Shown here in pieces: positions 1 to 64,000 of a stretch of 64,000 bases of DNA. The stretch is from a virus: IMG/VR virus record IMGVR_UViG_3300032053_000008. One strand, written 5' to 3'. A program made the position numbers and the translations under genes. The notes beneath the pieces are model-generated. The model was not told the DNA's origin and did not search any database. It saw only the letters and a list, made by a program, of their open reading frames with translations. The first letter of the stretch is position 1. The number at the start of each line of letters is the position of its first letter.

Positions 1-1534
1 TGATATTGGTGAATTGTTCTCTTTGGCCTAAACTACCCCTTAAGTCAAGGCCAGATCTTTGTCCTTGGCCCAAGAATTGCTCTAGCTTTCCTCTTTGCGT
101 ATCCTTGTCAGACATTGATATTCGACGAAAAAACTCTTCGTTAGCTTGGTTACCTATACCTGTTTCCAGGCCACTTCTTAGCAAAACTGCTCCACCTCTA
201 GCTAGAGATCCCCTGTCAATACCCATACGGCTAGCCATAGCTAGTCCTGAACCAGCTTCATCTAGTCCAATACCCTGCCTTAGTAACAGATCTTCTATTC
301 CTCTGGCGTATCCGTGACCTTTTTCTATGTCCATTCGGCGCATAGTTGGGTTCATAATACTTCTAAGAGCGGCATTAGACGTGGCATTAAAGGCATCTAT
401 TTCTGATTCAGAAGCTTTTGTTGCTTTTTCTTTTAGATAGGTTTGATTTTTCTTGTGAGCTTGTTCTTCGGTAAGCATACCAAGATTTGACCCAATATTA
501 TTAAGTGTTACACCAATAACATTTGACAAACCTTCACCTAGACCCTTACCGGAACCCCAAGCACGACCTACATCACCAAATCCAGCCGAATCGCCCATTT
601 TATCAAATATATTTTTGTCATCTAAGGCACCGAATCTACCCATACCCCTAGATTGCATGTAATATTGACCCATATTACCTTGCATAGCATCACTGTACAT
701 ACTTTTATTTGATCTATAGTAGCTCTGCTCAGCTAGTTCATCTGCCGATCCAACGTAGTCTGCAGCTCTTTTTACGCCGTACCCAACTGCACCAGCCATA
801 CTTACATATCTCATTAATGCCATCATAGCTGCAGGGCTAGCTCCGGCACCCATCATGCTACCCAATATTCCGGTAGCTGGTCCTTGAGGTCCCTGTGGGC
901 CACCTGGGCCACCAAGAGCTGCTGCAGGGTCGCCATGTATGGCATTAGCTACGGTTGTGCCGATAGGCTGGTGCATCATTTGCACCATTCTAGCTTGACC
1001 ATAAAGATATTGATTTCTGGTCATCTCCTGTTGGCTAGCATTCATAAACCCTCTAGCGTCACCTAACTGGCTACGCAAATTTGGGTTACTAGGGTCACTA
1101 GCTAAAGATGTTTCTAGGTCTTTAATTTGGCTTTTAAATTCACCAATATTTAGGGCACTTGCGGCTAAACTTTTCTTTAGATTGTCTACTTGGAGACCAA
1201 GTACCGAAAAGATGCCACCTTTTTGTTCTGCAGCGGAAGCATTAAGCTCACTACGGAACTTGGAAAAAGTGGACATAAAAGAATGAAGTCCACCTTGAGT
1301 TTGGTTTAGTTGCTGGAGGGCTCCGGTAACATCTTTGATAGTCTTAGCTTGTTCTTTAAAGTAATTTAGGCTTTCGTCTTGGCGACCAGCGCCCTGAGGC
1401 TTAGTGATACCTTGCTGAGCTTTTGCCAGTCTTTCGGCAGCGGCAGCGTTTTCATTGAGCAATTTTTGTTGTTGCTCTAAGGCTTTGCTTATTTGTTCAA
1501 AACCGCTCGTGTTTGCTTCAAACGAGATTTTCAT
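1..1534 (-). CDS. Probable tape measure protein, N-terminal part (runs off the left edge)
   Basis: Not in the ORF track because it has no stop in the window. Own translation from ATG 1534 gives MKISFEANTSGFEQISKALEQQQKLLNENAAAAERLAKAQQG..., Ala/Gln/Gly-rich and helical; the same frame is open at the left edge (middle only spot-checked). It follows the two tail-chaperone-like genes. Confidence 0.7.
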   Translation of the reverse strand, partial: MKISFEANTSGFEQISKALEQQQKLLNENAAAAERLAKAQQGITKPQGAGRQDESLNYFKEQAKTIKDVTGALQQLNQTQGGLHSFMSTFSKFRSELNASAAEQKGGIFSVLGLQVDNLKKSLAASALNIGEFKSQIKDLETSLASDPSNPNLRSQLGDARGFMNASQQEMTRNQYLYGQARMVQMMHQPIGTTVANAIHGDPAAALGGPGGPQGPQGPATGILGSMMGAGASPAAMMALMRYVSMAGAVGYGVKRAADYVGSADELAEQSYYRSNKSMYSDAMQGNMGQYYMQSRGMGRFGALDDKNIFDKMGDSAGFGDVGRAWGSGKGLGEGLSNVIGVTLNNIGSNLGMLTEEQAHKKNQTYLKEKATKASESEIDAFNATSNAALRSIMNPTMRRMDIEKGHGYARGIEDLLLRQGIGLDEAGSGLAMASRMGIDRGSLARGGAVLLRSGLETGIGNQANEEFFRRISMSDKDTQRGKLEQFLGQGQRSGLDLRGSLGQREQFTNI

Positions 1535-1556
1535 CTAACTTACCGATTTTATTAGG

Positions 1557-2024
1557 TTATTCACCAGACAAACTAAACTCTACTTCATCATCAAGATTAG
1601 GTGGAATTGCTTCAAACTCTTGTTTTGATTCGACTTTTTTGGCTTTTTCCTTGGCTTCTTTTTCCTCTTTAAGGATCTGTTGCCGCAACTCTTCCGCGTA
1701 GGTATCGTCTTCATTGTCTCTTTGGTCTACATGATCCTTAACTTTATCGTCCATTAAGCACAATATATTTTCACGGACCTTTAGCCAGTCTTCCCTCTTA
1801 GCGGCACTGTCTGGGTCTTGACCTTTGTCATATAAGGTCTTTAAAGTGTGTTCAAAGTAGTGGCGAATGACGTAGTCTTCAGGCAGATTCATTTCTACGT
1901 CATACAAAGGAGTAAAAAAAGTAGTGGAATACCACCTACATATACGGCGGTATTCATGTTCCCAGTCCATACTTTCTGTGGCAGCTAGTGCCAAGATTTG
2001 CATAGCTGCTAGGTCTAGAGTCAT
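1557..2024 (-). CDS. Tail assembly chaperone-like protein (downstream partner)
   Basis: Lies directly upstream of the tape measure gene; ATGA overlap with 2021..2401; acidic C-terminus. Confidence 0.5.
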   Translation of the reverse strand: MTLDLAAMQILALAATESMDWEHEYRRICRWYSTTFFTPLYDVEMNLPEDYVIRHYFEHTLKTLYDKGQDPDSAAKREDWLKVRENILCLMDDKVKDHVDQRDNEDDTYAEELRQQILKEEKEAKEKAKKVESKQEFEAIPPNLDDEVEFSLSGE

Positions 2025-2401
2025 TTGGCTAGTGTCTCTAAAGCTTTTTTAGCTTGTTCACGCAGTTTAGTGTTTTGTTCTTCGATTTTGGTGAGGATCT
2101 CATTATATAGCATATACAAAAGGTTATCGTCACCTTCAGGCAGGTCTAGCCCGTTGCTACTATCAGACCAAAACTTAGGAGCTTTTTCGATACGCACAGC
2201 CAATTGTCCAATAATAAAGGCATCGGTTTGCAGCTTAGGGGCTGGCTCGTTATTAAGTGGACTTGGTCCAAGGACCTCCCGGCGAATGGCATCTGCCCGG
2301 AATTGCTCTTTTTTAGTTAGTTGCAGCTTGACGGTAAAGTCGCCCATATATGGGGTACCGGTTGCTTCGCCTGTAGTATTGATAGATATAACTTCTTGCA
2401 T
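2021..2401 (-). CDS. Tail assembly chaperone-like protein
   Basis: 126 aa; GGGAG RBS; QLAVRIEKAPKFW resembles pre-tape-measure chaperones of large myoviruses; position. Confidence 0.55.
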   Translation of the reverse strand: MQEVISINTTGEATGTPYMGDFTVKLQLTKKEQFRADAIRREVLGPSPLNNEPAPKLQTDAFIIGQLAVRIEKAPKFWSDSSNGLDLPEGDDNLLYMLYNEILTKIEEQNTKLREQAKKALETLAK

Positions 2402-2424
2402 AACGTCTCCCGATTTGGTAAGGT
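2396..2424 (+). promoter_or_regulatory. Possible sigma-70 promoter for 2448..2843
   Basis: TTGCAT-N17-TAAGGT with TGn extension; moderate consensus match only. Confidence 0.3.
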
Positions 2425-2447
2425 TAGATTAACTTTTTGGGTGAGGT

Positions 2448-2843
2448 TTGTCAATGAAACAAATACTGCTAACTGAACATGACAGTTTTGTCATTAAAGG
2501 CAATAAAATCCATTTGATAGTTACCGAAGAAAACGGACTTCAGCTTGATAAAATGGGTATTCCAAGCTATTTAGCGGAACCATCAATTAAATATATCAAT
2601 GGAGAAGATGCTATAAATGACATTAAATGGACTATATCTGACAATTTAGCGGAAAAAGGTTTTGTGCTGTTGAACACTAGCACAGAAGGGTTATATTTGA
2701 AAATGATTTACTATAACCTAGCTAACGGCATAGCTAGGTTAAAAAATGGCGAGACTTTGTTAGTGGGTGAGATTATTGAGCCGATCCGTTTGATTGGGGT
2801 TCAGCCACATCACGCTGAGGCGTATCGGAAGCTTGGACGCTAG
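2448..2843 (+). CDS. Hypothetical protein
   Basis: 131-aa ORF with GGTGAGG RBS-like sequence; no motif recognised. Confidence 0.55.
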   Translation: MSMKQILLTEHDSFVIKGNKIHLIVTEENGLQLDKMGIPSYLAEPSIKYINGEDAINDIKWTISDNLAEKGFVLLNTSTEGLYLKMIYYNLANGIARLKNGETLLVGEIIEPIRLIGVQPHHAEAYRKLGR

Positions 2844-3168
2844 GTTCACTTGAATCAAGTTCAATACTTTTGTTATCTAGATCAATCTTAGCTTTGTCTA
2901 GACTGCGGAACATGTACAAAATAGTCGCTATAGCCCAACACATAGCAGTAGTAATGGTAGCCGTCAGCTGATTGTCATGTTGGTGCAAAGACCACAAACT
3001 AGCTAGAGTGGCCAAAAAGAACCCATAAGCAAAAGTGGTAGTTACGCTAGGGCGGCCAGCTTTTGGGTCAAATATCATAGGCGCTTTAATATCATGGAGC
3101 AAAGTCAGCATGTCAAACAGTTTAGACTGGACAGAAGTTAATAGGGACACTAAAACCTTAGGTAACAT
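2773..3168 (-). CDS. Two-TM membrane protein (holin-like)
   Basis: Two hydrophobic segments (FAYGFFLATLASLW; TITTAMCWAIATILYMF), charged C-terminus, GGAG RBS. Confidence 0.5.
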   Translation of the reverse strand: MLPKVLVSLLTSVQSKLFDMLTLLHDIKAPMIFDPKAGRPSVTTTFAYGFFLATLASLWSLHQHDNQLTATITTAMCWAIATILYMFRSLDKAKIDLDNKSIELDSSEPSVQASDTPQRDVAEPQSNGSAQ

Positions 3169-3324
3169 TTCTTACTCCGAAGCTACGTATGTGTCAAAAG
3201 TCCCTGGAGGGGTTTTGTATAGGGTGGATTGGTTTGTTATTGATATTGCCGGACAATATCTTGATAGCGGCAAAACAGTGACATTTGCACCAAAATCTAC
3301 AAGTAAAATTAGGGAGTTTCAGGT

Positions 3325-3513
3325 ATGACCAAGGATAACTTAATCAAATTGGGCAGTTATAAAAAAGAAGTCCATGAAAAAGAAGAGATCTTACGTTGGC
3401 AAAAAGAACAAAAAACAGCCCAACGTTGGAGATTTGCTGGTGTTTGTATAATGTTTGTCAGCGCTATTGGTGTTACCGTGTCTTTAAGTCTGTTATTTTC
3501 TAAATTGTTCTAA
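3325..3513 (+). CDS. Small membrane-anchored hypothetical protein
   Basis: AGGGAG RBS; C-terminal hydrophobic helix. Confidence 0.55.
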   Translation: MTKDNLIKLGSYKKEVHEKEEILRWQKEQKTAQRWRFAGVCIMFVSAIGVTVSLSLLFSKLF

Positions 3514-3537
3514 AGTTTTTCCAAAAATAGCCGATAA
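3511..3537 (+). promoter_or_regulatory. Sigma-28 (FliA/SigD-type) promoter
   Basis: TAAAGTTT-N11-GCCGATAA, an exact match to the sigma-28 consensus. Confidence 0.85.
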
Positions 3538-3739
3538 GAGTTTTAGAAGCGGTTGAAATATACGCGACACAAGATTTGGTAGCCATATGCGATAAAAGTA
3601 TTGAAATATACAAGAAAGAATACTCAGAGAAGTAAGCCCGTTGGTCTTAAATCAATAGGTGTTGCTGCCTTATTCAGCATTAACCCCGGCCCGAATCCGC
3701 CTTAACCAAATGAGGCTTGCAATTAGCAAAGGAGATAAT

Positions 3740-4438
3740 ATGCTAAAGTTTTTACCGGTTTTTTTGTTTTTGGTTGGATGTCTTGGCACTAATAAAATAA
3801 TTAACAATTATTCCACCTACCCTGCGTATTATAGTCAATATGATTCAGATTTCCGTAATATTGTTATGGATTTTGAAGTTGATGCAGCTATGCAAAACTC
3901 ACCAGCAGATATAAAAAATATCAAATTAATCAAAATGGTAGAGGGTGAAATAGTTGGTAATGATCCAAACAATCCATTACCTATAAACGTTATCGCTATT
4001 TGCCAAAGACAAAATAACAACACCAATAACTATATACATGTAGAAATTAGCTGGTGGTATGATGCTTCAGATTATCAGAGAAAACAGGTTTTGTATCATG
4101 AACTCGGGCACTGTAGCACGCTAAGTCTAGGTCACAATGATACCAAATTTAAATGGTCTTGCGGTATTGGGTATAGCATTATGAAATCTAGTGCTGTTCC
4201 TGGCATTATAATGGAAAAATGTTGGCCAAGTATGGTGCAAGAGCTTTTTGACCCTCAATACAAGGCCATAACCGACAACAATGATTGTAAAAATGATGTA
4301 TGTAGTGTAAAAAAACAAGAAGAACTGAGTCCAGGAGAATTGTTGTGGTGGGCTGTGGTTACTTATGGCTATGGGATCTTTATTATTGTAACTTTGATGT
4401 GGATTTTGGCGATGTTATTTGAAAAGGGAGACCGCTAA
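3740..4438 (+). CDS. Lipoprotein zinc metallopeptidase (metzincin-like) with C-terminal TM helix
   Basis: Start moved to ATG 3740 (AAAGGAG RBS). Lipobox LVG-C; HELGHCSTLSLGH zinc motif; SIM Met-turn; C-terminal hydrophobic helix. Confidence 0.75.
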   Translation: MLKFLPVFLFLVGCLGTNKIINNYSTYPAYYSQYDSDFRNIVMDFEVDAAMQNSPADIKNIKLIKMVEGEIVGNDPNNPLPINVIAICQRQNNNTNNYIHVEISWWYDASDYQRKQVLYHELGHCSTLSLGHNDTKFKWSCGIGYSIMKSSAVPGIIMEKCWPSMVQELFDPQYKAITDNNDCKNDVCSVKKQEELSPGELLWWAVVTYGYGIFIIVTLMWILAMLFEKGDR

Positions 4439-4789
4439 TTTAATGGCTGCTCCAAGGGCTCCAGGAGCCACTGTACCGATAGCTACGGTAAGTATAACTA
4501 ATGTGGCCCTGTGAACCCAAACCTCTTTGGTCCAGCGTTTTGATTGTTCTGCCACTGGTTTAAGTTTTTCGTCTATTGAACGAAAAAATGCTGTATCTTC
4601 TTGAACATGTTGATCTAAACGAAGCTGTACTTGGGGGAATTGTGTGTCAAATTTGGTACTTAGCTCAGCTTGACCTATTTCTACGCCACGAAGGCGGTCG
4701 TCTATTTTTTCCATTTTGGTGTCAACTTTATTAATAGCCGCCATCAAAGTGTCAAACTTTTGTTCATCCATGATTAGTCCCCCTACCAA
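4415..4789 (-). CDS. Coiled-coil membrane protein (XhlA/holin-like)
   Basis: N-terminal coiled coil plus C-terminal TM; start probably at the internal MDEQK. Confidence 0.5.
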   Translation of the reverse strand: MVGGLIMDEQKFDTLMAAINKVDTKMEKIDDRLRGVEIGQAELSTKFDTQFPQVQLRLDQHVQEDTAFFRSIDEKLKPVAEQSKRWTKEVWVHRATLVILTVAIGTVAPGALGAAIKLAVSLFK

Positions 4790-4796
4790 CTAAAAA

Positions 4797-5324
4797 TTAG
4801 GTTTTGGCTATGTAACCAGCTTTTTGAATATTGTTTTCTACCCATGAAGGTCCGCCCTGTTCAGCATAAGATAAATCGATATTTGGTAACAATCTACTTA
4901 CCTTAAGTACGTTTGCACAAAACTCGCTGCAAACCATAGTATCAGGTCCATCTCTAAGCGGGTTTTTTATGTTTTTACCTAAAAATCCCGCAAACTTAAC
5001 CAAAGCCATACCCAACAACTGTTTGTAGCCATATGGATTACCAGACACATTATTGATAAAGATTAAAACATTTTTGATGTCTTTATGGTCAAAAACATCA
5101 AAACAATATTCTTTGATTATGATATTTTTATGAATATTGACAAAGTTGTCTTTAGTTAGTGTATGGATGTTCCATTCAGCGGCCTGCAGAACAATATCTT
5201 GACCAGTTAAAGGGTGGATGTAACTAATATAGCAATGAGAATAAGGCCTTTGTTCGGCCCAACGCAAAAGTTTTGAAAAAAGTAAATTTCTTTTGCTAAA
5301 CCCAACCTTTAGTTGCATGTTCAT
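4797..5324 (-). CDS. Permuted papain-like NlpC/P60 enzyme (YiiX/YaeF-like)
   Basis: YSHC (His) ... PYG ... CSEF (Cys) in circularly permuted order. Confidence 0.75.
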   Translation of the reverse strand: MNMQLKVGFSKRNLLFSKLLRWAEQRPYSHCYISYIHPLTGQDIVLQAAEWNIHTLTKDNFVNIHKNIIIKEYCFDVFDHKDIKNVLIFINNVSGNPYGYKQLLGMALVKFAGFLGKNIKNPLRDGPDTMVCSEFCANVLKVSRLLPNIDLSYAEQGGPSWVENNIQKAGYIAKT

Positions 5325-5827
5325 GTCCTTGGCATTCCAAGATAGTCTTGGATTCGGTTTCTAAAAAAGGCTAATTTAGCTTCTGTGATAAGAGTACCAT
5401 CCGGAACAACTTTTGTTAATTCGTCTAAAGCTACATAAAGAGATCCGGTCGAAATAGCAGCCTGAACGCCAGCTGTAGCTACAACAATAGATTTAATTTG
5501 TTCAATATTGTATCCAGACAAAGTATTTTGAGCACCGTAGTCTGCAATAAGATCTCTACCAAAGTTCATGGCATTGATAATTTTATTTTTAACAGTGTTG
5601 ATCATTATAGTAGAGGTTTGCGCAGTTTGATATGCAGTATACCATGCATGATAAGTATCGCGATGAGTCGCAACATACGCAGAATATTCTGCTTGCGTCA
5701 TAGTAAGCCAACCTGACGCAGCGTTTTCGCCATCAGCCAGCGCTTTAACCTCACACGGCCACACGCCCGGAATATTATCGGGATTTTGGGACGGAGATAA
5801 TTCAGAATAAAGAAGAACTGCTAACAT
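5321..5827 (-). CDS. Hypothetical protein, possibly fibre-associated
   Basis: Follows the fibre genes in the same operon; no motif recognised. Confidence 0.55.
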   Translation of the reverse strand: MLAVLLYSELSPSQNPDNIPGVWPCEVKALADGENAASGWLTMTQAEYSAYVATHRDTYHAWYTAYQTAQTSTIMINTVKNKIINAMNFGRDLIADYGAQNTLSGYNIEQIKSIVVATAGVQAAISTGSLYVALDELTKVVPDGTLITEAKLAFFRNRIQDYLGMPRT

Positions 5828-5837
5828 ATTAATTTCC

Positions 5838-7334
5838 TTATCTTTCTTGTATCCACATACACCAGTCTAGGTTTACTAAACTTGAAGTGGTTGAGTTGCC
5901 GCCAATTTTGTTCACCTTAGCAACCGGTCTCATTACAGCGGCAGCTAATGGGATGTTTGTCGTAGAACTACCAATCAGCACATATCCAGAACCAGAGTCT
6001 ACATAAAAATCTACGTTTGTTCTTGTGGCGTTTACTTCAGCTCTAACTTTATACCAAGCGTTAATTGCTATAGCTATTGTTGAGTTAACGGTTGTAGAGG
6101 TTGATGCGTTTCTTGTAATACCTTGCCATTGACCGGCGTTGATTCCAGATGAATAAACAAAATAAACACCGTTAATAGGATCACCAATAGTTACGGTGTC
6201 TTGAATACCAAGCCGAACTTCGTAAGTAATAGCGCCAGTGGATAATACCGGAACTCTGACTCTCCACTCTATTGTGGTGGGGCCAGTCCCAAGAGAAATT
6301 TTATTTATGTTGTTAAATGCAGATATTGCTGCAGTACCCGTGTTGATATTGTTTGTACCTGTGGCAACTGTTATGATACCAATCGGATCACCAGAAGCGG
6401 CGGCGGCATTAATGGTAGTAGCGCCACCTGCGTTGACTGTAGATGCCCAATCAAAAGGGTTGCCGCCAGCTCCGATAGTTGCCCAATTAAAATCATCGAA
6501 ATTGTATTTAGGAAAGCTTAAGTCGCGCCACGCGCCGCCGCGATAAAAATCAAAACCAACACCATTAAACCTGATGTTTCCATTGGTTGTGTCGGTAGAG
6601 TTACCAGGACGAATAGCATCAGTGGTAGAAATTTGTCCAGATACTTGCAGTTTAGTTGAACCATCATCAATTGTGGTACCAATTAAAACACGGCCAGAGG
6701 CGTGAATTCTTAATCTTTCCGATTCTGCCAAAGAACCGATAGGAGTCGTATAAAGTGCAATATGAGTTCCCATTGCACTATTAGTAAAGGTTTCTGCAGC
6801 AATAAAAGCGATTGAACCAGTTTGATTTGCATTAAATTGCGATGTTCCATATCCAATTGCATCGAACTCAGCAAATACTTGACCGGAAGTAATGGCGGTT
6901 GGGGAACCAACTGTACCGTTGGCTTTTCTTACGGTAATAACTGAAGCATTAGCTCCATAGCCGTCTACAAAAGCGCCATTATCCCCGGCAGTAGTATTAG
7001 CTACCACACTTAATGGCCTTAATGGTGTGTTTGTGCCAATACCAAGTCGGCTGTTAGTTTGGTCCCAAAATAGGTTGGTATTATTTTGGCTTATTGCTCC
7101 GGTAGAATTACTAAAAAGCACAGAGCCAGTAGTAAAAGCGCTAGATTGACTTGCAGTTAAAGACCAGGCAGTGTCGGCTGCTCCAACCTTAAGATAAGAA
7201 AAACCAACACTACCACTATTAAAGAAAGCTCTAGAGCCAATAGGGGCAGATGTTCCTGCTGCAGCGCCAGGATCTGCATCTACTTCTAGTAGCAGTATCT
7301 GGTTAAGAGTAACTTGCCCAGTTATTAAAGCCAT
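5838..7334 (-). CDS. Fibre/adhesin-like virion protein
   Basis: Gly/Thr/Asn-rich; FWDQTNSRLGIGTNTP and ERLRIHASGRVLIGT fibre repeats; beta-rich C-terminal domain. Confidence 0.7.
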   Translation of the reverse strand: MALITGQVTLNQILLLEVDADPGAAAGTSAPIGSRAFFNSGSVGFSYLKVGAADTAWSLTASQSSAFTTGSVLFSNSTGAISQNNTNLFWDQTNSRLGIGTNTPLRPLSVVANTTAGDNGAFVDGYGANASVITVRKANGTVGSPTAITSGQVFAEFDAIGYGTSQFNANQTGSIAFIAAETFTNSAMGTHIALYTTPIGSLAESERLRIHASGRVLIGTTIDDGSTKLQVSGQISTTDAIRPGNSTDTTNGNIRFNGVGFDFYRGGAWRDLSFPKYNFDDFNWATIGAGGNPFDWASTVNAGGATTINAAAASGDPIGIITVATGTNNINTGTAAISAFNNINKISLGTGPTTIEWRVRVPVLSTGAITYEVRLGIQDTVTIGDPINGVYFVYSSGINAGQWQGITRNASTSTTVNSTIAIAINAWYKVRAEVNATRTNVDFYVDSGSGYVLIGSSTTNIPLAAAVMRPVAKVNKIGGNSTTSSLVNLDWCMWIQER

Positions 7335-7361
7335 GTAGAGCTTCCTTTAGTGTATCAATTA

Positions 7362-9389
7362 TTAACCATTAAGAACTTTAACGTGAGCAAACCAGGAATA
7401 GTTGTTTGAGGCTGCTCCAGTGGCTCGTATTCTAAAAGTTGTTCCAGAAACATCAATAATACAATTAGTTGCATTATTAGCCTCAGAAGTAAAGTCCGAC
7501 TGGAGATTAAAAAGACTAACTGTACCTCCAATATTACTTACACGAGCGGTTCTAACATAACTAGATGCGTCACCAGTAGTGCCGCCAGTACCGCCAGTTC
7601 TGCGACCAATTACGCGAGCTTCAACCACAAGAGTTGTGTCGGTTGGAACTGTGTAGGTATATACAGAAGTTACGGTAGCATCGGTTGTATTAACAGTACC
7701 TTGTGCTTCAAAGTAGTTAATACCAGTTACTGCAACTTGTTTGTATATAGATCCGGTACCTAGCAAAACATTACCCTGAACATGCAATGTTTCTGTTGGA
7801 GCATTGATGCCAACACCTAAGCGCTTATTGGTATTGTCCCAGAAAAAGTTGGTGTTGTCTTGAGCTGGTAGGCCAGTAGTAGCTGCACCAAAATAAACGG
7901 AACCTGCTGTAATTGCACCATTTTCTATGATAGTACCAGCACTTGAAATCATTACTCGGTTGTTATTAAGAGCAGTAGAAGAATTGGTACCTCCATTTGC
8001 AATCGGGAGTATACCTGTTACTTCAGATGTCAGCGAGACGTTACTGGTAGATAAAACACCAGAAGTGGCCTTTACTACGCCTGTGCCAGTAAACCAAGTA
8101 GAGGCACCTGTACCGCCAGACAACAAAGCTTGACCAGCAGTACCAACTGCTGACAGAGCAAGACCGGTCGCAGTAGAATAAACATTAGCACCAGCCGCTG
8201 CGGTTAAGGAAGCGTTTGTACCGCCGCGCGTCATGGCTAGTTGCGCTTCAGAAGACATTACACCAGTACCATCATTAATTAAAACGTGGTTGGCTGATCC
8301 AGAAGCAAGCTTTGATCGAGCGATGTTGGCAGCAGCTGCAACTTCAGTGTTAGTAATACCACCAGTAGCAACTTGGAGACCTGAAGCGCCTTTAGACAGA
8401 GTAGTCCCGGCTAAAAGGTGATCCAATTGATTACCTGTAAAAGTAAGGCCAGAGTTAGTGGCCAAAGATACAGCAAATTGAGTACCAGTAAGAGACAAGC
8501 CGTTACCAGCGGTATAAGTACCTGCACCAGCAAATTGAACAAAAACAATATTAGAAGTACCAACAGTAATTGGCGCTGGTGTGGTTTGAACCCAAGCTGT
8601 GTCACCGTTTACAGCTCCTTCGTCAACAAAAACTGCAGCCCCAATAAACTCAGCCGCCAAATCCATGTCAACCGCTCTGGTCCATGCACCAGCCGCAGCA
8701 ACATAAACACCATTATTCGATTGTGTTGTTTGGTTTTTAACCAAAACTCGATCACCAGAAATAACGGTAATCGTATCAATGGTTAACAAACCAGACAAAA
8801 CAGCTAAGTTGGCTGTAGTAGCAACACGAGCCGCTAATTTCCAAGCTAAACCTTGAGCAACTGCATCAACATATGCTTTGGTTGCTGCATCTTGAGCTGC
8901 CGTTGGGTCTGCCATGCTAGTAATTTTTTGGGAACCCATATTAACAGCAGAACTAAAGGTTTTAGATCCTCCAATAGTTTGAGTGCCTTGGCTAAGAATA
9001 AAGTCGGCAGAGGTTACAGCGTCTCCTGGGTTAGGAATATTATAAGTTATACCAGCAGAGCGAGTTGGTTGAGAGGCGACACTGACGTTAATGTTTTGAG
9101 TATTTTGAACATAAACATCATCAACGTTGTTTCCTGAAGCTGGATACAAAGCTAAAGATCCGGCAACACCAGAACTAACCGTACCAGATGAAGCCGTAGT
9201 GGACACAAGTTCCCAAGCCGTGTTACCTGCTCCAGTCTTAACGTAGATTTGTCCAACTGGTGTACCGGAATTATTAATGGTACCAAAAGAACCTATAACA
9301 GCAGCAAATCCACCACCTGTACGAGGATCAGAATCTAGAGACAGTATCGCTACCTCTCCAAGAGTTAAAAGATCAACTAAAACAGCCAT
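7362..9389 (-). CDS. Fibre/adhesin-like virion protein
   Basis: DPTAAQDAATKAYVD, GDRVLVKNQT..NGVY, YTAGNGLSLTG and LPIANGGT motifs typical of phage head/tail fibres. Confidence 0.75.
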   Translation of the reverse strand: MAVLVDLLTLGEVAILSLDSDPRTGGGFAAVIGSFGTINNSGTPVGQIYVKTGAGNTAWELVSTTASSGTVSSGVAGSLALYPASGNNVDDVYVQNTQNINVSVASQPTRSAGITYNIPNPGDAVTSADFILSQGTQTIGGSKTFSSAVNMGSQKITSMADPTAAQDAATKAYVDAVAQGLAWKLAARVATTANLAVLSGLLTIDTITVISGDRVLVKNQTTQSNNGVYVAAAGAWTRAVDMDLAAEFIGAAVFVDEGAVNGDTAWVQTTPAPITVGTSNIVFVQFAGAGTYTAGNGLSLTGTQFAVSLATNSGLTFTGNQLDHLLAGTTLSKGASGLQVATGGITNTEVAAAANIARSKLASGSANHVLINDGTGVMSSEAQLAMTRGGTNASLTAAAGANVYSTATGLALSAVGTAGQALLSGGTGASTWFTGTGVVKATSGVLSTSNVSLTSEVTGILPIANGGTNSSTALNNNRVMISSAGTIIENGAITAGSVYFGAATTGLPAQDNTNFFWDNTNKRLGVGINAPTETLHVQGNVLLGTGSIYKQVAVTGINYFEAQGTVNTTDATVTSVYTYTVPTDTTLVVEARVIGRRTGGTGGTTGDASSYVRTARVSNIGGTVSLFNLQSDFTSEANNATNCIIDVSGTTFRIRATGAASNNYSWFAHVKVLNG

Positions 9390-9399
9390 TTAATACCTC

Positions 9400-10356
9400 T
9401 TAAAAAATTGATTGTAATCTGATAGATCCCGACCATCGATAATTATCTGAAGTTGGGGACTTAACATTAAAAGTTATAGAGCTTGTGCCTAGAGTATACG
9501 ACACATTAAAACCATTACTAGATTTAACCGTAAAATCTGACTGCCAACCTGAACCTTGTAATTGAGCACTAGAGGACTGGCAATAAACAACCATAGACCT
9601 TTTAAAACACGCCCTATCTGTTCCGTCAGTTTTTCTAGCAATAACCTCAAACTCTACACTATTAACAGATGGATCTGGAATATTTATAGTATAGCAAGTT
9701 TGAAAAGTATTGGCATTGGTTTCAACATAAAATGTATCCTGTTGTAATCCCGTAGCATTAGCCGAAACGTGACTTTTTTGTTCAAATTGCATTCCAGGAC
9801 TAGAAGTACCTAAACCAAATCTTTGATTTGTAGTAAATCTAGCGGCTTCAATTGAGTTTGTTTTTAATACAAGCCCTTGAAAATCATTGGTACCTAAAAA
9901 ATTAGGTCCAGCTGTTGTTCCGTAATTGCCGCTTACGTCCCAATTAGCTGGATCTCCAGCTATAGCCAAATCAACACTAGCTACAACATATAAAATACCA
10001 TCAGTAGCGCTTTGCCGAAGAACAACAGCAATAATTGGACCACCAATAACACTAGTTAAATTGCCAGAAGAACTGCAATACAAAGAGGTTCCAACAATCC
10101 AAGAAGAGGTGTTTAGCGATCTCATTAATCCAATACAGGTAACAGTACCTTTGGTTCCGGCTAAAATATCTGATTGAGCTATACCAAAACTAGCGTAAAC
10201 ATTAGAATTTCCCAATTTAACTGTTGGGAATTGTATACCAAACCCGTCAATACGTACCACTTGACCTTTAGTAATAGTTAAAGCTTCCGAGTTTTCAACT
10301 TGTTGACTACTTGGAGCATGTAAGTCTGTATAATCTAACTGTCTATGGTAACTCAA
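9400..10356 (-). CDS. Fibre protein with DUF2190/head-fibre-like N-terminus
   Basis: ITKGQVVRI...FGIA...GTVTCIG...LYCSSSG pattern; FLGTND..L.LKTN..E..R fibre motif; C-terminal domain similar to that of 7362..9389. Confidence 0.6.
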   Translation of the reverse strand: MSYHRQLDYTDLHAPSSQQVENSEALTITKGQVVRIDGFGIQFPTVKLGNSNVYASFGIAQSDILAGTKGTVTCIGLMRSLNTSSWIVGTSLYCSSSGNLTSVIGGPIIAVVLRQSATDGILYVVASVDLAIAGDPANWDVSGNYGTTAGPNFLGTNDFQGLVLKTNSIEAARFTTNQRFGLGTSSPGMQFEQKSHVSANATGLQQDTFYVETNANTFQTCYTINIPDPSVNSVEFEVIARKTDGTDRACFKRSMVVYCQSSSAQLQGSGWQSDFTVKSSNGFNVSYTLGTSSITFNVKSPTSDNYRWSGSIRLQSIF

Positions 10357-10371
10357 TGAAATTGCTCCTAT

Positions 10372-11007
10372 TTATATAACTACTACGTTACCATTATTAT
10401 CAATAACTATAGCTGGATCTTCTTTAATGTAGGTACTGGAATATAGATCATATTGCACTCTTATAGATCCAGCTGGAGTATATTCATGGGTAATTATATC
10501 ATTATAATTTACTAGGTTATCTTGAGTGTGAAAATGGTCCACCCTGTTATATATTATACCCCCCAGTTCTGGTCTAGGTGGGGTAGTGATATTGGCGTTA
10601 AACATACTTCCACCAGTGCTGCTTTGGCGAGCAACAGATGGATCGTTTATGACCACAAACATTCTGCCGTCTAAGGTCGCGGTTCCTACATAGTCCTGTA
10701 TTAAAAATCCTACGTCCCCTGGAACAACCGTTATAGTATTGGTCAAGTTGTCATAGTTAGATACCTTAAATAGTTTACCTGTATTGGGTCCACCAGAGGT
10801 CACCCTAAAGTAACATCCATTTTTAAGCCAATTTGGTATCATAGCAGGACTAGAAAAAGTGATAGTCTGGTTAGCAGCACTAAAAGCCATAGTGCCAGAT
10901 GATATCTCACAATAGTCATCAACGCCAGTTAGCTTTTTAGATCTACCACCCCAAATAACATTTAAACCTATTAATTTTTTAATAAACTGTGGCCATGTTT
11001 CTAGCAT
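10372..11007 (-). CDS. Hypothetical virion protein
   Basis: Beta-rich; shares a P[NE]WLK..G...V..G.N.G module with 11001..12323. Confidence 0.55.
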   Translation of the reverse strand: MLETWPQFIKKLIGLNVIWGGRSKKLTGVDDYCEISSGTMAFSAANQTITFSSPAMIPNWLKNGCYFRVTSGGPNTGKLFKVSNYDNLTNTITVVPGDVGFLIQDYVGTATLDGRMFVVINDPSVARQSSTGGSMFNANITTPPRPELGGIIYNRVDHFHTQDNLVNYNDIITHEYTPAGSIRVQYDLYSSTYIKEDPAIVIDNNGNVVVI

Positions 11008-12323
11008 GGGTTGGTATCTCCGGTATATATATCTGCCCCGTCAACATCACTATATGCAGTAGAGACTCTGGTTACCTCTAGAGCACAGCCGTAACTGAAA
11101 TTAGTGCTTTTAATTTTATCCCCAAGAGATCCGTTTAAATTGGCAATTACATCTACAGTAGCAACAGGTCCAGGCACAACAGAAATAAAAGCAAACCTAC
11201 TGTCTAAATAACCAACACCGCTACCAGCAACAAAAGTATCACCAATTACTATACTGTTATAAATACTGAACTTCAAGTCTATAGTTTCATTGGCCGTTAG
11301 TCCAGTAAAGGTAACCTTTTTCTGGCTGATGTTATAGCTAGTGACAGTTAAAGTAAGCCCAACATTTAAGCCGTTGATTACTTTAATTTTCCTGCCTATC
11401 ACTTTTAGCCACTCTGGTACCGTCTTGAAAACCATGGTACCAAGGCCGCTATTTATCACCACTTGGTCCGAAGACTGGTTAAAGGTGCCGTAGTCCCCAG
11501 ATACTATCTGGTGTATGATACCGTCATTTGCACCGGTTCCCGCTGCCTGGAAATACTTAGCTTTTTTGGCCGTAAGGTATTCTGGAGCTAGAGCATTAAA
11601 GTAGATGGTATTTGTAGTAAAGATCACGTCACCCGATTGAGTTAAATAGGTGTTTTCGTAATCATTAAAGCCAGTTATCGTATAGGTAGTTTCGTTTACT
11701 GGACTACCATCTCCCGCAGTTTCATAATAATACAAAGAGCTTGGGTTAGAGGCCATAAACGGCAAAGGGGTAGTAAAAATGGCTATACCAGCTGGAACAT
11801 CACACAAGCGCATACTACCCAAATAACCCTTAGATTGGTCTCTAACAAATTCCCTTATTTCCCTAAGGTTATATTGGCAATCATAGACAAATCTTGCCTC
11901 AGGGTAGTCGGTGTCTAGGCTGCCTTCTTGGGTGGTAAGGTAATTACCGTGTTGGCTAACCAGTGCGGACCTGACAGCCAATATAGGCTCTTCTGCTAAG
12001 GTCATCTTGCCGGGTTCTGTGCCTACCGGGTAAACCCTGGCTTGTTCTGGAGCATCTAACATACCGCCAGTAAACTGAGCTAGATTCAATGAACTTAGGT
12101 CTTGATTGTTTTCGAGCTTGACCGTTATAAATCTAGCGTCCCAGACCCTAGCTATGACCAGCTCGGTACTAAAAAGACCATTTTTACGCAAAATTAACTT
12201 TTGACCAACAAACAAACCGGTAGTAGTATACACTTCTATGGTGTTACCATTTACTGTTATATTCTCGATGGTTATACGGGGCCAAGTTTGGGCCGTCAAC
12301 CCTGAGCCTATTTGCTTGTCCAC
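11001..12323 (-). CDS. Hypothetical virion protein
   Basis: 440 aa, beta-rich; first gene of the fibre operon. Confidence 0.6.
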   Translation of the reverse strand: MDKQIGSGLTAQTWPRITIENITVNGNTIEVYTTTGLFVGQKLILRKNGLFSTELVIARVWDARFITVKLENNQDLSSLNLAQFTGGMLDAPEQARVYPVGTEPGKMTLAEEPILAVRSALVSQHGNYLTTQEGSLDTDYPEARFVYDCQYNLREIREFVRDQSKGYLGSMRLCDVPAGIAIFTTPLPFMASNPSSLYYYETAGDGSPVNETTYTITGFNDYENTYLTQSGDVIFTTNTIYFNALAPEYLTAKKAKYFQAAGTGANDGIIHQIVSGDYGTFNQSSDQVVINSGLGTMVFKTVPEWLKVIGRKIKVINGLNVGLTLTVTSYNISQKKVTFTGLTANETIDLKFSIYNSIVIGDTFVAGSGVGYLDSRFAFISVVPGPVATVDVIANLNGSLGDKIKSTNFSYGCALEVTRVSTAYSDVDGADIYTGDTNPC

Positions 12324-12349
12324 TTACGCCCCTTTTTGACCACCGGCAC

Positions 12350-12377
12350 TAAAGTTTTCATACAATTGTGCCGATAT
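12350..12377 (+). promoter_or_regulatory. Sigma-28-type promoter
   Basis: TAAAGTTT-N12-GCCGATAT, directly upstream of the plus-strand operon (RBS AGGAGG, start 12416). Confidence 0.75.
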
Positions 12378-12415
12378 AAGATTAAGATTCGGTTAAATTA
12401 CTTAGGAGGTAAAAA

Positions 12416-12646
12416 TTGTCAACAAAAACGGTAGCTAACTCGATACTTCAAGATTTACAGACTATTATAGAAAGGACTCAAAACGAACTACAAGACAAAG
12501 TTGGTATATTCCCAGGAACTATGGTAGCAATAGCTCAATCTAGGGTCAATTCGTTTTTGATAGAATGCGGGTTAAACAAAGTTTATATTATAGTAGATTG
12601 CAACTCAAACGGCAAATTAACACTAGAAACCTTGGAGGGAACATGA
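12416..12646 (+). CDS. Hypothetical protein
   Basis: Strong AGGAGGT RBS, TTG start. Confidence 0.6.
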   Translation: MSTKTVANSILQDLQTIIERTQNELQDKVGIFPGTMVAIAQSRVNSFLIECGLNKVYIIVDCNSNGKLTLETLEGT

Positions 12647-12996
12647 GCGACAGAGAAAAAATTGACAGTTTGGTTGATTTGTTTATGGATGAAATGGATA
12701 GACTTGGTGTCATTTGCATAATTGGCGGAATTGAAACAAAGACAGACACTTTGATCAATATGTCTAATTCATCATCAATAGCAGATTTACTTGAGGTAAT
12801 ATGCTATACTAATGCTGTTGCGTCTGGTGTTATAGCTGAAGCTACATCTTTATTGCCTGAGATAATTGCAGCTGATTTATATGATGTCACGCTAGATATG
12901 ATACAGGAAATGAAAGATGGTCAATTAAATGCCCCAATAAAAGAGTTTGGAGCTAAACTTGCAGTAGTAAAAAAGAAAAACGACGACCTTAACTAA
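12643..12996 (+). CDS. Acidic hypothetical protein
   Basis: Start moved to MSDREK (GGAGG RBS; ATGA overlap with the preceding gene). Confidence 0.6.
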   Translation: MSDREKIDSLVDLFMDEMDRLGVICIIGGIETKTDTLINMSNSSSIADLLEVICYTNAVASGVIAEATSLLPEIIAADLYDVTLDMIQEMKDGQLNAPIKEFGAKLAVVKKKNDDLN

Positions 12997-13007
12997 TTGG
13001 AGTAATA

Positions 13008-13232
13008 ATGTCTAATATTATACCGTTCCCAAAGAAAAACGATCATGGACGTACACCTCTACATGTTAGTCGTATTGATGGCAAACTTAAAGGTAGTCCT
13101 TATTTACATAAAGATGAAGATCAAGATTTTGGCGCTAGAATGGAAAGAATTAAAGCCAGTCTAAAAAGAATTAATGACCTTATGGATGAGCTAAAAAATG
13201 CTTCTAAACCAAGACATGATTCTAACGATTAA
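13008..13232 (+). CDS. Small hypothetical protein (NIIPFP N-terminus, C-terminal coiled coil)
   Basis: GGAG RBS; operon context. Confidence 0.65.
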   Translation: MSNIIPFPKKNDHGRTPLHVSRIDGKLKGSPYLHKDEDQDFGARMERIKASLKRINDLMDELKNASKPRHDSND

Positions 13233-13542
13233 CATTTTGGCTATTTTGTCAGAAAAGCCAATCCCTATGGTGCAAATAGCCAAAGAGGTTGGTACAACGT
13301 ATCACTACGTACACAAAATAACCAAAAAACTCAACAAAAAGAAATGGATAGCTTCTAGGTCTGGGCCTCATGGAGGGATTGTGTGTGTGCCTAGATTTTT
13401 GAATCTAAGAGATATTATTGAACTATGGGAAAGTCCCCATTCTTTGGCTAGGGCTGCCGCTAAAAACAAAGGGGCAGCTATAGCTTATGAAGAATGGCTT
13501 ATAGCTGCCGAACAGGTCAGAGTTAGGACGTTTGGCGGATGA
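13198..13542 (+). CDS. Rrf2-family winged-HTH regulator
   Basis: IAKEVGTTYHYVHKITKKL..WIASRSGPHGG..L.LRDII matches the Rrf2 signature; the Fe-S cysteine cluster is absent. Confidence 0.75.
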   Translation: MLLNQDMILTINILAILSEKPIPMVQIAKEVGTTYHYVHKITKKLNKKKWIASRSGPHGGIVCVPRFLNLRDIIELWESPHSLARAAAKNKGAAIAYEEWLIAAEQVRVRTFGG

Positions 13543-13546
13543 TTAT

Positions 13547-14041
13547 CTAGTCATTATTTGAATCTGATAGAACCTTTGCCCTAAAGGTTCCTGTCATTTT
13601 ATACCATTCTTTATACAAAAAAGCATTAGATTTACCGTAGTTACATCTACTGCAGCAAACTACGCAACTCTTATTGGTATAACCTCCATCATTTTCTTTT
13701 CTGTCTAAAAAGTATTTACCAGAATTAAAAGATTTCCATTCAATTAAATCATAACAATAGTGACATCTTTTTATCTCAACAAACATCAAGAAATCATTAA
13801 AAGTAATATCTATTGGTAAATTTTTCTTTTTGGCGGTATTTACCAATGATTTATACGACTTATTAAATGGTTCCATTCTTTGAGAACAAACAGTACATTT
13901 ATCGGTCACCCTTTTAAAATGTCTTACTCTTAAGACATTGTCGCAGTCGGCGCACTTGAAAATATAAACATGATGTCCAGATGGTTGAAGCTCTTTTCCA
14001 ATAGCCAAATCCTTATTAAACTTAAACACCGCAGACACCAC
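13547..14041 (-). CDS. Free-standing HNH (His-Me finger) endonuclease
   Basis: CxxC pairs, CHYC, LDR..N..GY...VVCCSRCN. Confidence 0.7.
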   Translation of the reverse strand: MVSAVFKFNKDLAIGKELQPSGHHVYIFKCADCDNVLRVRHFKRVTDKCTVCSQRMEPFNKSYKSLVNTAKKKNLPIDITFNDFLMFVEIKRCHYCYDLIEWKSFNSGKYFLDRKENDGGYTNKSCVVCCSRCNYGKSNAFLYKEWYKMTGTFRAKVLSDSNND

Positions 14042-15644
14042 CTACACATTCCATTTCTTTTTCCTCATAAACAACACCCTCAAAACTCATAGCAACATCA
14101 AGAGGAATTCTAGTCAATGGCTGTCCACCTCTCGATGCGTCTGGGTAACAAGTAAACCCTCTTAATCTTTTGGCATACTTCAAAAGAGTTGAGCTGTAGT
14201 CTTCCAGCGTTTCTTCTGAATTTTCTTCCGTTCCCCATTGAGGTAAATTACATGTAGAGCTAATAGACATATCTACATAATTTTGCACATCTGCTTGAAA
14301 TTTAACGCGATCTTTAAATGATATGTCATAAGCATCTTGAATTTGATCTAGCTTGACACCAGAAGCCAAAAGACGCTTAACCGCTCCATCAACCACATAC
14401 TCAAAGTGCCACTCCTTGTCTTTTAGATACCGGCGCTTATAAGCTTTGCAAAACAAAGGCTCTATGCCTGTTGTAGTTTCAGCAATAATACCAATAGTAC
14501 CAGTTGGGGCAATAGCTCTAATACCTTTTGGCATAGCCACACCTAAAGACTTAGACCATATATAAGCCGAGCTATTTGATTCTTGTTCATAAAGGTTAAG
14601 CCATTTATGGAGTTCTGGGGTTACTTCATATTTGTAACCCCTTTGCATTAACCATTCGTGCATTCCACCTAAACCTAAACCTATCCTGTTGTTTTTATTG
14701 CCAACTTCTTTAATTTTATCTGTTGGAACCTGAGAATAGATACCCCCACACAACAAAAAAGCTGTGGCTATATGGCAAATACGCGCAAACTCTTCTTTTG
14801 ATGAACACCTGTTCATCCAAACGGTACCTAGATTACACTTGTCAGAATCATCTGAACTGGTTACTTCAGTGCAAGCGTTTCTCAATGATTCCGAGTCTTT
14901 ACAGAAATTAAAACTCATGCCAGGTTCGGCAGAGGAAAAAGCTTGCTTGCAATTATTGTCCCACACTTTTTTAGCTTTAGTGTGATCTGGATGTAGCGGA
15001 TTTTCAATTGCAACAAAGAAAGAGGTATCATAAATTACTGATATGTTTGTTCCTTCCATTGACATAGCAAAATTGAAATCTTTATCTTTAAGTTCTCTCA
15101 AGTTTTGTGGCCAATCCTTAAGATGAATAAACTTATGAATATCGGCATGGTCCCACTGCAGTCCTGCCCAAATAGCCGATCTTCTTTGCCCACCCTGCAT
15201 TATATATCTACCAGCTTCATTTACCATGTGCATTAAAGCTAGGGGACCGGTAGAAGTTCCACCGGTTTTTCTAATAATAGCCCCCTCTGGACGCAGCAAA
15301 GAATAGTCAAAACCTATACCTCCACCTGACATTAAAGCTGAGGTGGTTTTATACATTGCATCTGCCCATCCTTCACGGCTATCTTCAGCTCTAAAAAGAA
15401 AGCAGTTATTGACCTGATGAAACTCTCTCCCTGATGCGTACAAGTACCTTCCACCAGGGATAAACTTGCGATCTAGCATAGCTTGAAGGATTTCTTGTTT
15501 AAGTTCTTGTGGCAAAAGTTGATTGGTAACTGAATCAACAACCCGTTGACAGGTATCTTTCCATGTCTCCTGGCCGTTCATTGAGTATTTTTGAAGGTAG
15601 ATATTGCTAGCAAAAGAAGAAGAAAACGGTGCAAAATTAGACAT
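14022..15644 (-). CDS. nrdJ: Class II (B12-dependent) ribonucleotide reductase
   Basis: PGGR, NNCF, GGGIG, NACTE, CNLG, APTGT motifs; C-terminal CVGGVCGV; no beta-subunit gene in the window. Start moved to MSNFAPF (AAAGGAG RBS). Confidence 0.85.
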   Translation of the reverse strand: MSNFAPFSSSFASNIYLQKYSMNGQETWKDTCQRVVDSVTNQLLPQELKQEILQAMLDRKFIPGGRYLYASGREFHQVNNCFLFRAEDSREGWADAMYKTTSALMSGGGIGFDYSLLRPEGAIIRKTGGTSTGPLALMHMVNEAGRYIMQGGQRRSAIWAGLQWDHADIHKFIHLKDWPQNLRELKDKDFNFAMSMEGTNISVIYDTSFFVAIENPLHPDHTKAKKVWDNNCKQAFSSAEPGMSFNFCKDSESLRNACTEVTSSDDSDKCNLGTVWMNRCSSKEEFARICHIATAFLLCGGIYSQVPTDKIKEVGNKNNRIGLGLGGMHEWLMQRGYKYEVTPELHKWLNLYEQESNSSAYIWSKSLGVAMPKGIRAIAPTGTIGIIAETTTGIEPLFCKAYKRRYLKDKEWHFEYVVDGAVKRLLASGVKLDQIQDAYDISFKDRVKFQADVQNYVDMSISSTCNLPQWGTEENSEETLEDYSSTLLKYAKRLRGFTCYPDASRGGQPLTRIPLDVAMSFEGVVYEEKEMECVGGVCGV

Positions 15645-15672
15645 ATATACTCCTTTAGTGATTTTTTGGGAT

Positions 15673-15716
15673 AAAAAAACCACAAGCTTACTGATTGTAG
15701 CCAAGTAAGTTTGTGG
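15673..15716 (-). terminator. Intrinsic terminator after the tail tube gene
   Basis: 13-bp inverted repeat with one mismatch (CCACAAGCTTACT/AGTAAGTTTGTGG) followed by T7 on the minus strand. Confidence 0.75.
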
Positions 15717-15722
15717 GGTCAA
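15694..15722 (-). promoter_or_regulatory. Sigma-70 promoter for nrdJ, embedded in the terminator hairpin
   Basis: TTGACC-N17-TACAAT on the minus strand, about 50 nt upstream of the nrdJ start. Confidence 0.7.
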
Positions 15723-15735
15723 TGTGATAAATTAT

Positions 15736-16209
15736 TTAGCCTGGGGTAGAACCGTCAGTCAGATTGACTGCTCCGGTGTCTTCGTCAGACTTCACAGATT
15801 CATCCCAAGCGATAGTACCGATGATGTCAACCCGGATGTCGCTAACGCCGCGTGAAGCAGCTCCAGACGACCAACCAGTGACTCGGCAACCGTTTGCTTG
15901 GAAGATGGACTTCTTAAGTTGACGATCTTCGATAGACACCGAAAAATCCTCTTCGGTCAACAGCTGGTACAAGTGGCTAGCACCTGCAACAGCGTATGGA
16001 CCTGCATCGATAACTCGGTATCCAGTCAAGGTAAGCTGAACAGCTTCTTGAGTGGTAGGTGTGATTTCTGCTGGGTTATAGCGACCAAGGATAAACTGTG
16101 GCACTTTTTCTTGACGGATAGACCAGCTAGCGTTAGAAAAAAGGCCCACAACCTTACCGTTAATGGTAACTTTAGCTCTGGCACCTGTAAAAATTTTAGA
16201 CTGAGCCAT
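15736..16209 (-). CDS. Tail tube protein
   Basis: 157 aa immediately after the sheath; FTGARAKV.INGKVVG..LGRYNPAEI pattern. Confidence 0.8.
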   Translation of the reverse strand: MAQSKIFTGARAKVTINGKVVGLFSNASWSIRQEKVPQFILGRYNPAEITPTTQEAVQLTLTGYRVIDAGPYAVAGASHLYQLLTEEDFSVSIEDRQLKKSIFQANGCRVTGWSSGAASRGVSDIRVDIIGTIAWDESVKSDEDTGAVNLTDGSTPG

Positions 16210-16219
16210 ATTTTATCCC

Positions 16220-18964
16220 TTATTGTACTGCTTCTTGGGTTACTTCGCTGATCGACAATGTGATTGGCACAAAGTAGATCAATCCTGCTAACTTAGCTTC
16301 AACCGTTACAGTCATTACACCGCCAACCAATCTAACAGAAGCATTCTTGTATCCAAGAGGTGCATCATTAGAAGTAGCGATCCACTTGAGTCGGTAAAAG
16401 TTATACATTTGACCTTGAAGGAAGGACAAGGCAGCTGCAGCCGAAACTTCAGCAACTGATTGACCAACCACAACTTTGTCAAAAGCATCGATCAAGCTGA
16501 GGGTCATCAAGTCAGCCAAGTAGACGGCCTGAATGCTGTTGAACACAAAGTTAGAGTCAAGCGTGTAGGTAGTTTGGTCGCTAACGAACCGGAACCCGCC
16601 AGTGTTCACAGATTCCAAAGGAAGGAGACCGGCCTTAAGGGCGGTTTCCTTTTGGCTATAGCTGCGAGCATTGTAACTTCCATCAGCATGGAACAAACCA
16701 GCGATATTAGCGAATTTTTTGACAATACCACGGTAACCAGCAGCTGCTTGCATACCTGATGCGATTACGGCAGCCATCCAAGGCTGGTAAGACACGATCA
16801 GACCGCTAGCGCTGAGGTTTCTAACGTCTTGGAAAGACAAAGAACAACGGAAAGAAGTTAAATCACCTGCAGCTTCTTGTTGTTCAGTAAAGGTGCCAAC
16901 TCGTGACAAAAATGCTTGGCGATTAGCTCTAGACTTAACAGCGCTGCTAGAAATTACGTTAGACTTACAGGCTGCATTAATGGCATCGATTGTATAAGTA
17001 GAGCTAGACGAAGTTTCGCCAGTAGCGATATCGGTCGTAGCATCAGCCGAGAACAAAGGAACCAGGAAGTTCAAAGTAAGGTCTTTGGTTGCCTCAACTG
17101 CTGAGATTACGTCAGCGCCAGTTGTGCCACCCCGAAGTCCGCCGCTAAGGAAGTTAAAAGGTACCAAAACTTCTGGCAAACCAGCTGTTGCTGCCATAAC
17201 AGTAGACACCAAAGTAGACGAAGCCATTTCAGCTGCCCAGTCAAAAGCATCATACTTGATGCGAGCTGCTTCGTATCCAGTGATACTAGAAGCACCAAAG
17301 GTAGCTTTGTCCAAAGACCTGGGTGATACAAAGTTGAATTTGCTAGAACCAATGCTAGCCGACCAACCATTTTGAGCATTAATTGAAGCAACCAAATCAG
17401 CTAGTGTCAAGATTGTGTCAAAACTGAAAGTCAAAACACCGTTTGTGTCAGTAAGAGTCATGGCAGATGAAGAAACTTGAACTGTAGCTGTAGCACTTGT
17501 ACTACCAATACGAACAATAATATCTCCACCAGCTTCAATGGTGTTTGTATTGGAACCTTGGGTTAAGGTCATGCGGTTGATATATTCTGCACTAGAAGTG
17601 TAGAAAGTATCACCAGCATCGCTAGCTGCACCAGCCGAAGTTCTCAAAAAGGCGTCATAGTCACCAAAGGTTTCCATGGACTTACCGGTACCATCGATAG
17701 TCGATTTCAGGACCGTAAAGCCAGCAACCACGGCACTAGCCGAACCACTGGTACCAGCACTGCCGTAGCTCATGCGGAAACAGGTGATAGAAGTAGAGGT
17801 AGAACCAGTTACGCTATAGAAACCAGGCTGAATACCAGCAAAAGCTGCAGTAACTTTAAGGATGTCGCCAACACTAGGTTTGCCAACAAAAGCAACGCTA
17901 GACGTAATAGATACATTAGTACCGTCATTAATAACAGTCCAGTTAGCAGTTCCAGTAGACACAGTGCGAGCTTGGCCGGTTATATTATAGATACTGACCT
18001 GTTCCCACAAAACCAAGTCTTTTTCGCCAGAGTCAATTACACCGCTACCGGCTTCGATTGGTCCAGCAACGTTAATTGGTTTAAGGGTCATAGAGGCGTT
18101 AGAGGCTGTATTGGTTACGCTAAGAACAACATAGCTACCAATATTACCGTTACTTGCACCTTTAACGCAAGAAGAAACAACCGCGCCAAAAGAACCGGCA
18201 GCAGGGATAATTACTGTAGACCCAAGAGCAGGTACAGCGGCAAATGTTTGGCCAGTAGCCAAGGTAATTTTCAGGTTAGTGGATTGGACACTAGCGGTAA
18301 GAGCGATACCTGCCTTACCAGACAAAGAAGCTATAGCTGCTCCACCGGAAACCATAATTCCATTAGAAACGCTACCAACGGCAGCAGCAAAAGCTGCTAC
18401 GTCATCGCCAGCAGACAAGGTAAATGCATGGTTAGATGAACCGTTGATGTTGATAGAGCATCCAGTTGTGCTACCGGTATACAAAGGTGTATAAGCTTTA
18501 AGTAGAATAGTTGGAACAATTTCAGATTGAGCGACTTCGGACTTATAACGAACAAGGTTACCGGAATCTCCACCACGTACTGCTGCCAAAAGAGCATAGT
18601 CGGCAATACCAGATCTAGTCAGGATTGCGGAAGCTTTAGTAGATGCATTGGTTTTGATAATACGGATAGAAGCTGGTGCTCCGGCTACTTGTGGGTCCGA
18701 CGAAGGAGCCACAATAGACCGGTAAGCATCGACAATACGGCCTGAACCGTACTTTTGCAAAACTGCGTCAAATTGGTCTGGTCCAAAGATATTGGCATTT
18801 AGGTCAGTTTCCTGACTAAAGCCAGGACCTTCGGCTGCTTCGCCGACAAGAGCGACAACGCCAGAGGTTGGAATACCGGTTTGGCCAGAAATGACCTTTT
18901 GGGTCACATACGTTCCTGGTACTGTTAGTACAAGTCCGTCTGCGGTGATTGTTTGTTGCGCCAT
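16220..18964 (-). CDS. Tail sheath protein
   Basis: PGTYV, VALVGEAAEGP N-terminus; LSGG; C-terminal sheath domain (DQTTY, IYFVPITL). Confidence 0.9.
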   Translation of the reverse strand: MAQQTITADGLVLTVPGTYVTQKVISGQTGIPTSGVVALVGEAAEGPGFSQETDLNANIFGPDQFDAVLQKYGSGRIVDAYRSIVAPSSDPQVAGAPASIRIIKTNASTKASAILTRSGIADYALLAAVRGGDSGNLVRYKSEVAQSEIVPTILLKAYTPLYTGSTTGCSININGSSNHAFTLSAGDDVAAFAAAVGSVSNGIMVSGGAAIASLSGKAGIALTASVQSTNLKITLATGQTFAAVPALGSTVIIPAAGSFGAVVSSCVKGASNGNIGSYVVLSVTNTASNASMTLKPINVAGPIEAGSGVIDSGEKDLVLWEQVSIYNITGQARTVSTGTANWTVINDGTNVSITSSVAFVGKPSVGDILKVTAAFAGIQPGFYSVTGSTSTSITCFRMSYGSAGTSGSASAVVAGFTVLKSTIDGTGKSMETFGDYDAFLRTSAGAASDAGDTFYTSSAEYINRMTLTQGSNTNTIEAGGDIIVRIGSTSATATVQVSSSAMTLTDTNGVLTFSFDTILTLADLVASINAQNGWSASIGSSKFNFVSPRSLDKATFGASSITGYEAARIKYDAFDWAAEMASSTLVSTVMAATAGLPEVLVPFNFLSGGLRGGTTGADVISAVEATKDLTLNFLVPLFSADATTDIATGETSSSSTYTIDAINAACKSNVISSSAVKSRANRQAFLSRVGTFTEQQEAAGDLTSFRCSLSFQDVRNLSASGLIVSYQPWMAAVIASGMQAAAGYRGIVKKFANIAGLFHADGSYNARSYSQKETALKAGLLPLESVNTGGFRFVSDQTTYTLDSNFVFNSIQAVYLADLMTLSLIDAFDKVVVGQSVAEVSAAAALSFLQGQMYNFYRLKWIATSNDAPLGYKNASVRLVGGVMTVTVEAKLAGLIYFVPITLSISEVTQEAVQ

Positions 18965-18985
18965 TTTATTAATAATCTCCCGTGC

Positions 18986-19207
18986 TTAGCTTTTTATTCC
19001 AAAATCACTCAAACCGTCATCAAAAGAGCCAGATTCGATAAATCCTCTGGCTGTAAAGTGCTTATATAGAACTTCTTTCATGTACGGTTCAAATTTATAC
19101 TTACGCTGAGACATTGCCCACCAGGTATCAAAACTCATAGCAGCCATAATGGGGCTAGGCAGTTGACTTGGCATATATTCGATGTCTGGTTTTTTCTTTT
19201 TAGCCAT
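18986..19207 (-). CDS. Small hypothetical protein preceding the sheath
   Basis: Start moved to MAKKKKPD (AAGGAG RBS). Confidence 0.6.
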   Translation of the reverse strand: MAKKKKPDIEYMPSQLPSPIMAAMSFDTWWAMSQRKYKFEPYMKEVLYKHFTARGFIESGSFDDGLSDFGIKS

Positions 19208-19238
19208 TTCCAGCTCCTTAAAAAAATTAGGCTCAGTC

Positions 19239-20648
19239 TTATTTCTTCTTTGCTTTAGATGCCTTAGCATCTAAAGCAGCTTTCTTTTCTTTAGCTCTTA
19301 CGAAGTTATGTTTGTCGTCTTCAGCAAACTCTTTAGAATCTTCTTGTTCGCTTGAAACAGATTTATCTGGATTCACAGGGTTAGCCCAAGAATTATCCGA
19401 ACCCTTTTTTTTGTAATATTTAGGTTCCCACTCTTCTTTAACTAATGATTTAACCATATCCTTAGACCAGAAAGTACCCTTAGAGTTTTCCTGTTGTCCA
19501 CCTGAACCGTTTTGGCAATCTTTTGGAGCTTCTACAGTTTTAGGTGGGCAATTTGTCAAGTTTTTAGCTAACTTGATTAACAAAAGCTTAGAAGGATTAG
19601 AAATAAGCTTTAAGTCTTTGTTCTTTTTGTCTTTTAATGGCATTGCCATGATTTGCAAAGTCTTTTGCAGACTTTCTGCATATCCGGTACCCATTTCACC
19701 AGCTGCCTTGCTTAAAAGGAGCAGTTCATTTTTCATGAACTCTGGGAAACTGACAGCAAATTGGTCCCATTTAGCAAACTTAGGGATAAACGGGCTAAAA
19801 ATTTCTTTTTTAATAATTTGACGATCTTTTGCCGCAGTAAGATCTTTATCAATCTTTATTGCATGCATGTCTTGAGAATGTGCTTTTATTCTTGCAGTTC
19901 GCAGATCCCAAGGTCTCCCCTTTACTTCACCTCCACGGCTTTTAGCACGGTCTTTTGACTGATTTTTTTCCTCTGTTAAATCTGCATCCGATTCATTAAC
20001 GCTACCCTTGTTCATCATTCCCTCAACTGAAGACTCATTAGAAGGTATCATAGAAGCATCTGCTTTTACAATAGCTTTTTTAGAGGCTTGCTGCCGAGAC
20101 TGAATAGTATCTAGGGCAGTAGTTGGACCTTTAGGGGCGGTTGGTGCTGGAGCTGGAGCAGCTCCTTTACCATACAGTTTAGCCTTAAGGGCTTTAGTGT
20201 TGGCAGCTTGAGCGATAGGATGATTCATGTCTTTATAGTTCAAAACAGGCGCATTGGCTTCATTTGAAGCAGGTTTGGCGTTCATTTGCTGATAATTCAG
20301 AGTATTTCCAGTAGGTTCCGGTTTTTTAGGAGCTGGATTAAGTAAAGACAAGTCAGACTGTGGTTTATTGGTAGCCATGGTTGCTACTGCGGCTTGACCG
20401 GCTGGACTGGCTACGGCAGGCTTAGCTTTATGGGTAAGTGCATCCATAGCACTTTGAGCGGCTGGATTAAGACTAGCTTTAGCCATAGTAGGCTTAGGGG
20501 TAGCCATAGCTGCCGGAGCTTTTGGGGCAGCCGGAGCTTTTATTGCTGGAGCTGCTGCAGGCTTTGGAGCCGACATTTTAGGGGCAGCTGGGGCAGACGG
20601 TGCCGCTGGAGCTGTCGCTTTAGGCATACTTGGTTCTGCGGGTTTCAC
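19239..20648 (-). CDS. Low-complexity Pro/Ala/Lys-rich protein, probable internal head protein
   Basis: GTG start with AGGAG RBS; disordered composition; many hydrophobic-x-K-[A/S/G/N] motifs. Confidence 0.55.
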   Translation of the reverse strand: MKPAEPSMPKATAPAAPSAPAAPKMSAPKPAAAPAIKAPAAPKAPAAMATPKPTMAKASLNPAAQSAMDALTHKAKPAVASPAGQAAVATMATNKPQSDLSLLNPAPKKPEPTGNTLNYQQMNAKPASNEANAPVLNYKDMNHPIAQAANTKALKAKLYGKGAAPAPAPTAPKGPTTALDTIQSRQQASKKAIVKADASMIPSNESSVEGMMNKGSVNESDADLTEEKNQSKDRAKSRGGEVKGRPWDLRTARIKAHSQDMHAIKIDKDLTAAKDRQIIKKEIFSPFIPKFAKWDQFAVSFPEFMKNELLLLSKAAGEMGTGYAESLQKTLQIMAMPLKDKKNKDLKLISNPSKLLLIKLAKNLTNCPPKTVEAPKDCQNGSGGQQENSKGTFWSKDMVKSLVKEEWEPKYYKKKGSDNSWANPVNPDKSVSSEQEDSKEFAEDDKHNFVRAKEKKAALDAKASKAKKK

Positions 20649-20695
20649 GTAAAACTCCTAGAGATAGAAAACCATGGATAAGATTAAGTTAAAAC

Positions 20696-23356
20696 TTAGA
20701 TCTTTGTGGACTTACCAGACGGAAGCATTTTGACCGCCGATAAATCGCTAGTATGTTGATTTTTAACGGGTATTTTGTCGTATAGCATAACTGAGTTAGC
20801 GAAAGTAGGGGACTCATGTCCGCTAGCTTTCCAGCCTTTATACCCCATAGACTTCAGTTCATTGTGGACCAGGTCTGGGTGACTAAGCGCGTGTTCGCTT
20901 GGTCCGTAGTGCTCTTTGTGCTTGTCTTTTACCTTGGCAAACACTTTGTCTGGGTCTTTGGACAAATCGTAGATGTCTTTGTCTTTGACTTGTATATGGT
21001 ACCTGGACAAGTTGTTGAACATTTGTTCAGCGTCTTCTCCATTAGATCCGTAAGTATGCAAATAGTTTGCAGGTTTAAAACCTGGCATATTATGGTTAAG
21101 GTATTCCCGGCTTTGCTGGATACGGGCCTTTTCTTTGCCTGCCTGACCGGTAAACTGGAAAGATGGGTCTAGGGACTGAAGGTCTGGATGCCTACTAAAA
21201 TGGACTAGATCTAGCACCTTAAAATTATCTTCAGCTTTGGATATTTTGTCCCAAACACCCATTGCTGCGGGGGTTTGAAGCGAGGAACCTAAAACCTCTT
21301 TACCGGAAACTTTTTGGGCATGTTGATACATTGCAGTTGCCAGCCCTTTTCTTTGATGTTCAGGGAAAACATTAGTCATACCAGGCATAAGTTTATTTTC
21401 ATGGAGTTCGTGAGGAACAATTATGGTATGGCCAACTATCTGACCTTGTGGACTTTTTGCATAAACGTGAAGTTCATCGTGCTCTTCCTTGTCAGACAAA
21501 TCTTCATCTTGATTTGCCTTCCATTCATGAAAAACATGATAACCTTCTTTTCGCCAATCACCATTTTGGCCTTTTTCTAAGTCTTCAGCTTTAGATATAG
21601 CTTCAGACACCTTGCGATTGTGTTTTGTGTTTGACATCACAGCCAAAACAGCTTCAGTCAGGTTTTGGCCCATACCTGCCGTAAGGTTAATAGAATACTT
21701 TGTTTCCAATTTGGTCATAAAGTCGTAAAGTTCAGATTTTTCGGTAGGCGGCAGTGTAAATATAAAATCGCTACCAGCAAACCCCAGGAAATCTCCTGCG
21801 TGCTCTTCTATAAAAGACTCTATGTCTATTTTGATGTGTTGCAGCTTTTTGATTTTGTCGGTTAGCTCTTTTGTGCTGTTAGATTCCAGGGAGTCAACTA
21901 TGAAATCATATATGTCCTGGAAAGACAAACACACGGTAACCGGTTTGTATTTTTTGTCTTTTGGGTGACTTTTTTCTAGGGACTTAAAAAGCTCTTCGCT
22001 TGGCTTAGGCCAGCCAAGGTTTACCATAGTTTCTATGGCTATTTGCCTTTGTTCGGATTTACCAAAAGGACGATTTTTTTGACCCCATAAAGCATAAGCA
22101 TCCTCTGATTGTTGACCATCAGTACCTCTAATCTTCTTACCAGTTAACTTTTCTGCCATTACATATGCCGATGTTGCTAACCCTTTACGTTGATGTGTAT
22201 CTTCGGTATCACTATTAACAATACCCAGATGTTTTCCAGTATGATCGTGTTCGAAAATATAAAGCCCTGCCAACTTACCGCTTGGATGATAGGCATGAAT
22301 AATTACGCCATATTTATTAACTTTAGGGGTAAGTTTATAGCCTTCTTTTTGCCAATCACCATTTTGACCTTTTTCTAGGTCTTCGGATTTGTTAACAATA
22401 CCTTTACGCTTAGCCATTTCTCCAGCCCATTTGCTGACGTTTCTGTCTGGATCTCTAAGGCCCATCTGAACCGTGGTTTCATCTGCACCAGGATGAGACA
22501 ATAAAAGCTTTTTTATTCCCCACTTAGGATGGTTCATCATAAAGTTAAGTTCAGCAGGTTTATAGTTTTTATGTTTAGCCATATAAGGGGCTGCTGCAGC
22601 ACCATGAGTATGAGGGGCACCAAAGTCACTGTTAACTATGTCGGTAGTTGGGAACTTGGTGTTGTCTCTAGGCACATTTTTGTGGGGGCTTACAATAAAT
22701 TCGTCTTCGTGTCCGTGACCGGCTGGATCTGTGTCAGGGTGACCTAACTCATAGCTGAACCAAACGTTCTTTAAAGGAACGTGCTGGTGATGTTCATGTT
22801 GACCAAATTGTCCTTGAGTTTTGTCGGCTATGGAATACAAAGCATGGTCATCTCCCCTTTGGCTTGGGGTTATGTTCATGTTCCTAGCCAGACGCAAATG
22901 GGGGGTACCATTAAGTTGGTCTACGGCCTTAGGGGCATTTTGGGTAATAGTGTCATGCAAGCTACGCTGGTGAGCTAGTAGCTGCGGAACAATATGAGGG
23001 TTTTGGGCTAGACCGGCGCTAAGGCTATCTGTAGTTATGTGACCAATCTTTTTCGCGGCATTGCCTTGTTGGTGATGACTCAAAAACGCCTGGTCCATCA
23101 TTTTTTGTTGGTCTGGCTTAGATGCCGAATAAGCGTCAGCATTTTCAGATCTGTGGATAGCGTACTTTAGCAAAAGAGATGAAGGTGAATGGGGAGAATG
23201 CTTATAGCTAGAATACATCTCATTTAGTGTAGCATTTGGCTTAAAGTGCGGCGTAGGTGCGCTAATAGGCAAACTAGAATGGACCTGTAGCCCAATTTGC
23301 TTGTCTTGGCTGGTACTAGAAGACAATGCACTTGGGTGTTTAGTCATCGTTATCAT
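20696..23356 (-). CDS. Polyvalent multidomain protein: ART-like, HEAT, GNAT, mCpol-like, GNAT, ART-like
   Basis: Two HQRKGLAT acetyl-CoA motifs; R...S...EDEFIV ART pattern; AGMGQNLTEA mCpol-like motif; C-terminal HFS..LDP..GYKG pattern. The GNAT calls are firmer than the others. Confidence 0.7.
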   Translation of the reverse strand: MITMTKHPSALSSSTSQDKQIGLQVHSSLPISAPTPHFKPNATLNEMYSSYKHSPHSPSSLLLKYAIHRSENADAYSASKPDQQKMMDQAFLSHHQQGNAAKKIGHITTDSLSAGLAQNPHIVPQLLAHQRSLHDTITQNAPKAVDQLNGTPHLRLARNMNITPSQRGDDHALYSIADKTQGQFGQHEHHQHVPLKNVWFSYELGHPDTDPAGHGHEDEFIVSPHKNVPRDNTKFPTTDIVNSDFGAPHTHGAAAAPYMAKHKNYKPAELNFMMNHPKWGIKKLLLSHPGADETTVQMGLRDPDRNVSKWAGEMAKRKGIVNKSEDLEKGQNGDWQKEGYKLTPKVNKYGVIIHAYHPSGKLAGLYIFEHDHTGKHLGIVNSDTEDTHQRKGLATSAYVMAEKLTGKKIRGTDGQQSEDAYALWGQKNRPFGKSEQRQIAIETMVNLGWPKPSEELFKSLEKSHPKDKKYKPVTVCLSFQDIYDFIVDSLESNSTKELTDKIKKLQHIKIDIESFIEEHAGDFLGFAGSDFIFTLPPTEKSELYDFMTKLETKYSINLTAGMGQNLTEAVLAVMSNTKHNRKVSEAISKAEDLEKGQNGDWRKEGYHVFHEWKANQDEDLSDKEEHDELHVYAKSPQGQIVGHTIIVPHELHENKLMPGMTNVFPEHQRKGLATAMYQHAQKVSGKEVLGSSLQTPAAMGVWDKISKAEDNFKVLDLVHFSRHPDLQSLDPSFQFTGQAGKEKARIQQSREYLNHNMPGFKPANYLHTYGSNGEDAEQMFNNLSRYHIQVKDKDIYDLSKDPDKVFAKVKDKHKEHYGPSEHALSHPDLVHNELKSMGYKGWKASGHESPTFANSVMLYDKIPVKNQHTSDLSAVKMLPSGKSTKI
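21539..22390 (-). repeat. Two copies of K[S/A]EDLEKGQNGDW[Q/R]KEGY (22337-22390 and 21539-21592)
   Basis: 16 of 18 residues identical; each copy directly precedes a GNAT domain. Confidence 0.95.
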
Positions 23357-24455
23357 CCCCTATAATAACATGATAAGGGTCTTCTATTGGGCCGTCACCT
23401 AAAGTAGGGAAATCACTAGTAACTTGCCAAGATGGATTGTTTGGCTCGATAGGGTCAGTCAAACTAGTGCGTGGCTTATACCCAGCCCATCTACCTTTGT
23501 TATTGGGTCCATTAGGCCCATCTTCTATAAGAACTTGTCCTGTAATTACTTCCAGTTTAGGGGCAGCATGTTTAATCCAGGTGATTGGTACTACACCAGT
23601 CAAGGTTATATACCTAGAAAAAACAGTGTCGGCCTGGAAAGAATTATTTCTTTGAAGTGCGCTAGATGAAACTTTGGACAGCTCAAAAAGGCGACCTTCT
23701 AGGTAAGACTCTTTATATCGCATCAGGCAATACATCACAACCTGCCACATCCATATACAACATCCAGCATCGCCATTAGCATGACAAGCTATGGTGTAGC
23801 TTTCATTAATAAAAGAGATTTCTTGGTCTAGATTCCATACACCAAATTTGGTTCTGATGTGAGACCTGGAAAAGTTCTCCCTTAGATCAGGAGCTATTCT
23901 AAATGAATTGTTTCCGGTAACTTCGTATATTACATAAGCTTTATTGGTTTTGTTGGCTACCAGAAATTGGCCTTCTCTGATATTAGCCATGCTAACCGTG
24001 CTAGGCACAATAACTATACCAGTTACAGTGTCATAAGACTCTACGCTAAATGTAGGGGTAAGGTTTCTGGCATTTGTGACAATACCAGTTGGGTCAAATG
24101 GATCTATAAGCCTTTGGTCGCCCAAAGAGGTGCGGTCCATAGCTTCACTGTTGTCATTATACGAAACAATAATACATGGCACCGGAACCGTGTCGGCTAT
24201 ACGGTAAGCCAATAAAACAGGGATTTCATTATTTAAAAACCAGTTAGAAGCAGCTTCTACTTCTTTGTATCCATAGTCCTTAGAAGCAAGATAATCTTGA
24301 GCTAAGGTGCTAAATATGTCTTCAACTATCCACTTGTTTTTACGCAAATCCGCAATAGACGCTTCAAGCATCGTTTTTATCAAAATATCACTAGATAAAA
24401 CACCCATTATGCGCCCCTGAAATAGTCTTCTAAAGACTTTACTATTTTGTCCCAT
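23340..24455 (-). CDS. Neck/tail-completion-like structural protein
   Basis: Position in the neck cluster; start probably at the internal MGVLSSD; VFSRYITL resembles tail terminators. Confidence 0.5.
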   Translation of the reverse strand: MGQNSKVFRRLFQGRIMGVLSSDILIKTMLEASIADLRKNKWIVEDIFSTLAQDYLASKDYGYKEVEAASNWFLNNEIPVLLAYRIADTVPVPCIIVSYNDNSEAMDRTSLGDQRLIDPFDPTGIVTNARNLTPTFSVESYDTVTGIVIVPSTVSMANIREGQFLVANKTNKAYVIYEVTGNNSFRIAPDLRENFSRSHIRTKFGVWNLDQEISFINESYTIACHANGDAGCCIWMWQVVMYCLMRYKESYLEGRLFELSKVSSSALQRNNSFQADTVFSRYITLTGVVPITWIKHAAPKLEVITGQVLIEDGPNGPNNKGRWAGYKPRTSLTDPIEPNNPSWQVTSDFPTLGDGPIEDPYHVIIGDDNDD

Positions 24456-25258
24456 TCTTTAGTAGCATAATCGTATGCGGCAGGAATACTGTGAAGAGGT
24501 TTAACTTCGGGGTACATCCACCTTCCCTCTGCCTCATGCTTGCTACTTACAACCCTAAATGTAACTACTTCTTTTTTGACCTTACCTCTTTTAGATGGTC
24601 TTTGGACCACAACTCCACCTGACAGATAGTGAGCACCTTCGTAGTTTGGTAGCCCTAGAGCTTCAGCTTCATCAGCTGTACGCCCTTTAGACCGGTATTG
24701 GTATATGTTGTCGCTAGCCGGGTCATTTAACTGAGGGATGTCTTTTAGCCTGTTAACTATGCCAATCATTGGCATTCCATCGGGGCCTTTTTCGATTTTA
24801 CGCATACTGACGCCATTTGCCTTAAGGGAGGCATCTATAGCTTCTCTCATACCAGAAGGAGTGGTCAGAGCGTTTTTGTCATGGCTAAAAGGTATGACCT
24901 TGAATTTACTGCCATCTTTGGCAGTCTTAAGTCCCGGACCTGGTTTAAGCAGCCAGTCTTCTGTTGCCATACTCACGGCTGGCCTACCGCTCTCGACCCA
25001 CTTAGCTGATTCATCGATTTCTACTACCCACATATTCTTAGAAACTTGTATCCATCTGATATTGCTACCATCTTCACCTAAAAATGCTTCTAGTGGGTAA
25101 CCTTTTAAGTGGTCCTGAGCATACTTGATAATAAAAGCGTGGGTGGAAATAGAAAGGGCCTCTACAGCCCCATTCAATTTCTTTGCTACCTCTTTTTCTA
25201 CAACACCTAGCTTATCAGCTATTTCTTTGTAGTTAGCCCTTATGGTAAAGTCGGTCAC
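24407..25258 (-). CDS. Neck/tail-completion protein
   Basis: KTAKDGSKFKVIPF and TFRVVSSK..W.YP motifs, as in SPO1-like neck proteins. Confidence 0.6.
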   Translation of the reverse strand: MTDFTIRANYKEIADKLGVVEKEVAKKLNGAVEALSISTHAFIIKYAQDHLKGYPLEAFLGEDGSNIRWIQVSKNMWVVEIDESAKWVESGRPAVSMATEDWLLKPGPGLKTAKDGSKFKVIPFSHDKNALTTPSGMREAIDASLKANGVSMRKIEKGPDGMPMIGIVNRLKDIPQLNDPASDNIYQYRSKGRTADEAEALGLPNYEGAHYLSGGVVVQRPSKRGKVKKEVVTFRVVSSKHEAEGRWMYPEVKPLHSIPAAYDYATKEWDKIVKSLEDYFRGA

Positions 25259-26472
25259 TGCTGCTTAGCCTTTTGTTGTTGATTGTTGGCTTTTACCGAT
25301 ATATCAGTACCATCGGTAGCCTGAACTTGGCCTGAGGCCATTGAGCGCCATACTTCTTTACCGTTTACCAGAACTTTTTTGTAGTTGCCCTTGCGGGTTC
25401 CAACAGGGAAACGGATACCAGACATAGCCTGAGGACCAGAAGAACTGACGCCCTTTTTTTCTAGGTCTTGTTCAGATTTTTGAACTTGCTTGGCGCTGGT
25501 GATCAATTTCTGGATCATAGACATAGTTTGCTGGAAAGCTTTAGGGTCCTTGCTGGCCATAGCCATAATCTGAGGTATTTGCGCCTTAACGTCTTTAAGT
25601 TTGTCCATTAATTCTTGGTTGTGGTCGGCGGTAGCTTCTTTGGTAGCATCATCGACTTCTTGAGCTACTTCTTGTGCTGCCTGTTCTTGTTCCTGTCCGT
25701 CACCTTCGCCCTGTTGTTGTCCAGGTGCCTGTTGTTGTTGAGGCTGACCACTAAGTTGACCAAGCAAATCAGTAGTATTGGTATTAGCATGGGCATCTGG
25801 GTCTTCCTGGCCTTGCGGCTGTTGTTGTTGCTGGGCTTGTTGTTGTTGCATCATTTGCTGTTGTTGTTGAGCGGCTTGTTCGATTTCCCCGGCACCAAGC
25901 ATTTCATTTATGGCTTGAATAAACTGGGCTTCAGCGCTAAAACTTTCTTTTAGAGACATACGCTTGGGCACTGGATTAGATTTTTGGTCTATAACTTTTT
26001 GGTAAGGCTTGTCATCTGGCTGTTCTGGGTCAAATAGGTTGGTAGGCAAACTGACGTTTTGATTTATGTTTGTTCTTGAATTGGAAGTTTTTGTAATTTT
26101 TTCTTGGTAAGTATCTGCCGGATTAAAAAGTTCAACTTTACCAGTTTTATAAGATTTCTTGGCAGCCATTGCCGCTTCTTGGAAATCTAATCCAACACCA
26201 ATAGCCAGTCCATCTCCAGCAGTTTCGGTAAAGTTTTCAATTAAATTAGGTAGTTCTGCCGCTACATCAATAGGTATTTCCATAGCTATAAAGTCTGGAT
26301 TACAAAATGGCATAGATCCACCGTGGGATTCCACAGTAGATTTCATTTTGTCTATAAGTCCCTGTAATTCAAACTGATAATGGTTGGCTACGCTAAATCG
26401 GCCCTCTTTGGCCGAATTAATTAGTTTGTCTCTTACTGCATCCGCAAATATAACTGCCCATACCTTACTCAT
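25255..26472 (-). CDS. Protein with N-terminal mCpol/GGDEF-like palm domain and Gln-rich linker
   Basis: AIGVGLDFQEAAMAAKKSYKTGK; polyQ; KSEQDLEKKG motif near the C-terminus. Confidence 0.55.
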   Translation of the reverse strand: MSKVWAVIFADAVRDKLINSAKEGRFSVANHYQFELQGLIDKMKSTVESHGGSMPFCNPDFIAMEIPIDVAAELPNLIENFTETAGDGLAIGVGLDFQEAAMAAKKSYKTGKVELFNPADTYQEKITKTSNSRTNINQNVSLPTNLFDPEQPDDKPYQKVIDQKSNPVPKRMSLKESFSAEAQFIQAINEMLGAGEIEQAAQQQQQMMQQQQAQQQQQPQGQEDPDAHANTNTTDLLGQLSGQPQQQQAPGQQQGEGDGQEQEQAAQEVAQEVDDATKEATADHNQELMDKLKDVKAQIPQIMAMASKDPKAFQQTMSMIQKLITSAKQVQKSEQDLEKKGVSSSGPQAMSGIRFPVGTRKGNYKKVLVNGKEVWRSMASGQVQATDGTDISVKANNQQQKAKQQ

Positions 26473-26476
26473 ACGC

Positions 26477-27592
26477 TCACCTGTATTTTGTATTCAGCTT
26501 GTTTTTTAAGGTTTCGACAAAAGCTTCAATGATTTCTGGATCTGCTTTTGAACTAAAACTTATTTTATATCCACCAGATGTTTTACTCAACCTTAAAAAC
26601 GCTTTATTTTTGTTTTCTTGGGAAGTTACATAAAAACAAGCACAAGGGGAATATTTTGGGCCAGACTCGGACTTAGTAAACTCAGGAGTTTTGCAATGAG
26701 GGCAAGGAGCGTATAAATCTGATTCGCTTATTGTGATTTCCGGCTCTTTTTTCTCTAGTTGAGCTTTAGTAAGATAGTTCCTGAAATAAGTGGCTGGTGT
26801 AGATGTAGGTTTGGCAGGTTTAGTGGCTGCGATGTTGAGTTTGTGTTGGATCATGGCCGGATTTTGTGCGGTATCGGCTTTTGTTTGCCCTTTGGTTTGC
26901 TGGGTAACTTGTTTGGTCATTGCCGCTTTAGGGTCTCTAGATGGAGCTGTTGCTTTAAGTGGAGCTACCGGTCCGTTTGGGGCAGCGTGGCCACTTGGGG
27001 CACCAGTTTCGTGCATTCCAGCTTTTTCAATCTTTTCTTTAGAGTCTTCCACCGCTTTAGCGGTAAACTTTTCGTCCATTATTCGATCAATAACTTTACC
27101 AAGAATTTTAGTAACTTCCACCATTGCATTAATGGCAGTGTCGGACTGTGGCATAACTGGCATATGAATATCTGAGGCAGACATCAAGGCCGCTGGCAAT
27201 TCACTAGAACCAGCTTTTTTGCCGTCATAGTCTTCAGTCATGGACATCAAATGTCCGCCAAAGGCTGGCAAAGTTTGGTTTTCAAAGGAATGGACAATAT
27301 GTCCACCTTTTATGAATTGGGCAGTATAGGCATCTAGGCCAGTTTTATTGACTTGGATCTTTAGGTCGTCTAGGCCAGGATAAGATAAAACCTTTTCGTC
27401 ACCTGGGTGCATAGGCTTAATGGAAGATACTAGCCAGGACAATATGGTTCTAGGGACAGCTAAAATAGGCAGATACATATCAATAGGAGACAAAAGAGAT
27501 TTGCTGTCCCTACGATACATAGTCTTACTTAGCGTTTCAAAGCCGTCATCGCCAAGCAAGCTTTTTAGTAGTTTTTCTGCCTTAGTGTGCAT
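26477..27592 (-). CDS. Hypothetical head-cluster protein with C-terminal Zn-finger
   Basis: CPHC...CAC; disordered linker bounded by IEKAG and LTKAQLEKKE. Confidence 0.6.
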   Translation of the reverse strand: MHTKAEKLLKSLLGDDGFETLSKTMYRRDSKSLLSPIDMYLPILAVPRTILSWLVSSIKPMHPGDEKVLSYPGLDDLKIQVNKTGLDAYTAQFIKGGHIVHSFENQTLPAFGGHLMSMTEDYDGKKAGSSELPAALMSASDIHMPVMPQSDTAINAMVEVTKILGKVIDRIMDEKFTAKAVEDSKEKIEKAGMHETGAPSGHAAPNGPVAPLKATAPSRDPKAAMTKQVTQQTKGQTKADTAQNPAMIQHKLNIAATKPAKPTSTPATYFRNYLTKAQLEKKEPEITISESDLYAPCPHCKTPEFTKSESGPKYSPCACFYVTSQENKNKAFLRLSKTSGGYKISFSSKADPEIIEAFVETLKNKLNTKYR

Positions 27593-27595
27593 TTA

Positions 27596-27991
27596 TTACC
27601 CAAGGTAAGAAGAGTCTGCCACGTCAAAAATAGCGGCACCAGAACCAGATACCTTGTAAGCATAAATTCCAGGAGGAACTATCAAATAAGTATAGTCTAA
27701 GGGACGCAAAGGGTAGCCTGTTCCAAGAGCGGCCACAGCCGTACTTGTTCCATCATCAAAAGCCACATAAAGAGCGGTAGCCAATGAATTGAAAAAGCAA
27801 ACCATTTGACCTGGAACTGCAGTTAAAGTGGTAAAACTAGTTGAAGCTAGCCCAACAGGAATCATTAACCCTTCAGAATTAATGGATTTTGAGGCACCAG
27901 CTTCATCGTTATAGCGCATTTCAGTGTTGCTATAACCACCAGAAATCTTGTCTGTTAGTTTTTTTCTTTTTAAATCAGTAGTATACGACAT
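27596..27991 (-). CDS. Hypothetical virion protein
   Basis: GGGAG RBS; preceded by the AATCTTACCCTTA element. Confidence 0.6.
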   Translation of the reverse strand: MSYTTDLKRKKLTDKISGGYSNTEMRYNDEAGASKSINSEGLMIPVGLASTSFTTLTAVPGQMVCFFNSLATALYVAFDDGTSTAVAALGTGYPLRPLDYTYLIVPPGIYAYKVSGSGAAIFDVADSSYLG

Positions 27992-28007
27992 TTAGATAAA
28001 CTCCCTA

Positions 28008-28021
28008 TAAGGGTAAGATTA
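28008..28021 (-). promoter_or_regulatory. Candidate phage late promoter TAATCTTACCCTTA
   Basis: 14-nt identical copy at 38618-38631; both sit just upstream of an RBS; shorter AATCTT cores precede other structural genes. Confidence 0.55.
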
Positions 28022-28987
28022 CGTTTTTGGGCCTTTAGTGGGTGGAGCGCCGAAATTTCCTACAGTATTATTAGTAGCTTCCGGGTAAATACCGCTATAT
28101 TGACGAGGAGCCAAATCGCTTCTTGGGTCATCCCCCTGAAGAGGTCTAGCTGGATCATTGCGGTTTTTATCCATAAAGATATTTTCCCTTAGTGCCAAAA
28201 CCTCAAAAGGCATTCTTTCAAGCTTTCTTTCATAGGTTAAGGGATCGGTAACATTTGTAACTCTGATTTCATGTAAGATCTTATCAACTATGAAAAAAGG
28301 AGTATACAAATAACGTACCGCATAAACAGTTTCTCTTCCTATTGTTGGATTATACCCAGGTCTTCTTTGGGTGGTCCATTTAAGCCAGCCCTCAGAAGTA
28401 ATGACAAAATCTTTGTCTTGGGTATATTCTTCGCCATTAGCATCTACAAGGTCCACAACCTTTAGAGCAGGGAATTGCAAACGATCTATTCCAGTTGAAC
28501 TGGCTTCCATGTATTGCATACAAGATACATACATTTCTATGTCAGCTAAATAGAATCTATCCCAAGCTTGCAAAATTACTGGCTCTAAACTATCTTCGTA
28601 ATACCTTGTAACTGTTAAATAAACTGAAGCAAAAGACAGGTTTCCCATATCTTCAGCTTTTGTGTCTTTAGTATTATTATGGAACCAAGCATACACATGT
28701 CCGGAATTTTTGTAAATATATCCATCAGAGTTGCGCGGTCTAAGATTCATTACATCTCTATTGTCACCACGGCTGGCCATACCTCTTGGGTCTGGCAAAG
28801 CTCTTTGATGAACAAGCCTTACTCCGTGAGTTTTGATCAAAAAATCGAATTTGTCTGCATCAAAACTGACCTGAGATTTAGTTAGGTCAATAATGCTTTG
28901 AGGACCTTCAAGAGGCCTATCTACTCTTGGTCTTGGACCATTGTCTGTATGGTCGGTACGACCTTTAGGTGGCTTAGGTGGCTTCAT
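28019..28987 (-). CDS. Head closure/neck protein
   Basis: Neck-cluster position; FD..KFD.LI..HG, WDRFYL, YAVRY patterns of SPO1-like neck proteins. Confidence 0.55.
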   Translation of the reverse strand: MKPPKPPKGRTDHTDNGPRPRVDRPLEGPQSIIDLTKSQVSFDADKFDFLIKTHGVRLVHQRALPDPRGMASRGDNRDVMNLRPRNSDGYIYKNSGHVYAWFHNNTKDTKAEDMGNLSFASVYLTVTRYYEDSLEPVILQAWDRFYLADIEMYVSCMQYMEASSTGIDRLQFPALKVVDLVDANGEEYTQDKDFVITSEGWLKWTTQRRPGYNPTIGRETVYAVRYLYTPFFIVDKILHEIRVTNVTDPLTYERKLERMPFEVLALRENIFMDKNRNDPARPLQGDDPRSDLAPRQYSGIYPEATNNTVGNFGAPPTKGPKT

Positions 28988-29457
28988 CTGAAGTCCTTGT
29001 GACTAAGCAATACGTCAGGTAGAGAGTTAAGGGAAATATTACGTACAACCATTTTACTTTTGTCGGTATATGACAGTTTTTGCAAGTCTTCTTTTTTAGA
29101 CAAACCAATGTCATCTGTTTCCGTGTTGAAAGTGACGTACAAGGGCGAGTCTGGGAAATCTGTTTGAATAGGGGTAGCAAAATATGCCAATAGCTTAGAA
29201 TAAAGATCTATGTCAGATTTCATTAGATCTTCGCTTTTAACCATGTCTTCATTCCACTTGATCTTTGGCTCAGCTTTTTCAGCCATCCACTTAGCTACGG
29301 CTTTGTGGGGAGCCATCGACAGGGTTTTAACCTCAGACTTAGACTTTTGAAAAAAGCAATGCAAACCGCCATGAGTCAAAATGTACATAATAGGGTCTTT
29401 GTCGAAAGTAGCCCCTACGATCTTTTTTTCTGACACTTGATCTAGATCAATTTTCAT
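28984..29457 (-). CDS. Hypothetical protein with KSEDLMKS motif
   Basis: Overlapping start/stop coupling with neighbours. Confidence 0.6.
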   Translation of the reverse strand: MKIDLDQVSEKKIVGATFDKDPIMYILTHGGLHCFFQKSKSEVKTLSMAPHKAVAKWMAEKAEPKIKWNEDMVKSEDLMKSDIDLYSKLLAYFATPIQTDFPDSPLYVTFNTETDDIGLSKKEDLQKLSYTDKSKMVVRNISLNSLPDVLLSHKDFR

Positions 29458-29858
29458 AAAGTAAACATCCTTTTGATTCTATCAAGGAAAGTCGGCTTGT
29501 TGTGTTCTGGTTCGATTTCCTTGTCTTCAAAGGCATTGTCTCTAATAATATGCTCTTTTTGATCTTCTCTGGCCCGATACTCTAACCACTTATAAAAATC
29601 AAAAGAAAAATCAATGCTTTTAGGTAGCTGCAATTGAGTTTTAATTAATGGTTTTTCTTTATTAAAATGGGCCGCCAAATAAGAAGTACTGTTAAAATAC
29701 CTCAATAAGAAAACTTTTGCTTCATCAAGATCTTTTGCTTTGTCTAGCATAAGGCTTATGGATGGGTAACTTTCAACAATTGGTTCCATGTCAGACCAGT
29801 TGTTAACTTTAAACTGTTTTTCTTCATTGCTCATGGTGTTTTTAACTATTAATATCAC
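29454..29858 (-). CDS. Hypothetical protein
   Basis: Operon context. Confidence 0.55.
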   Translation of the reverse strand: MILIVKNTMSNEEKQFKVNNWSDMEPIVESYPSISLMLDKAKDLDEAKVFLLRYFNSTSYLAAHFNKEKPLIKTQLQLPKSIDFSFDFYKWLEYRAREDQKEHIIRDNAFEDKEIEPEHNKPTFLDRIKRMFTL

Positions 29859-31164
29859 CTAAGAATTTCCTTACCTTGTGTGACATAAACGGAGTTAAAT
29901 GTTTGGCCCCATTTGGCATCTTGTCGTCATGGGCAAGTATATCACGGAGTTTAAGTTTGTCTAGGTGTTTATGGTAGTCAGTTTTTTTGCCGTTGTCTTG
30001 CATAAGAGCTTTAGTTATATGAAGTTTGGCTTGGATTCCATTGTCGTTATGTGGAAAATTACCTAATATTTCTAACAATTTATCTTTAGGTATATCATTA
30101 AACTGCTCTTTGCCTGTAGCTGAGCCAACAGCTTCAGATATATCCCATGGATTATGAGTTTTTCCATGCAAAGATTTAGCTACGTGATTTAAAGCTTTGT
30201 CTGGGGTACCATCAAGATATAGAACATTACTTTTGTTTTTTGGTTGATCTGCGGAAATATCCGAAAAGAATGGTTCATGCCCAGCTAAAGTGTCATTTGC
30301 CCATTTAGTCATGGCATCGTGTCTGGATTTATAAGAAGATACTATGTGATTTTTCCAGTCATCATGTTTAATGCCGTTAGCTTCATCAATCAAAGAGCCT
30401 TTAACTTTTGGAGCACTATTTAACCACCAAGATGCTAAATTTTTAGCATGTTGGTGGTCTCTATCGGCCTCTGGAGTAAAACGATATAAAGCACTGTTAC
30501 GCGTTAAGTCTTCCATTGAGTTAGTACCACGATCATAACCAAAAGCGAAAGAGTGATCAATAGCTAGTGGACTGTGATACCCTTTTTGGTCTGGAAGATT
30601 ATTGGCCATTATATTGCCAGAATGTCTGTCAATATTACCTGTAAGGTAGTCCATTACATTAATTTTATTAGCAACAAGTGGATCTATTTGATGTTTTTGA
30701 TGGTTATATTCTTCAGTATTATCAGCAAACTTGTGGACCATTACCGGCATTTCACCAATAGAAGTGCTTAGAGTGTGGTGTTTTACATCTTCGATGTTGT
30801 GGTGTAGGCCAGCCGCTTCGTACATTCTTTTTGTGGCTGAGGTAGCAAATCCACCTAAACCGTTGTTTACTTTAGAGTTATAAGGCTTAACCATAAACGT
30901 ACTGTTTGGCGTTTTGTATACCAGCTTGTCTTCATACCCTTCAGCCATATTTTTAGGCTTGTGGTGTTCGCTAGAAGACACGGCTTGATCAAAGTCCGCA
31001 TGACCGCCAGCAGATTGGGTAGGTTTCAGATATGACGCAGATTCTTCATTGTGGGCCTTACTAGCAAAATCAGTCAATGAGGGCTGGTCTAGCTTTTTAG
31101 CCAGCAACTGTTCAGTAGGTAAGTACTCAGGTTGAGTCCTTAGTGTATACCACGCCTTTATCAT
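29842..31164 (-). CDS. PI3K/PI4K/HipA-like kinase
   Basis: FMVKP catalytic Lys; DYLTGNIDRHSGN catalytic loop; LAIDHSFAF Mg-binding motif. Confidence 0.75.
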   Translation of the reverse strand: MIKAWYTLRTQPEYLPTEQLLAKKLDQPSLTDFASKAHNEESASYLKPTQSAGGHADFDQAVSSSEHHKPKNMAEGYEDKLVYKTPNSTFMVKPYNSKVNNGLGGFATSATKRMYEAAGLHHNIEDVKHHTLSTSIGEMPVMVHKFADNTEEYNHQKHQIDPLVANKINVMDYLTGNIDRHSGNIMANNLPDQKGYHSPLAIDHSFAFGYDRGTNSMEDLTRNSALYRFTPEADRDHQHAKNLASWWLNSAPKVKGSLIDEANGIKHDDWKNHIVSSYKSRHDAMTKWANDTLAGHEPFFSDISADQPKNKSNVLYLDGTPDKALNHVAKSLHGKTHNPWDISEAVGSATGKEQFNDIPKDKLLEILGNFPHNDNGIQAKLHITKALMQDNGKKTDYHKHLDKLKLRDILAHDDKMPNGAKHLTPFMSHKVRKFLGDINS

Positions 31165-32060
31165 ACATGTCCGCTAAAGAATTTGCTGGAAGTTATCTGC
31201 TTGATTCTTTTGATATATTTTTGAGCTTGTTCGTCTGCATTTTTGCGCTTTTCTTGGAGCAAAGAAAACATGTTGTCGTTAACTGATTGGCTAAGACCAT
31301 CGATGCCTAAGGACTGAGTAGCGTACCGGAACTGCGGTATAAGATTATCCAAGACAAGCATGGTAGCCATGCACCCAACAGCTTCATTGATAATAACCGG
31401 CACTTGGCCTTCGGCAGTACCAAAACCGCACACAACTTCAGTGTTCCAATAAGATGGAACCCAGCCGGACTGGCCGATGAACTGCATAATGGTTGCCCCA
31501 CCAGCCGGAGCCGATACGTCAGCTCCAATAGCCGAAAAGGCAGGGTTCAGGGGATTAACAATAAGGGTACCTCTAGAAGCATTAGCCATATCAATCCATT
31601 GATTAGGTATCTTATAGATCAAATTGGTAGCAGGGTACTGGGATGTTTCTTGGTCTGGATTGCTATTATATGCAGCAGCCCTAATAGACAAATCAATAAC
31701 GGTCTGGATGGGTTTATTTGGTACTTCCAGTGTCATAAAAGAGAAGTATAAGTTAGGGTCAAAAGGCAAACGGTACCGGCGCACAACCTGGAATATTTCT
31801 ACCTGACACATCAATTCAAAGTCATTGGCAGCTCTCTGGATAAAGTCCTTAAGCATGGCATTAGTTATTTTTTGCTTAGTTACAGGTGAAGTAAGTGGAA
31901 TACCCCACAAAAAACGATCCATAAGTACATCTGGGGTAATGAATGGCTCAACTCGGGTTAAGCCACTAGCACCCTCCAAGACTTTTTCTGGATATACGGA
32001 ACTAATACCCTTTTTAGAGTTCGGAGCACCATAGTCATTAGTCCCTTTGATCTTGGCCAT
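31161..32060 (-). CDS. Head-tail adaptor protein
   Basis: VPVIINEAVG and SLGIDGLSQS motifs of SPO1-like adaptors. Confidence 0.65.
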   Translation of the reverse strand: MAKIKGTNDYGAPNSKKGISSVYPEKVLEGASGLTRVEPFITPDVLMDRFLWGIPLTSPVTKQKITNAMLKDFIQRAANDFELMCQVEIFQVVRRYRLPFDPNLYFSFMTLEVPNKPIQTVIDLSIRAAAYNSNPDQETSQYPATNLIYKIPNQWIDMANASRGTLIVNPLNPAFSAIGADVSAPAGGATIMQFIGQSGWVPSYWNTEVVCGFGTAEGQVPVIINEAVGCMATMLVLDNLIPQFRYATQSLGIDGLSQSVNDNMFSLLQEKRKNADEQAQKYIKRIKQITSSKFFSGHV

Positions 32061-32062
32061 AA

Positions 32063-32500
32063 TTACACCCTATAAGATTTTTGACCGCTAAGATGTATAG
32101 CCAGGTCTGTAGCTGTTTTAAAGAAAGTCATTTTAGTTTGAGTAGGGGTTAGGTTAGGTGGGGTAACCATGCTAATTTCATCTAGCTGCACCTCAAATCC
32201 GCCAAAGGAAATGCAGTCAGATGGGCCAACAGTTACTTTATAGATAGACTGGTCACCAGCAAAAGCTTGTACACCAACACGCTCAAAAGCATCGGCTTCA
32301 TCTAAACTAGCAAAAAGAACAGTAACTGTGTTGCTGATATCGCCCTGGGGTATATAACGAATAAGCTCACCACTACAGTTTGTTTTGTAGAGTTGAAAAT
32401 ATAGATCCTGGGTGTTGGTCTTTTGGAAATGAAGTTCGTCTTCTACGCAATATTCATTAGGACCACAAACGTTGCTTAGGAACTTGAAATAATACATCAT
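32063..32500 (-). CDS. Hypothetical virion protein
   Basis: Operon context. Confidence 0.55.
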   Translation of the reverse strand: MMYYFKFLSNVCGPNEYCVEDELHFQKTNTQDLYFQLYKTNCSGELIRYIPQGDISNTVTVLFASLDEADAFERVGVQAFAGDQSIYKVTVGPSDCISFGGFEVQLDEISMVTPPNLTPTQTKMTFFKTATDLAIHLSGQKSYRV

Positions 32501-33096
32501 TACTTTGGCCCTTTTTGCATAGGACGATTAAACCCTAAAACAGTTGTGGAAGGTAAAAAACAAAACTCTGGCATACCAATATGGTCTACTAGACCGTATT
32601 TTTTAGCTTGCATAGGAGTCATAAAAAGATCTACGTTGCCTTGACCTTTTATTAATTCTTTCCATTCATCTGCACTAAGTTTGGTATCTTCACCTAGCTG
32701 TTTAATCATCTTTTTATTAAGGTTATCTAGCATTTTAGCTGAATTTTGAAATTCAGCGTTTTTACCCCCTATTTCACTTAGGGAAACTTCATGAACCATA
32801 AAATCTGATTCATGGGTAGCAAAACGATATCCAGCAGAACCGGAAGAGGCTAAAAGAGCACCGCAAGACATTGCTTTACCTACTACAACAGTTGCTACAG
32901 GTTTAGAGGCTCTTTTAATAAGAGATCTCATTGCTTGGCAATTATGATATTGTCCGCCGTAACTATTTATAAATATAGTGATTTCATTAGAGTCTGAAAA
33001 GAACTCTAAAGCATAAAAATGCTGGTAAAACTTTTCTACATCCTCATCTTCAAATTCATTTACCCAAATATAAGGCAGAACGTCTGGGGATGTCAT
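32500..33096 (-). CDS. clpP: ClpP-family serine protease
   Basis: FINSYGG, AMSCG (Ser), MVHE (His), DLFM (Asp), AKKYGLVDHI. Confidence 0.9.
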   Translation of the reverse strand: MTSPDVLPYIWVNEFEDEDVEKFYQHFYALEFFSDSNEITIFINSYGGQYHNCQAMRSLIKRASKPVATVVVGKAMSCGALLASSGSAGYRFATHESDFMVHEVSLSEIGGKNAEFQNSAKMLDNLNKKMIKQLGEDTKLSADEWKELIKGQGNVDLFMTPMQAKKYGLVDHIGMPEFCFLPSTTVLGFNRPMQKGPK

Positions 33097-33104
33097 AAAA
33101 ACTC

Positions 33105-33899
33105 CTAGTCCAGTGATACTGGTTCACCTATGGTAATATTAGGGTCTGATTCGTCTTTTTGTGGGATTTTAACAATAATTTCGGTATGTTGGTGCTCTTT
33201 AAGAGTTCTTTTTAAGAGACCTTCTACAGTTTTCTTTAGCTTAGCCTCAGAAGGGGATTGCTTAAGGTGCTCTTGACGTTTTTTCCTTAAATTGCCGCGC
33301 TTTACGGCTGGAACTAAGTCATCAGCTAAACCTAGATTCACTGCATCTTGGGCTGACATCCAGGCGTCTCTACCTGAACTAAGGAGTTGTTTATAGAATT
33401 TTTCATCCATGATAGAATTGTCAGCATAAAACTTACACATCTTGTCGTGTAACAGGTCGCCTTCAATCATATCAATCTTATTGTTGGTATATTTGTCTTG
33501 CATAAACGAGCTGTGTTCATGCAGCATTATTCTGGTGTTTGGATACAAATACCTTTCATCACACGCAACCATCAAAAGACTGGCAGCAGAACATATCCAG
33601 CCGCCGCCATAGAACTTGATTTGACAACTAGAGGCCAAGATAAAGTCAATAAGATAAAAGGCATCGGCGGTACTTCCACCGCTAGAGTTCATGTACAAAG
33701 AAATTGGGGCTTTGGGGCTATCATGGATCATCCTGTTCATGCCACGTATAGCTGTTTCCACAGTTTTGGAATTAAATGAAGTAAAGTCGTCTTCGTCAAT
33801 ATTGTCAGGGGAAATACCAAAATGAATAATACGATTTTTAGTGTCTATTCCATAGACTAGAAAGTCATCTATTGCTGTCTTTTCTTTCTGTGTCGCCAT
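33105..33899 (-). CDS. clpP: ClpP-family serine protease (second, divergent paralogue)
   Basis: YMNSSGG, CSAA (Ser), MLHE (His), DAWM (Asp), AVNLGLAD; C-terminal extension. Confidence 0.88.
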   Translation of the reverse strand: MATQKEKTAIDDFLVYGIDTKNRIIHFGISPDNIDEDDFTSFNSKTVETAIRGMNRMIHDSPKAPISLYMNSSGGSTADAFYLIDFILASSCQIKFYGGGWICSAASLLMVACDERYLYPNTRIMLHEHSSFMQDKYTNNKIDMIEGDLLHDKMCKFYADNSIMDEKFYKQLLSSGRDAWMSAQDAVNLGLADDLVPAVKRGNLRKKRQEHLKQSPSEAKLKKTVEGLLKRTLKEHQHTEIIVKIPQKDESDPNITIGEPVSLD

Positions 33900-34239
33900 T
33901 AGAATAAACCTTTACCTTAACGGATGTTTCATCTAGCTTGTATGGACTAAGCAACCCGTAACTAAAACATTCTATCCGATTCATTCCAGTTAGGCAAGAA
34001 TCTTTGTTCGTAATAGACTTAAGCGATTGATTATAATAGGTAAAGTATACCGGCTGGTCTGTGTCTATTTCAAGCTTAAAAGAAACATCCTTAGATATCC
34101 AACACTTAAGGTTTTGGTCAAACACCGAACATACACCTATAATCTTGTTTGACTGACATTCCTTTAGTGGGTATAGTGTATTCGAGTCGGCATAAGCCGA
34201 TGGTAGATCTACATCAAAGAAAAAGGTAGCTACGTCCAT
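33865..34239 (-). CDS. Hypothetical protein
   Basis: Start moved to MDVATFF (AGGTG RBS). Confidence 0.45.
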   Translation of the reverse strand: MDVATFFFDVDLPSAYADSNTLYPLKECQSNKIIGVCSVFDQNLKCWISKDVSFKLEIDTDQPVYFTYYNQSLKSITNKDSCLTGMNRIECFSYGLLSPYKLDETSVKVKVYSNGDTERKDSNR

Positions 34240-34247
34240 TTTACACC

Positions 34248-34274
34248 TAAAGTTTTTTGCCAAAGTGCCGATAA
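34248..34274 (+). promoter_or_regulatory. Sigma-28 promoter
   Basis: TAAAGTTT-N11-GCCGATAA exact consensus, 25 nt upstream of ATG 34300. Confidence 0.85.
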
Positions 34275-34299
34275 GGATCTTAACACAGCGAGGTACACC

Positions 34300-34473
34300 A
34301 TGCAACACCTAAGCAAAAATGATCTTTACCTTTTAGCTAGAATTTTAAAAGCTTTTGAAGATATGGGAGCTAGCCCTGAGGATCTGGTCAAAGAAGCGGC
34401 AAATTTGGCCACAAAGCCAAATCTTATATATGACTGGGCTATTACCCTTGATTTGTGGTGGGAAGCTATATGA
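34300..34473 (+). CDS. 57-aa hypothetical protein (below the ORF-track cutoff)
   Basis: GAGGT RBS; MQHLSKNDLYLLARIL...DLWWEAI*; ATGA overlap with the deaminase. Confidence 0.65.
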   Translation: MQHLSKNDLYLLARILKAFEDMGASPEDLVKEAANLATKPNLIYDWAITLDLWWEAI

Positions 34474-34892
34474 GACCTGATTTCCACAGTATTTATATGG
34501 ACCTGGCTAAGTCTATAGCTAAAAGATCTACTTGCTGCCGTAAACAAGTAGGTTCGGTTATCACAACAACCGATCACCGTAAGGTGCTAGCTGTTGGCTA
34601 TAATGGAAATGCAACAGGTTTGGCCAATGGATGCGATGATCCCGAAAAGTCCGGTAGCTGCGGATGCCTACATGCGGAAAACAACAGCGTTATTAACTGT
34701 GATGCCCCAAGAGGGACTGAAAAATACGTTTACGTAACTCTTTTGCCATGTAAGATGTGTGCTAAGACGTTGATTAACCTGGGCAATATCAAAACCGTGT
34801 TTTATTGGGAAGACTACAGAGACAAAACTAGCTTAGATCTCTTTAAGCAAGTTGGAATAGAAGTGATAAAAATGGGGGACGCAAATGAGTGA
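34470..34892 (+). CDS. dCMP deaminase
   Basis: RSTC..KQVG, GYNG, HAE, PCKMC motifs; start moved to MRPDF. Confidence 0.9.
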   Translation: MRPDFHSIYMDLAKSIAKRSTCCRKQVGSVITTTDHRKVLAVGYNGNATGLANGCDDPEKSGSCGCLHAENNSVINCDAPRGTEKYVYVTLLPCKMCAKTLINLGNIKTVFYWEDYRDKTSLDLFKQVGIEVIKMGDANE

Positions 34893-35061
34893 AGTAATTG
34901 AACTGAAAAAGAAAAAAGAAGAAAAAGCTGTGGAAGTTAAGCCTACCGAAGAGCTGTCTTTTGAGGAAGTAGTCAAAAGAAACAAAGAAAACGCTGAAAG
35001 AATGAAAAAAGATCGTGAAAAAGCCAACAAAGGTGTGATCCGCTCTTATCGCCTTAAGTAA
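34885..35061 (+). CDS. 58-aa charged hypothetical protein (below the ORF-track cutoff)
   Basis: GGGGGA RBS; MSEVIELKKK...SFEEVVKRNKENAERMKKDREKANKGVIRSYRLK*. Confidence 0.7.
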   Translation: MSEVIELKKKKEEKAVEVKPTEELSFEEVVKRNKENAERMKKDREKANKGVIRSYRLK

Positions 35062-35089
35062 AAAGAAACGGCTACCACGAAGGTAGCCG
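35060..35089 (-). terminator. Intrinsic terminator, possibly bidirectional
   Basis: CGGCTACC-acgaa-GGTAGCCG stem, followed by TTTCTTTTT on the minus strand. Confidence 0.65.
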
Positions 35090-35153
35090 CCATAAAAGGA
35101 GCGTTGATACACCAAGGGGTTAAACCCCTAATAAAGATTAGACTTTTGACAAT

Positions 35154-35183
35154 AAAAAAGGCCGGGGTTTTAACTCGGCCTTT
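35154..35183 (-). terminator. Intrinsic terminator after the major capsid gene
   Basis: AAAGGCCGGG...CTCGGCCTTT inverted repeat with a T6 tract on the minus strand. Confidence 0.75.
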
Positions 35184-35202
35184 AGCTTATCTGCTGGGCA
35201 GA

Positions 35203-36612
35203 TTAGCTCAAGTTTTGGATCAAGACGTTTTTACGTGGCTCATAGCCAGCAAGTGTCAAGAAGCGGAAGTGAGCTTCTGGGACGCTCAAGTCAGCTACAG
35301 CCAGTTTCAAGCGGCTATATGGTGCAAGTTCACCCATACCCCAGGTGTCTTTCTGGACAAGGTGACCAGTAACGAAGCCTGGGATGCGGTTGCCCAAGTC
35401 AACAAACGCAGTCGAAGCTGGTGTGTCGATTTTGACGCGACCGATATACTTAGCGTCAGAACCATCGGTTTTGAAACCACGGTATACGCTGAAGAACAAA
35501 GTGCCAGCGCCTGGGGAAGCGATAGTAAGGGTGATTTTTTGACCAGCAGTAGCAGCTTGGGTTACAGTAGAGCTACGTGGGGATTCGCCGCGCTCGTTAG
35601 AAGCGGTAACGAAGTAAACGTAGGTAGCAGCAGCCAAAGATCCGCCAGCAGCAGCAGCAGCCGTTGGAACAACAGGAGCATTAGGGGAACCGATGGATGG
35701 ACGCAGTGGAGCAGTTTTACCCGACAAGAATCGGCTGTCTTCCAGAGCGATCGTACCATTAGAAACCCACTGACGACGAAGGTCAGCACCGGAAGCGTCT
35801 TGAGCCGAACCGGCCAAGTGAATACGCTGGATAGAAGCACCGGCATTAGAGCCACCGTTCAAAGCAACAGCTTTGTTATAACCAGCAAGAACGATTGGGT
35901 CAACAAGCAGCAATTCTGCTTTACCCATGTTCATACGGCTACGAACAGCGGAATCTTCAATGATGCCTTGGCTGAGGGAACCGTTTTGGTTGAGGACAAC
36001 CGACTGGTTCGAGCCGTAGGAATCAAACATTAAGTCTTGAGTGTTGAGCAAGTAGTCAGATTGCGTAACTTGGCACTCAACGCCAAGGATGTTTGGCAAT
36101 TCTGGCATAGCAAGTGGGTTACAGTCAAACACACCAGCATTGCTGAAGTCGGCTTTTCCACGGAAAAGATCGAATTCGATGTCGCCAGCCAGTTTCATAG
36201 CTGCGTTTTCAGCTTCACGGTCGGAACCGCCTTTGCCGTCAAACGTGTCAACCATGTTAGCTGCAACAGTTACCCGACGAACGGTCGAGTAAAAGCACAT
36301 TGGCACAGTTGCTCGGATGTAATCACCCGTGTCAACATCACCAATAGCGCCTTCGCGCATAGCCGTTCCACCGAAATGACCGTAGCTTAGCTGACGGTTA
36401 AATTGCATCAAAAGTGTTTTGACTTTTTTAGAGCCAAACATTTTTTGCAATTTAATGTGACTGTCATCGAAAGTCACGTTGTACATAACCGAAGACAGAT
36501 CTTCGATTTGAAGGGCCGAGCCTTGTACAAGCGTACTAGGAGCAGCATTGTACTGACCAGCCGTCAAGGTCTTGACGAGTGATTCTAGTTGTTGATTGAG
36601 ATTGTCAAACAT
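35203..36612 (-). CDS. Major capsid protein (SPO1/Herelleviridae-like)
   Basis: KTLTAG..GSALQIEDL N-terminus, IEFDLFRG, C-terminal L..YEPRKNVLIQNL; Ig-like insertion; follows the scaffold; terminator downstream. Confidence 0.9.
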   Translation of the reverse strand: MFDNLNQQLESLVKTLTAGQYNAAPSTLVQGSALQIEDLSSVMYNVTFDDSHIKLQKMFGSKKVKTLLMQFNRQLSYGHFGGTAMREGAIGDVDTGDYIRATVPMCFYSTVRRVTVAANMVDTFDGKGGSDREAENAAMKLAGDIEFDLFRGKADFSNAGVFDCNPLAMPELPNILGVECQVTQSDYLLNTQDLMFDSYGSNQSVVLNQNGSLSQGIIEDSAVRSRMNMGKAELLLVDPIVLAGYNKAVALNGGSNAGASIQRIHLAGSAQDASGADLRRQWVSNGTIALEDSRFLSGKTAPLRPSIGSPNAPVVPTAAAAAGGSLAAATYVYFVTASNERGESPRSSTVTQAATAGQKITLTIASPGAGTLFFSVYRGFKTDGSDAKYIGRVKIDTPASTAFVDLGNRIPGFVTGHLVQKDTWGMGELAPYSRLKLAVADLSVPEAHFRFLTLAGYEPRKNVLIQNLS

Positions 36613-37520
36613 TATTTTTTACTCCTAAGTATTTCGATTACTTTGTCTTTGCCTGCATAATTCAAAATGTAGTTATTAACGAGATCACGTTCTGATTTGT
36701 TCAGTGTACCCGATCGGCACACGTCATTCAGACTAGCTTTCAAAGCTTCATCCGACATTTCAGCAAAGTTTGGCTGAGCTGCAGCTTGCGCGGCAGGAGC
36801 TTCGCTTTTTGAGATGTACTGGATTTCAGAAGTGATTGCTTTTCTTACTGGTTGGGCAAGAATTTTAACCGCTTGCAGAGCTTTATCAAGGCCAGCTTTG
36901 AGTTCGTCATTGCTTTTCTTTAAGTCTGCAACTTCCTTGGCCAAACCATTGGTTTCTGATTTTTTCATAGCTGGTGAACTCATTTCACCGCATTTGTCCA
37001 TTTCTTCTTTAGCTATCCCAGCCTTAATTTGGCCGCCGTTTGCTTCAGGAGCTTTTTCGGCTTTGGAGTATTGCTGCTGGAGCAATCCACGGATAACCAT
37101 ATAGTGGCGCTCTAGCTCTTCTGGAGCCATAGAGCTATACACTTGCTGAAGTTCTTCATCAGACAAATTCTGGTCTTGAGCAGGATCTTGGCCTTCTTGA
37201 CCTGGTTCCTGTTGTTCTTGACCTGGCTGTTCTTGTCCTTCTTGACCTTCAGCTCCTTCTGCCATTCCTTCACCAGCTTCTGGCGCTTCTTGTACTGAAG
37301 CTTGATCTTCAGCACCAGCAGCGGCTGGAGCTTGGGCTCCAGCATCAGCGGCGGGGGCGGCAGGTGCAGCTGGGGCCGGGGCAGCAGCAGCTTGGTCGGC
37401 TGGAGCTTCCTGGTCGTCGCCAAAACCCTTAGACAGATCTTCAGACTTTTTCATGGCTTCAGCAAAAGCTGAGTCAAGGTCTGCAAGAAGATCGTCCAGG
37501 CTCACCTGTACGTTTTTCAT
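36612..37520 (-). CDS. Capsid scaffold protein
   Basis: Acidic, Ala/Gln/Glu-rich coiled coil directly upstream of the capsid gene; several KSE motifs. Confidence 0.7.
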   Translation of the reverse strand: MKNVQVSLDDLLADLDSAFAEAMKKSEDLSKGFGDDQEAPADQAAAAPAPAAPAAPAADAGAQAPAAAGAEDQASVQEAPEAGEGMAEGAEGQEGQEQPGQEQQEPGQEGQDPAQDQNLSDEELQQVYSSMAPEELERHYMVIRGLLQQQYSKAEKAPEANGGQIKAGIAKEEMDKCGEMSSPAMKKSETNGLAKEVADLKKSNDELKAGLDKALQAVKILAQPVRKAITSEIQYISKSEAPAAQAAAQPNFAEMSDEALKASLNDVCRSGTLNKSERDLVNNYILNYAGKDKVIEILRSKK

Positions 37521-37538
37521 GCTACGCGCTCCTTAAAC

Positions 37539-38006
37539 TTACATTTGTTGTGTAAGTGGGTTGATATAATCGCTTGGGATAGTAGCATCAAGTGTAGGTG
37601 TCAAGGCCAACACAGCAGCAAAATCAGCAGCAGACTCAACGCCTGTAGCCGAATACATTTGAATTTTTGTTCCAAGTTGGCCGATAGCAGCCAAAACTTG
37701 GCCAGCCAAAGCAGCTTGAGCAGCGCTAGAAGTAGCAAAGGCTTCTTGGTAGAATTTGCAAACGTGTGGGGTGTACACAGTTTGTGGCATGCCTAAAGAA
37801 TTGACAGTGCCTTGAGCTTCACTTTGAGCAAAGTCTGTTTCGATCAACAGCCACTCAAAAGCGCCAGTCGTGCCAAGCTGAAGAACCGGGAAGCCTTTAG
37901 CATCCAAGGTAGCGCTAGCAACAGGAACGCCGGTCAATTTAAGACGAACAGCCAAGTCACGAGACATCGCTTTGGCTTTGTCTACTACGTAAGTTTCAAG
38001 TGCCAT
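37539..38006 (-). CDS. Hypothetical virion protein (possible head decoration)
   Basis: Start moved to MALETYV (GGAG RBS); first gene of the scaffold-capsid operon. Confidence 0.55.
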   Translation of the reverse strand: MALETYVVDKAKAMSRDLAVRLKLTGVPVASATLDAKGFPVLQLGTTGAFEWLLIETDFAQSEAQGTVNSLGMPQTVYTPHVCKFYQEAFATSSAAQAALAGQVLAAIGQLGTKIQMYSATGVESAADFAAVLALTPTLDATIPSDYINPLTQQM

Positions 38007-38135
38007 TTTTTTACTCCGTAAAATGGTTATATAGAAAAACGAATAAAAGCTTTCCATACGGCATAACGCCAATAGAAAGCTTAGGTTATTTTTTTTATTT
38101 TGATGAAAAAGCTATATAAGACTATGATTTTACTG

Positions 38136-38606
38136 TTAAAAAGACCATCTATATTGATCAATTACTAAGTCAGGTGATGTACTTAATCCGGCTGCAAACA
38201 CATGACTAGCTGGGTTATTTTGGCTTTTAGCTATTTTCATATCTACAGGACTGAGGCCACGTCTCTTGGCCCATGACAAAGCCGCCTTTTTTACGTCTTC
38301 AGGTACATCTGCTCCAAATTCCATTTTAACTACGCCATTTTTATGGGTAGTTACTCCCATCTCATTTTTAGCTAAAGGTGCGTTTTCTGTAAGTCTTTTT
38401 ACTAAAAGATCTCTAAATTCTTGATATATTTCATGTTTTTTTGCTGGTTCTAAAGTATTGATTTTAGTTGACATTAAATGTTTCATCCAGGCATGAAACT
38501 TTGATTTAAGCTTTGGGGGGAGGTTGGTTACTCCAGCGTGACCTTTTGATCCTGCTTTACCTGTCCAAGCTTTAACTAGTTCCATACTCAAGCTATCTAT
38601 ATCCAT
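38136..38606 (-). CDS. Hypothetical head-cluster protein
   Basis: GAGGT RBS, upstream AATCTTACCCTTA; LVKA, LAKNE and IAKSQ motifs. Confidence 0.6.
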   Translation of the reverse strand: MDIDSLSMELVKAWTGKAGSKGHAGVTNLPPKLKSKFHAWMKHLMSTKINTLEPAKKHEIYQEFRDLLVKRLTENAPLAKNEMGVTTHKNGVVKMEFGADVPEDVKKAALSWAKRRGLSPVDMKIAKSQNNPASHVFAAGLSTSPDLVIDQYRWSF

Positions 38607-38628
38607 TAAGCACCTCTTAAGGGTAAGA

Positions 38629-41600
38629 TTAAGTAACTGGCTTTTTCCACATCATAAGACTGTTCTTACCAAACGGTCTTTTACTAACTTTTTTGGCCGT
38701 ACCGCTGTCAAAATTCTTTAGCTTATGGTAGTCGGTCTTAGTCCAGCCATTTTCTGGTGGATAGTGGATGTACATATGCTGCAGCCATTGCGGGTAAGGC
38801 TTAGGGTCATTCATACCAGACATATAAGCTCTAACATCGTGTCCATGCATATACAAACCTTTGACACCGGCCTTTTTGGCTGTGTCATTAACGGCTTGGT
38901 GCGCGGCATCTAACCACCCAGAAGTTAAGTCTTGGATTTTTTTAGCATATTTGCCAAACTCTTCTATTGAGTAACTTTTACCGTTTATTACAATAGATTT
39001 ATGGCCTTTTTTGGCTATATCATCCAGCTCTTTTCTTAGACCAGCCGAAAAGTCTGATTGAGTCTCTTCAATTAGCCAGTTTTCTGGATCTGATGTATCC
39101 ACCCTAGCCCAACCTACTGTATAAGGACCATTAGGGTGATCGCTGTATCTGCCAGATTCATTTATGTAGTCGTAAACGTTCTTTAGGTCTTTGTCTTCAA
39201 TAATAGCTTTTTGGAGTTTTTCGTTAGCATTAACCTGAACTACTAAATTGTTTTGGTCAGAGTGTCTTTGGGCTCCATCCCATTTAGTGTAAGTAACTTT
39301 GTAATTGTCCTGGTTATTAACTATAGCTTTGTTGACTAGCTCTGGAGTCATTGTGTGCTTTGGTGATGCCAAAAAAGCGTCTTGTATCTTTTTGTTGTTG
39401 GCTAACTTAGGAGCAGTCCGTTTAAAAGTGCCCCAATCCATACCTTCAGGTGGAATGATGGAACTAAGCTCCTGGAACAGGTGCCCCGTCTTAGATGCAT
39501 TTACCGACGAAACAGTTGGTTGCCCTTTGATGTTTAGATTTTTTGTGTCAGGTATCCTTGGAGTAAGGTCGTTAAACATGTTGAGGCCATGAGGAACAAC
39601 ATTAAAAACTGGGCTCCACTCTTTTCCAACTTCAAAAACATGGTCATAGGTTGGATTGTTTCTCAGTCTGGTCCTTAAATAGTCAAATTCTGTTTTTGTC
39701 AATTTAGGGTTTTGGATAAGTGTATGGGTGTCATAGCTACGGTCAAAAAGGTCAGCTATAGATTGTTTGGACAGCTTATCGGATATTACTAAATCTTTTA
39801 AATTTACATCAGGGATATCGTAAAGGTTCTTATGGAAAAAAGCTTCCGATTCTGGTGAATCTTTTACAAATTTATAAGTTGACGGGTCAAGATCGCTTAG
39901 ATGCTCTGCTTGAAACTGTGGGCTACCGCCACCAGCCTGAACTATATCATCAATAGCTTCCGGAAGCTGATCGATTTGTTTATCTGTTAAGTGAGGGGCT
40001 ATTCCCTTCAAAGATCCAGTATAAAGATGTCCTACCGTTTTACTTCTTAGAGTTTTAGCCCATTGAACCCATTTGTCTATAGCTTCCGAGATATGACTTG
40101 GGTCCATTTTTCTGACTACATCGGAAACATGTGACATCATTTCATTAGCTTCTGATGCACTCATGTCTATGCCACTAATAACATCAGGTATGGGCATGTT
40201 GTCTGGATGAATCTTTTGGTGTCTTAGCAAAAACATACCGTTTGGTTCACTAGCCATCTTACGATGGACAGACGGACTAAACTCTGCATTTGATGCAAAT
40301 TTTATATTAAAATCGGGATCATAGTGATTTTTTGTAGCTTCTAGAAGTTTATCGGTATTAGGACCTGTCAATTTCACATCATTGAGTTCTAGTTCTCTGT
40401 CAAAAATGTTTTCGTAAATTTCATCCGATATGCCGTCATTTCGGATATGATCGGCAATATGACCCAGAAGATCGTTAGATGTCTGAGCGTTTGTTTGGCT
40501 TTGTTTACCATTACCAGACTTTTGCAGATACTGGAAAAGGTAGTCCATGCTTTGGTCATACAAAAGTCTTTGTCTTTTATCTTTGTCGTTTACCATTTGG
40601 GAAACAACATGGTCCATAACTGTTCCCTGATTAGCTTTTTCATCTGAGGCGCTATTGATAAGTCTGGTTAAACTTCCTGCGTCAAGTTTGGAGTTAAGAT
40701 GACTAGCTAGTTTGGTAGAATACTCTGGACCCATTTTGTCAGCATTTTGTTTAAGCAATGGATGAATATCGTCCCACTGCATTAGGTCTGCAGGCAAAAT
40801 GTCTATGGTTTTGTCTACTAATTGGGCAAAACCGTCTTTACTTAGTTTAGAATAGCCAGAGTGGATTACACTAAGAGCCTGATTAGCGTTGTTTATATGA
40901 GGTATCAACTTAATGGCCAAAGAAGGGTTAATGTTTTTAGCTATAGGGCTGTTGTTATTAATTTCCTGAAAAATATCATTAAGTTGGCCAAATTGTTTTT
41001 CGTTAGCATTGGCAGCTTGGCTTGAACCTAGCAACTTAGATGCAGCAAAAGACTCCAATTCACTCTTATTGGGCAAACCTGTACCTTCCGAAGAACCTAA
41101 AAGGCGACTGGTTACATCCAGGGAAGTAGAATAAGACTTACCGGTAATTTCCCCAGGCTTGTTCATAATAGCTTCGGCGGTGTCTTCTGGGTTCATTTTG
41201 CCGCTAGTATGAAGCATAGACAAAGCTTTAGACCACTGGTCATCATCAGACATTACATTAAGAAATGACTTAAGCTGAACCGAGTTTGATTTTTTCTTTG
41301 TTTCAAGTATCTTAGGGATATCTTTGACAAATTTTGCTTGAGCTTCTGGCGAGGCAGTTCCATCTGGAGTGTGGCTAGCCATTTTGGCTGCTGTGCCATA
41401 GTCTCCTAGTTCTAGTGCTTTGTCGGTCATATGACTAAAAACCGGTCCTTTGGATGCTTCTGGCAATTTGTCTACTATATTAGCCACTAAGCTGATTTTC
41501 TTAGGGTGTTTTGCTATAAATTGGTTAATAGCATCCATAGCAACAGCATGGTGCTTTTGTTCTGAATAGTTTCCTTCTACATCAGTAAAAGCCTCTTTGT

Positions 41601-44418
41601 TGCTTAAGGATTTGGCTACCAGTTTAGAGGCATCTAGTTCAGTTTTACCGGCACCAATAAGTTGACCTATTGTTTGGGAAATTTCTTGGTCACTGGCTCC
41701 CTTAAAGACATCGTTATTGCGTAAAATATCGTCAAGATATTCTGTTCCGGTGTCTTGTTTGTGGAACTTCATCAAAGAGTCTAAATACGGCTTTATGTGA
41801 CCAAAAGGTTTATCGGATTTAAAAGATCTACGGAGTTCTGTTGCAAGCATGTCTTCGTTTTGATGAACATGCTTGGCTGTTTGTTGGTCATTTAAAATGC
41901 CATACTTGTGCATTTGCTGTATAATCGGATGACCTTCTGGTGCTGTGTCTATAAGATCTGACAACAAGTTTTGATGTTCTGGTTTCGGATCATATCTATT
42001 AAAAACAGCTGAATAAGCATCATGCCGATTTTGACCAGAACTGTCCAAAAAGTCATGTAAAAACTGCTTTTTTTCTTGATCAGGCAAGTTACTTTCATGC
42101 AAATTTGGAATCAAATTTCTAGTATATGCGCTAAGCTGTTGAGTTCCTGGCATAAATTCGTCTTTGTCGGCACCAGCCTTTTGGCTAAGCGACTTTAAAT
42201 GTTCCCGGTATTGCGGGTCTTCCAATACGCCTGGAATTTCAGTCATCTTACTAGCAAGACGAGATGCACTTTGGGTGTCACCGTTTTGGATTTCTTGGGC
42301 CATAACTGAGTTAATATGGTGCATCAGTTGAGGAGTTGGCTTGTTGTCCTGGATCATGCCAGACTGTTCAAGGTTTTTAATAAGGTAGTATTCGTTAAGG
42401 TTGTGACCTTCGGTGTTGCTCAAAACCTTGGTAATCTCTTGGTCGTTAAGTTTGTGTGGGTATTCATTTTCATGGTATTGGTCTATCCATGCGTCAGAAT
42501 TTTGGCGAATTTTTTGGTGATGATCTTCGTTTAGGTAGTCAATATTGGCAATAGCAGACATGGGCAACCCATATCTTGGGCCATGCTTAATTGTTGTGTC
42601 TATGGCGTCATGTATGAGATCGTCTCTTTTTTGGCCACGGTCCATGTTGTCCATATGACTAACAAATGATCTATGAACGGTAGGACTAGCTAAGGTTTGT
42701 CTCATAAAACCTTCACCCTTTTGTGCGTCAACTTTTTTAGCTATTTCAGCCCTAACGCTTGGAGGAAGATTATTGTTTTCCATCATTGTGTGTAACAGTC
42801 TAGGCAATACAGAATAGTCGTCTTTTTGCAACGCCGCGTCTGTTAGGTCGTTGGCTACTTTTGGTGAATAATTACCAAATCTTATTACTTTATGGCTTAA
42901 ATCATAGTCATGTTCACCAAATTTAGTAACAATATCAGACATATTGTCCTTGATGCCCTTGTCAACTACTTCTTGGACTCCTGGATAAGAGTTGATCATT
43001 TCTAAATCTGATAAGTTTCCGTCTTTTTTAATAGTTTCCAAGCTTTTGTGTAGCTTGTCACCAGATAAAAGGCCGCTTTTAATGGCGTGATTCAAAATGT
43101 TATATTTGTCATTTGAGGTGCCATGAGGCATAGACAGAGCTTTGTCTACTCCAGCTATAACAGTTTCTTTGTGGTCAGGATTTTCTGCTATTCTTTCACT
43201 TATATCATATAGATCAGGTTTGCCGGTTTTAATATGATCGGCTGCTACACTATCTGGCAAATGTTTGCTGTGAAAAGCTTGTAGGGCTATTTCTTGGTCA
43301 TCTCCATCTAAAGCTTTTCTAAGATGATCTTGGTTGTCTGTAGTTCTAATTATCCTAGATCTAGTTTCTTTGTCGCCATGGTTAAAGGCGTGGTCAACAA
43401 TATAAGAAGGTGATTCTTTATAATATTTTTTGAATGCATGCTTGTCCTGGATTTCTCTAGGTAACGTCTGGAAAAGCTGCTCTTTGTCTTGGTCAGATAG
43501 CTTAGGGTGTTCGGTGACGCTATTATAACCGTGCCGATAAAGCTCCGCCTCTTGGTCTTTTGTTAGATTTTCGTTTTCCTGGAAGTTTCTAATGGCTTTT
43601 TCGTCGCCGTTGCGTAAAAAACCCTTAAACATTTCGTCAGGTATTCTGGCGTGAGCCTGGGCTGCTGAAGAAATGTCTTGTCTGTCACTTTTAAGTGATT
43701 TGGCTACATAGTTTGCTGGCAAGTTTGGGTGCGCAATTAACGAATTGAATCCCCTTGTTTCACCTTTGTCAATAGCTTTGTCGGCTACGCTAGTTAAAAT
43801 CTCTGGCGGCGAGTTTTGCTGTTCACCGAAAAATCTCATGGGGCTATAGTGGTGCTGTTCTACGAAATCTTTGTGATCTGCTAGCTCTTGGGCCGTGTGT
43901 TGAATTTTTGGTCCAAGGCTTTCATCTATTATGGTTGAGATGTGTTCAGGGTAAGAATATGCAGGTCCAGCTTCGCCAGCAGCTAACCTTTGGGTAAAGG
44001 TGCGTAGCTCTGGTAGTGGCATATGTAGGGTATCAATTTGTGTGTTATTGTCTTCAGATTCTTGGTTTTTTTTCATAAAAGCTATAAGCTTGTCATGATC
44101 CAAGCCAGGGGTATCCGCAACTCTTTTAACGGTTCTTGTTACAACATCTTTAGGTTCTATTGCACCGCTATTATACTGATCCATAAAATGGTTAGAATGG
44201 TCAGCATCATGCAAGCCACTATTAAAAGCGTGAAAAAGTAAAGAAGGTTGAATTTCTTTATTTTCAGGCTTCCAGGCGGCAGTATATAGTTTTTGGGTGT
44301 GGCTTTTGTCCCAATTGTCGGAACCAGAAACGGCTATTAAATGTGAGCTATTTTTTGTTTGAATATATTTGTCAATAATGTCGTGAATCTTTTCGCTTTT
44401 TTCTGGTGTATCAGTCAT
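38629..44418 (-). CDS. Giant helical-repeat protein with C-terminal EETQSD (GNAT-fold-like) domain; probable internal virion protein
   Basis: 1929 aa, His/Asp-rich; HPNLP/HPKLS/NPKLT helical repeats; C-terminal GWARVD..LIEETQSD..AKKAGVKGLYM. Confidence 0.55.
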   Translation of the reverse strand: MTDTPEKSEKIHDIIDKYIQTKNSSHLIAVSGSDNWDKSHTQKLYTAAWKPENKEIQPSLLFHAFNSGLHDADHSNHFMDQYNSGAIEPKDVVTRTVKRVADTPGLDHDKLIAFMKKNQESEDNNTQIDTLHMPLPELRTFTQRLAAGEAGPAYSYPEHISTIIDESLGPKIQHTAQELADHKDFVEQHHYSPMRFFGEQQNSPPEILTSVADKAIDKGETRGFNSLIAHPNLPANYVAKSLKSDRQDISSAAQAHARIPDEMFKGFLRNGDEKAIRNFQENENLTKDQEAELYRHGYNSVTEHPKLSDQDKEQLFQTLPREIQDKHAFKKYYKESPSYIVDHAFNHGDKETRSRIIRTTDNQDHLRKALDGDDQEIALQAFHSKHLPDSVAADHIKTGKPDLYDISERIAENPDHKETVIAGVDKALSMPHGTSNDKYNILNHAIKSGLLSGDKLHKSLETIKKDGNLSDLEMINSYPGVQEVVDKGIKDNMSDIVTKFGEHDYDLSHKVIRFGNYSPKVANDLTDAALQKDDYSVLPRLLHTMMENNNLPPSVRAEIAKKVDAQKGEGFMRQTLASPTVHRSFVSHMDNMDRGQKRDDLIHDAIDTTIKHGPRYGLPMSAIANIDYLNEDHHQKIRQNSDAWIDQYHENEYPHKLNDQEITKVLSNTEGHNLNEYYLIKNLEQSGMIQDNKPTPQLMHHINSVMAQEIQNGDTQSASRLASKMTEIPGVLEDPQYREHLKSLSQKAGADKDEFMPGTQQLSAYTRNLIPNLHESNLPDQEKKQFLHDFLDSSGQNRHDAYSAVFNRYDPKPEHQNLLSDLIDTAPEGHPIIQQMHKYGILNDQQTAKHVHQNEDMLATELRRSFKSDKPFGHIKPYLDSLMKFHKQDTGTEYLDDILRNNDVFKGASDQEISQTIGQLIGAGKTELDASKLVAKSLSNKEAFTDVEGNYSEQKHHAVAMDAINQFIAKHPKKISLVANIVDKLPEASKGPVFSHMTDKALELGDYGTAAKMASHTPDGTASPEAQAKFVKDIPKILETKKKSNSVQLKSFLNVMSDDDQWSKALSMLHTSGKMNPEDTAEAIMNKPGEITGKSYSTSLDVTSRLLGSSEGTGLPNKSELESFAASKLLGSSQAANANEKQFGQLNDIFQEINNNSPIAKNINPSLAIKLIPHINNANQALSVIHSGYSKLSKDGFAQLVDKTIDILPADLMQWDDIHPLLKQNADKMGPEYSTKLASHLNSKLDAGSLTRLINSASDEKANQGTVMDHVVSQMVNDKDKRQRLLYDQSMDYLFQYLQKSGNGKQSQTNAQTSNDLLGHIADHIRNDGISDEIYENIFDRELELNDVKLTGPNTDKLLEATKNHYDPDFNIKFASNAEFSPSVHRKMASEPNGMFLLRHQKIHPDNMPIPDVISGIDMSASEANEMMSHVSDVVRKMDPSHISEAIDKWVQWAKTLRSKTVGHLYTGSLKGIAPHLTDKQIDQLPEAIDDIVQAGGGSPQFQAEHLSDLDPSTYKFVKDSPESEAFFHKNLYDIPDVNLKDLVISDKLSKQSIADLFDRSYDTHTLIQNPKLTKTEFDYLRTRLRNNPTYDHVFEVGKEWSPVFNVVPHGLNMFNDLTPRIPDTKNLNIKGQPTVSSVNASKTGHLFQELSSIIPPEGMDWGTFKRTAPKLANNKKIQDAFLASPKHTMTPELVNKAIVNNQDNYKVTYTKWDGAQRHSDQNNLVVQVNANEKLQKAIIEDKDLKNVYDYINESGRYSDHPNGPYTVGWARVDTSDPENWLIEETQSDFSAGLRKELDDIAKKGHKSIVINGKSYSIEEFGKYAKKIQDLTSGWLDAAHQAVNDTAKKAGVKGLYMHGHDVRAYMSGMNDPKPYPQWLQHMYIHYPPENGWTKTDYHKLKNFDSGTAKKVSKRPFGKNSLMMWKKPVT

Positions 44419-45013
44419 TTTTTGCCCCGTAAACCATGTCGTTAAGGAGTTTGCGCATTAGCTTTTGATTGTTCTGGTCCAGTTCGCTAAAGTAAGCTTT
44501 TTCGATATGTGGGTCATGTCCATGGGAATAGCTGCCAAGTTCGGTCTTAGACATTTTTTGACTAGCCAAAGAATAGTCATTAAACTGCTGCTGTCTGGCG
44601 TTTCCTACATGGTCTTCAACTGGTCTTGGTATACCCTGAAGCTCATTTGGCATGTCAAGGTTAGCTTTGGATGCCACCTTAAGCTTGCCGGTAGCCAACA
44701 ACTCATGGACGCGCTTGAACTCATCTTGACTAAGCATTCGATTATTAAGGGCAGCGGTTAGTCCATCGGAGGTAATTTCAATTGTGTCGCCATTAGTTAA
44801 ACTATAGGTATGAGATTTTACATTAGGGTTGCTAATGATCTCTAAGCTGTCACTTTCGTCAATAGCGTTGATGCCTGCCATTACACCTTTGGCAAACATC
44901 TTTTGGATCTTACCGCCAGTTTTGTCGTAAGTAAAAAGTAAAGTTTTACCATCAGTGCGAATTTCGGCCAAAGCTTCATTCGTATGAGGAGATTTGATTA
45001 TCAGAGCCTGCAT
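44411..45013 (-). CDS. Hypothetical protein
   Basis: Overlap-coupled between the protease and the giant gene. Confidence 0.6.
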   Translation of the reverse strand: MQALIIKSPHTNEALAEIRTDGKTLLFTYDKTGGKIQKMFAKGVMAGINAIDESDSLEIISNPNVKSHTYSLTNGDTIEITSDGLTAALNNRMLSQDEFKRVHELLATGKLKVASKANLDMPNELQGIPRPVEDHVGNARQQQFNDYSLASQKMSKTELGSYSHGHDPHIEKAYFSELDQNNQKLMRKLLNDMVYGAKND

Positions 45014-46643
45014 TGTTTAACTCTTCAAAAAGCTGGTTGAAAGTCCTGCCGTGAGACTTTTGTTTGATATGGTCCAAATTTCTCTGAGCTTTAGCGGCGT
45101 TAGCTGGCGATGCGCCAGTATTATTAATAAGATACACGTAAAGCTGGGAAGGGTCAAGCTGGTCTAGCCATTCTTGGGTCTGGGGTACTAGCATATCTTC
45201 CCCTAAACCGGAATTTTCCTGGTCGTCATAATAGTCTGAAGGATTTCCGTTAGAAAACTTGTACAAAGGCCCGTTATTGACGTGGGTAATTTGGCCACCA
45301 TTTGCAGCCGTGTCTCCCCAGGTCCTAGATGGATGACCTAGACACAAATCAACTATAGCCATTTGTTGAAGTCGGCCAGTTTGCCTAGCTTGTTGCAAGG
45401 CATTTTGGTAGCCTTCGGTGCCCATTGGCTCATAGTCGTTACAAGAATTGATGCCCAAAACCGTGTTGTATAGACTTGGGTGGTCACACCATGCCGTATT
45501 TGGAGTAATATCTGGTAACTTAAAGAAATTCTTAGCAATTTCATGGTACTTAGTGGCGTCTTTGAATTTGTCTGCCGCCTTTGGGTTGACCGACAGTTTG
45601 ATCAACATTGTGCCATGAGTAGGGCTATTATACAAAAACTTGCTATTTTTGCTTTGCAGTCTTTTCAGTTTTCCAGGTACGTCCTTTTTCATGTCTATCA
45701 TAGGTACAGCCTGCAGGGCTGCATGAGCCAGACTGTCCTGGCTAAATGATGCATTGCCATTAGACAAAGCCGACAAACTAGGTTCAGTTTTCTTTAGGTG
45801 GAGTTCTTGGGTGACGCCTTCAAAGTGATCCAAGTAGTCATCACTTACTTCAGGTAAAGCTGCTTTGAGGATTGGTCGAAGAGGTGATTTTCCATCCCAA
45901 CTGGCTACTATCTTAGCAAGTTTTTTGCGTCTTTCGGGTGACAACCCGGCAAGACTTTCTCTTTGCAAGGCTGAGCCTTGAGTCAAGGTAGATGGAGCTG
46001 CATTGTAGCTGCCAGCCGTAAGAGTTTTCTTAAGGGCCAACACCGCTTCTTTGATTGTTTCTAGTGGGGTAACGGTTTTAGCTATGTCTTCAAAGATAGC
46101 ATCTTCGACTTCAATAGTTCTATAGGAAGGTTCGGTGTCCCATCCCATAGTTTTTTCTATGTCGTCGCCTTCGTAAATATCTGATATTGCTGACTTATTG
46201 CACGGACGAGCGGTTAGTGCAAGTCTTCTACCAACAGATCTCTTTAACTCATATCCTTGTCTTTCTAATGTGGAACCTTCAATAGAAAACCCAACAACCA
46301 TTGGAGTTTTTCTTTTTTGGCAATATCTAAACATTGCCGCACAGGCAACCGCACCTGGATGTTTTTCATCATCAAATAGTTCCGATATTACATACACAAA
46401 AGGAGTTTTGACCTTGTCCCAAAACATTTCCTGGCGCTTGTTATCACAGTCAGACTTTTTCATTATCTTTTTTGCAAAAATAATCTTGCCAACTATATCT
46501 TCTGGTGAGTCATTTTGGTGCTCCCAGTTCACCAAACCACGACCTTCAACTAAGTCAGAGATGTCATGCCCTTCAATATGGAGCATTTCTCCTGAAGAAT
46601 CAATATGTTGCGATGCAGCAATTCCATCGATTTTTAATCCCAA
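44976..46643 (-). CDS. Prohead protease with C-terminal kinase-like extension
   Basis: GIAA..DSSGE, NWEH, GFSIEG, ALTARPCN (HK97/SPO1-type protease), followed by a capsid-arm copy and a degenerate kinase domain. Confidence 0.85.
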   Translation of the reverse strand: MGLKIDGIAASQHIDSSGEMLHIEGHDISDLVEGRGLVNWEHQNDSPEDIVGKIIFAKKIMKKSDCDNKRQEMFWDKVKTPFVYVISELFDDEKHPGAVACAAMFRYCQKRKTPMVVGFSIEGSTLERQGYELKRSVGRRLALTARPCNKSAISDIYEGDDIEKTMGWDTEPSYRTIEVEDAIFEDIAKTVTPLETIKEAVLALKKTLTAGSYNAAPSTLTQGSALQRESLAGLSPERRKKLAKIVASWDGKSPLRPILKAALPEVSDDYLDHFEGVTQELHLKKTEPSLSALSNGNASFSQDSLAHAALQAVPMIDMKKDVPGKLKRLQSKNSKFLYNSPTHGTMLIKLSVNPKAADKFKDATKYHEIAKNFFKLPDITPNTAWCDHPSLYNTVLGINSCNDYEPMGTEGYQNALQQARQTGRLQQMAIVDLCLGHPSRTWGDTAANGGQITHVNNGPLYKFSNGNPSDYYDDQENSGLGEDMLVPQTQEWLDQLDPSQLYVYLINNTGASPANAAKAQRNLDHIKQKSHGRTFNQLFEELNNAGSDNQISSYE

Positions 46644-46645
46644 AA

Positions 46646-47401
46646 TTAACCTCTTTGTTCGGAGTATTCATCATACCCAAAACCCTTGAAAGTTATAGTA
46701 CCGCGAGCATTAAATCCATAGCCTGGCGGCAACATTGACAAAACGTGTCTACAGTGAGGGTGAGTGCAGCCAACAGTGGCTACCGGATTACGCCAGTCTT
46801 TGTTGTAGCCATCTTTAAGTTCCGACAGTTTATATACTTTTGGCACATAAAGGTCATCGGTGTGCCACAGCTTTTTGCAATTTACGCACAACTTAGCGTC
46901 TACTACACCAAGTTTCATTACGGTTGGGTCATCTTCCCCAATAGAAGCTCCAAGCTGTTCAATACCGGCTCTTTCGGCGTAAGCTTGGACGTTCTTTATT
47001 TCTGTGTTAAGGACGGTGCTGACATACTTAGAAGCTTTGTCCATACCGTCTCTGACTAAGCCTTCAACCTGGTCTAATTCTATGCCTTGTTCTGCAGCCA
47101 TAGTCAGATTGTTGATGGTCTTCAGGCGCTCTGCGTCCAGGTAGTTGGCGGTGATTTTTGCCATGCTTTTGATGCGCTTTACGTCTACTTTGGCATCTGG
47201 ACCGTACATCATGCCGATAGTATAGCGATAAATTCCTTCCATAGAATCAATCGGGTCTTGATCACGGATTATTTCAAAATAGATCGCTGGGCCACGGAAA
47301 AACCTTCCTAACAGTCTCGCCTTGAGTCTGTTAAAAAGGTCGTTTACGTGGGCTTCGATTGCCTTTTTTTGATTATCCGTCAACATCATGGTCGTGGTCA
47401 C
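46646..47401 (-). CDS. MuF-like head morphogenesis protein
   Basis: TE..., CVNC, HPHCRH; directly follows the portal. Confidence 0.7.
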   Translation of the reverse strand: MTTTMMLTDNQKKAIEAHVNDLFNRLKARLLGRFFRGPAIYFEIIRDQDPIDSMEGIYRYTIGMMYGPDAKVDVKRIKSMAKITANYLDAERLKTINNLTMAAEQGIELDQVEGLVRDGMDKASKYVSTVLNTEIKNVQAYAERAGIEQLGASIGEDDPTVMKLGVVDAKLCVNCKKLWHTDDLYVPKVYKLSELKDGYNKDWRNPVATVGCTHPHCRHVLSMLPPGYGFNARGTITFKGFGYDEYSEQRG

Positions 47402-49475
47402 AATCTTCGTGGTCTTCGTTTTTAGCTAAGGTGCCGTTTTGGATATCTGCTACAATCTTTCGTACAGCTTTTTCCGAATCTTTACGCCACGCTAGAAGAT
47501 TTTTGTCCACAATTTGATTGTGTCTAGCTAGAAGCATTTTGCTGATAGCTGTATGGTTGGTTTCCACAGACTTGTTAAGTTCAAAAAAGGTAGCGGCCAG
47601 TTCGCTTTTTTGAGCTGGTTGACCAGTATCCTGGTCACCAGAGGCTTCCTGACCACTATCCTGTCCATCTTGGCCAGGTTGCGGCTGTTGCTGAGGCTGT
47701 TGCATCTGCATAGCCATTTGTTGGTTTTGCATGGCCATTTGGGATTTCTGGATAGCTAATTGCATCTGTTGGAAATAGAAAGGATCTCTGATGTAGTCGT
47801 ATCTTGGATCTTGGGCTGCCCCTTCAATGCCAAAAAATGCTTCCATCATAAAACCGACTGTAAGGTATGGAGCAACACTGGTTTGCCATTGCTGGTTCAT
47901 GATAAATTGACCGCCAAGCTCTTTACCGAGAACTGGCTTTTCTACAGTCTTAAGGATATCATCCATGGTCATATGGACGTTCATATCCTGGCTAAGACGA
48001 GTAGATTCTTTTTCTGGATCGTCTTGTTCCAAACCAGCTAAAATAAGCTGGAACTCTTTACTGAACTCTTCATCAAACTTAGGCAAAATGTGTGTGTTTA
48101 GTAAGTCCTGGATATCATACATCAAAGGACGTAAACCTACGTCACGAGCGGCGATAAGTTTGTATTCATTGCTGGTTTCTGACAAAGTCTGAGAGTTAGA
48201 GCCACGGCTAAGGTGGGCATAACCTGGCAATTCTTCTGGTGACATTTGGAATGCACCAAGAACTATTCGAGCCGTGTCGTCAGACAAAAACTGGAACTCT
48301 TTGTCTCTACCAGCAGAATCTGTGGTCTGGAAAATAATGTCGTCTTCGCTGCCGATACCAAAAACTGGCATACGGTAACTGTTTTTGACCGAGTTAATAC
48401 TGGCATGGAACTGGTTACGGATCTTTTGGATCGTGCCTTCGTCTATGTCATCAGACTTAAAGACCAACATACCCCTAGCAGCTCGACCGTTTTCAAAGAA
48501 CAGTTTATTCTGGAGGGAAATGCTGATATGGGTAATAACGGCGTTAAGGGCCTGGTCGATAGGGGTTAAAGGGTAGCCGTTGTATTCAATATTGGTTGTT
48601 GGAAATATGTTGTACACAACCAATTCTTTTTCGGTGAACACTTGAACTGGGGTACCATTGATAACCTGGACCCATTTGTATTCATCTTTTTCATATTTGG
48701 AAATATCGAACTTTTTGTCATCAAGTTTTTCCAACATACGCATAGCAGCAATACGCTGTTCTTGGTCATGGCTAGCGCTTGGGATAATACGGTAGATAGT
48801 ACCAGCATCTACTGCCCTAAATGCCACGCAAACGTTTTCACCACGGTCGGTGTCATTAGCGTAAATAAATTCGGTAGCTGACCGACCAAAAAGGAGGGCA
48901 TCCCTGGTGGTCATCTTAAGGAACTGAGACAAGTTTGGATGCCAGTCTTCTATGACTCTGTTTGACCCACAGTTCCACATCACTTCTTTGATTTTTTCGA
49001 TGCGTTTTTGAATTTCTTTTTGCTGGTCTGGAGTTTCATGTGGTTCTGGATGCATTTGCTGGAATTCAAAGCCAACGCTAAAGCGGCTAGTTCTAGGACG
49101 ACCAAAAGACGCCAGAGTATTAGATCTAGCTTGCAAAATTTGGTTAACCAGGTCATCACCTTGAGGACCAGCAATACGCTTAAGGATAGGATCTGGGGTT
49201 AGGTTGGTTTTTTGGCGGTAAGTAGATACAGTTCCAAGGTTGGCATCCCTTGGGTCAAGAGTAAAAGCTAGGCGAATGTCATGTTCCCTGGCTTTTTCAC
49301 TCTTACGCAAAGAATCTAGAATCAACTTAAGGCTTCCACCTTTGTCGTCTTGAGGTTCTTTTTCGTCAGCTTCCATAGCTTTAGCTATTTTGTAGCTATT
49401 AGCATCCAAGGCAAACACCTGGGTTTGATCTTCCTTAGCTTTTTTAGATTTATTCAGGAAGTCCGAGCTATCCAT
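47373..49475 (-). CDS. Portal protein
   Basis: VDAGTI, GYPLTPI, FFENGRAARG, AFQMSPEEL, GLRPL motifs; between terminase and protease. Confidence 0.88.
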   Translation of the reverse strand: MDSSDFLNKSKKAKEDQTQVFALDANSYKIAKAMEADEKEPQDDKGGSLKLILDSLRKSEKAREHDIRLAFTLDPRDANLGTVSTYRQKTNLTPDPILKRIAGPQGDDLVNQILQARSNTLASFGRPRTSRFSVGFEFQQMHPEPHETPDQQKEIQKRIEKIKEVMWNCGSNRVIEDWHPNLSQFLKMTTRDALLFGRSATEFIYANDTDRGENVCVAFRAVDAGTIYRIIPSASHDQEQRIAAMRMLEKLDDKKFDISKYEKDEYKWVQVINGTPVQVFTEKELVVYNIFPTTNIEYNGYPLTPIDQALNAVITHISISLQNKLFFENGRAARGMLVFKSDDIDEGTIQKIRNQFHASINSVKNSYRMPVFGIGSEDDIIFQTTDSAGRDKEFQFLSDDTARIVLGAFQMSPEELPGYAHLSRGSNSQTLSETSNEYKLIAARDVGLRPLMYDIQDLLNTHILPKFDEEFSKEFQLILAGLEQDDPEKESTRLSQDMNVHMTMDDILKTVEKPVLGKELGGQFIMNQQWQTSVAPYLTVGFMMEAFFGIEGAAQDPRYDYIRDPFYFQQMQLAIQKSQMAMQNQQMAMQMQQPQQQPQPGQDGQDSGQEASGDQDTGQPAQKSELAATFFELNKSVETNHTAISKMLLARHNQIVDKNLLAWRKDSEKAVRKIVADIQNGTLAKNEDHEDCDHDHDVDG

Positions 49476-49478
49476 ATT

Positions 49479-50462
49479 TTACTCTGCTACAAAATATTTG
49501 ATTGTCGCTACGCTAACTGACAAATTTACTATAACTAGTGAATAAACCAAGCCAACTTTTGACATAAAACCAATTAAATCTGGTTTTCCTGATGCAATTG
49601 GGTCAACCGTGTTTCTGTTGCTGGTTTCGCCGTTTAACTTAACAGCAACCATCTGATTTGACTCCAGGTAAATGAAATTCTTAGCACCACTATAGATCAT
49701 AATGGTATCTAAAACATAAGTCAACCCAGTTTCAGTAGGGATAGGAGCAGTAGATATATAGTATACAGTATACGGTGTACTATCTACTATGTTATACGAA
49801 CCAATAGAGGCGGCACTTAGTGTGCCATAAATAGCTATAGTATTGCCAGCCTGGACGCCGTCTTGTACGTAAAACTGAACCTGGCCACTAGGGATAGGTC
49901 CAACTATCGTTTCTGACACGCCATTACAAGGATTACCTTGTCCGCGATTAACTTGAACCGTTTTTGCTGTGTTATTTACCGCTAAAACGATCCAAATACC
50001 TGAATTGATTGCATTAAATGAAAACGGACCAGTTTCAAAGGTACCAGTACCGGCAATTCTCATCACATCGCCAACCTGAACAGCGCTAAGGTCGGCACCA
50101 GGGAATGTAAAAACGGCTATGGCATTGTTGTTCATTTGAACAGTAGCCGAGGATATTCCAGTGGCTACATGGGCAGTTTTAAAGCTACCTGGTCCAGAAG
50201 TAATAGACAAAGCATAAGTAGATGTTTTTACTTGACTATTAGACAACACCGAAGATCCGGTTAACCCTGTGGAAATCAAAGAGTTAACTATGGAGTATTG
50301 TTGTCCTGGAGCTATGGTTATGGTGTTGTGGGCTGGATTTTCAATAGCTAAAGCCGATAAACGCCTGGTCCAGTCATAGTCCTTGTATTGAGGATTGTCT
50401 GTATTTCCAGAAGGATCTGAATAGGCTAAAAGCTGATTTGTAATGTTAAGTATTGAAGTCAT
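49479..50462 (-). CDS. Hypothetical beta-rich virion protein
   Basis: Between terminase and portal; AATCTT element upstream. Confidence 0.6.
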   Translation of the reverse strand: MTSILNITNQLLAYSDPSGNTDNPQYKDYDWTRRLSALAIENPAHNTITIAPGQQYSIVNSLISTGLTGSSVLSNSQVKTSTYALSITSGPGSFKTAHVATGISSATVQMNNNAIAVFTFPGADLSAVQVGDVMRIAGTGTFETGPFSFNAINSGIWIVLAVNNTAKTVQVNRGQGNPCNGVSETIVGPIPSGQVQFYVQDGVQAGNTIAIYGTLSAASIGSYNIVDSTPYTVYYISTAPIPTETGLTYVLDTIMIYSGAKNFIYLESNQMVAVKLNGETSNRNTVDPIASGKPDLIGFMSKVGLVYSLVIVNLSVSVATIKYFVAE

Positions 50463-50506
50463 TGACTTTTTTCTCCATTAGGCTCATAAAAGATTAGGGG
50501 ACGGAC

Positions 50507-52399
50507 TTAGTCGTTTGAAAAGTCCCAAAAAACTGAACCAGTTGCGGACTTTCCTTTACCTTTTGAGTCTACTTCATTAGATGCTATCTCGAAGATCTCA
50601 TTAAAATAGTTCCTTTGGCCAGGACCGGGCTGAAACTGAGGTAAAGATGATCTGGTTTTCAGGATGTCTTGTTCTCTTTCGCGTAGATCTGGGGCAACTA
50701 AGCCACCTTTAGTGGCAAAAAGGTTCTGACCCATATAACGCAAACTATCGAGGGCATCGGCATGATTTTCATCATCCGGTTCGGCAGTTATATTGCCTGC
50801 TGCATCGGTTCTAAAGTGATGGCTATGGAAACCTTTAATAATGTGCCTGTTTTCTTCAGTAAGAAGAACCTTTAACCTACGACGACCGGAAGCATCAATT
50901 ATTTGTCCCCTAATTGAAGATATGCCACCAGATACATCTTTTTTAAACTCTTTGCATGGCATTCCAGCTTTTTTAAATGATTTAATGAACATAGGCTGGG
51001 CAGTGTCCATAAACCATTTTCTTGGCATATATTTGTCACGTATATATTCGGAATATTTCATCATTTCCGGGAACTCTAAACCAGCCATAACAAAACACTC
51101 TACAATCCAAAAGTCCCCACTAGGAAGTATAGCCCCAACTATTAGGGCAAAGTTATGCCTAAAGCCCCAGTCACCGCCTACATAAAATTGTATACCAAGT
51201 TCAGACATTTTAAGGATAAGTTCTGGTAGAGTTACGTCTGGTTTTTCATCGCCCATAAGCTGATAATAAGCGTTACTAACCGTTATAGTATTTTCTCCTT
51301 CAGTTTGATCAAAGCGAGGATATACAAGACCTGTACTGCTCGGTTTCCAGCAAAGTAACTGAGCCTCAGCCATATCGGGTTCAATTTTAGAAAACTGGTT
51401 AATAGTAAAATCTATTGGCTTCCACAGTCCACCTCTATCGTTTTCTGGTCTATTGGCTAGGCGAGTTTTACACACAGGTAAAAGTTTACAGTCAACGCAC
51501 CCGACATAAGCCTCTATTGCTTCATATCCGTCTCTTTTTTCTTCTGGTAGAGACAAGTGTTCTTCTGGGGATATTTGCAAAAGAGGCAGGTTTTTTGCTA
51601 TATACCTTTTAACGGTACCTTGATCTTTTTTGTTGCGCTTTGGTGAGCAGTGCTCAGTTACATCTAATATGTTCCAGTGTCTTATTGGGTGACCATTTTC
51701 CTGGGCTCTTTCTATTTCTTTTTGCATCAAACCGAAAGCAAATTTACGAGTAGAGGTGTAAAGAGTAATTGGGAATTTACCATTTTGTACCCCAGGAATC
51801 ATCTTAGCCTCTTCAAAAGCCTGAGGATACTGGACAACATCTACCTCATCGCATGCAAAAAAAAGTGTATGGTTACTGTTACTTCCCTGAAGCGTGGCGA
51901 CAATAACTTGAACGTAAACTTCATCTCCGTTGGCATTTTTAATAGAAATGTTGCGCACGTTTTTGGATGTAACTGCTCCACCGTGATGCTCTAGGTATGG
52001 TTCTATTTTACGTACAAAAGAGTTGATATATTGAATAGCTTTAGCGGACTGAGAAGTAATTGCTGCCATGTGAGCCACGGTAGCATTCAAATGGACCATT
52101 AAAATAACTTCAAGTGCCGAACATCCCAAGGTTTTGTATGCGTCTCTGGCGCTGTATACAACATATACAGGCTTTTCATTTCCTTCGTTATTTCTCATTG
52201 CAGTATAAACTTCAAACATCCATTCAACTGGAGATGTATTGCTATCTGGGTCTACCGTACCCATAGGGAAATCTATGTCAAAAAAATTACACATCCAATC
52301 GCGCATTTGTTGTGGCGTTTCAAAAGGCTTTAGAAATGTTTCGGCTAAAGCTAACTGAATAGCTGTCATGGGTTTGGCAGTGTCAGGTTTTTTAGCCAT
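50507..52399 (-). CDS. terL: Terminase large subunit
   Basis: SARDAYKT Walker A-like, CDEVD Walker B, TST motif III, GGDWG and HADALDSLRY nuclease motifs. Confidence 0.9.
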   Translation of the reverse strand: MAKKPDTAKPMTAIQLALAETFLKPFETPQQMRDWMCNFFDIDFPMGTVDPDSNTSPVEWMFEVYTAMRNNEGNEKPVYVVYSARDAYKTLGCSALEVILMVHLNATVAHMAAITSQSAKAIQYINSFVRKIEPYLEHHGGAVTSKNVRNISIKNANGDEVYVQVIVATLQGSNSNHTLFFACDEVDVVQYPQAFEEAKMIPGVQNGKFPITLYTSTRKFAFGLMQKEIERAQENGHPIRHWNILDVTEHCSPKRNKKDQGTVKRYIAKNLPLLQISPEEHLSLPEEKRDGYEAIEAYVGCVDCKLLPVCKTRLANRPENDRGGLWKPIDFTINQFSKIEPDMAEAQLLCWKPSSTGLVYPRFDQTEGENTITVSNAYYQLMGDEKPDVTLPELILKMSELGIQFYVGGDWGFRHNFALIVGAILPSGDFWIVECFVMAGLEFPEMMKYSEYIRDKYMPRKWFMDTAQPMFIKSFKKAGMPCKEFKKDVSGGISSIRGQIIDASGRRRLKVLLTEENRHIIKGFHSHHFRTDAAGNITAEPDDENHADALDSLRYMGQNLFATKGGLVAPDLREREQDILKTRSSLPQFQPGPGQRNYFNEIFEIASNEVDSKGKGKSATGSVFWDFSND

Positions 52400-53087
52400 T
52401 TTCCCCTCTAGCTTTTTTACGTTTTTCTTCTGCCATGATGTTCAGAATTTGCTGGGTAGCGTCAGTTTGAACCTCTACCTTACCTGCTTCAAGGGTTATT
52501 GGGTTGGCAGATTTGCCCTGTAGAGCTTCTCTTTCGTCTTTGATGGTAAAGGTGCGGTCCTGGCCGCTAAGCTTTTGCAGAGACTCTATAACCTTTGCCA
52601 GATCGCTGATACTGTTGATCGACAAAGCATCTTTAAGGTAAGATTCGTCTCCGGTTTGGATATACTTTTTCAGCCTGTCGCCATGTTTTTTGTTGGCGGC
52701 AGCTATCATGTCGGTATAAATACTGGTGGCCTCTATGGCGGCTTTAGTGATTTTGTTAATGACCCTTTGGTTCATAGTAACCATAGCATCATGGTACATT
52801 TGGTCCCAGCTATAACGTAGTCTAGCCAGGTAAATGCAACCTTTTGGAAAAGAAGGATTTAACCTGTGGATCTCATTGACATCATACCCATTTAAGTAAA
52901 GGTCAAAAAACTTTTGGGCAGTGACCAAAGCTAATGGCGCACCACCCTTTAAAATATAGTCGCTAAGTTCCTGGAACTCTTCAGAAGTCAGATAGATCTT
53001 AGCTCGATCAATAATTAGCTGACCATCACTCAGTTTCTGTTTGATCTGGGTTTCTAACTGGATCTGGTTTGTCAATTCTACTGTCAT
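52392..53087 (-). CDS. Putative terminase small subunit
   Basis: Directly upstream of terL; helical with an HTH-like segment. Confidence 0.45.
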   Translation of the reverse strand: MTVELTNQIQLETQIKQKLSDGQLIIDRAKIYLTSEEFQELSDYILKGGAPLALVTAQKFFDLYLNGYDVNEIHRLNPSFPKGCIYLARLRYSWDQMYHDAMVTMNQRVINKITKAAIEATSIYTDMIAAANKKHGDRLKKYIQTGDESYLKDALSINSISDLAKVIESLQKLSGQDRTFTIKDEREALQGKSANPITLEAGKVEVQTDATQQILNIMAEEKRKKARGENG

Positions 53088-53385
53088 AAATCTTCTTGTC
53101 GTTTAGTATATACACACATTCAGAGTCATTCCAAAGTATGTATTGTGTCCAATCAGATATAAGATTAAGTAATTCCTGGGTTTTCTTGGATTTACGGTAC
53201 TTGCCAGTAGATTTGGCATTAAAGGTAACTACGTGAGTATTGGGCTCTATTTTGATCTCAACTGCATTTACATTTGGCAATAAAACCCCATAACACTGGA
53301 GCTGATACACTTGGAACTCATGGACAGAGCCGAAGCGCTCGGTCATACCCTTTAGCCAATACAACTGGTCTTTTGGTGACTTCAC
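53026..53385 (-). CDS. Hypothetical protein
   Basis: Operon context. Confidence 0.55.
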   Translation of the reverse strand: MKSPKDQLYWLKGMTERFGSVHEFQVYQLQCYGVLLPNVNAVEIKIEPNTHVVTFNAKSTGKYRKSKKTQELLNLISDWTQYILWNDSECVYILNDKKIYDSRIDKPDPVRNPDQTETE

Positions 53386-54368
53386 CCTACTACCCCTGGC
53401 AACAGGTCTTTAAACATGGAATTCAAAGCAACCACCTCTTTTTTCCCAAGGTCCTTGGAGGTAACATAGTCTATGAAATAAGAATTAAATGCAACAGGTA
53501 TACCGTTTGATTCGGTAACTTCGGTCTGGATTACGTCATTTTGGATTGTAGTTCTAACCTTAGCAGATGTCCAGCTCTTTTTAAGGCAGTCCGATACGAA
53601 CTTTTTGTTTCCAGTGATGTCGATATATACCCGGTCTGGTGACAAAGACTTCAAAGCTTTTTGGGCTTCTGCTAGCTCTTGATCATTTGAAACCTTGATC
53701 AAAACCATAAGCTCCGACACACTTGCAGGAGTTGGTATAAACTCAAAAGAACCGTTATCAAAGATATGTATACCTTTGATTTCATTGGCATCAGACCTGG
53801 TTAGTGCGCGAGGTGTACCTGGGTAGAAGATATTGCCAAACTCTTGTTTCATATGAATATGACCGGAGATCACTTTAAGGTGTGACGGCAATAAAGCTGG
53901 GTCTACTCCATGAGGAGCATAAAAACCGTTTTCAAACTGGCATCCATTAAACTCTTGGTGACAAAACAGGTACTTGGTGTCTGGCAAAACGATGTCATTT
54001 ACGATCCTTACAAAATCATCAGAGTTACGCACAAAAGGCACATAAAGGGTGTCGCCATATAGACTTGGCTTGTTGAAAACTACGGTACCCAAGAAGGAGG
54101 GGAAATCGTGAGTACCGTCTGGTGACATGTCATGATTGCCAACCAATATTTCTATTTGCACACCTCTGTTTTTGGCTGACTCGATTGATTTATGCCAGAA
54201 GTTGAGCACTTCAATATTACACACACCAAAATCGTTAAAAATATCACCAAGCACCAAAACAAATCTTTCATTAAGTTCTGCAACATCTAGTATCCACTCC
54301 CAGAGCCGCCGAGACTCTTCTATATTGGTCTTTTTGACGTGCATGTCACCTACAATAACCTTAGCCAT
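53382..54368 (-). CDS. Mre11/SbcD-like metallophosphoesterase nuclease
   Basis: GDMH, GDIF, GNHD, HQE, SGHIH, YPGTP. Confidence 0.88.
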   Translation of the reverse strand: MAKVIVGDMHVKKTNIEESRRLWEWILDVAELNERFVLVLGDIFNDFGVCNIEVLNFWHKSIESAKNRGVQIEILVGNHDMSPDGTHDFPSFLGTVVFNKPSLYGDTLYVPFVRNSDDFVRIVNDIVLPDTKYLFCHQEFNGCQFENGFYAPHGVDPALLPSHLKVISGHIHMKQEFGNIFYPGTPRALTRSDANEIKGIHIFDNGSFEFIPTPASVSELMVLIKVSNDQELAEAQKALKSLSPDRVYIDITGNKKFVSDCLKKSWTSAKVRTTIQNDVIQTEVTESNGIPVAFNSYFIDYVTSKDLGKKEVVALNSMFKDLLPGVVG

Positions 54369-54663
54369 CGACTTCTACCCCTACAATGTAGTCCATTGGA
54401 GCTAACACAAACTCTAGGTCACCGATATGCCAGATTTCTTTGTTCCAAGGACTAAAGCCTGCATCGGGTCTAAGGTAGACCGTGGTACCCTTTTTCATAC
54501 CGCCAACACCGTCAATCAGAACAACGGACTTAGATAGTTCTCTCTTTTGTTTGGTAATAGCTAGGCCACCCTTAAGCATTGTATCAACTTGAGTGGCAAC
54601 TATTGGCTTAATTGGCAAAAACTTGGTATCATGAAGGTACATTAAAGACATGTTCGGCTCCAT
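54361..54663 (-). CDS. GroES-like co-chaperonin
   Basis: About 100 aa; KGGLAI mobile-loop-like segment, KKGTTVY, EFVLAPMDYIVGV. Confidence 0.55.
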   Translation of the reverse strand: MEPNMSLMYLHDTKFLPIKPIVATQVDTMLKGGLAITKQKRELSKSVVLIDGVGGMKKGTTVYLRPDAGFSPWNKEIWHIGDLEFVLAPMDYIVGVEVDG

Positions 54664-56200
54664 TTTCTATTGTTTCTATTTCGTCTGGGATCATTGCATC
54701 ATGTATTGCACCAATCTTAAGTGCGCTATAAATAAGGGTATCTTCTTTAGGTGACCCTTCATCGTAAGTAGTAGAGTTGTTTAAGACTGAATGCGTTGTT
54801 GACATTGCATAATTGGTTTTAGATACAAAAACCTTAGCTGTAGCGGAAGATCTTGATTTTGCTATTAAAAAACGAACTATTTGAGCGTTTTTATCTTTAC
54901 CGCTGGCATTTAAGGTTATGATATTAGAGGCTCTTTGTACGATATTATAGGCATCAGCTACGTCAGCCTGGTCGATCATGGAAGAACCCTCTTTAAGATT
55001 CTTGGCCTTTTGGAAACCTCCACGGTTGGCCTGCAGAGGGGTTATGACGTGGAACTGTTCCTCAATAGCCATAGTAACAAACTGGTCATAAATGAAGGTC
55101 TTAACCGCATGATCTGCCAGATCTTTTCCAGTATTACGGCTAGACAATTTACCGGGATAGTCATCTATAACTAGATCATACCCTTTATTATTTGAACTAT
55201 TGCCCCTCATAAAGGCATTCTTTTCTTTAATCATATCGATAACATCTTCAACAAACATAGATCCAGCCTTAACCCATGGAACATAAGTTAAGTGATCATT
55301 AATGAACTTAGCGTAAGCATTAGCTCTTTCTGCTTTTAGCATTTCTGGGTCCATCAGTTGTTGTCTTGTCATTTGAAAATAACACTGATAGATCTTGTCT
55401 GCAATATCTCTAGCGTTTTGTTCATGAGTAACCAATAAACACTTTTTACCAGAAATCATATTGGCAACCAATATACTAATAACAGCCGTAGTTTTACCAC
55501 CGTTGGATGGGGCAATTATCATTGTGGTGTCACCTCTAGCAAGAGACCCTTTGCTATAGTGTTTTTGATGTCTAGCTACAAACTTATTGGTAGGCAATAC
55601 GGCATTGATTTTAGATCCAGGAAGTAAAAGTTCATCTAAATCTGGATGACCAAGAGTTAAACAGTCACTCATTTCCGTATTGAAACCTTCGTAAAACTTT
55701 TCTGGATTAGAAAAGTCGAAACTTTCATTGTGTAAAAATGAACACTCTTTAACTTTAGCTATGGCCCTATCTACCCAGTCTATGGTATCCAAGCTTTTCT
55801 TTGTGTTGTACATGTGAGCAGCTTCGGCCAGATAATTCCTAAACATAACCATCTTAAGCCAGCCAGTTGCGCTTTTACTAACATAGTCTCTACTTTGATT
55901 ATTAGAACTGGCAATACAGTGATCTATTTTTGTATGAAGTGTTGTATAGGTAGTAAAATGAGTGCTATATACATAACCCTTTAACTCTTCAGGTGTAGGA
56001 GAAATCTTAAACTCAGTGTGATATTTTTGAACACAGGCAAATAAAACAGACAAATTGGCATCAGTAAAGTAACCGGGCTTTAACAAAGATATCGACTTTG
56101 AAGCAAACCATCCAGCTTGAAGCATATGACCAATCATAGCTTCTTGAAAGCTATTATCAAATTTGTCCATAGTTATCGGTACTGAAAGTTCGCTAGTCAT
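54629..56200 (-). CDS. DnaB-like replicative helicase
   Basis: APSNGGKT, THEQ, VIDDY, QANR, IAKSR. Confidence 0.85.
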   Translation of the reverse strand: MTSELSVPITMDKFDNSFQEAMIGHMLQAGWFASKSISLLKPGYFTDANLSVLFACVQKYHTEFKISPTPEELKGYVYSTHFTTYTTLHTKIDHCIASSNNQSRDYVSKSATGWLKMVMFRNYLAEAAHMYNTKKSLDTIDWVDRAIAKVKECSFLHNESFDFSNPEKFYEGFNTEMSDCLTLGHPDLDELLLPGSKINAVLPTNKFVARHQKHYSKGSLARGDTTMIIAPSNGGKTTAVISILVANMISGKKCLLVTHEQNARDIADKIYQCYFQMTRQQLMDPEMLKAERANAYAKFINDHLTYVPWVKAGSMFVEDVIDMIKEKNAFMRGNSSNNKGYDLVIDDYPGKLSSRNTGKDLADHAVKTFIYDQFVTMAIEEQFHVITPLQANRGGFQKAKNLKEGSSMIDQADVADAYNIVQRASNIITLNASGKDKNAQIVRFLIAKSRSSATAKVFVSKTNYAMSTTHSVLNNSTTYDEGSPKEDTLIYSALKIGAIHDAMIPDEIETIENGAEHVFNVPS

Positions 56201-56201
56201 A

Positions 56202-57215
56202 CTATCCTTTGAGATGAAAAATTAGTTCCATACCGCTATACAGCTTAGCTTCTTTCATAGCAACAACACATTCATCTTCGGTGCACTCTCCAAAATCGGC
56301 CTTTTTTGACATACCGTGACATCTGTTCTTTGCCGACTCCGGTACCTCCATAAGATACACTTTTTTCCCAGCAGAATACAAGCTTCGAGCTAAAGAATCT
56401 GTTTCTTGATAGGCATCATCATCTAGTCCCAAGAAAACTGACGATGCACTGGTGTCTATTAAAAGCTTTATTTGCTTTTCTGATAAGGTTTTGCCCATTG
56501 TTGCCACGTAATGATGACATTTATTAAACTTTAAAGCATCAAATGGCCCCTCAGCAACAACAAAAAAGGGGGAATCTTTGATAGTGTCGTAAAACATCAC
56601 CAATGAGTCTCTACGAAACCCTATATTATTTCTCATTCGGTCTTTTTGGTCTACTTTGTCAATAGCTCTTCCTTGCCAGCCATAACAAACTTCATCTATA
56701 AAGATTGGCATAATAAGCCTGCGAGTAATCATATTGAACATAAAACCGTGATTTATGGCCAAATCCAAAGAAACGTTTCTGGACGCTAAATATAAAACTG
56801 CATCTTCAGCTATTGGATGATCCAGGCTGAACAGTCCAGCTTCAGGCCATTCTATTGATTCTATGTAGTTTTCTGGGGCAACGGTAGTGTCATCTTCATC
56901 TATAAAGTGCAAAATCAGAGGGTTATCTAGTGATACCTCTTTATTGCCATATACCACAGACCGAGCTTCAGCCAGTGGAATGTTTGCTGTCAAGGCTATC
57001 CAATCTGGCATCCATCTGCGACCATAGGTACAGCTTCCGTGGAAACACACAGAAGATCCATTAGCTTTAAGGACAAAGAATTTGTCTGATCTGCCGCACA
57101 AAGGGCATCTGGTAAGGAGGGAGCGCCGGTTTTCACCAGCAAGCTCCCCGTAAGTAGAAAGGAGGGATCGTATGAACTCCTCAGATAAATCCGAGGCTTT
57201 TTGCGTCTTTTTCAT
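56202..57215 (-). CDS. DNA primase (Zn-binding domain plus TOPRIM)
   Basis: CPLC..CFHGSC; EGPFD; LDDD. Confidence 0.85.
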   Translation of the reverse strand: MKKTQKASDLSEEFIRSLLSTYGELAGENRRSLLTRCPLCGRSDKFFVLKANGSSVCFHGSCTYGRRWMPDWIALTANIPLAEARSVVYGNKEVSLDNPLILHFIDEDDTTVAPENYIESIEWPEAGLFSLDHPIAEDAVLYLASRNVSLDLAINHGFMFNMITRRLIMPIFIDEVCYGWQGRAIDKVDQKDRMRNNIGFRRDSLVMFYDTIKDSPFFVVAEGPFDALKFNKCHHYVATMGKTLSEKQIKLLIDTSASSVFLGLDDDAYQETDSLARSLYSAGKKVYLMEVPESAKNRCHGMSKKADFGECTEDECVVAMKEAKLYSGMELIFHLKG

Positions 57216-58269
57216 AGATCTTGTCCAAAATCTGATTTTGTAGTTGCTGGTTGTCTCTGATTGCTATAAGGCAATTCTTAGATCCATGCCATTTTTGGTC
57301 ACCAAACTGGTACCAACTCTGGTTTGGCTTTTCAATAACTCCAAAGTTAGTTCCAAGGATAAAGATCTCTTCATACTGGTTAATGATACCTTTTTGGTAA
57401 TCTAAGGTAAACTCAGCTACCCGACCATCTGGACCCATAGAGTTACCATCAACAGTGAATCGGATACGGTGGCCTGTTTTAGTGCCATGATCCAAAAAGT
57501 CCTGTAGTTCTGGGTTACTAAGGGACTCTTCAAGCAGGGTGTTTGAACCTGCTTTACCTACAACCCGCTGAACCTTACAAAAGTATTCAGCAAAGTGTTT
57601 AAGAGCAAACGCACCTGCCATTTTTTCTGTTTTACCGCGTTTCTGTTCTCCCATGTCCAGCTCGGCTCTGGCATGAGTAGTAAGGAACAAAGAGATACGG
57701 CGGCGGCGACAACCTGCCTGGATACGCTTAAGACCGTCTTGCAAAGTGGCTGCAAGGTCACCAATAAGGTGCTGGTTAACAGTGTCTGCGTTTGCCAATT
57801 TACGACCAACAATATTGGTAACTGAATCAATGATAATCATTTTCAGTTTCAAACCTTGGTCAACTGCTGGCCACAGTTCTTTTTCAATACGGTCAAAAAT
57901 CAATTCAGGCTCATTTACGTCAAAAGTGATATGACGCTCTGGATCAATCCCAAACATTACACTAGCATCATCGCTTTGCTGAAGTTCGCCGCGTAATTCC
58001 GTATTAAAGGTAACTGTATAAGCTTCCGTGTCAGCTTTGTGGCATTCACCAATAAATGTATTGCACAAAATTGATTTACCGGACTTTGGAGGTCCCCACA
58101 AGATCATTGAATAACCCAAAGGAAGTCCGTAACCTTTGTTTGCCAAAGCAATGTTAATGCTGGGGGAGTTTGTCCTAAGAACATTTGTAAAGGGATCGTA
58201 AGTTCTGTCAACTGTTCCCATAAGTTTACGTAACTTGTTGAAAACCTTACTAGTATCAACTTCTGCCAT
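57181..58269 (-). CDS. recA: RecA/UvsX recombinase
   Basis: GPPKSGKS, IIDSV, GAFALKH, WYQFG. Confidence 0.85.
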   Translation of the reverse strand: MAEVDTSKVFNKLRKLMGTVDRTYDPFTNVLRTNSPSINIALANKGYGLPLGYSMILWGPPKSGKSILCNTFIGECHKADTEAYTVTFNTELRGELQQSDDASVMFGIDPERHITFDVNEPELIFDRIEKELWPAVDQGLKLKMIIIDSVTNIVGRKLANADTVNQHLIGDLAATLQDGLKRIQAGCRRRRISLFLTTHARAELDMGEQKRGKTEKMAGAFALKHFAEYFCKVQRVVGKAGSNTLLEESLSNPELQDFLDHGTKTGHRIRFTVDGNSMGPDGRVAEFTLDYQKGIINQYEEIFILGTNFGVIEKPNQSWYQFGDQKWHGSKNCLIAIRDNQQLQNQILDKIYEKDAKSLGFI

Positions 58270-58278
58270 AAAAACTCC

Positions 58279-58878
58279 TTAAAATTTGCTTGTACCTACG
58301 GCTATTGTTCCAATAACCGTGACTGATGGTTTTACATAAAACTCATCCTTAAAGACATTTTCTTCAACATTGCCGCTGTTGTGACTGCGGTTGTTGTTGA
58401 CCTTCATAAGGTCTTCCAGGTTAGACCTGCAGTCCCAGTATGCCCGTTCAAGTGTTTTGTTCTTAGCTTCCAAGAAAGATGTAAGAGCATCTAAGTGATT
58501 AGCTATGGTTTGCCAATGCCTATAGTCTGGATCTCTAGCGATATAAGACTCTCGTATATCAGCATTGTCTTTCATGCCAGTTTCTTTAAGAATATCCCTA
58601 AAGTAGACCGGGTATTTATCCAATAAAGCTTCAGCTTTAGCAAACTCAAGTTGTTGCTTGGCTTGCAGGTGCTCATATCGTACTAGAGAAAGGTACCGAC
58701 CAAGATCGGCCATTCCAGCAGCAAACACAGATTTAAGGTCAGCTACGACACCGATGTTCAGCATCTTAACTTCCTGAAGTCTTGACTCTGCCTGGTCAAC
58801 CTTTGTCATATCTAGACGCAACCTTGGTTGATTTGGCGTACCTCTTGGGGCTTCAATGACTTCCTGTGTAATATCCAT
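58279..58878 (-). CDS. UvsY-like recombination mediator
   Basis: Helical; RESYIARDPDY; lies between the SSB and RecA genes. Confidence 0.45.
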   Translation of the reverse strand: MDITQEVIEAPRGTPNQPRLRLDMTKVDQAESRLQEVKMLNIGVVADLKSVFAAGMADLGRYLSLVRYEHLQAKQQLEFAKAEALLDKYPVYFRDILKETGMKDNADIRESYIARDPDYRHWQTIANHLDALTSFLEAKNKTLERAYWDCRSNLEDLMKVNNNRSHNSGNVEENVFKDEFYVKPSVTVIGTIAVGTSKF

Positions 58879-58881
58879 TAC

Positions 58882-59904
58882 TTATCCTTCCATCAACTTA
58901 GTAAAGAAATCGTCAGACATAGAGCTTGCCGTTGGCTGTGCTGCCACTGGAGCAATAGAAGGACTTGATACCCAAGGAGGAGTTTCGGCTGGAGCTGGTG
59001 CCGTATAGGCTGGCTTAACTACTACATCGTTAGATGTTACGACGATAGGACTAACAGCAATAACGTTTGTTCCACCAACTGTTGTTTCAACGGTAGATGT
59101 AACCTTAGTTGACCGGGAAAAGATCTTGTCACATAAAAGCTTCAAATCAGAAGGATTGTTGGCCTTGATACCAGAAACCAAAGCCTGAGCTTCATTAAAG
59201 GTAATGTCGCTGTACAAGGTAGCTAAGTCCTTACCGCCGCCAGCCGCAACCTTGCTCAAAAGTTCTGGTGTAAGGGTATGGTTAACGTAACGTGCAGTAA
59301 ACGTTCCATCTGGGTTCTGGGTTACAGCCTGGTAGAACTCCACAGAATAAGAGGTATTGCGGTCACCCTTAAACGCCTGCGTTTTCTTGAAGTTAAGGAA
59401 CAGACCATTTGTTCCGGTGGCGTCTACGCCGTTTTTGTTATAAAATTCAGTCAAAAGGCTTCTAATAGATTCAAAAAGCTTAAAGCCGACAGGTAACAAT
59501 CCAGGAACGTTACCTTGGTTTACTGCGTTCATGTAAACCTTTTTGTTGGCCTGGAAAGGCTTAATTTGAGCCTCTTCAAAGGCCATCAACTGCTCTTTAG
59601 ATAAAGAACCTTTAACAGATTCAAGCTTAGCTTTTGCTACCGTTTCTGCTGTGCAAAATGGACATTCTTGCAAAATATTTTTGTCACGATCTTTTTTGAG
59701 CATACATTGGAAATGGTATGGTCTTTTGTCGATCCAGATGGTATGAGTGGCGTAGTATTGGTTCCATTTGCCGGTACTAGCATAGCTAAACAAAGGGGGC
59801 AAAATACGATAAACGTTATCTTTGCCTGCTTCAATCTTAAAGTATTCAGACTTAACAAAACTACCGCTATCAAAACTAGATACACCAACTTTCATCTGTT
59901 CCAT
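58882..59904 (-). CDS. gp32-like single-stranded DNA-binding protein
   Basis: YRILPP, H..C..CPFC Zn site, acidic tail DDFFTKLMEG. Confidence 0.75.
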   Translation of the reverse strand: MEQMKVGVSSFDSGSFVKSEYFKIEAGKDNVYRILPPLFSYASTGKWNQYYATHTIWIDKRPYHFQCMLKKDRDKNILQECPFCTAETVAKAKLESVKGSLSKEQLMAFEEAQIKPFQANKKVYMNAVNQGNVPGLLPVGFKLFESIRSLLTEFYNKNGVDATGTNGLFLNFKKTQAFKGDRNTSYSVEFYQAVTQNPDGTFTARYVNHTLTPELLSKVAAGGGKDLATLYSDITFNEAQALVSGIKANNPSDLKLLCDKIFSRSTKVTSTVETTVGGTNVIAVSPIVVTSNDVVVKPAYTAPAPAETPPWVSSPSIAPVAAQPTASSMSDDFFTKLMEG

Positions 59905-59907
59905 AAA

Positions 59908-60642
59908 TCACTCCTCAATGTTGCTTTCTGTTGTAGCCTTGTTTTTGATCTTTGTCAACGTTTCTGATACAAACTCTTTTGTGATCTTCTTTTTACCAAT
60001 ATTAATTGGTCTTGGGTTAGGAAAAAGATTTTCATTTAGACCTAGATCACTGTCAAAATTATAGATAATAACAGGCAGACGGTTGCCATCAAATTCAACG
60101 CTAAGAGCATAGCGGCTAGCTTCGTTTCTAATAGCAATGGTATAAAGTTCATTACCATAAGCCTTAGTAAATTGTTCCCTCATAGCCTCTTTTAGAGGAT
60201 GGCCATACCAATCAGCACTAAGTTGAAGCATATAAGGCAGGCGCTGAATGCCATATAACCGCCTAATAGCATAAATATCGTCAATAGAAGCGTTGTATGC
60301 TGAAGGTGAATACACATCACCAATACGACGATCAATCACGTTTTTGGCTGTTGCATCAGGTAGGGAATAGTAGTTGATACTAAATACCCCAAATTCATTA
60401 GACGCCAATTCAGCAAACTCTTGCGCGTTTTCGCCAATCAATGGAATAGCAAACACGTTTTTGGCGATTTCATCTGTGTATTCTTTTTCAAGGACTGGCA
60501 AAAGGTTCTGGGCACTTCTGATTTGACCCTCCATGCCAGCTCTAATAGACAAAGGGAAAGACAGCAGTTCTTGCTGTGACAATTCCCTGGTTTCTTTGAT
60601 TTTCTTCAATAATTCTCTAGTGCTAGACATATTACACCTCAC
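59908..60642 (-). CDS. Hypothetical protein
   Basis: Operon context in the replication module. Confidence 0.6.
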   Translation of the reverse strand: MRCNMSSTRELLKKIKETRELSQQELLSFPLSIRAGMEGQIRSAQNLLPVLEKEYTDEIAKNVFAIPLIGENAQEFAELASNEFGVFSINYYSLPDATAKNVIDRRIGDVYSPSAYNASIDDIYAIRRLYGIQRLPYMLQLSADWYGHPLKEAMREQFTKAYGNELYTIAIRNEASRYALSVEFDGNRLPVIIYNFDSDLGLNENLFPNPRPINIGKKKITKEFVSETLTKIKNKATTESNIEE

Positions 60643-63600
60643 TGTACATCTGGTTTTTCCGCATCTTCCGGTCGGTAAGTATGCTCTACCGAAGATACAT
60701 TAAGCTTCCCTTTGCGTAAAGTAAATTCAACTACAACTACCATTTTCTTAAAGCCGGTTGGAGCCACGTTTTCTCCCCATGGCGGCCAGTAGATCAACTC
60801 CATAAGAGATCCATTGATGTCGGCTACCAGCCTTGTGAACTGCTTGGTGTTATTTTGGTACTTTTTATAAGTTTCTTCTGTGATATAGGCCAGGGCCCAT
60901 ATCTTTTCTTCGGCGTCTTTGTATTTGTGGGCATTAGACATAAGCTTTTCTATTTGAGGTCCGTCAACAAAAGTCATGGTTTTTTTATATTTATGACCAT
61001 CACTTTCATACTCTTTGGTCCACACCCATAGGTCATTGGATAGATGTTTACCACCTCTAGGCGGCAATATTAAAGTTCTAAGGTCTTCAAAGTAAGTATG
61101 GATAACTGCCTTTTTGGCCAAATATTTGCCAAGTGGTCTATATTCTGAATAAGAGCTGTCTTCTGGCTTTCGTTTTTCTTTCTTTACTTCAGCTTTTGTT
61201 TTTTCAAAAAGCTTGATTTTGTGTTCAATTTCCATGTCTGACTCTGGCATCAAACTGTCCAAAACGCCAGATACAATCAACTTATGAGCAATACCGGAAT
61301 GTACTGCTGACTTTTCAGCTTTTTGGCCTTTAATTTTTTCCTTAAAATGGCATTCAATAAAATGTCTAAAGTCTTTATATGGCTTATTGGCTACCAGTTG
61401 ATGGTAGGCCGCAGGTCCAACTCCAATGATCATTCCCAGTGGAGCTATAAGCTTGTTGTCCTTGATTACAAAATCCTCTTCGCTCAGGTTAATGTCTGGT
61501 AATGTCACGTATTTTTTGACATCTTTCCAGAATTTACTGATAATATCGTCCTTGGTACTATGGGACAGTACACTAGCCCACCATTCAATAGGGAAATGGC
61601 ACTTGAGCCACATGCAAGCATAGGCTACCTGGGCATAAGAGGTAGAATGGGACTTGTTAAAGCTATAGTTTGAGCTAGCTTTGATCTGCTGGACTAGTAG
61701 ATCTACCTGGTGGTCAGACCAGCCCCTTTTCTTACAGCCGTTGTGCAAATCTTTAAGACATTCAACCATCAAAACAGGGTCTTTTTTACCAATAGCTCTT
61801 CGGGCTTTTTCGGTTTCTCCGTCACTGTATCCAACCAAAAGCTTAAAAGCTGAAAGAGTTTGCTCCTGATACAGAGCAATACCAAAAGAGTTACCTGTAA
61901 TCTGTTCCATGTCTGGGTGGATATACCGGACTCTTTCCCCTTGGGCTCGAGCACAATAAACCTCAGCTAGAGTTCTGCCGTCATCATCCAAGGCGTCCAA
62001 GGTACCTGGACGACCAAGAGCCGTGATGTTACTTAACTCTGGTATCGACATCGGCTTGGTCTTTTTGAGCAAAGGCACGACCGTAGCAGAGTCAAACTGG
62101 AACACGCTTACCGTATTTCCTCTGCCAAACTCCTCAAACACCTTTGGGTTATAAGGTAAGTCCCAAGGATTATAGGTTTTGTTGTGCCTTTTTTTGATAA
62201 GGTTAAGACATTCTTCGATATCGTACAAGGTTTTTACACCAAGAAAGTCAAACTTAAGCAAACCTCTTTCTTCAACCCATTTTGGGTTAAATCCAGTGAC
62301 AAGACTTTCACCTTTACCGACCCGGATCAAAGGAACGTATTCCTGTATTGGCTTGTCAGCTATCACCACACCACAAGGATGCTGGGACTTTTGCCTTTGG
62401 ACTCCAAGCATCTGGACCACTGTATCCCAAATGTTCTTGTTGGCTAGGTTTTCAGAGTAAGATTTTAATTCTTCATATTCATTGATAATACCTACACCCT
62501 TTTTGCCGCCAAAGACAAATTCATATTCATTTGATCCTTGAGGGGAAGTGGGCAGCTTTTTACACATATCTTCGGTAGATTTTCTGACTTCACCTAAAAG
62601 AGACCTTTCGGCATCCTTTATAGAAGACTTGATCTTAAGCATCACATCGATACTGATTGGAGCAAAATTGTCCCCATATTTTTTCCTAAGATAGTCCAAA
62701 ACTTCATCTTTCCTGCCAAAGTCCATGTCAACATCCGGCAAGACATTTTCATTGATACGGCCCAGAGTAAGGAAACGTGGCAGGGACAGCCCATAAAGTA
62801 TCGGGTCAGTAGCAGACACACCAAGGACGTAAAGCATCAAGCTGCCGCCAGCAGAGCCCCTAGTGGTCATCAAAATGCCAGCTTCTCGGCAAAAGTTGGC
62901 TATATCCTCTACCGTAAAGAAATAAGGCATTAGGTTCAGTTTACCGTTATTGGTAAATAGATCGATTTCTTCCTTTAGTCTAGCTACATATATAGGATTG
63001 TCCCATTTCATTCTGCCGTGACGGTCGATAGCCAGCTTGAGCTTTTTCATCCAGTCTGGGTCCAATGGAGGTAAAACCCACCGGTCTTTGTTGGTCTTAA
63101 GCTTGAAGCTGTCAAACTTGCTAGCCCAATAATAGCTGTTGTCTACCCACTCTTCGATATCTCTGTCAGATACATCTAAGGTGTGCTTTAGGCATTTAGC
63201 TGCTTCTTGTGTTGTAAGTATATGATATGAGTTAGAAAACTTCCATTGCTCTAGGCCATTACCAAGTTTAGACTCTTGGACCAGTTGCTGTTCTGGGTAA
63301 GCAAAATGGCTATCCAGGCTAATCAAAACTTTGTCGCCGTTTTGCTTAGCTAGGTCAAGCACAAACTGATTGGCCTTTTTTTGTAAGTCACCGTCCGGGA
63401 ACCAAGGTGTACATTCGTTTGGCTTGAAATAGCCTTCAGTAAGCTTTTGCTTAGTGGCTTTGTCGTAAGTAGGTTTCACCCAATCTTTAACGATTTCATG
63501 GGGGAATACTTCAACAAAAAAGTCGTCTTTACCTACTAAGTCTCTTAATAAATAATATGACTTGGTAGCTCTTTCTGGGTAAACTTTGCCAGTTACCCTG

Positions 63601-64000
63601 TCTACCAGTAGGTACTTCTGGACTACCCCCACAAGACAGCTAGAGCACACCGTAATGTGACCAGCAGCTCCAGCTACCTCTTCTAGGGTGGCAATAGGCT
63701 TGGTTTCTCCCCACAACACCACAGCCCTTTGTTCCATTTTGGGAGTTAAGTTGGAAAAGTATTCAAAAGCCCATTCATCTTTGAAGTGAACGGTCAAATG
63801 CACATACATTTCACGCAACTTTTTGCGTATTTTAGGGGTATCTCCTGATGCCTGTATGTATTCTTGGGTGATTTCATCTATAAACGGTGGCTGCATATAC
63901 AGCTCTATCCCAAGGATAGGCTTGATACCTGCCTTCTTAGAAGCTGAATAAAGGTGCATAAGGCTGTTCATGTTGCCATGATCAGTAAGGGCAAGGTAAG
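60639..64000 (-). CDS. dnaE: DNA polymerase III alpha subunit (5' end outside the window)
   Basis: The frame is open to the edge (ALTDHG); GIELY, DSH, RGSAGGSL, PDVDMD, KFDFLG, YSFNKSH. Confidence 0.95.
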   Translation of the reverse strand, partial: YLALTDHGNMNSLMHLYSASKKAGIKPILGIELYMQPPFIDEITQEYIQASGDTPKIRKKLREMYVHLTVHFKDEWAFEYFSNLTPKMEQRAVVLWGETKPIATLEEVAGAAGHITVCSSCLVGVVQKYLLVDRVTGKVYPERATKSYYLLRDLVGKDDFFVEVFPHEIVKDWVKPTYDKATKQKLTEGYFKPNECTPWFPDGDLQKKANQFVLDLAKQNGDKVLISLDSHFAYPEQQLVQESKLGNGLEQWKFSNSYHILTTQEAAKCLKHTLDVSDRDIEEWVDNSYYWASKFDSFKLKTNKDRWVLPPLDPDWMKKLKLAIDRHGRMKWDNPIYVARLKEEIDLFTNNGKLNLMPYFFTVEDIANFCREAGILMTTRGSAGGSLMLYVLGVSATDPILYGLSLPRFLTLGRINENVLPDVDMDFGRKDEVLDYLRKKYGDNFAPISIDVMLKIKSSIKDAERSLLGEVRKSTEDMCKKLPTSPQGSNEYEFVFGGKKGVGIINEYEELKSYSENLANKNIWDTVVQMLGVQRQKSQHPCGVVIADKPIQEYVPLIRVGKGESLVTGFNPKWVEERGLLKFDFLGVKTLYDIEECLNLIKKRHNKTYNPWDLPYNPKVFEEFGRGNTVSVFQFDSATVVPLLKKTKPMSIPELSNITALGRPGTLDALDDDGRTLAEVYCARAQGERVRYIHPDMEQITGNSFGIALYQEQTLSAFKLLVGYSDGETEKARRAIGKKDPVLMVECLKDLHNGCKKRGWSDHQVDLLVQQIKASSNYSFNKSHSTSYAQVAYACMWLKCHFPIEWWASVLSHSTKDDIISKFWKDVKKYVTLPDINLSEEDFVIKDNKLIAPLGMIIGVGPAAYHQLVANKPYKDFRHFIECHFKEKIKGQKAEKSAVHSGIAHKLIVSGVLDSLMPESDMEIEHKIKLFEKTKAEVKKEKRKPEDSSYSEYRPLGKYLAKKAVIHTYFEDLRTLILPPRGGKHLSNDLWVWTKEYESDGHKYKKTMTFVDGPQIEKLMSNAHKYKDAEEKIWALAYITEETYKKYQNNTKQFTRLVADINGSLMELIYWPPWGENVAPTGFKKMVVVVEFTLRKGKLNVSSVEHTYRPEDAEKPDVQ

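Follow-up and report, generated by a model that had tools for sequence, protein, structure and literature searches.

Two diverged mCpol-fold domains lacking the strand-1 metal aspartate in late proteins of a large Mx1-like phage

Two late genes of an uncultured virus (IMG/VR record IMGVR_UViG_3300032053_000008; the window is the 64,000-nucleotide stretch of it that was analysed) encode segments resembling the minimal CRISPR polymerase, mCpol, with its catalytic motifs eroded. What does a seemingly disabled nucleotide cyclase do, twice over, among the genes for a virus particle? To our knowledge, studies of mCpol have so far dealt solely with its role in bacteria, as the synthase of Panoptes guard systems. 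The source genome belongs to a large, uncultured virus related to Myxococcus phage Mx1, and the two genes (P0001 and P0002, Table 1) are flanked on one side by two ClpP-like head protease genes and on the other by those for the tail sheath and tube. A first-pass annotation had located both segments where we find them and had placed them in virion-cluster genes, correctly so given their head, connector and tail neighbours.

Table 1. Features of P0001, P0002 and the nearby protease genes, in window positions.
Feature	Positions	Strand	Evidence or remarks
P0001, 405 aa	25255..26472	-	'slot' protein conserved across Mx1-like myoviruses; full-length relatives found
mCpol-like palm domain, P0001 residues 1-118	26119..26472	-	Pfam, AF2, Foldseek, VIA, dN/dS
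Q/E-rich low-complexity linker, P0001 residues 119-285	25618..26118	-	sequence, clade consensus
Helical segment, P0001 residues 286-329	25486..25617	-	conserved; consensus of family alignments
VQKSE, P0001 residues 330-334	25471..25485	-	candidate head-protease site (putative cleavage)
Basic C-terminal module, P0001 residues 345-405	25258..25440	-	PVGT...WRS...GQV...ISV; marks the degenerate clade
P0002, 886 aa	20696..23356	-	modular polyprotein; aligned with P0008 and P0009
N-terminal core, P0002 residues 1-325	22382..23356	-	conserved; last residues VNKSE
Variable cassette 1, P0002 residues 326-435	22052..22381	-	GNAT-like via likeness to cassette 2; last residues FGKSE
mCpol-like core, P0002 residues 436-591	21584..22051	-	conserved; last residues ISKAE
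Palm domain proper, P0002 residues 473-585	21602-21940	-	Pfam, PDB sequence matches, AF2, Foldseek
Variable cassette 2, P0002 residues 592-709	21230..21583	-	GNAT acetyltransferase; last residues ISKAE
C-terminal core, P0002 residues 710-886	20699..21229	-	conserved
Two tandem ClpP-like head-maturation protease genes	32500..33899	-	phrog_94, E 1.5e-26 and 7.8e-22

In Pfam, NCBIfam and PDB searches the only cyclase-type matches were to mCpol. The top Pfam match of P0001 is mCpol (PF18182; 17.8 bits, with residues 11-114 aligned to positions 7-110 of the 114-position model), and the domain taken alone reaches 20.1 bits against a curated cut-off of 26.4. In P0002 mCpol is the only match other than GNAT, scoring 22.1 bits by hmmscan (residues 481-575) and 26.5 bits by a six-frame scan. 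That scan covered the whole 136.8-kb record and found PF18182 in exactly two places, the other being P0001 at 19.5 bits. The NCBIfam model NF033576 'mCpol' was the sole match for both proteins in that library (16.8 for P0001 and 19.4 for P0002; cut-off 40), and GGDEF (PF00990) gave no match at E<=10 to either protein in the Pfam search. The HMM comparison that the first-pass annotation had suggested thus came out for mCpol, at scores below or at the cut-offs, and not for PF00990. At E<=10 the P0002 segment drew two mCpol structures and nothing else from the PDB sequences, and P0001 queried alone drew no match there.

Could such a likeness be due to chance or composition? The curated cut-offs lie above the protein-level scores of both proteins, and P0001 by itself lacks a PDB sequence match. 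However, the match is colinear and full-length in two independent HMM libraries, and transitive profile links are far stronger than the direct ones. Profile-profile comparison joins the P0001 and P0002 segments at 79.8% probability (E 1.4e-5), a likeness beyond chance, and a six-sequence alignment is colinear across about 115 residues with 12 invariant columns. A joint profile collected 129 cluster representatives at E<=1e-3 from 1.84 billion proteins; 66 of the 104 relatives scanned matched Pfam mCpol, the best at 1.1e-21. Against the PDB the family profile reached mCpol at 4e-15, and a profile of the degenerate clade alone still had mCpol as its top match (1.1e-3).

Predicted structures agree with these links. 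The AF2 model of the P0001 palm domain (pLDDT 94.3) has the mCpol structures 9pd0, 9nwn and 9mnr as its top Foldseek matches (E 6.5e-7, TM 0.65-0.73), and VIA places it on solved mCpol with Z 13.2-13.8 and rmsd 2.4-2.6 A over 116-118 residues, the best Z of 13.8 comparing with 11.0 for the next family. The AF2 model of the P0002 core (pLDDT 92.3) likewise finds its best PDB matches in these three mCpol structures, in Foldseek at E 1.1e-6, TM 0.74-0.80 and rmsd 2.1-2.7 A; it also fits GTP cyclohydrolase III well (E 1e-5, TM 0.71). GGDEF structures rank under mCpol for both models. The AF2 input alignments included canonical mCpols, which may have pulled the models toward that fold, but single-sequence ESMFold gives the same answer: mCpol is again best among the ESMFold-based Atlas matches, and the P0002 model finds it in the ESM Atlas at TM 0.80. 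A fold other than a palm, the outcome that the first-pass annotation had set against its own proposal, is thus not what AF2 and ESMFold predict. As modelled, both domains are minimal palm folds that superpose along their full length on solved mCpol. Taken together, the HMM libraries, the profile links and two high-confidence models lead us, as far as computation can show, to reject chance or compositional likeness, to which we give a negligible probability, and demonstrate that both segments are diverged homologues with the mCpol/Cas10-palm nucleotide cyclase fold, as the first-pass annotation had proposed.

The eroded motifs, also described in that annotation, are equally evident. Metal is bound by D6 and D57 in KpOptS (PMC12657218), with D11 and D63 as the counterparts in Cst mCpol (PMC13577387). 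In a gapless alignment of strand 1 the D6 column holds F9 in P0001 and S478 in P0002, so that the strand-1 metal-binding Asp, needed for the canonical two-metal reaction, is missing from both domains. The GG of the hairpin GGDD, a motif that is semi-conserved within the mCpol family, has also gone, leaving CNPD(F) in P0001 and AGSD(F) in P0002. The hairpin Asp itself (D60 and D530, respectively) is invariant; it falls on KpOptS D57 in one alignment and one residue later in three others, and the alignments differ as to which acidic position of GG[DE][DE], first or second, it represents. At the base-selecting S30 and N34 columns of KpOptS, P0001 has Q33 and Q37 and P0002 has I502 and Q506; the S30 position is variable in the mCpol literature (PMC12657218), and the Gln at the N34 position is invariant in both copies. 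Both domains retain the Lys/Gly-rich C-terminal helix and the Gly/Ala positions that determine the fold, and both carry a second Asp (D11 in P0001, D481 in P0002) two or three residues past the lost D6 position.

Despite these losses, both domains are under strong purifying selection. In comparison with L005, dN/dS is 0.03 for the P0001 palm domain, and pN is 0.085 against a pS of 0.77 for the P0002 core; because of these values we conclude that the domains are still functional. In P0002 the helix bearing KLQH.KIDIESFI hardly varies even when phages are compared whose domains share only 41% identity otherwise.

Selection of this strength would also fit an enzyme with altered chemistry: an NTPase, a GTP-cyclohydrolase-III-like protein, or a cyclase using D11/D481 and D60/D530 as metal ligands. 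The invariant hairpin Asp, the second Asp so near the D6 position and the match of the P0002 model to GTP cyclohydrolase III are consistent with this, as is the retention of NGDD...SGDE or DGD...GGDE by many homologues of P0001. The canonical strand-1 Asp missing from both domains and the family to which P0001 belongs nevertheless make such an enzyme unlikely. The gene for P0001 is this lineage's version of a core gene kept in synteny: it occupies a fixed head-to-tail slot upstream of the tail sheath, in L003, L005, L008, L010, L012, L013 and Mx1 as well as here, and the palm domain of the slot proteins ranges by lineage from canonical to fully degenerate, with D, N or S at the D6 position elsewhere in the family. 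P0068 (L010) and P0046 (L008) are examples of slot proteins with canonical DGD...GGDE or with NGDD...SGDE motifs, on which our literature search found no paper. In the P0001 clade the D-x-D of strand 1 is missing from every tree member, the D6 column is never acidic, residues in strand 1 differ among members (S, A, F, N, R) and the S30 column is not conserved; the Mx1 homologue is fully degenerate, with no acidic active-site position at all.

Slot proteins of these two kinds otherwise share with P0001 their slot, the N-terminal palm domain, the acidic linker and the helical segment. P0001 runs from N to C terminus as palm domain, acidic/Q-rich linker, helical segment and basic module. In the clade consensus the linker opens with a conserved motif, LP.NLFDP, and the helical segment, common to nearly the whole family including the Mx1 homologue, contains IPQIM and NP.AF. 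The clade differs in adding, after K-[SA]-E, the basic PVGT...WRS...ISV module (invariant residues P356, W375, R376, G381 and S392); the position of VQKSE is kept within the clade.

The first-pass annotation had also raised the idea that the two domains are halves of a heterodimeric cyclase. Each half would then have to supply what the other lacks. Their coding regions belong to one late module and lie 2 kb from each other, and the active site of mCpol is built across protomers (PMC12657218). Complementation is disfavoured because both copies lack the same strand-1 Asp and both keep the hairpin Asp. Moreover, P0002-type proteins occur in three clusters only, as against about a hundred for the P0001 type, so most phages with a slot protein have no such partner. 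We consider this pairing very improbable.

P0002 is a different kind of protein. Its alignment with P0008 and P0009 shows it to be a lineage-specific polyprotein of three conserved cores, one of them mCpol-like, and exchangeable GNAT cassettes that differ among sister phages: both cassettes are replaced by other sequence in L005 and missing from L003. It thereby joins unrelated enzyme-type modules, the mCpol-like domain and GNAT (PF00583, 28.7 bits, residues 604-685 in cassette 2), in one virion-module protein. The N-terminal core had no sequence relative in Pfam or the PDB, and the C-terminal core no significant one in a PDB sequence search. The module junctions are marked by [ILVMF]xK[SA]E, a motif that we defined post hoc from these data and that occurs in 16 copies; 500 shuffles gave 3.25 +/- 1.8, with a maximum of 11. 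Copies concentrate at each of the four P0002 junctions, in P0001, in the portal, in the 302-aa protein encoded immediately upstream of the capsid gene, and at capsid residues 229-233, just ahead of the matched capsid fold. Gene position and enrichment of the motif at the junctions make P0002 a candidate for a protein carried in the particle and delivered to the host.

T4 offers a parallel, since its internal proteins are processed by the prohead protease at sites that end in Glu. P0002 strings together enzyme-like modules (two GNATs) within a virion module, and its repeated junction motifs also end in Glu; the phage has a ClpP-like protease, unlike T4, and packaging and cleavage are putative. 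Polyvalent, head-packaged phage proteins with several domains have been described (Iyer et al. 2017, as cited in PMC7824862), and our literature search found no paper on an mCpol-like module in such proteins.

We therefore favour, as a moderately probable reading, that both domains are non-catalytic palm modules of late proteins that are probably packaged in the head and processed by protease. Cyclic nucleotide synthesis would have been lost in this lineage, leaving the palm domains as compact modules, perhaps self-associating or ligand-binding; mCpol itself is a dimer or tetramer. The late proteins would be loaded into the prohead, where the phage ClpP-like protease may cut after [ILVMF]-x-K-[SA]-E, freeing the modules of P0002 and detaching the basic C-terminal module of P0001. 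The residual hairpin Asp, the Lys/Gly-rich helix and the Gln in the N34 column may serve nucleotide binding or a non-canonical reaction. Because P0001 is encoded by a core syntenic gene and the second copy forms one of the conserved cores of a cassette-swapping polyprotein, a structural or cargo role is favoured over immune spoofing.

Dead palms that bind nucleotides could instead soak up host cyclic-oligonucleotide alarms as sponges or decoys, or serve as sensors regulating co-packaged effectors such as the GNATs or the neighbouring kinase. Dominant-negative partners, suggested along with sponges by the first-pass annotation, would be a purely hypothetical role. This type of fold does bind nucleotides; the C-terminal helix and the Gln are retained, KLQH.KIDIESFI barely changes, GNAT cassettes and a kinase-like gene adjoin the two domains, and in one relative mCpol is fused to an APH kinase. 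However, conservation in the P0001 clade does not extend to the pocket residues, the gene's constant place amid connector and tail genes points to a role in assembly, no 2H phosphodiesterase was found in this genome, and we know of no sponge that uses this fold. On balance this explanation is distinctly improbable. A related and still more speculative idea, to which we give little credence, is that in Mx1-like lineages with intact motifs head-carried mCpol modules supply decoy cyclic nucleotides upon entry, for instance to silence Panoptes-type guards, the dead copies here being decoys that bind nucleotides, or else regulators of the GNAT and kinase effectors delivered with them. If true, this would amount to a virion-delivered counter-signalling kit.

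The setting of the phage domains also sets them apart from Panoptes OptS (PF18182; NF033576; PDB 9mnr, 9pd0, 9nwn; PMC12657218, PMC12657230, PMC13577387). They share with it the full-length palm fold of ~115 residues, the order of secondary structures, the G.G strand and the EA..A helix, and keep an Asp in the hairpin, but both the metal Asp of strand 1 and the GG turn have gone and scores are below or at the cut-offs. OptS is a stand-alone synthase adjoining a 2TM-beta or CARF-TM effector in a bacterial defence locus, and constitutive synthesis of cyclic di- or tri-nucleotides is a trait of that system; the phage domains are fused within late proteins, and neither type of effector lies next to them among the head, connector and tail genes. 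Degenerate GGDEF domains, whose structures are structural neighbours of both models, are a further analogy: they too are palm/cyclase folds that have lost their cyclase motifs and been retained for binding, regulation or weak hydrolysis, and they differ in that neither phage domain matches a GGDEF HMM at E<=10 and in the virion-module setting found here. LapD (PDB 6pwk), for example, is a c-di-GMP receptor with a degenerate GGDEF domain. Residual ATPase activity is known for degenerate GGDEF domains, that of GdpP/YybT being an example (cited in PMC7824862).

Finally, these findings show that a large clade of uncultured myoviruses, together with cultured Mx1, has the mCpol fold at the N terminus of a core protein of the particle module, that the catalytic Asp can vanish clade-wide, and in Mx1, with the domain still strongly selected, and that a second copy can be incorporated into a cassette-swapping polyprotein. 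Since the Asp is lost clade-wide under selection and one copy resides in a polyprotein, what the fold is conserved for in these phages is probably more than, or other than, the synthesis of signal nucleotides, and this tempers the view that intact copies let a phage make its own immune nucleotide. Mx1 can be plated on M. xanthus, and switching on the host CBASS/type III-B island does not block it, whereas Mx4 is blocked (PMC11506125); by itself this observation is uninformative about the slot gene. Mx1 offers a tractable system, and the slot proteins, among which the metal site holds D, N or S/F, form a natural series for probing what the module does.

P0001 (405 aa, with an N-terminal mCpol-like palm domain) and P0002 (886 aa) are encoded in a stretch corresponding to bases 40815–104814 of the 136.8-kb IMG/VR virus record; within this stretch the minus strand carries nearly all genes. 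Following the head proteases in reading order are some 15 poorly annotated genes, including those for P0001, P0002, a PI3/4-kinase-like protein and a product annotated as "virion structural protein". This position between the head-protease and the tail sheath and tube genes bears out the first-pass annotation, which had assigned P0001 and P0002 to a virion cluster. The ClpP-like protease genes form a tandem pair rather than a single gene, and the pair is kept in two related phages, L003 and L005. The giant ORF has a counterpart of 1876 aa in L008 (another relative) and another in Myxococcus phage Mx1, a giant protein annotated there as a NUDIX hydrolase.

Locations of the principal features and copies of the motif [ILVMF]-x-K-[SA]-E (window positions unless a relative's locus is named)
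Feature	Coordinates	Motif copies
Large terminase	50507-52399	
Portal	47373-49475	one
Giant 1929-aa ORF between portal and capsid genes; no PHROG family	38629-44418	
302-aa protein just upstream of capsid gene	36612-37520	four
Major capsid protein	35203-36612	one (residues 229-233, just before region matching capsid family)
Two tandem ClpP-like head-maturation proteases (264 and 198 aa)	32500-33899	
PI3/4-kinase-like gene	29842-31164	
371-aa protein upstream of P0001		one
P0001 (minus strand)	25255-26472	one (VQKSE, residues 330-334, 25471-25485)
LPTNLFDP of P0001, residues 132-139	26056-26079	
P0002 (minus strand)	20696-23356	four (junctions)
P0002 N-terminal core, residues 1-325	22382-23356	
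P0002 mCpol-like core, residues 436-591		
P0002 C-terminal core, residues 710-886	20699-21229	
Tail sheath (914 aa), then tube gene	16220-18964	
157-aa protein		one
Three other proteins		one each
P0002 homologue with different cassettes	L005:10001-12775	
P0002 homologue without cassettes (659 aa)	L003:13097-15076	
P0046, slot protein	L008:8001-9239	
mCpol–kinase fusion	L013:9001-11943	
Further locus noted for the kinase–mCpol association	L011:3886-5745	
HNH endonuclease	L013:11946-12404	

Searches with the Pfam model of mCpol (PF18182), the small nucleotide synthase of bacterial Panoptes defence, matched residues 11–114 of P0001 (17.8 bits) and 481–575 of P0002 (22.1 bits; cut-off 26.4 bits), each match covering almost the entire 114-position model, and when all six frames of the full record were scanned with the same model, two places only came up, these same domains (26.5 bits for P0002, 19.5 for P0001). 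The NCBIfam mCpol model was the sole NCBIfam match for either protein, below its cut-off in both. When the P0002 segment was compared with all PDB sequences at E ≤ 10, two entries only were returned and both are mCpol (9mnr, 9nwn; E about 0.1); the P0001 domain alone matched no PDB sequence, and a three-sequence profile of it found no mCpol among them. PHROGs holds no family for either protein and PADLOC reported nothing relevant. BLASTP of P0001 against P0002 was not significant, while hhalign of the two segment profiles, built from three orthologues each, gave 79.8% probability (E 1.4e-5) and the two align colinearly in a joint alignment that has 12 invariant columns; in sequence comparison the kinship of the two domains is visible only at the profile level.

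AlphaFold2 models of P0001 residues 1–125 (pLDDT 94.3, pTM 0.86) and P0002 residues 465–590 (pLDDT 92.3, pTM 0.84) both show the strand-helix-helix-hairpin-helix-strand-helix layout of a palm. In Foldseek searches six mCpol chains rank first for P0001 (E 6.5e-7, TM 0.65–0.73) and for P0002 (E 1.1e-6, TM 0.74–0.80, rmsd 2.1–2.7 Å), followed by GTP cyclohydrolase III, GGDEF domains, class III cyclases and Cas10, and for P0001 VIA-align scored mCpol at Z 13.2–13.8 vs 11.0 for the next family. The AlphaFold2 input alignments included canonical mCpols; since single-sequence ESM Atlas models of both regions also have an mCpol cluster as best match (TM 0.78–0.80), the predicted fold does not rest solely on those alignments. 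The first-pass annotation had quoted both sequences correctly and read them as mCpol-like, and that reading stands: the Pfam and NCBIfam models match both segments, though mostly below cut-offs, and structure prediction places both nearest solved mCpol with a palm/cyclase fold.

In the solved mCpol KpOptS, the metals binding the triphosphate are held by D6 and D57 (PMC12657218), and D11 and D63 are the equivalent residues of Cst mCpol (PMC13577387). Strand 1 aligns without gaps, and the D6 column holds F9 in P0001 (IFADAV) and S478 in P0002 (LSFQDI). The hairpins read CNPDF and AGSDF, respectively; their D60 and D530, invariant among orthologues, correspond to D57 or lie one residue later, depending on the alignment. 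At the position of S30, which selects the base, P0001 has Q33 and P0002 has I502; at the N34 position all six aligned sequences have Gln. The catalytic motifs are thus eroded, as first described, with the D6-column Asp gone from both. It had also been proposed that the two domains could be halves of a heterodimeric cyclase; since the residue missing from one is also missing from the other, neither could make good its partner's loss. We take the P0001 and P0002 palm domains to be probable pseudo-cyclases. Neither palm domain is decaying: in a comparison of the window with the sister phage L005, dN is 0.016 and dS 0.54 for the P0001 domain (ratio 0.03), and pN is 0.085 vs a pS of 0.77 for the P0002 core, with pS saturated.

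Word-based searches returned only four close relatives of P0001 and two of P0002. Orthologues came from two Logan assemblies, L005 (P0001 homologue 97% and P0002 homologue about 90% identical) and the more distant L003 (P0001 homologue 58% identical). When the joint profile was run exhaustively with HMMER, 129 cluster representatives were recovered at E ≤ 1e-3, most of them 380–420 aa long with the domain N-terminal. Scans of 104 relatives gave Pfam mCpol matches for 66 (best 1.1e-21) and Cas10-Cmr2_palm2 matches for 16. The family profile finds solved mCpol at 4e-15, and with a profile built solely from the degenerate clade, using 40 of its full-length members, mCpol is still the top match (1.1e-3). 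No match came from a nucleotide search of the phage collection using 7.6 kb from around P0001 and P0002, nor from tblastn with P0001 as query against 50,697 phage records; tblastn with P0046 matched Mx1 only, the sole cultured phage found. IMG/VR pattern scans with P0001 and alignments A1 and A2 yielded no true relatives, and loci L006 and L007, returned for A1, were rejected as spurious, the match frame differing from that of the local tail genes.

An mCpol-domain protein occupies the same slot, a few genes upstream of sheath and tube, in L003, L005, L008 (110-kb contig), L010, L012, L013 (98-kb contig) and Mx1 (169.6 kb), flanked by a 290–370-aa gene on one side and a gene pair of about 250–290 and 330–370 aa on the other. 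The tree contains small canonical DGD...GGD[DE] proteins grouped with slot proteins sharing those motifs, a large NGDD...SGDE clade, a kinase-fused clade (P0084), an Mx1-like clade without any acidic position, and the P0001 clade, no member of which has D-x-D in strand 1. At the D6 column 39 of 122 aligned domains have N, 28 have S and 18 have D; direct comparison with the PDB sequence confirmed the Asn. Most "intact"-looking slot proteins are in fact NGDD, with Asn at the first metal-binding position; P0046 and 38 other representatives have NGDD, not DGDD, and retain SGDE. An acidic linker and a helical segment recur in every member of roughly 400 aa, which makes these proteins full-length relatives rather than mere domain sharers, and in the P0001 clade nearly every protein has a basic module, PVGT...WRS...ISV, at its C-terminus. 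The degenerate clade also keeps a short consensus, LPPNLFDP (LPTNLFDP in P0001), immediately behind the palm domain; it could be a docking peptide.

Comparison of P0002 with its two relatives delimits three conserved cores. The cassettes between them are GNATs in the window (a GNAT match spans residues 604–685), wholly unlike sequences in L005, where the cores are >90% identical, and absent in L003. The N- and C-terminal cores are His-rich and strongly conserved, with no Pfam and no significant PDB sequence relatives. K-[SAT]-E occurs at every P0002 junction. Cassettes that differ between phages with such similar cores, and are missing from the more distant L003, point to cassette exchange at the K-[SA]-E junctions. 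The extended motif [ILVMF]-x-K-[SA]-E, refined after inspection of the data, has 16 copies among the 51 proteins of the window vs 3.25 ± 1.8 in shuffled sequences (maximum 11 in 500), an approximately five-fold enrichment, and the copies cluster in proteins of the head module. In the P0001 clade and in Mx1 a K-[SA]-E stands at a matching position behind the helical segment. The motif is a candidate site of cleavage by the ClpP-like head proteases; its copies are distributed as prohead-protease sites would be, and from this, with the motif refined post hoc, we infer cleavage.

The PI3/4-kinase-like gene (Pfam 25.8 bits, just below cut-off) lies in the same module as P0001 and P0002, Mx1 has an annotated kinase gene upstream of its slot gene, and in one relative the slot gene itself encodes an mCpol domain fused to an APH-type kinase. 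These arrangements hint that kinase and mCpol module may be functionally connected. Directly after the fused gene in L013, and before the conserved downstream gene, stands an HNH endonuclease gene that looks like a homing-type insertion. No 2H phosphoesterase (PF13563) was found in the 136.8-kb record.

In the literature searched we found no paper linking mCpol to phage virion or particle genes, polyvalent proteins or jumbo phages. New here are a degenerate clade with its own C-terminal module, a second mCpol-like copy within a modular polyprotein and, as a caution, the Asn at the first metal position in many slot proteins. Since KpOptS is a dimer of dimers (PMC12657218), self-association of the phage palm domains is plausible by analogy. 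Rival readings, each held to be less likely, are an enzyme of non-canonical chemistry, a decoy or sensor for nucleotides, a heterodimeric cyclase and chance resemblance. In the favoured reading the palm domains, as pseudo-cyclases, have probably been retained in late proteins for a structural role, self-association or ligand binding, and these proteins would probably be loaded into the head and then processed.
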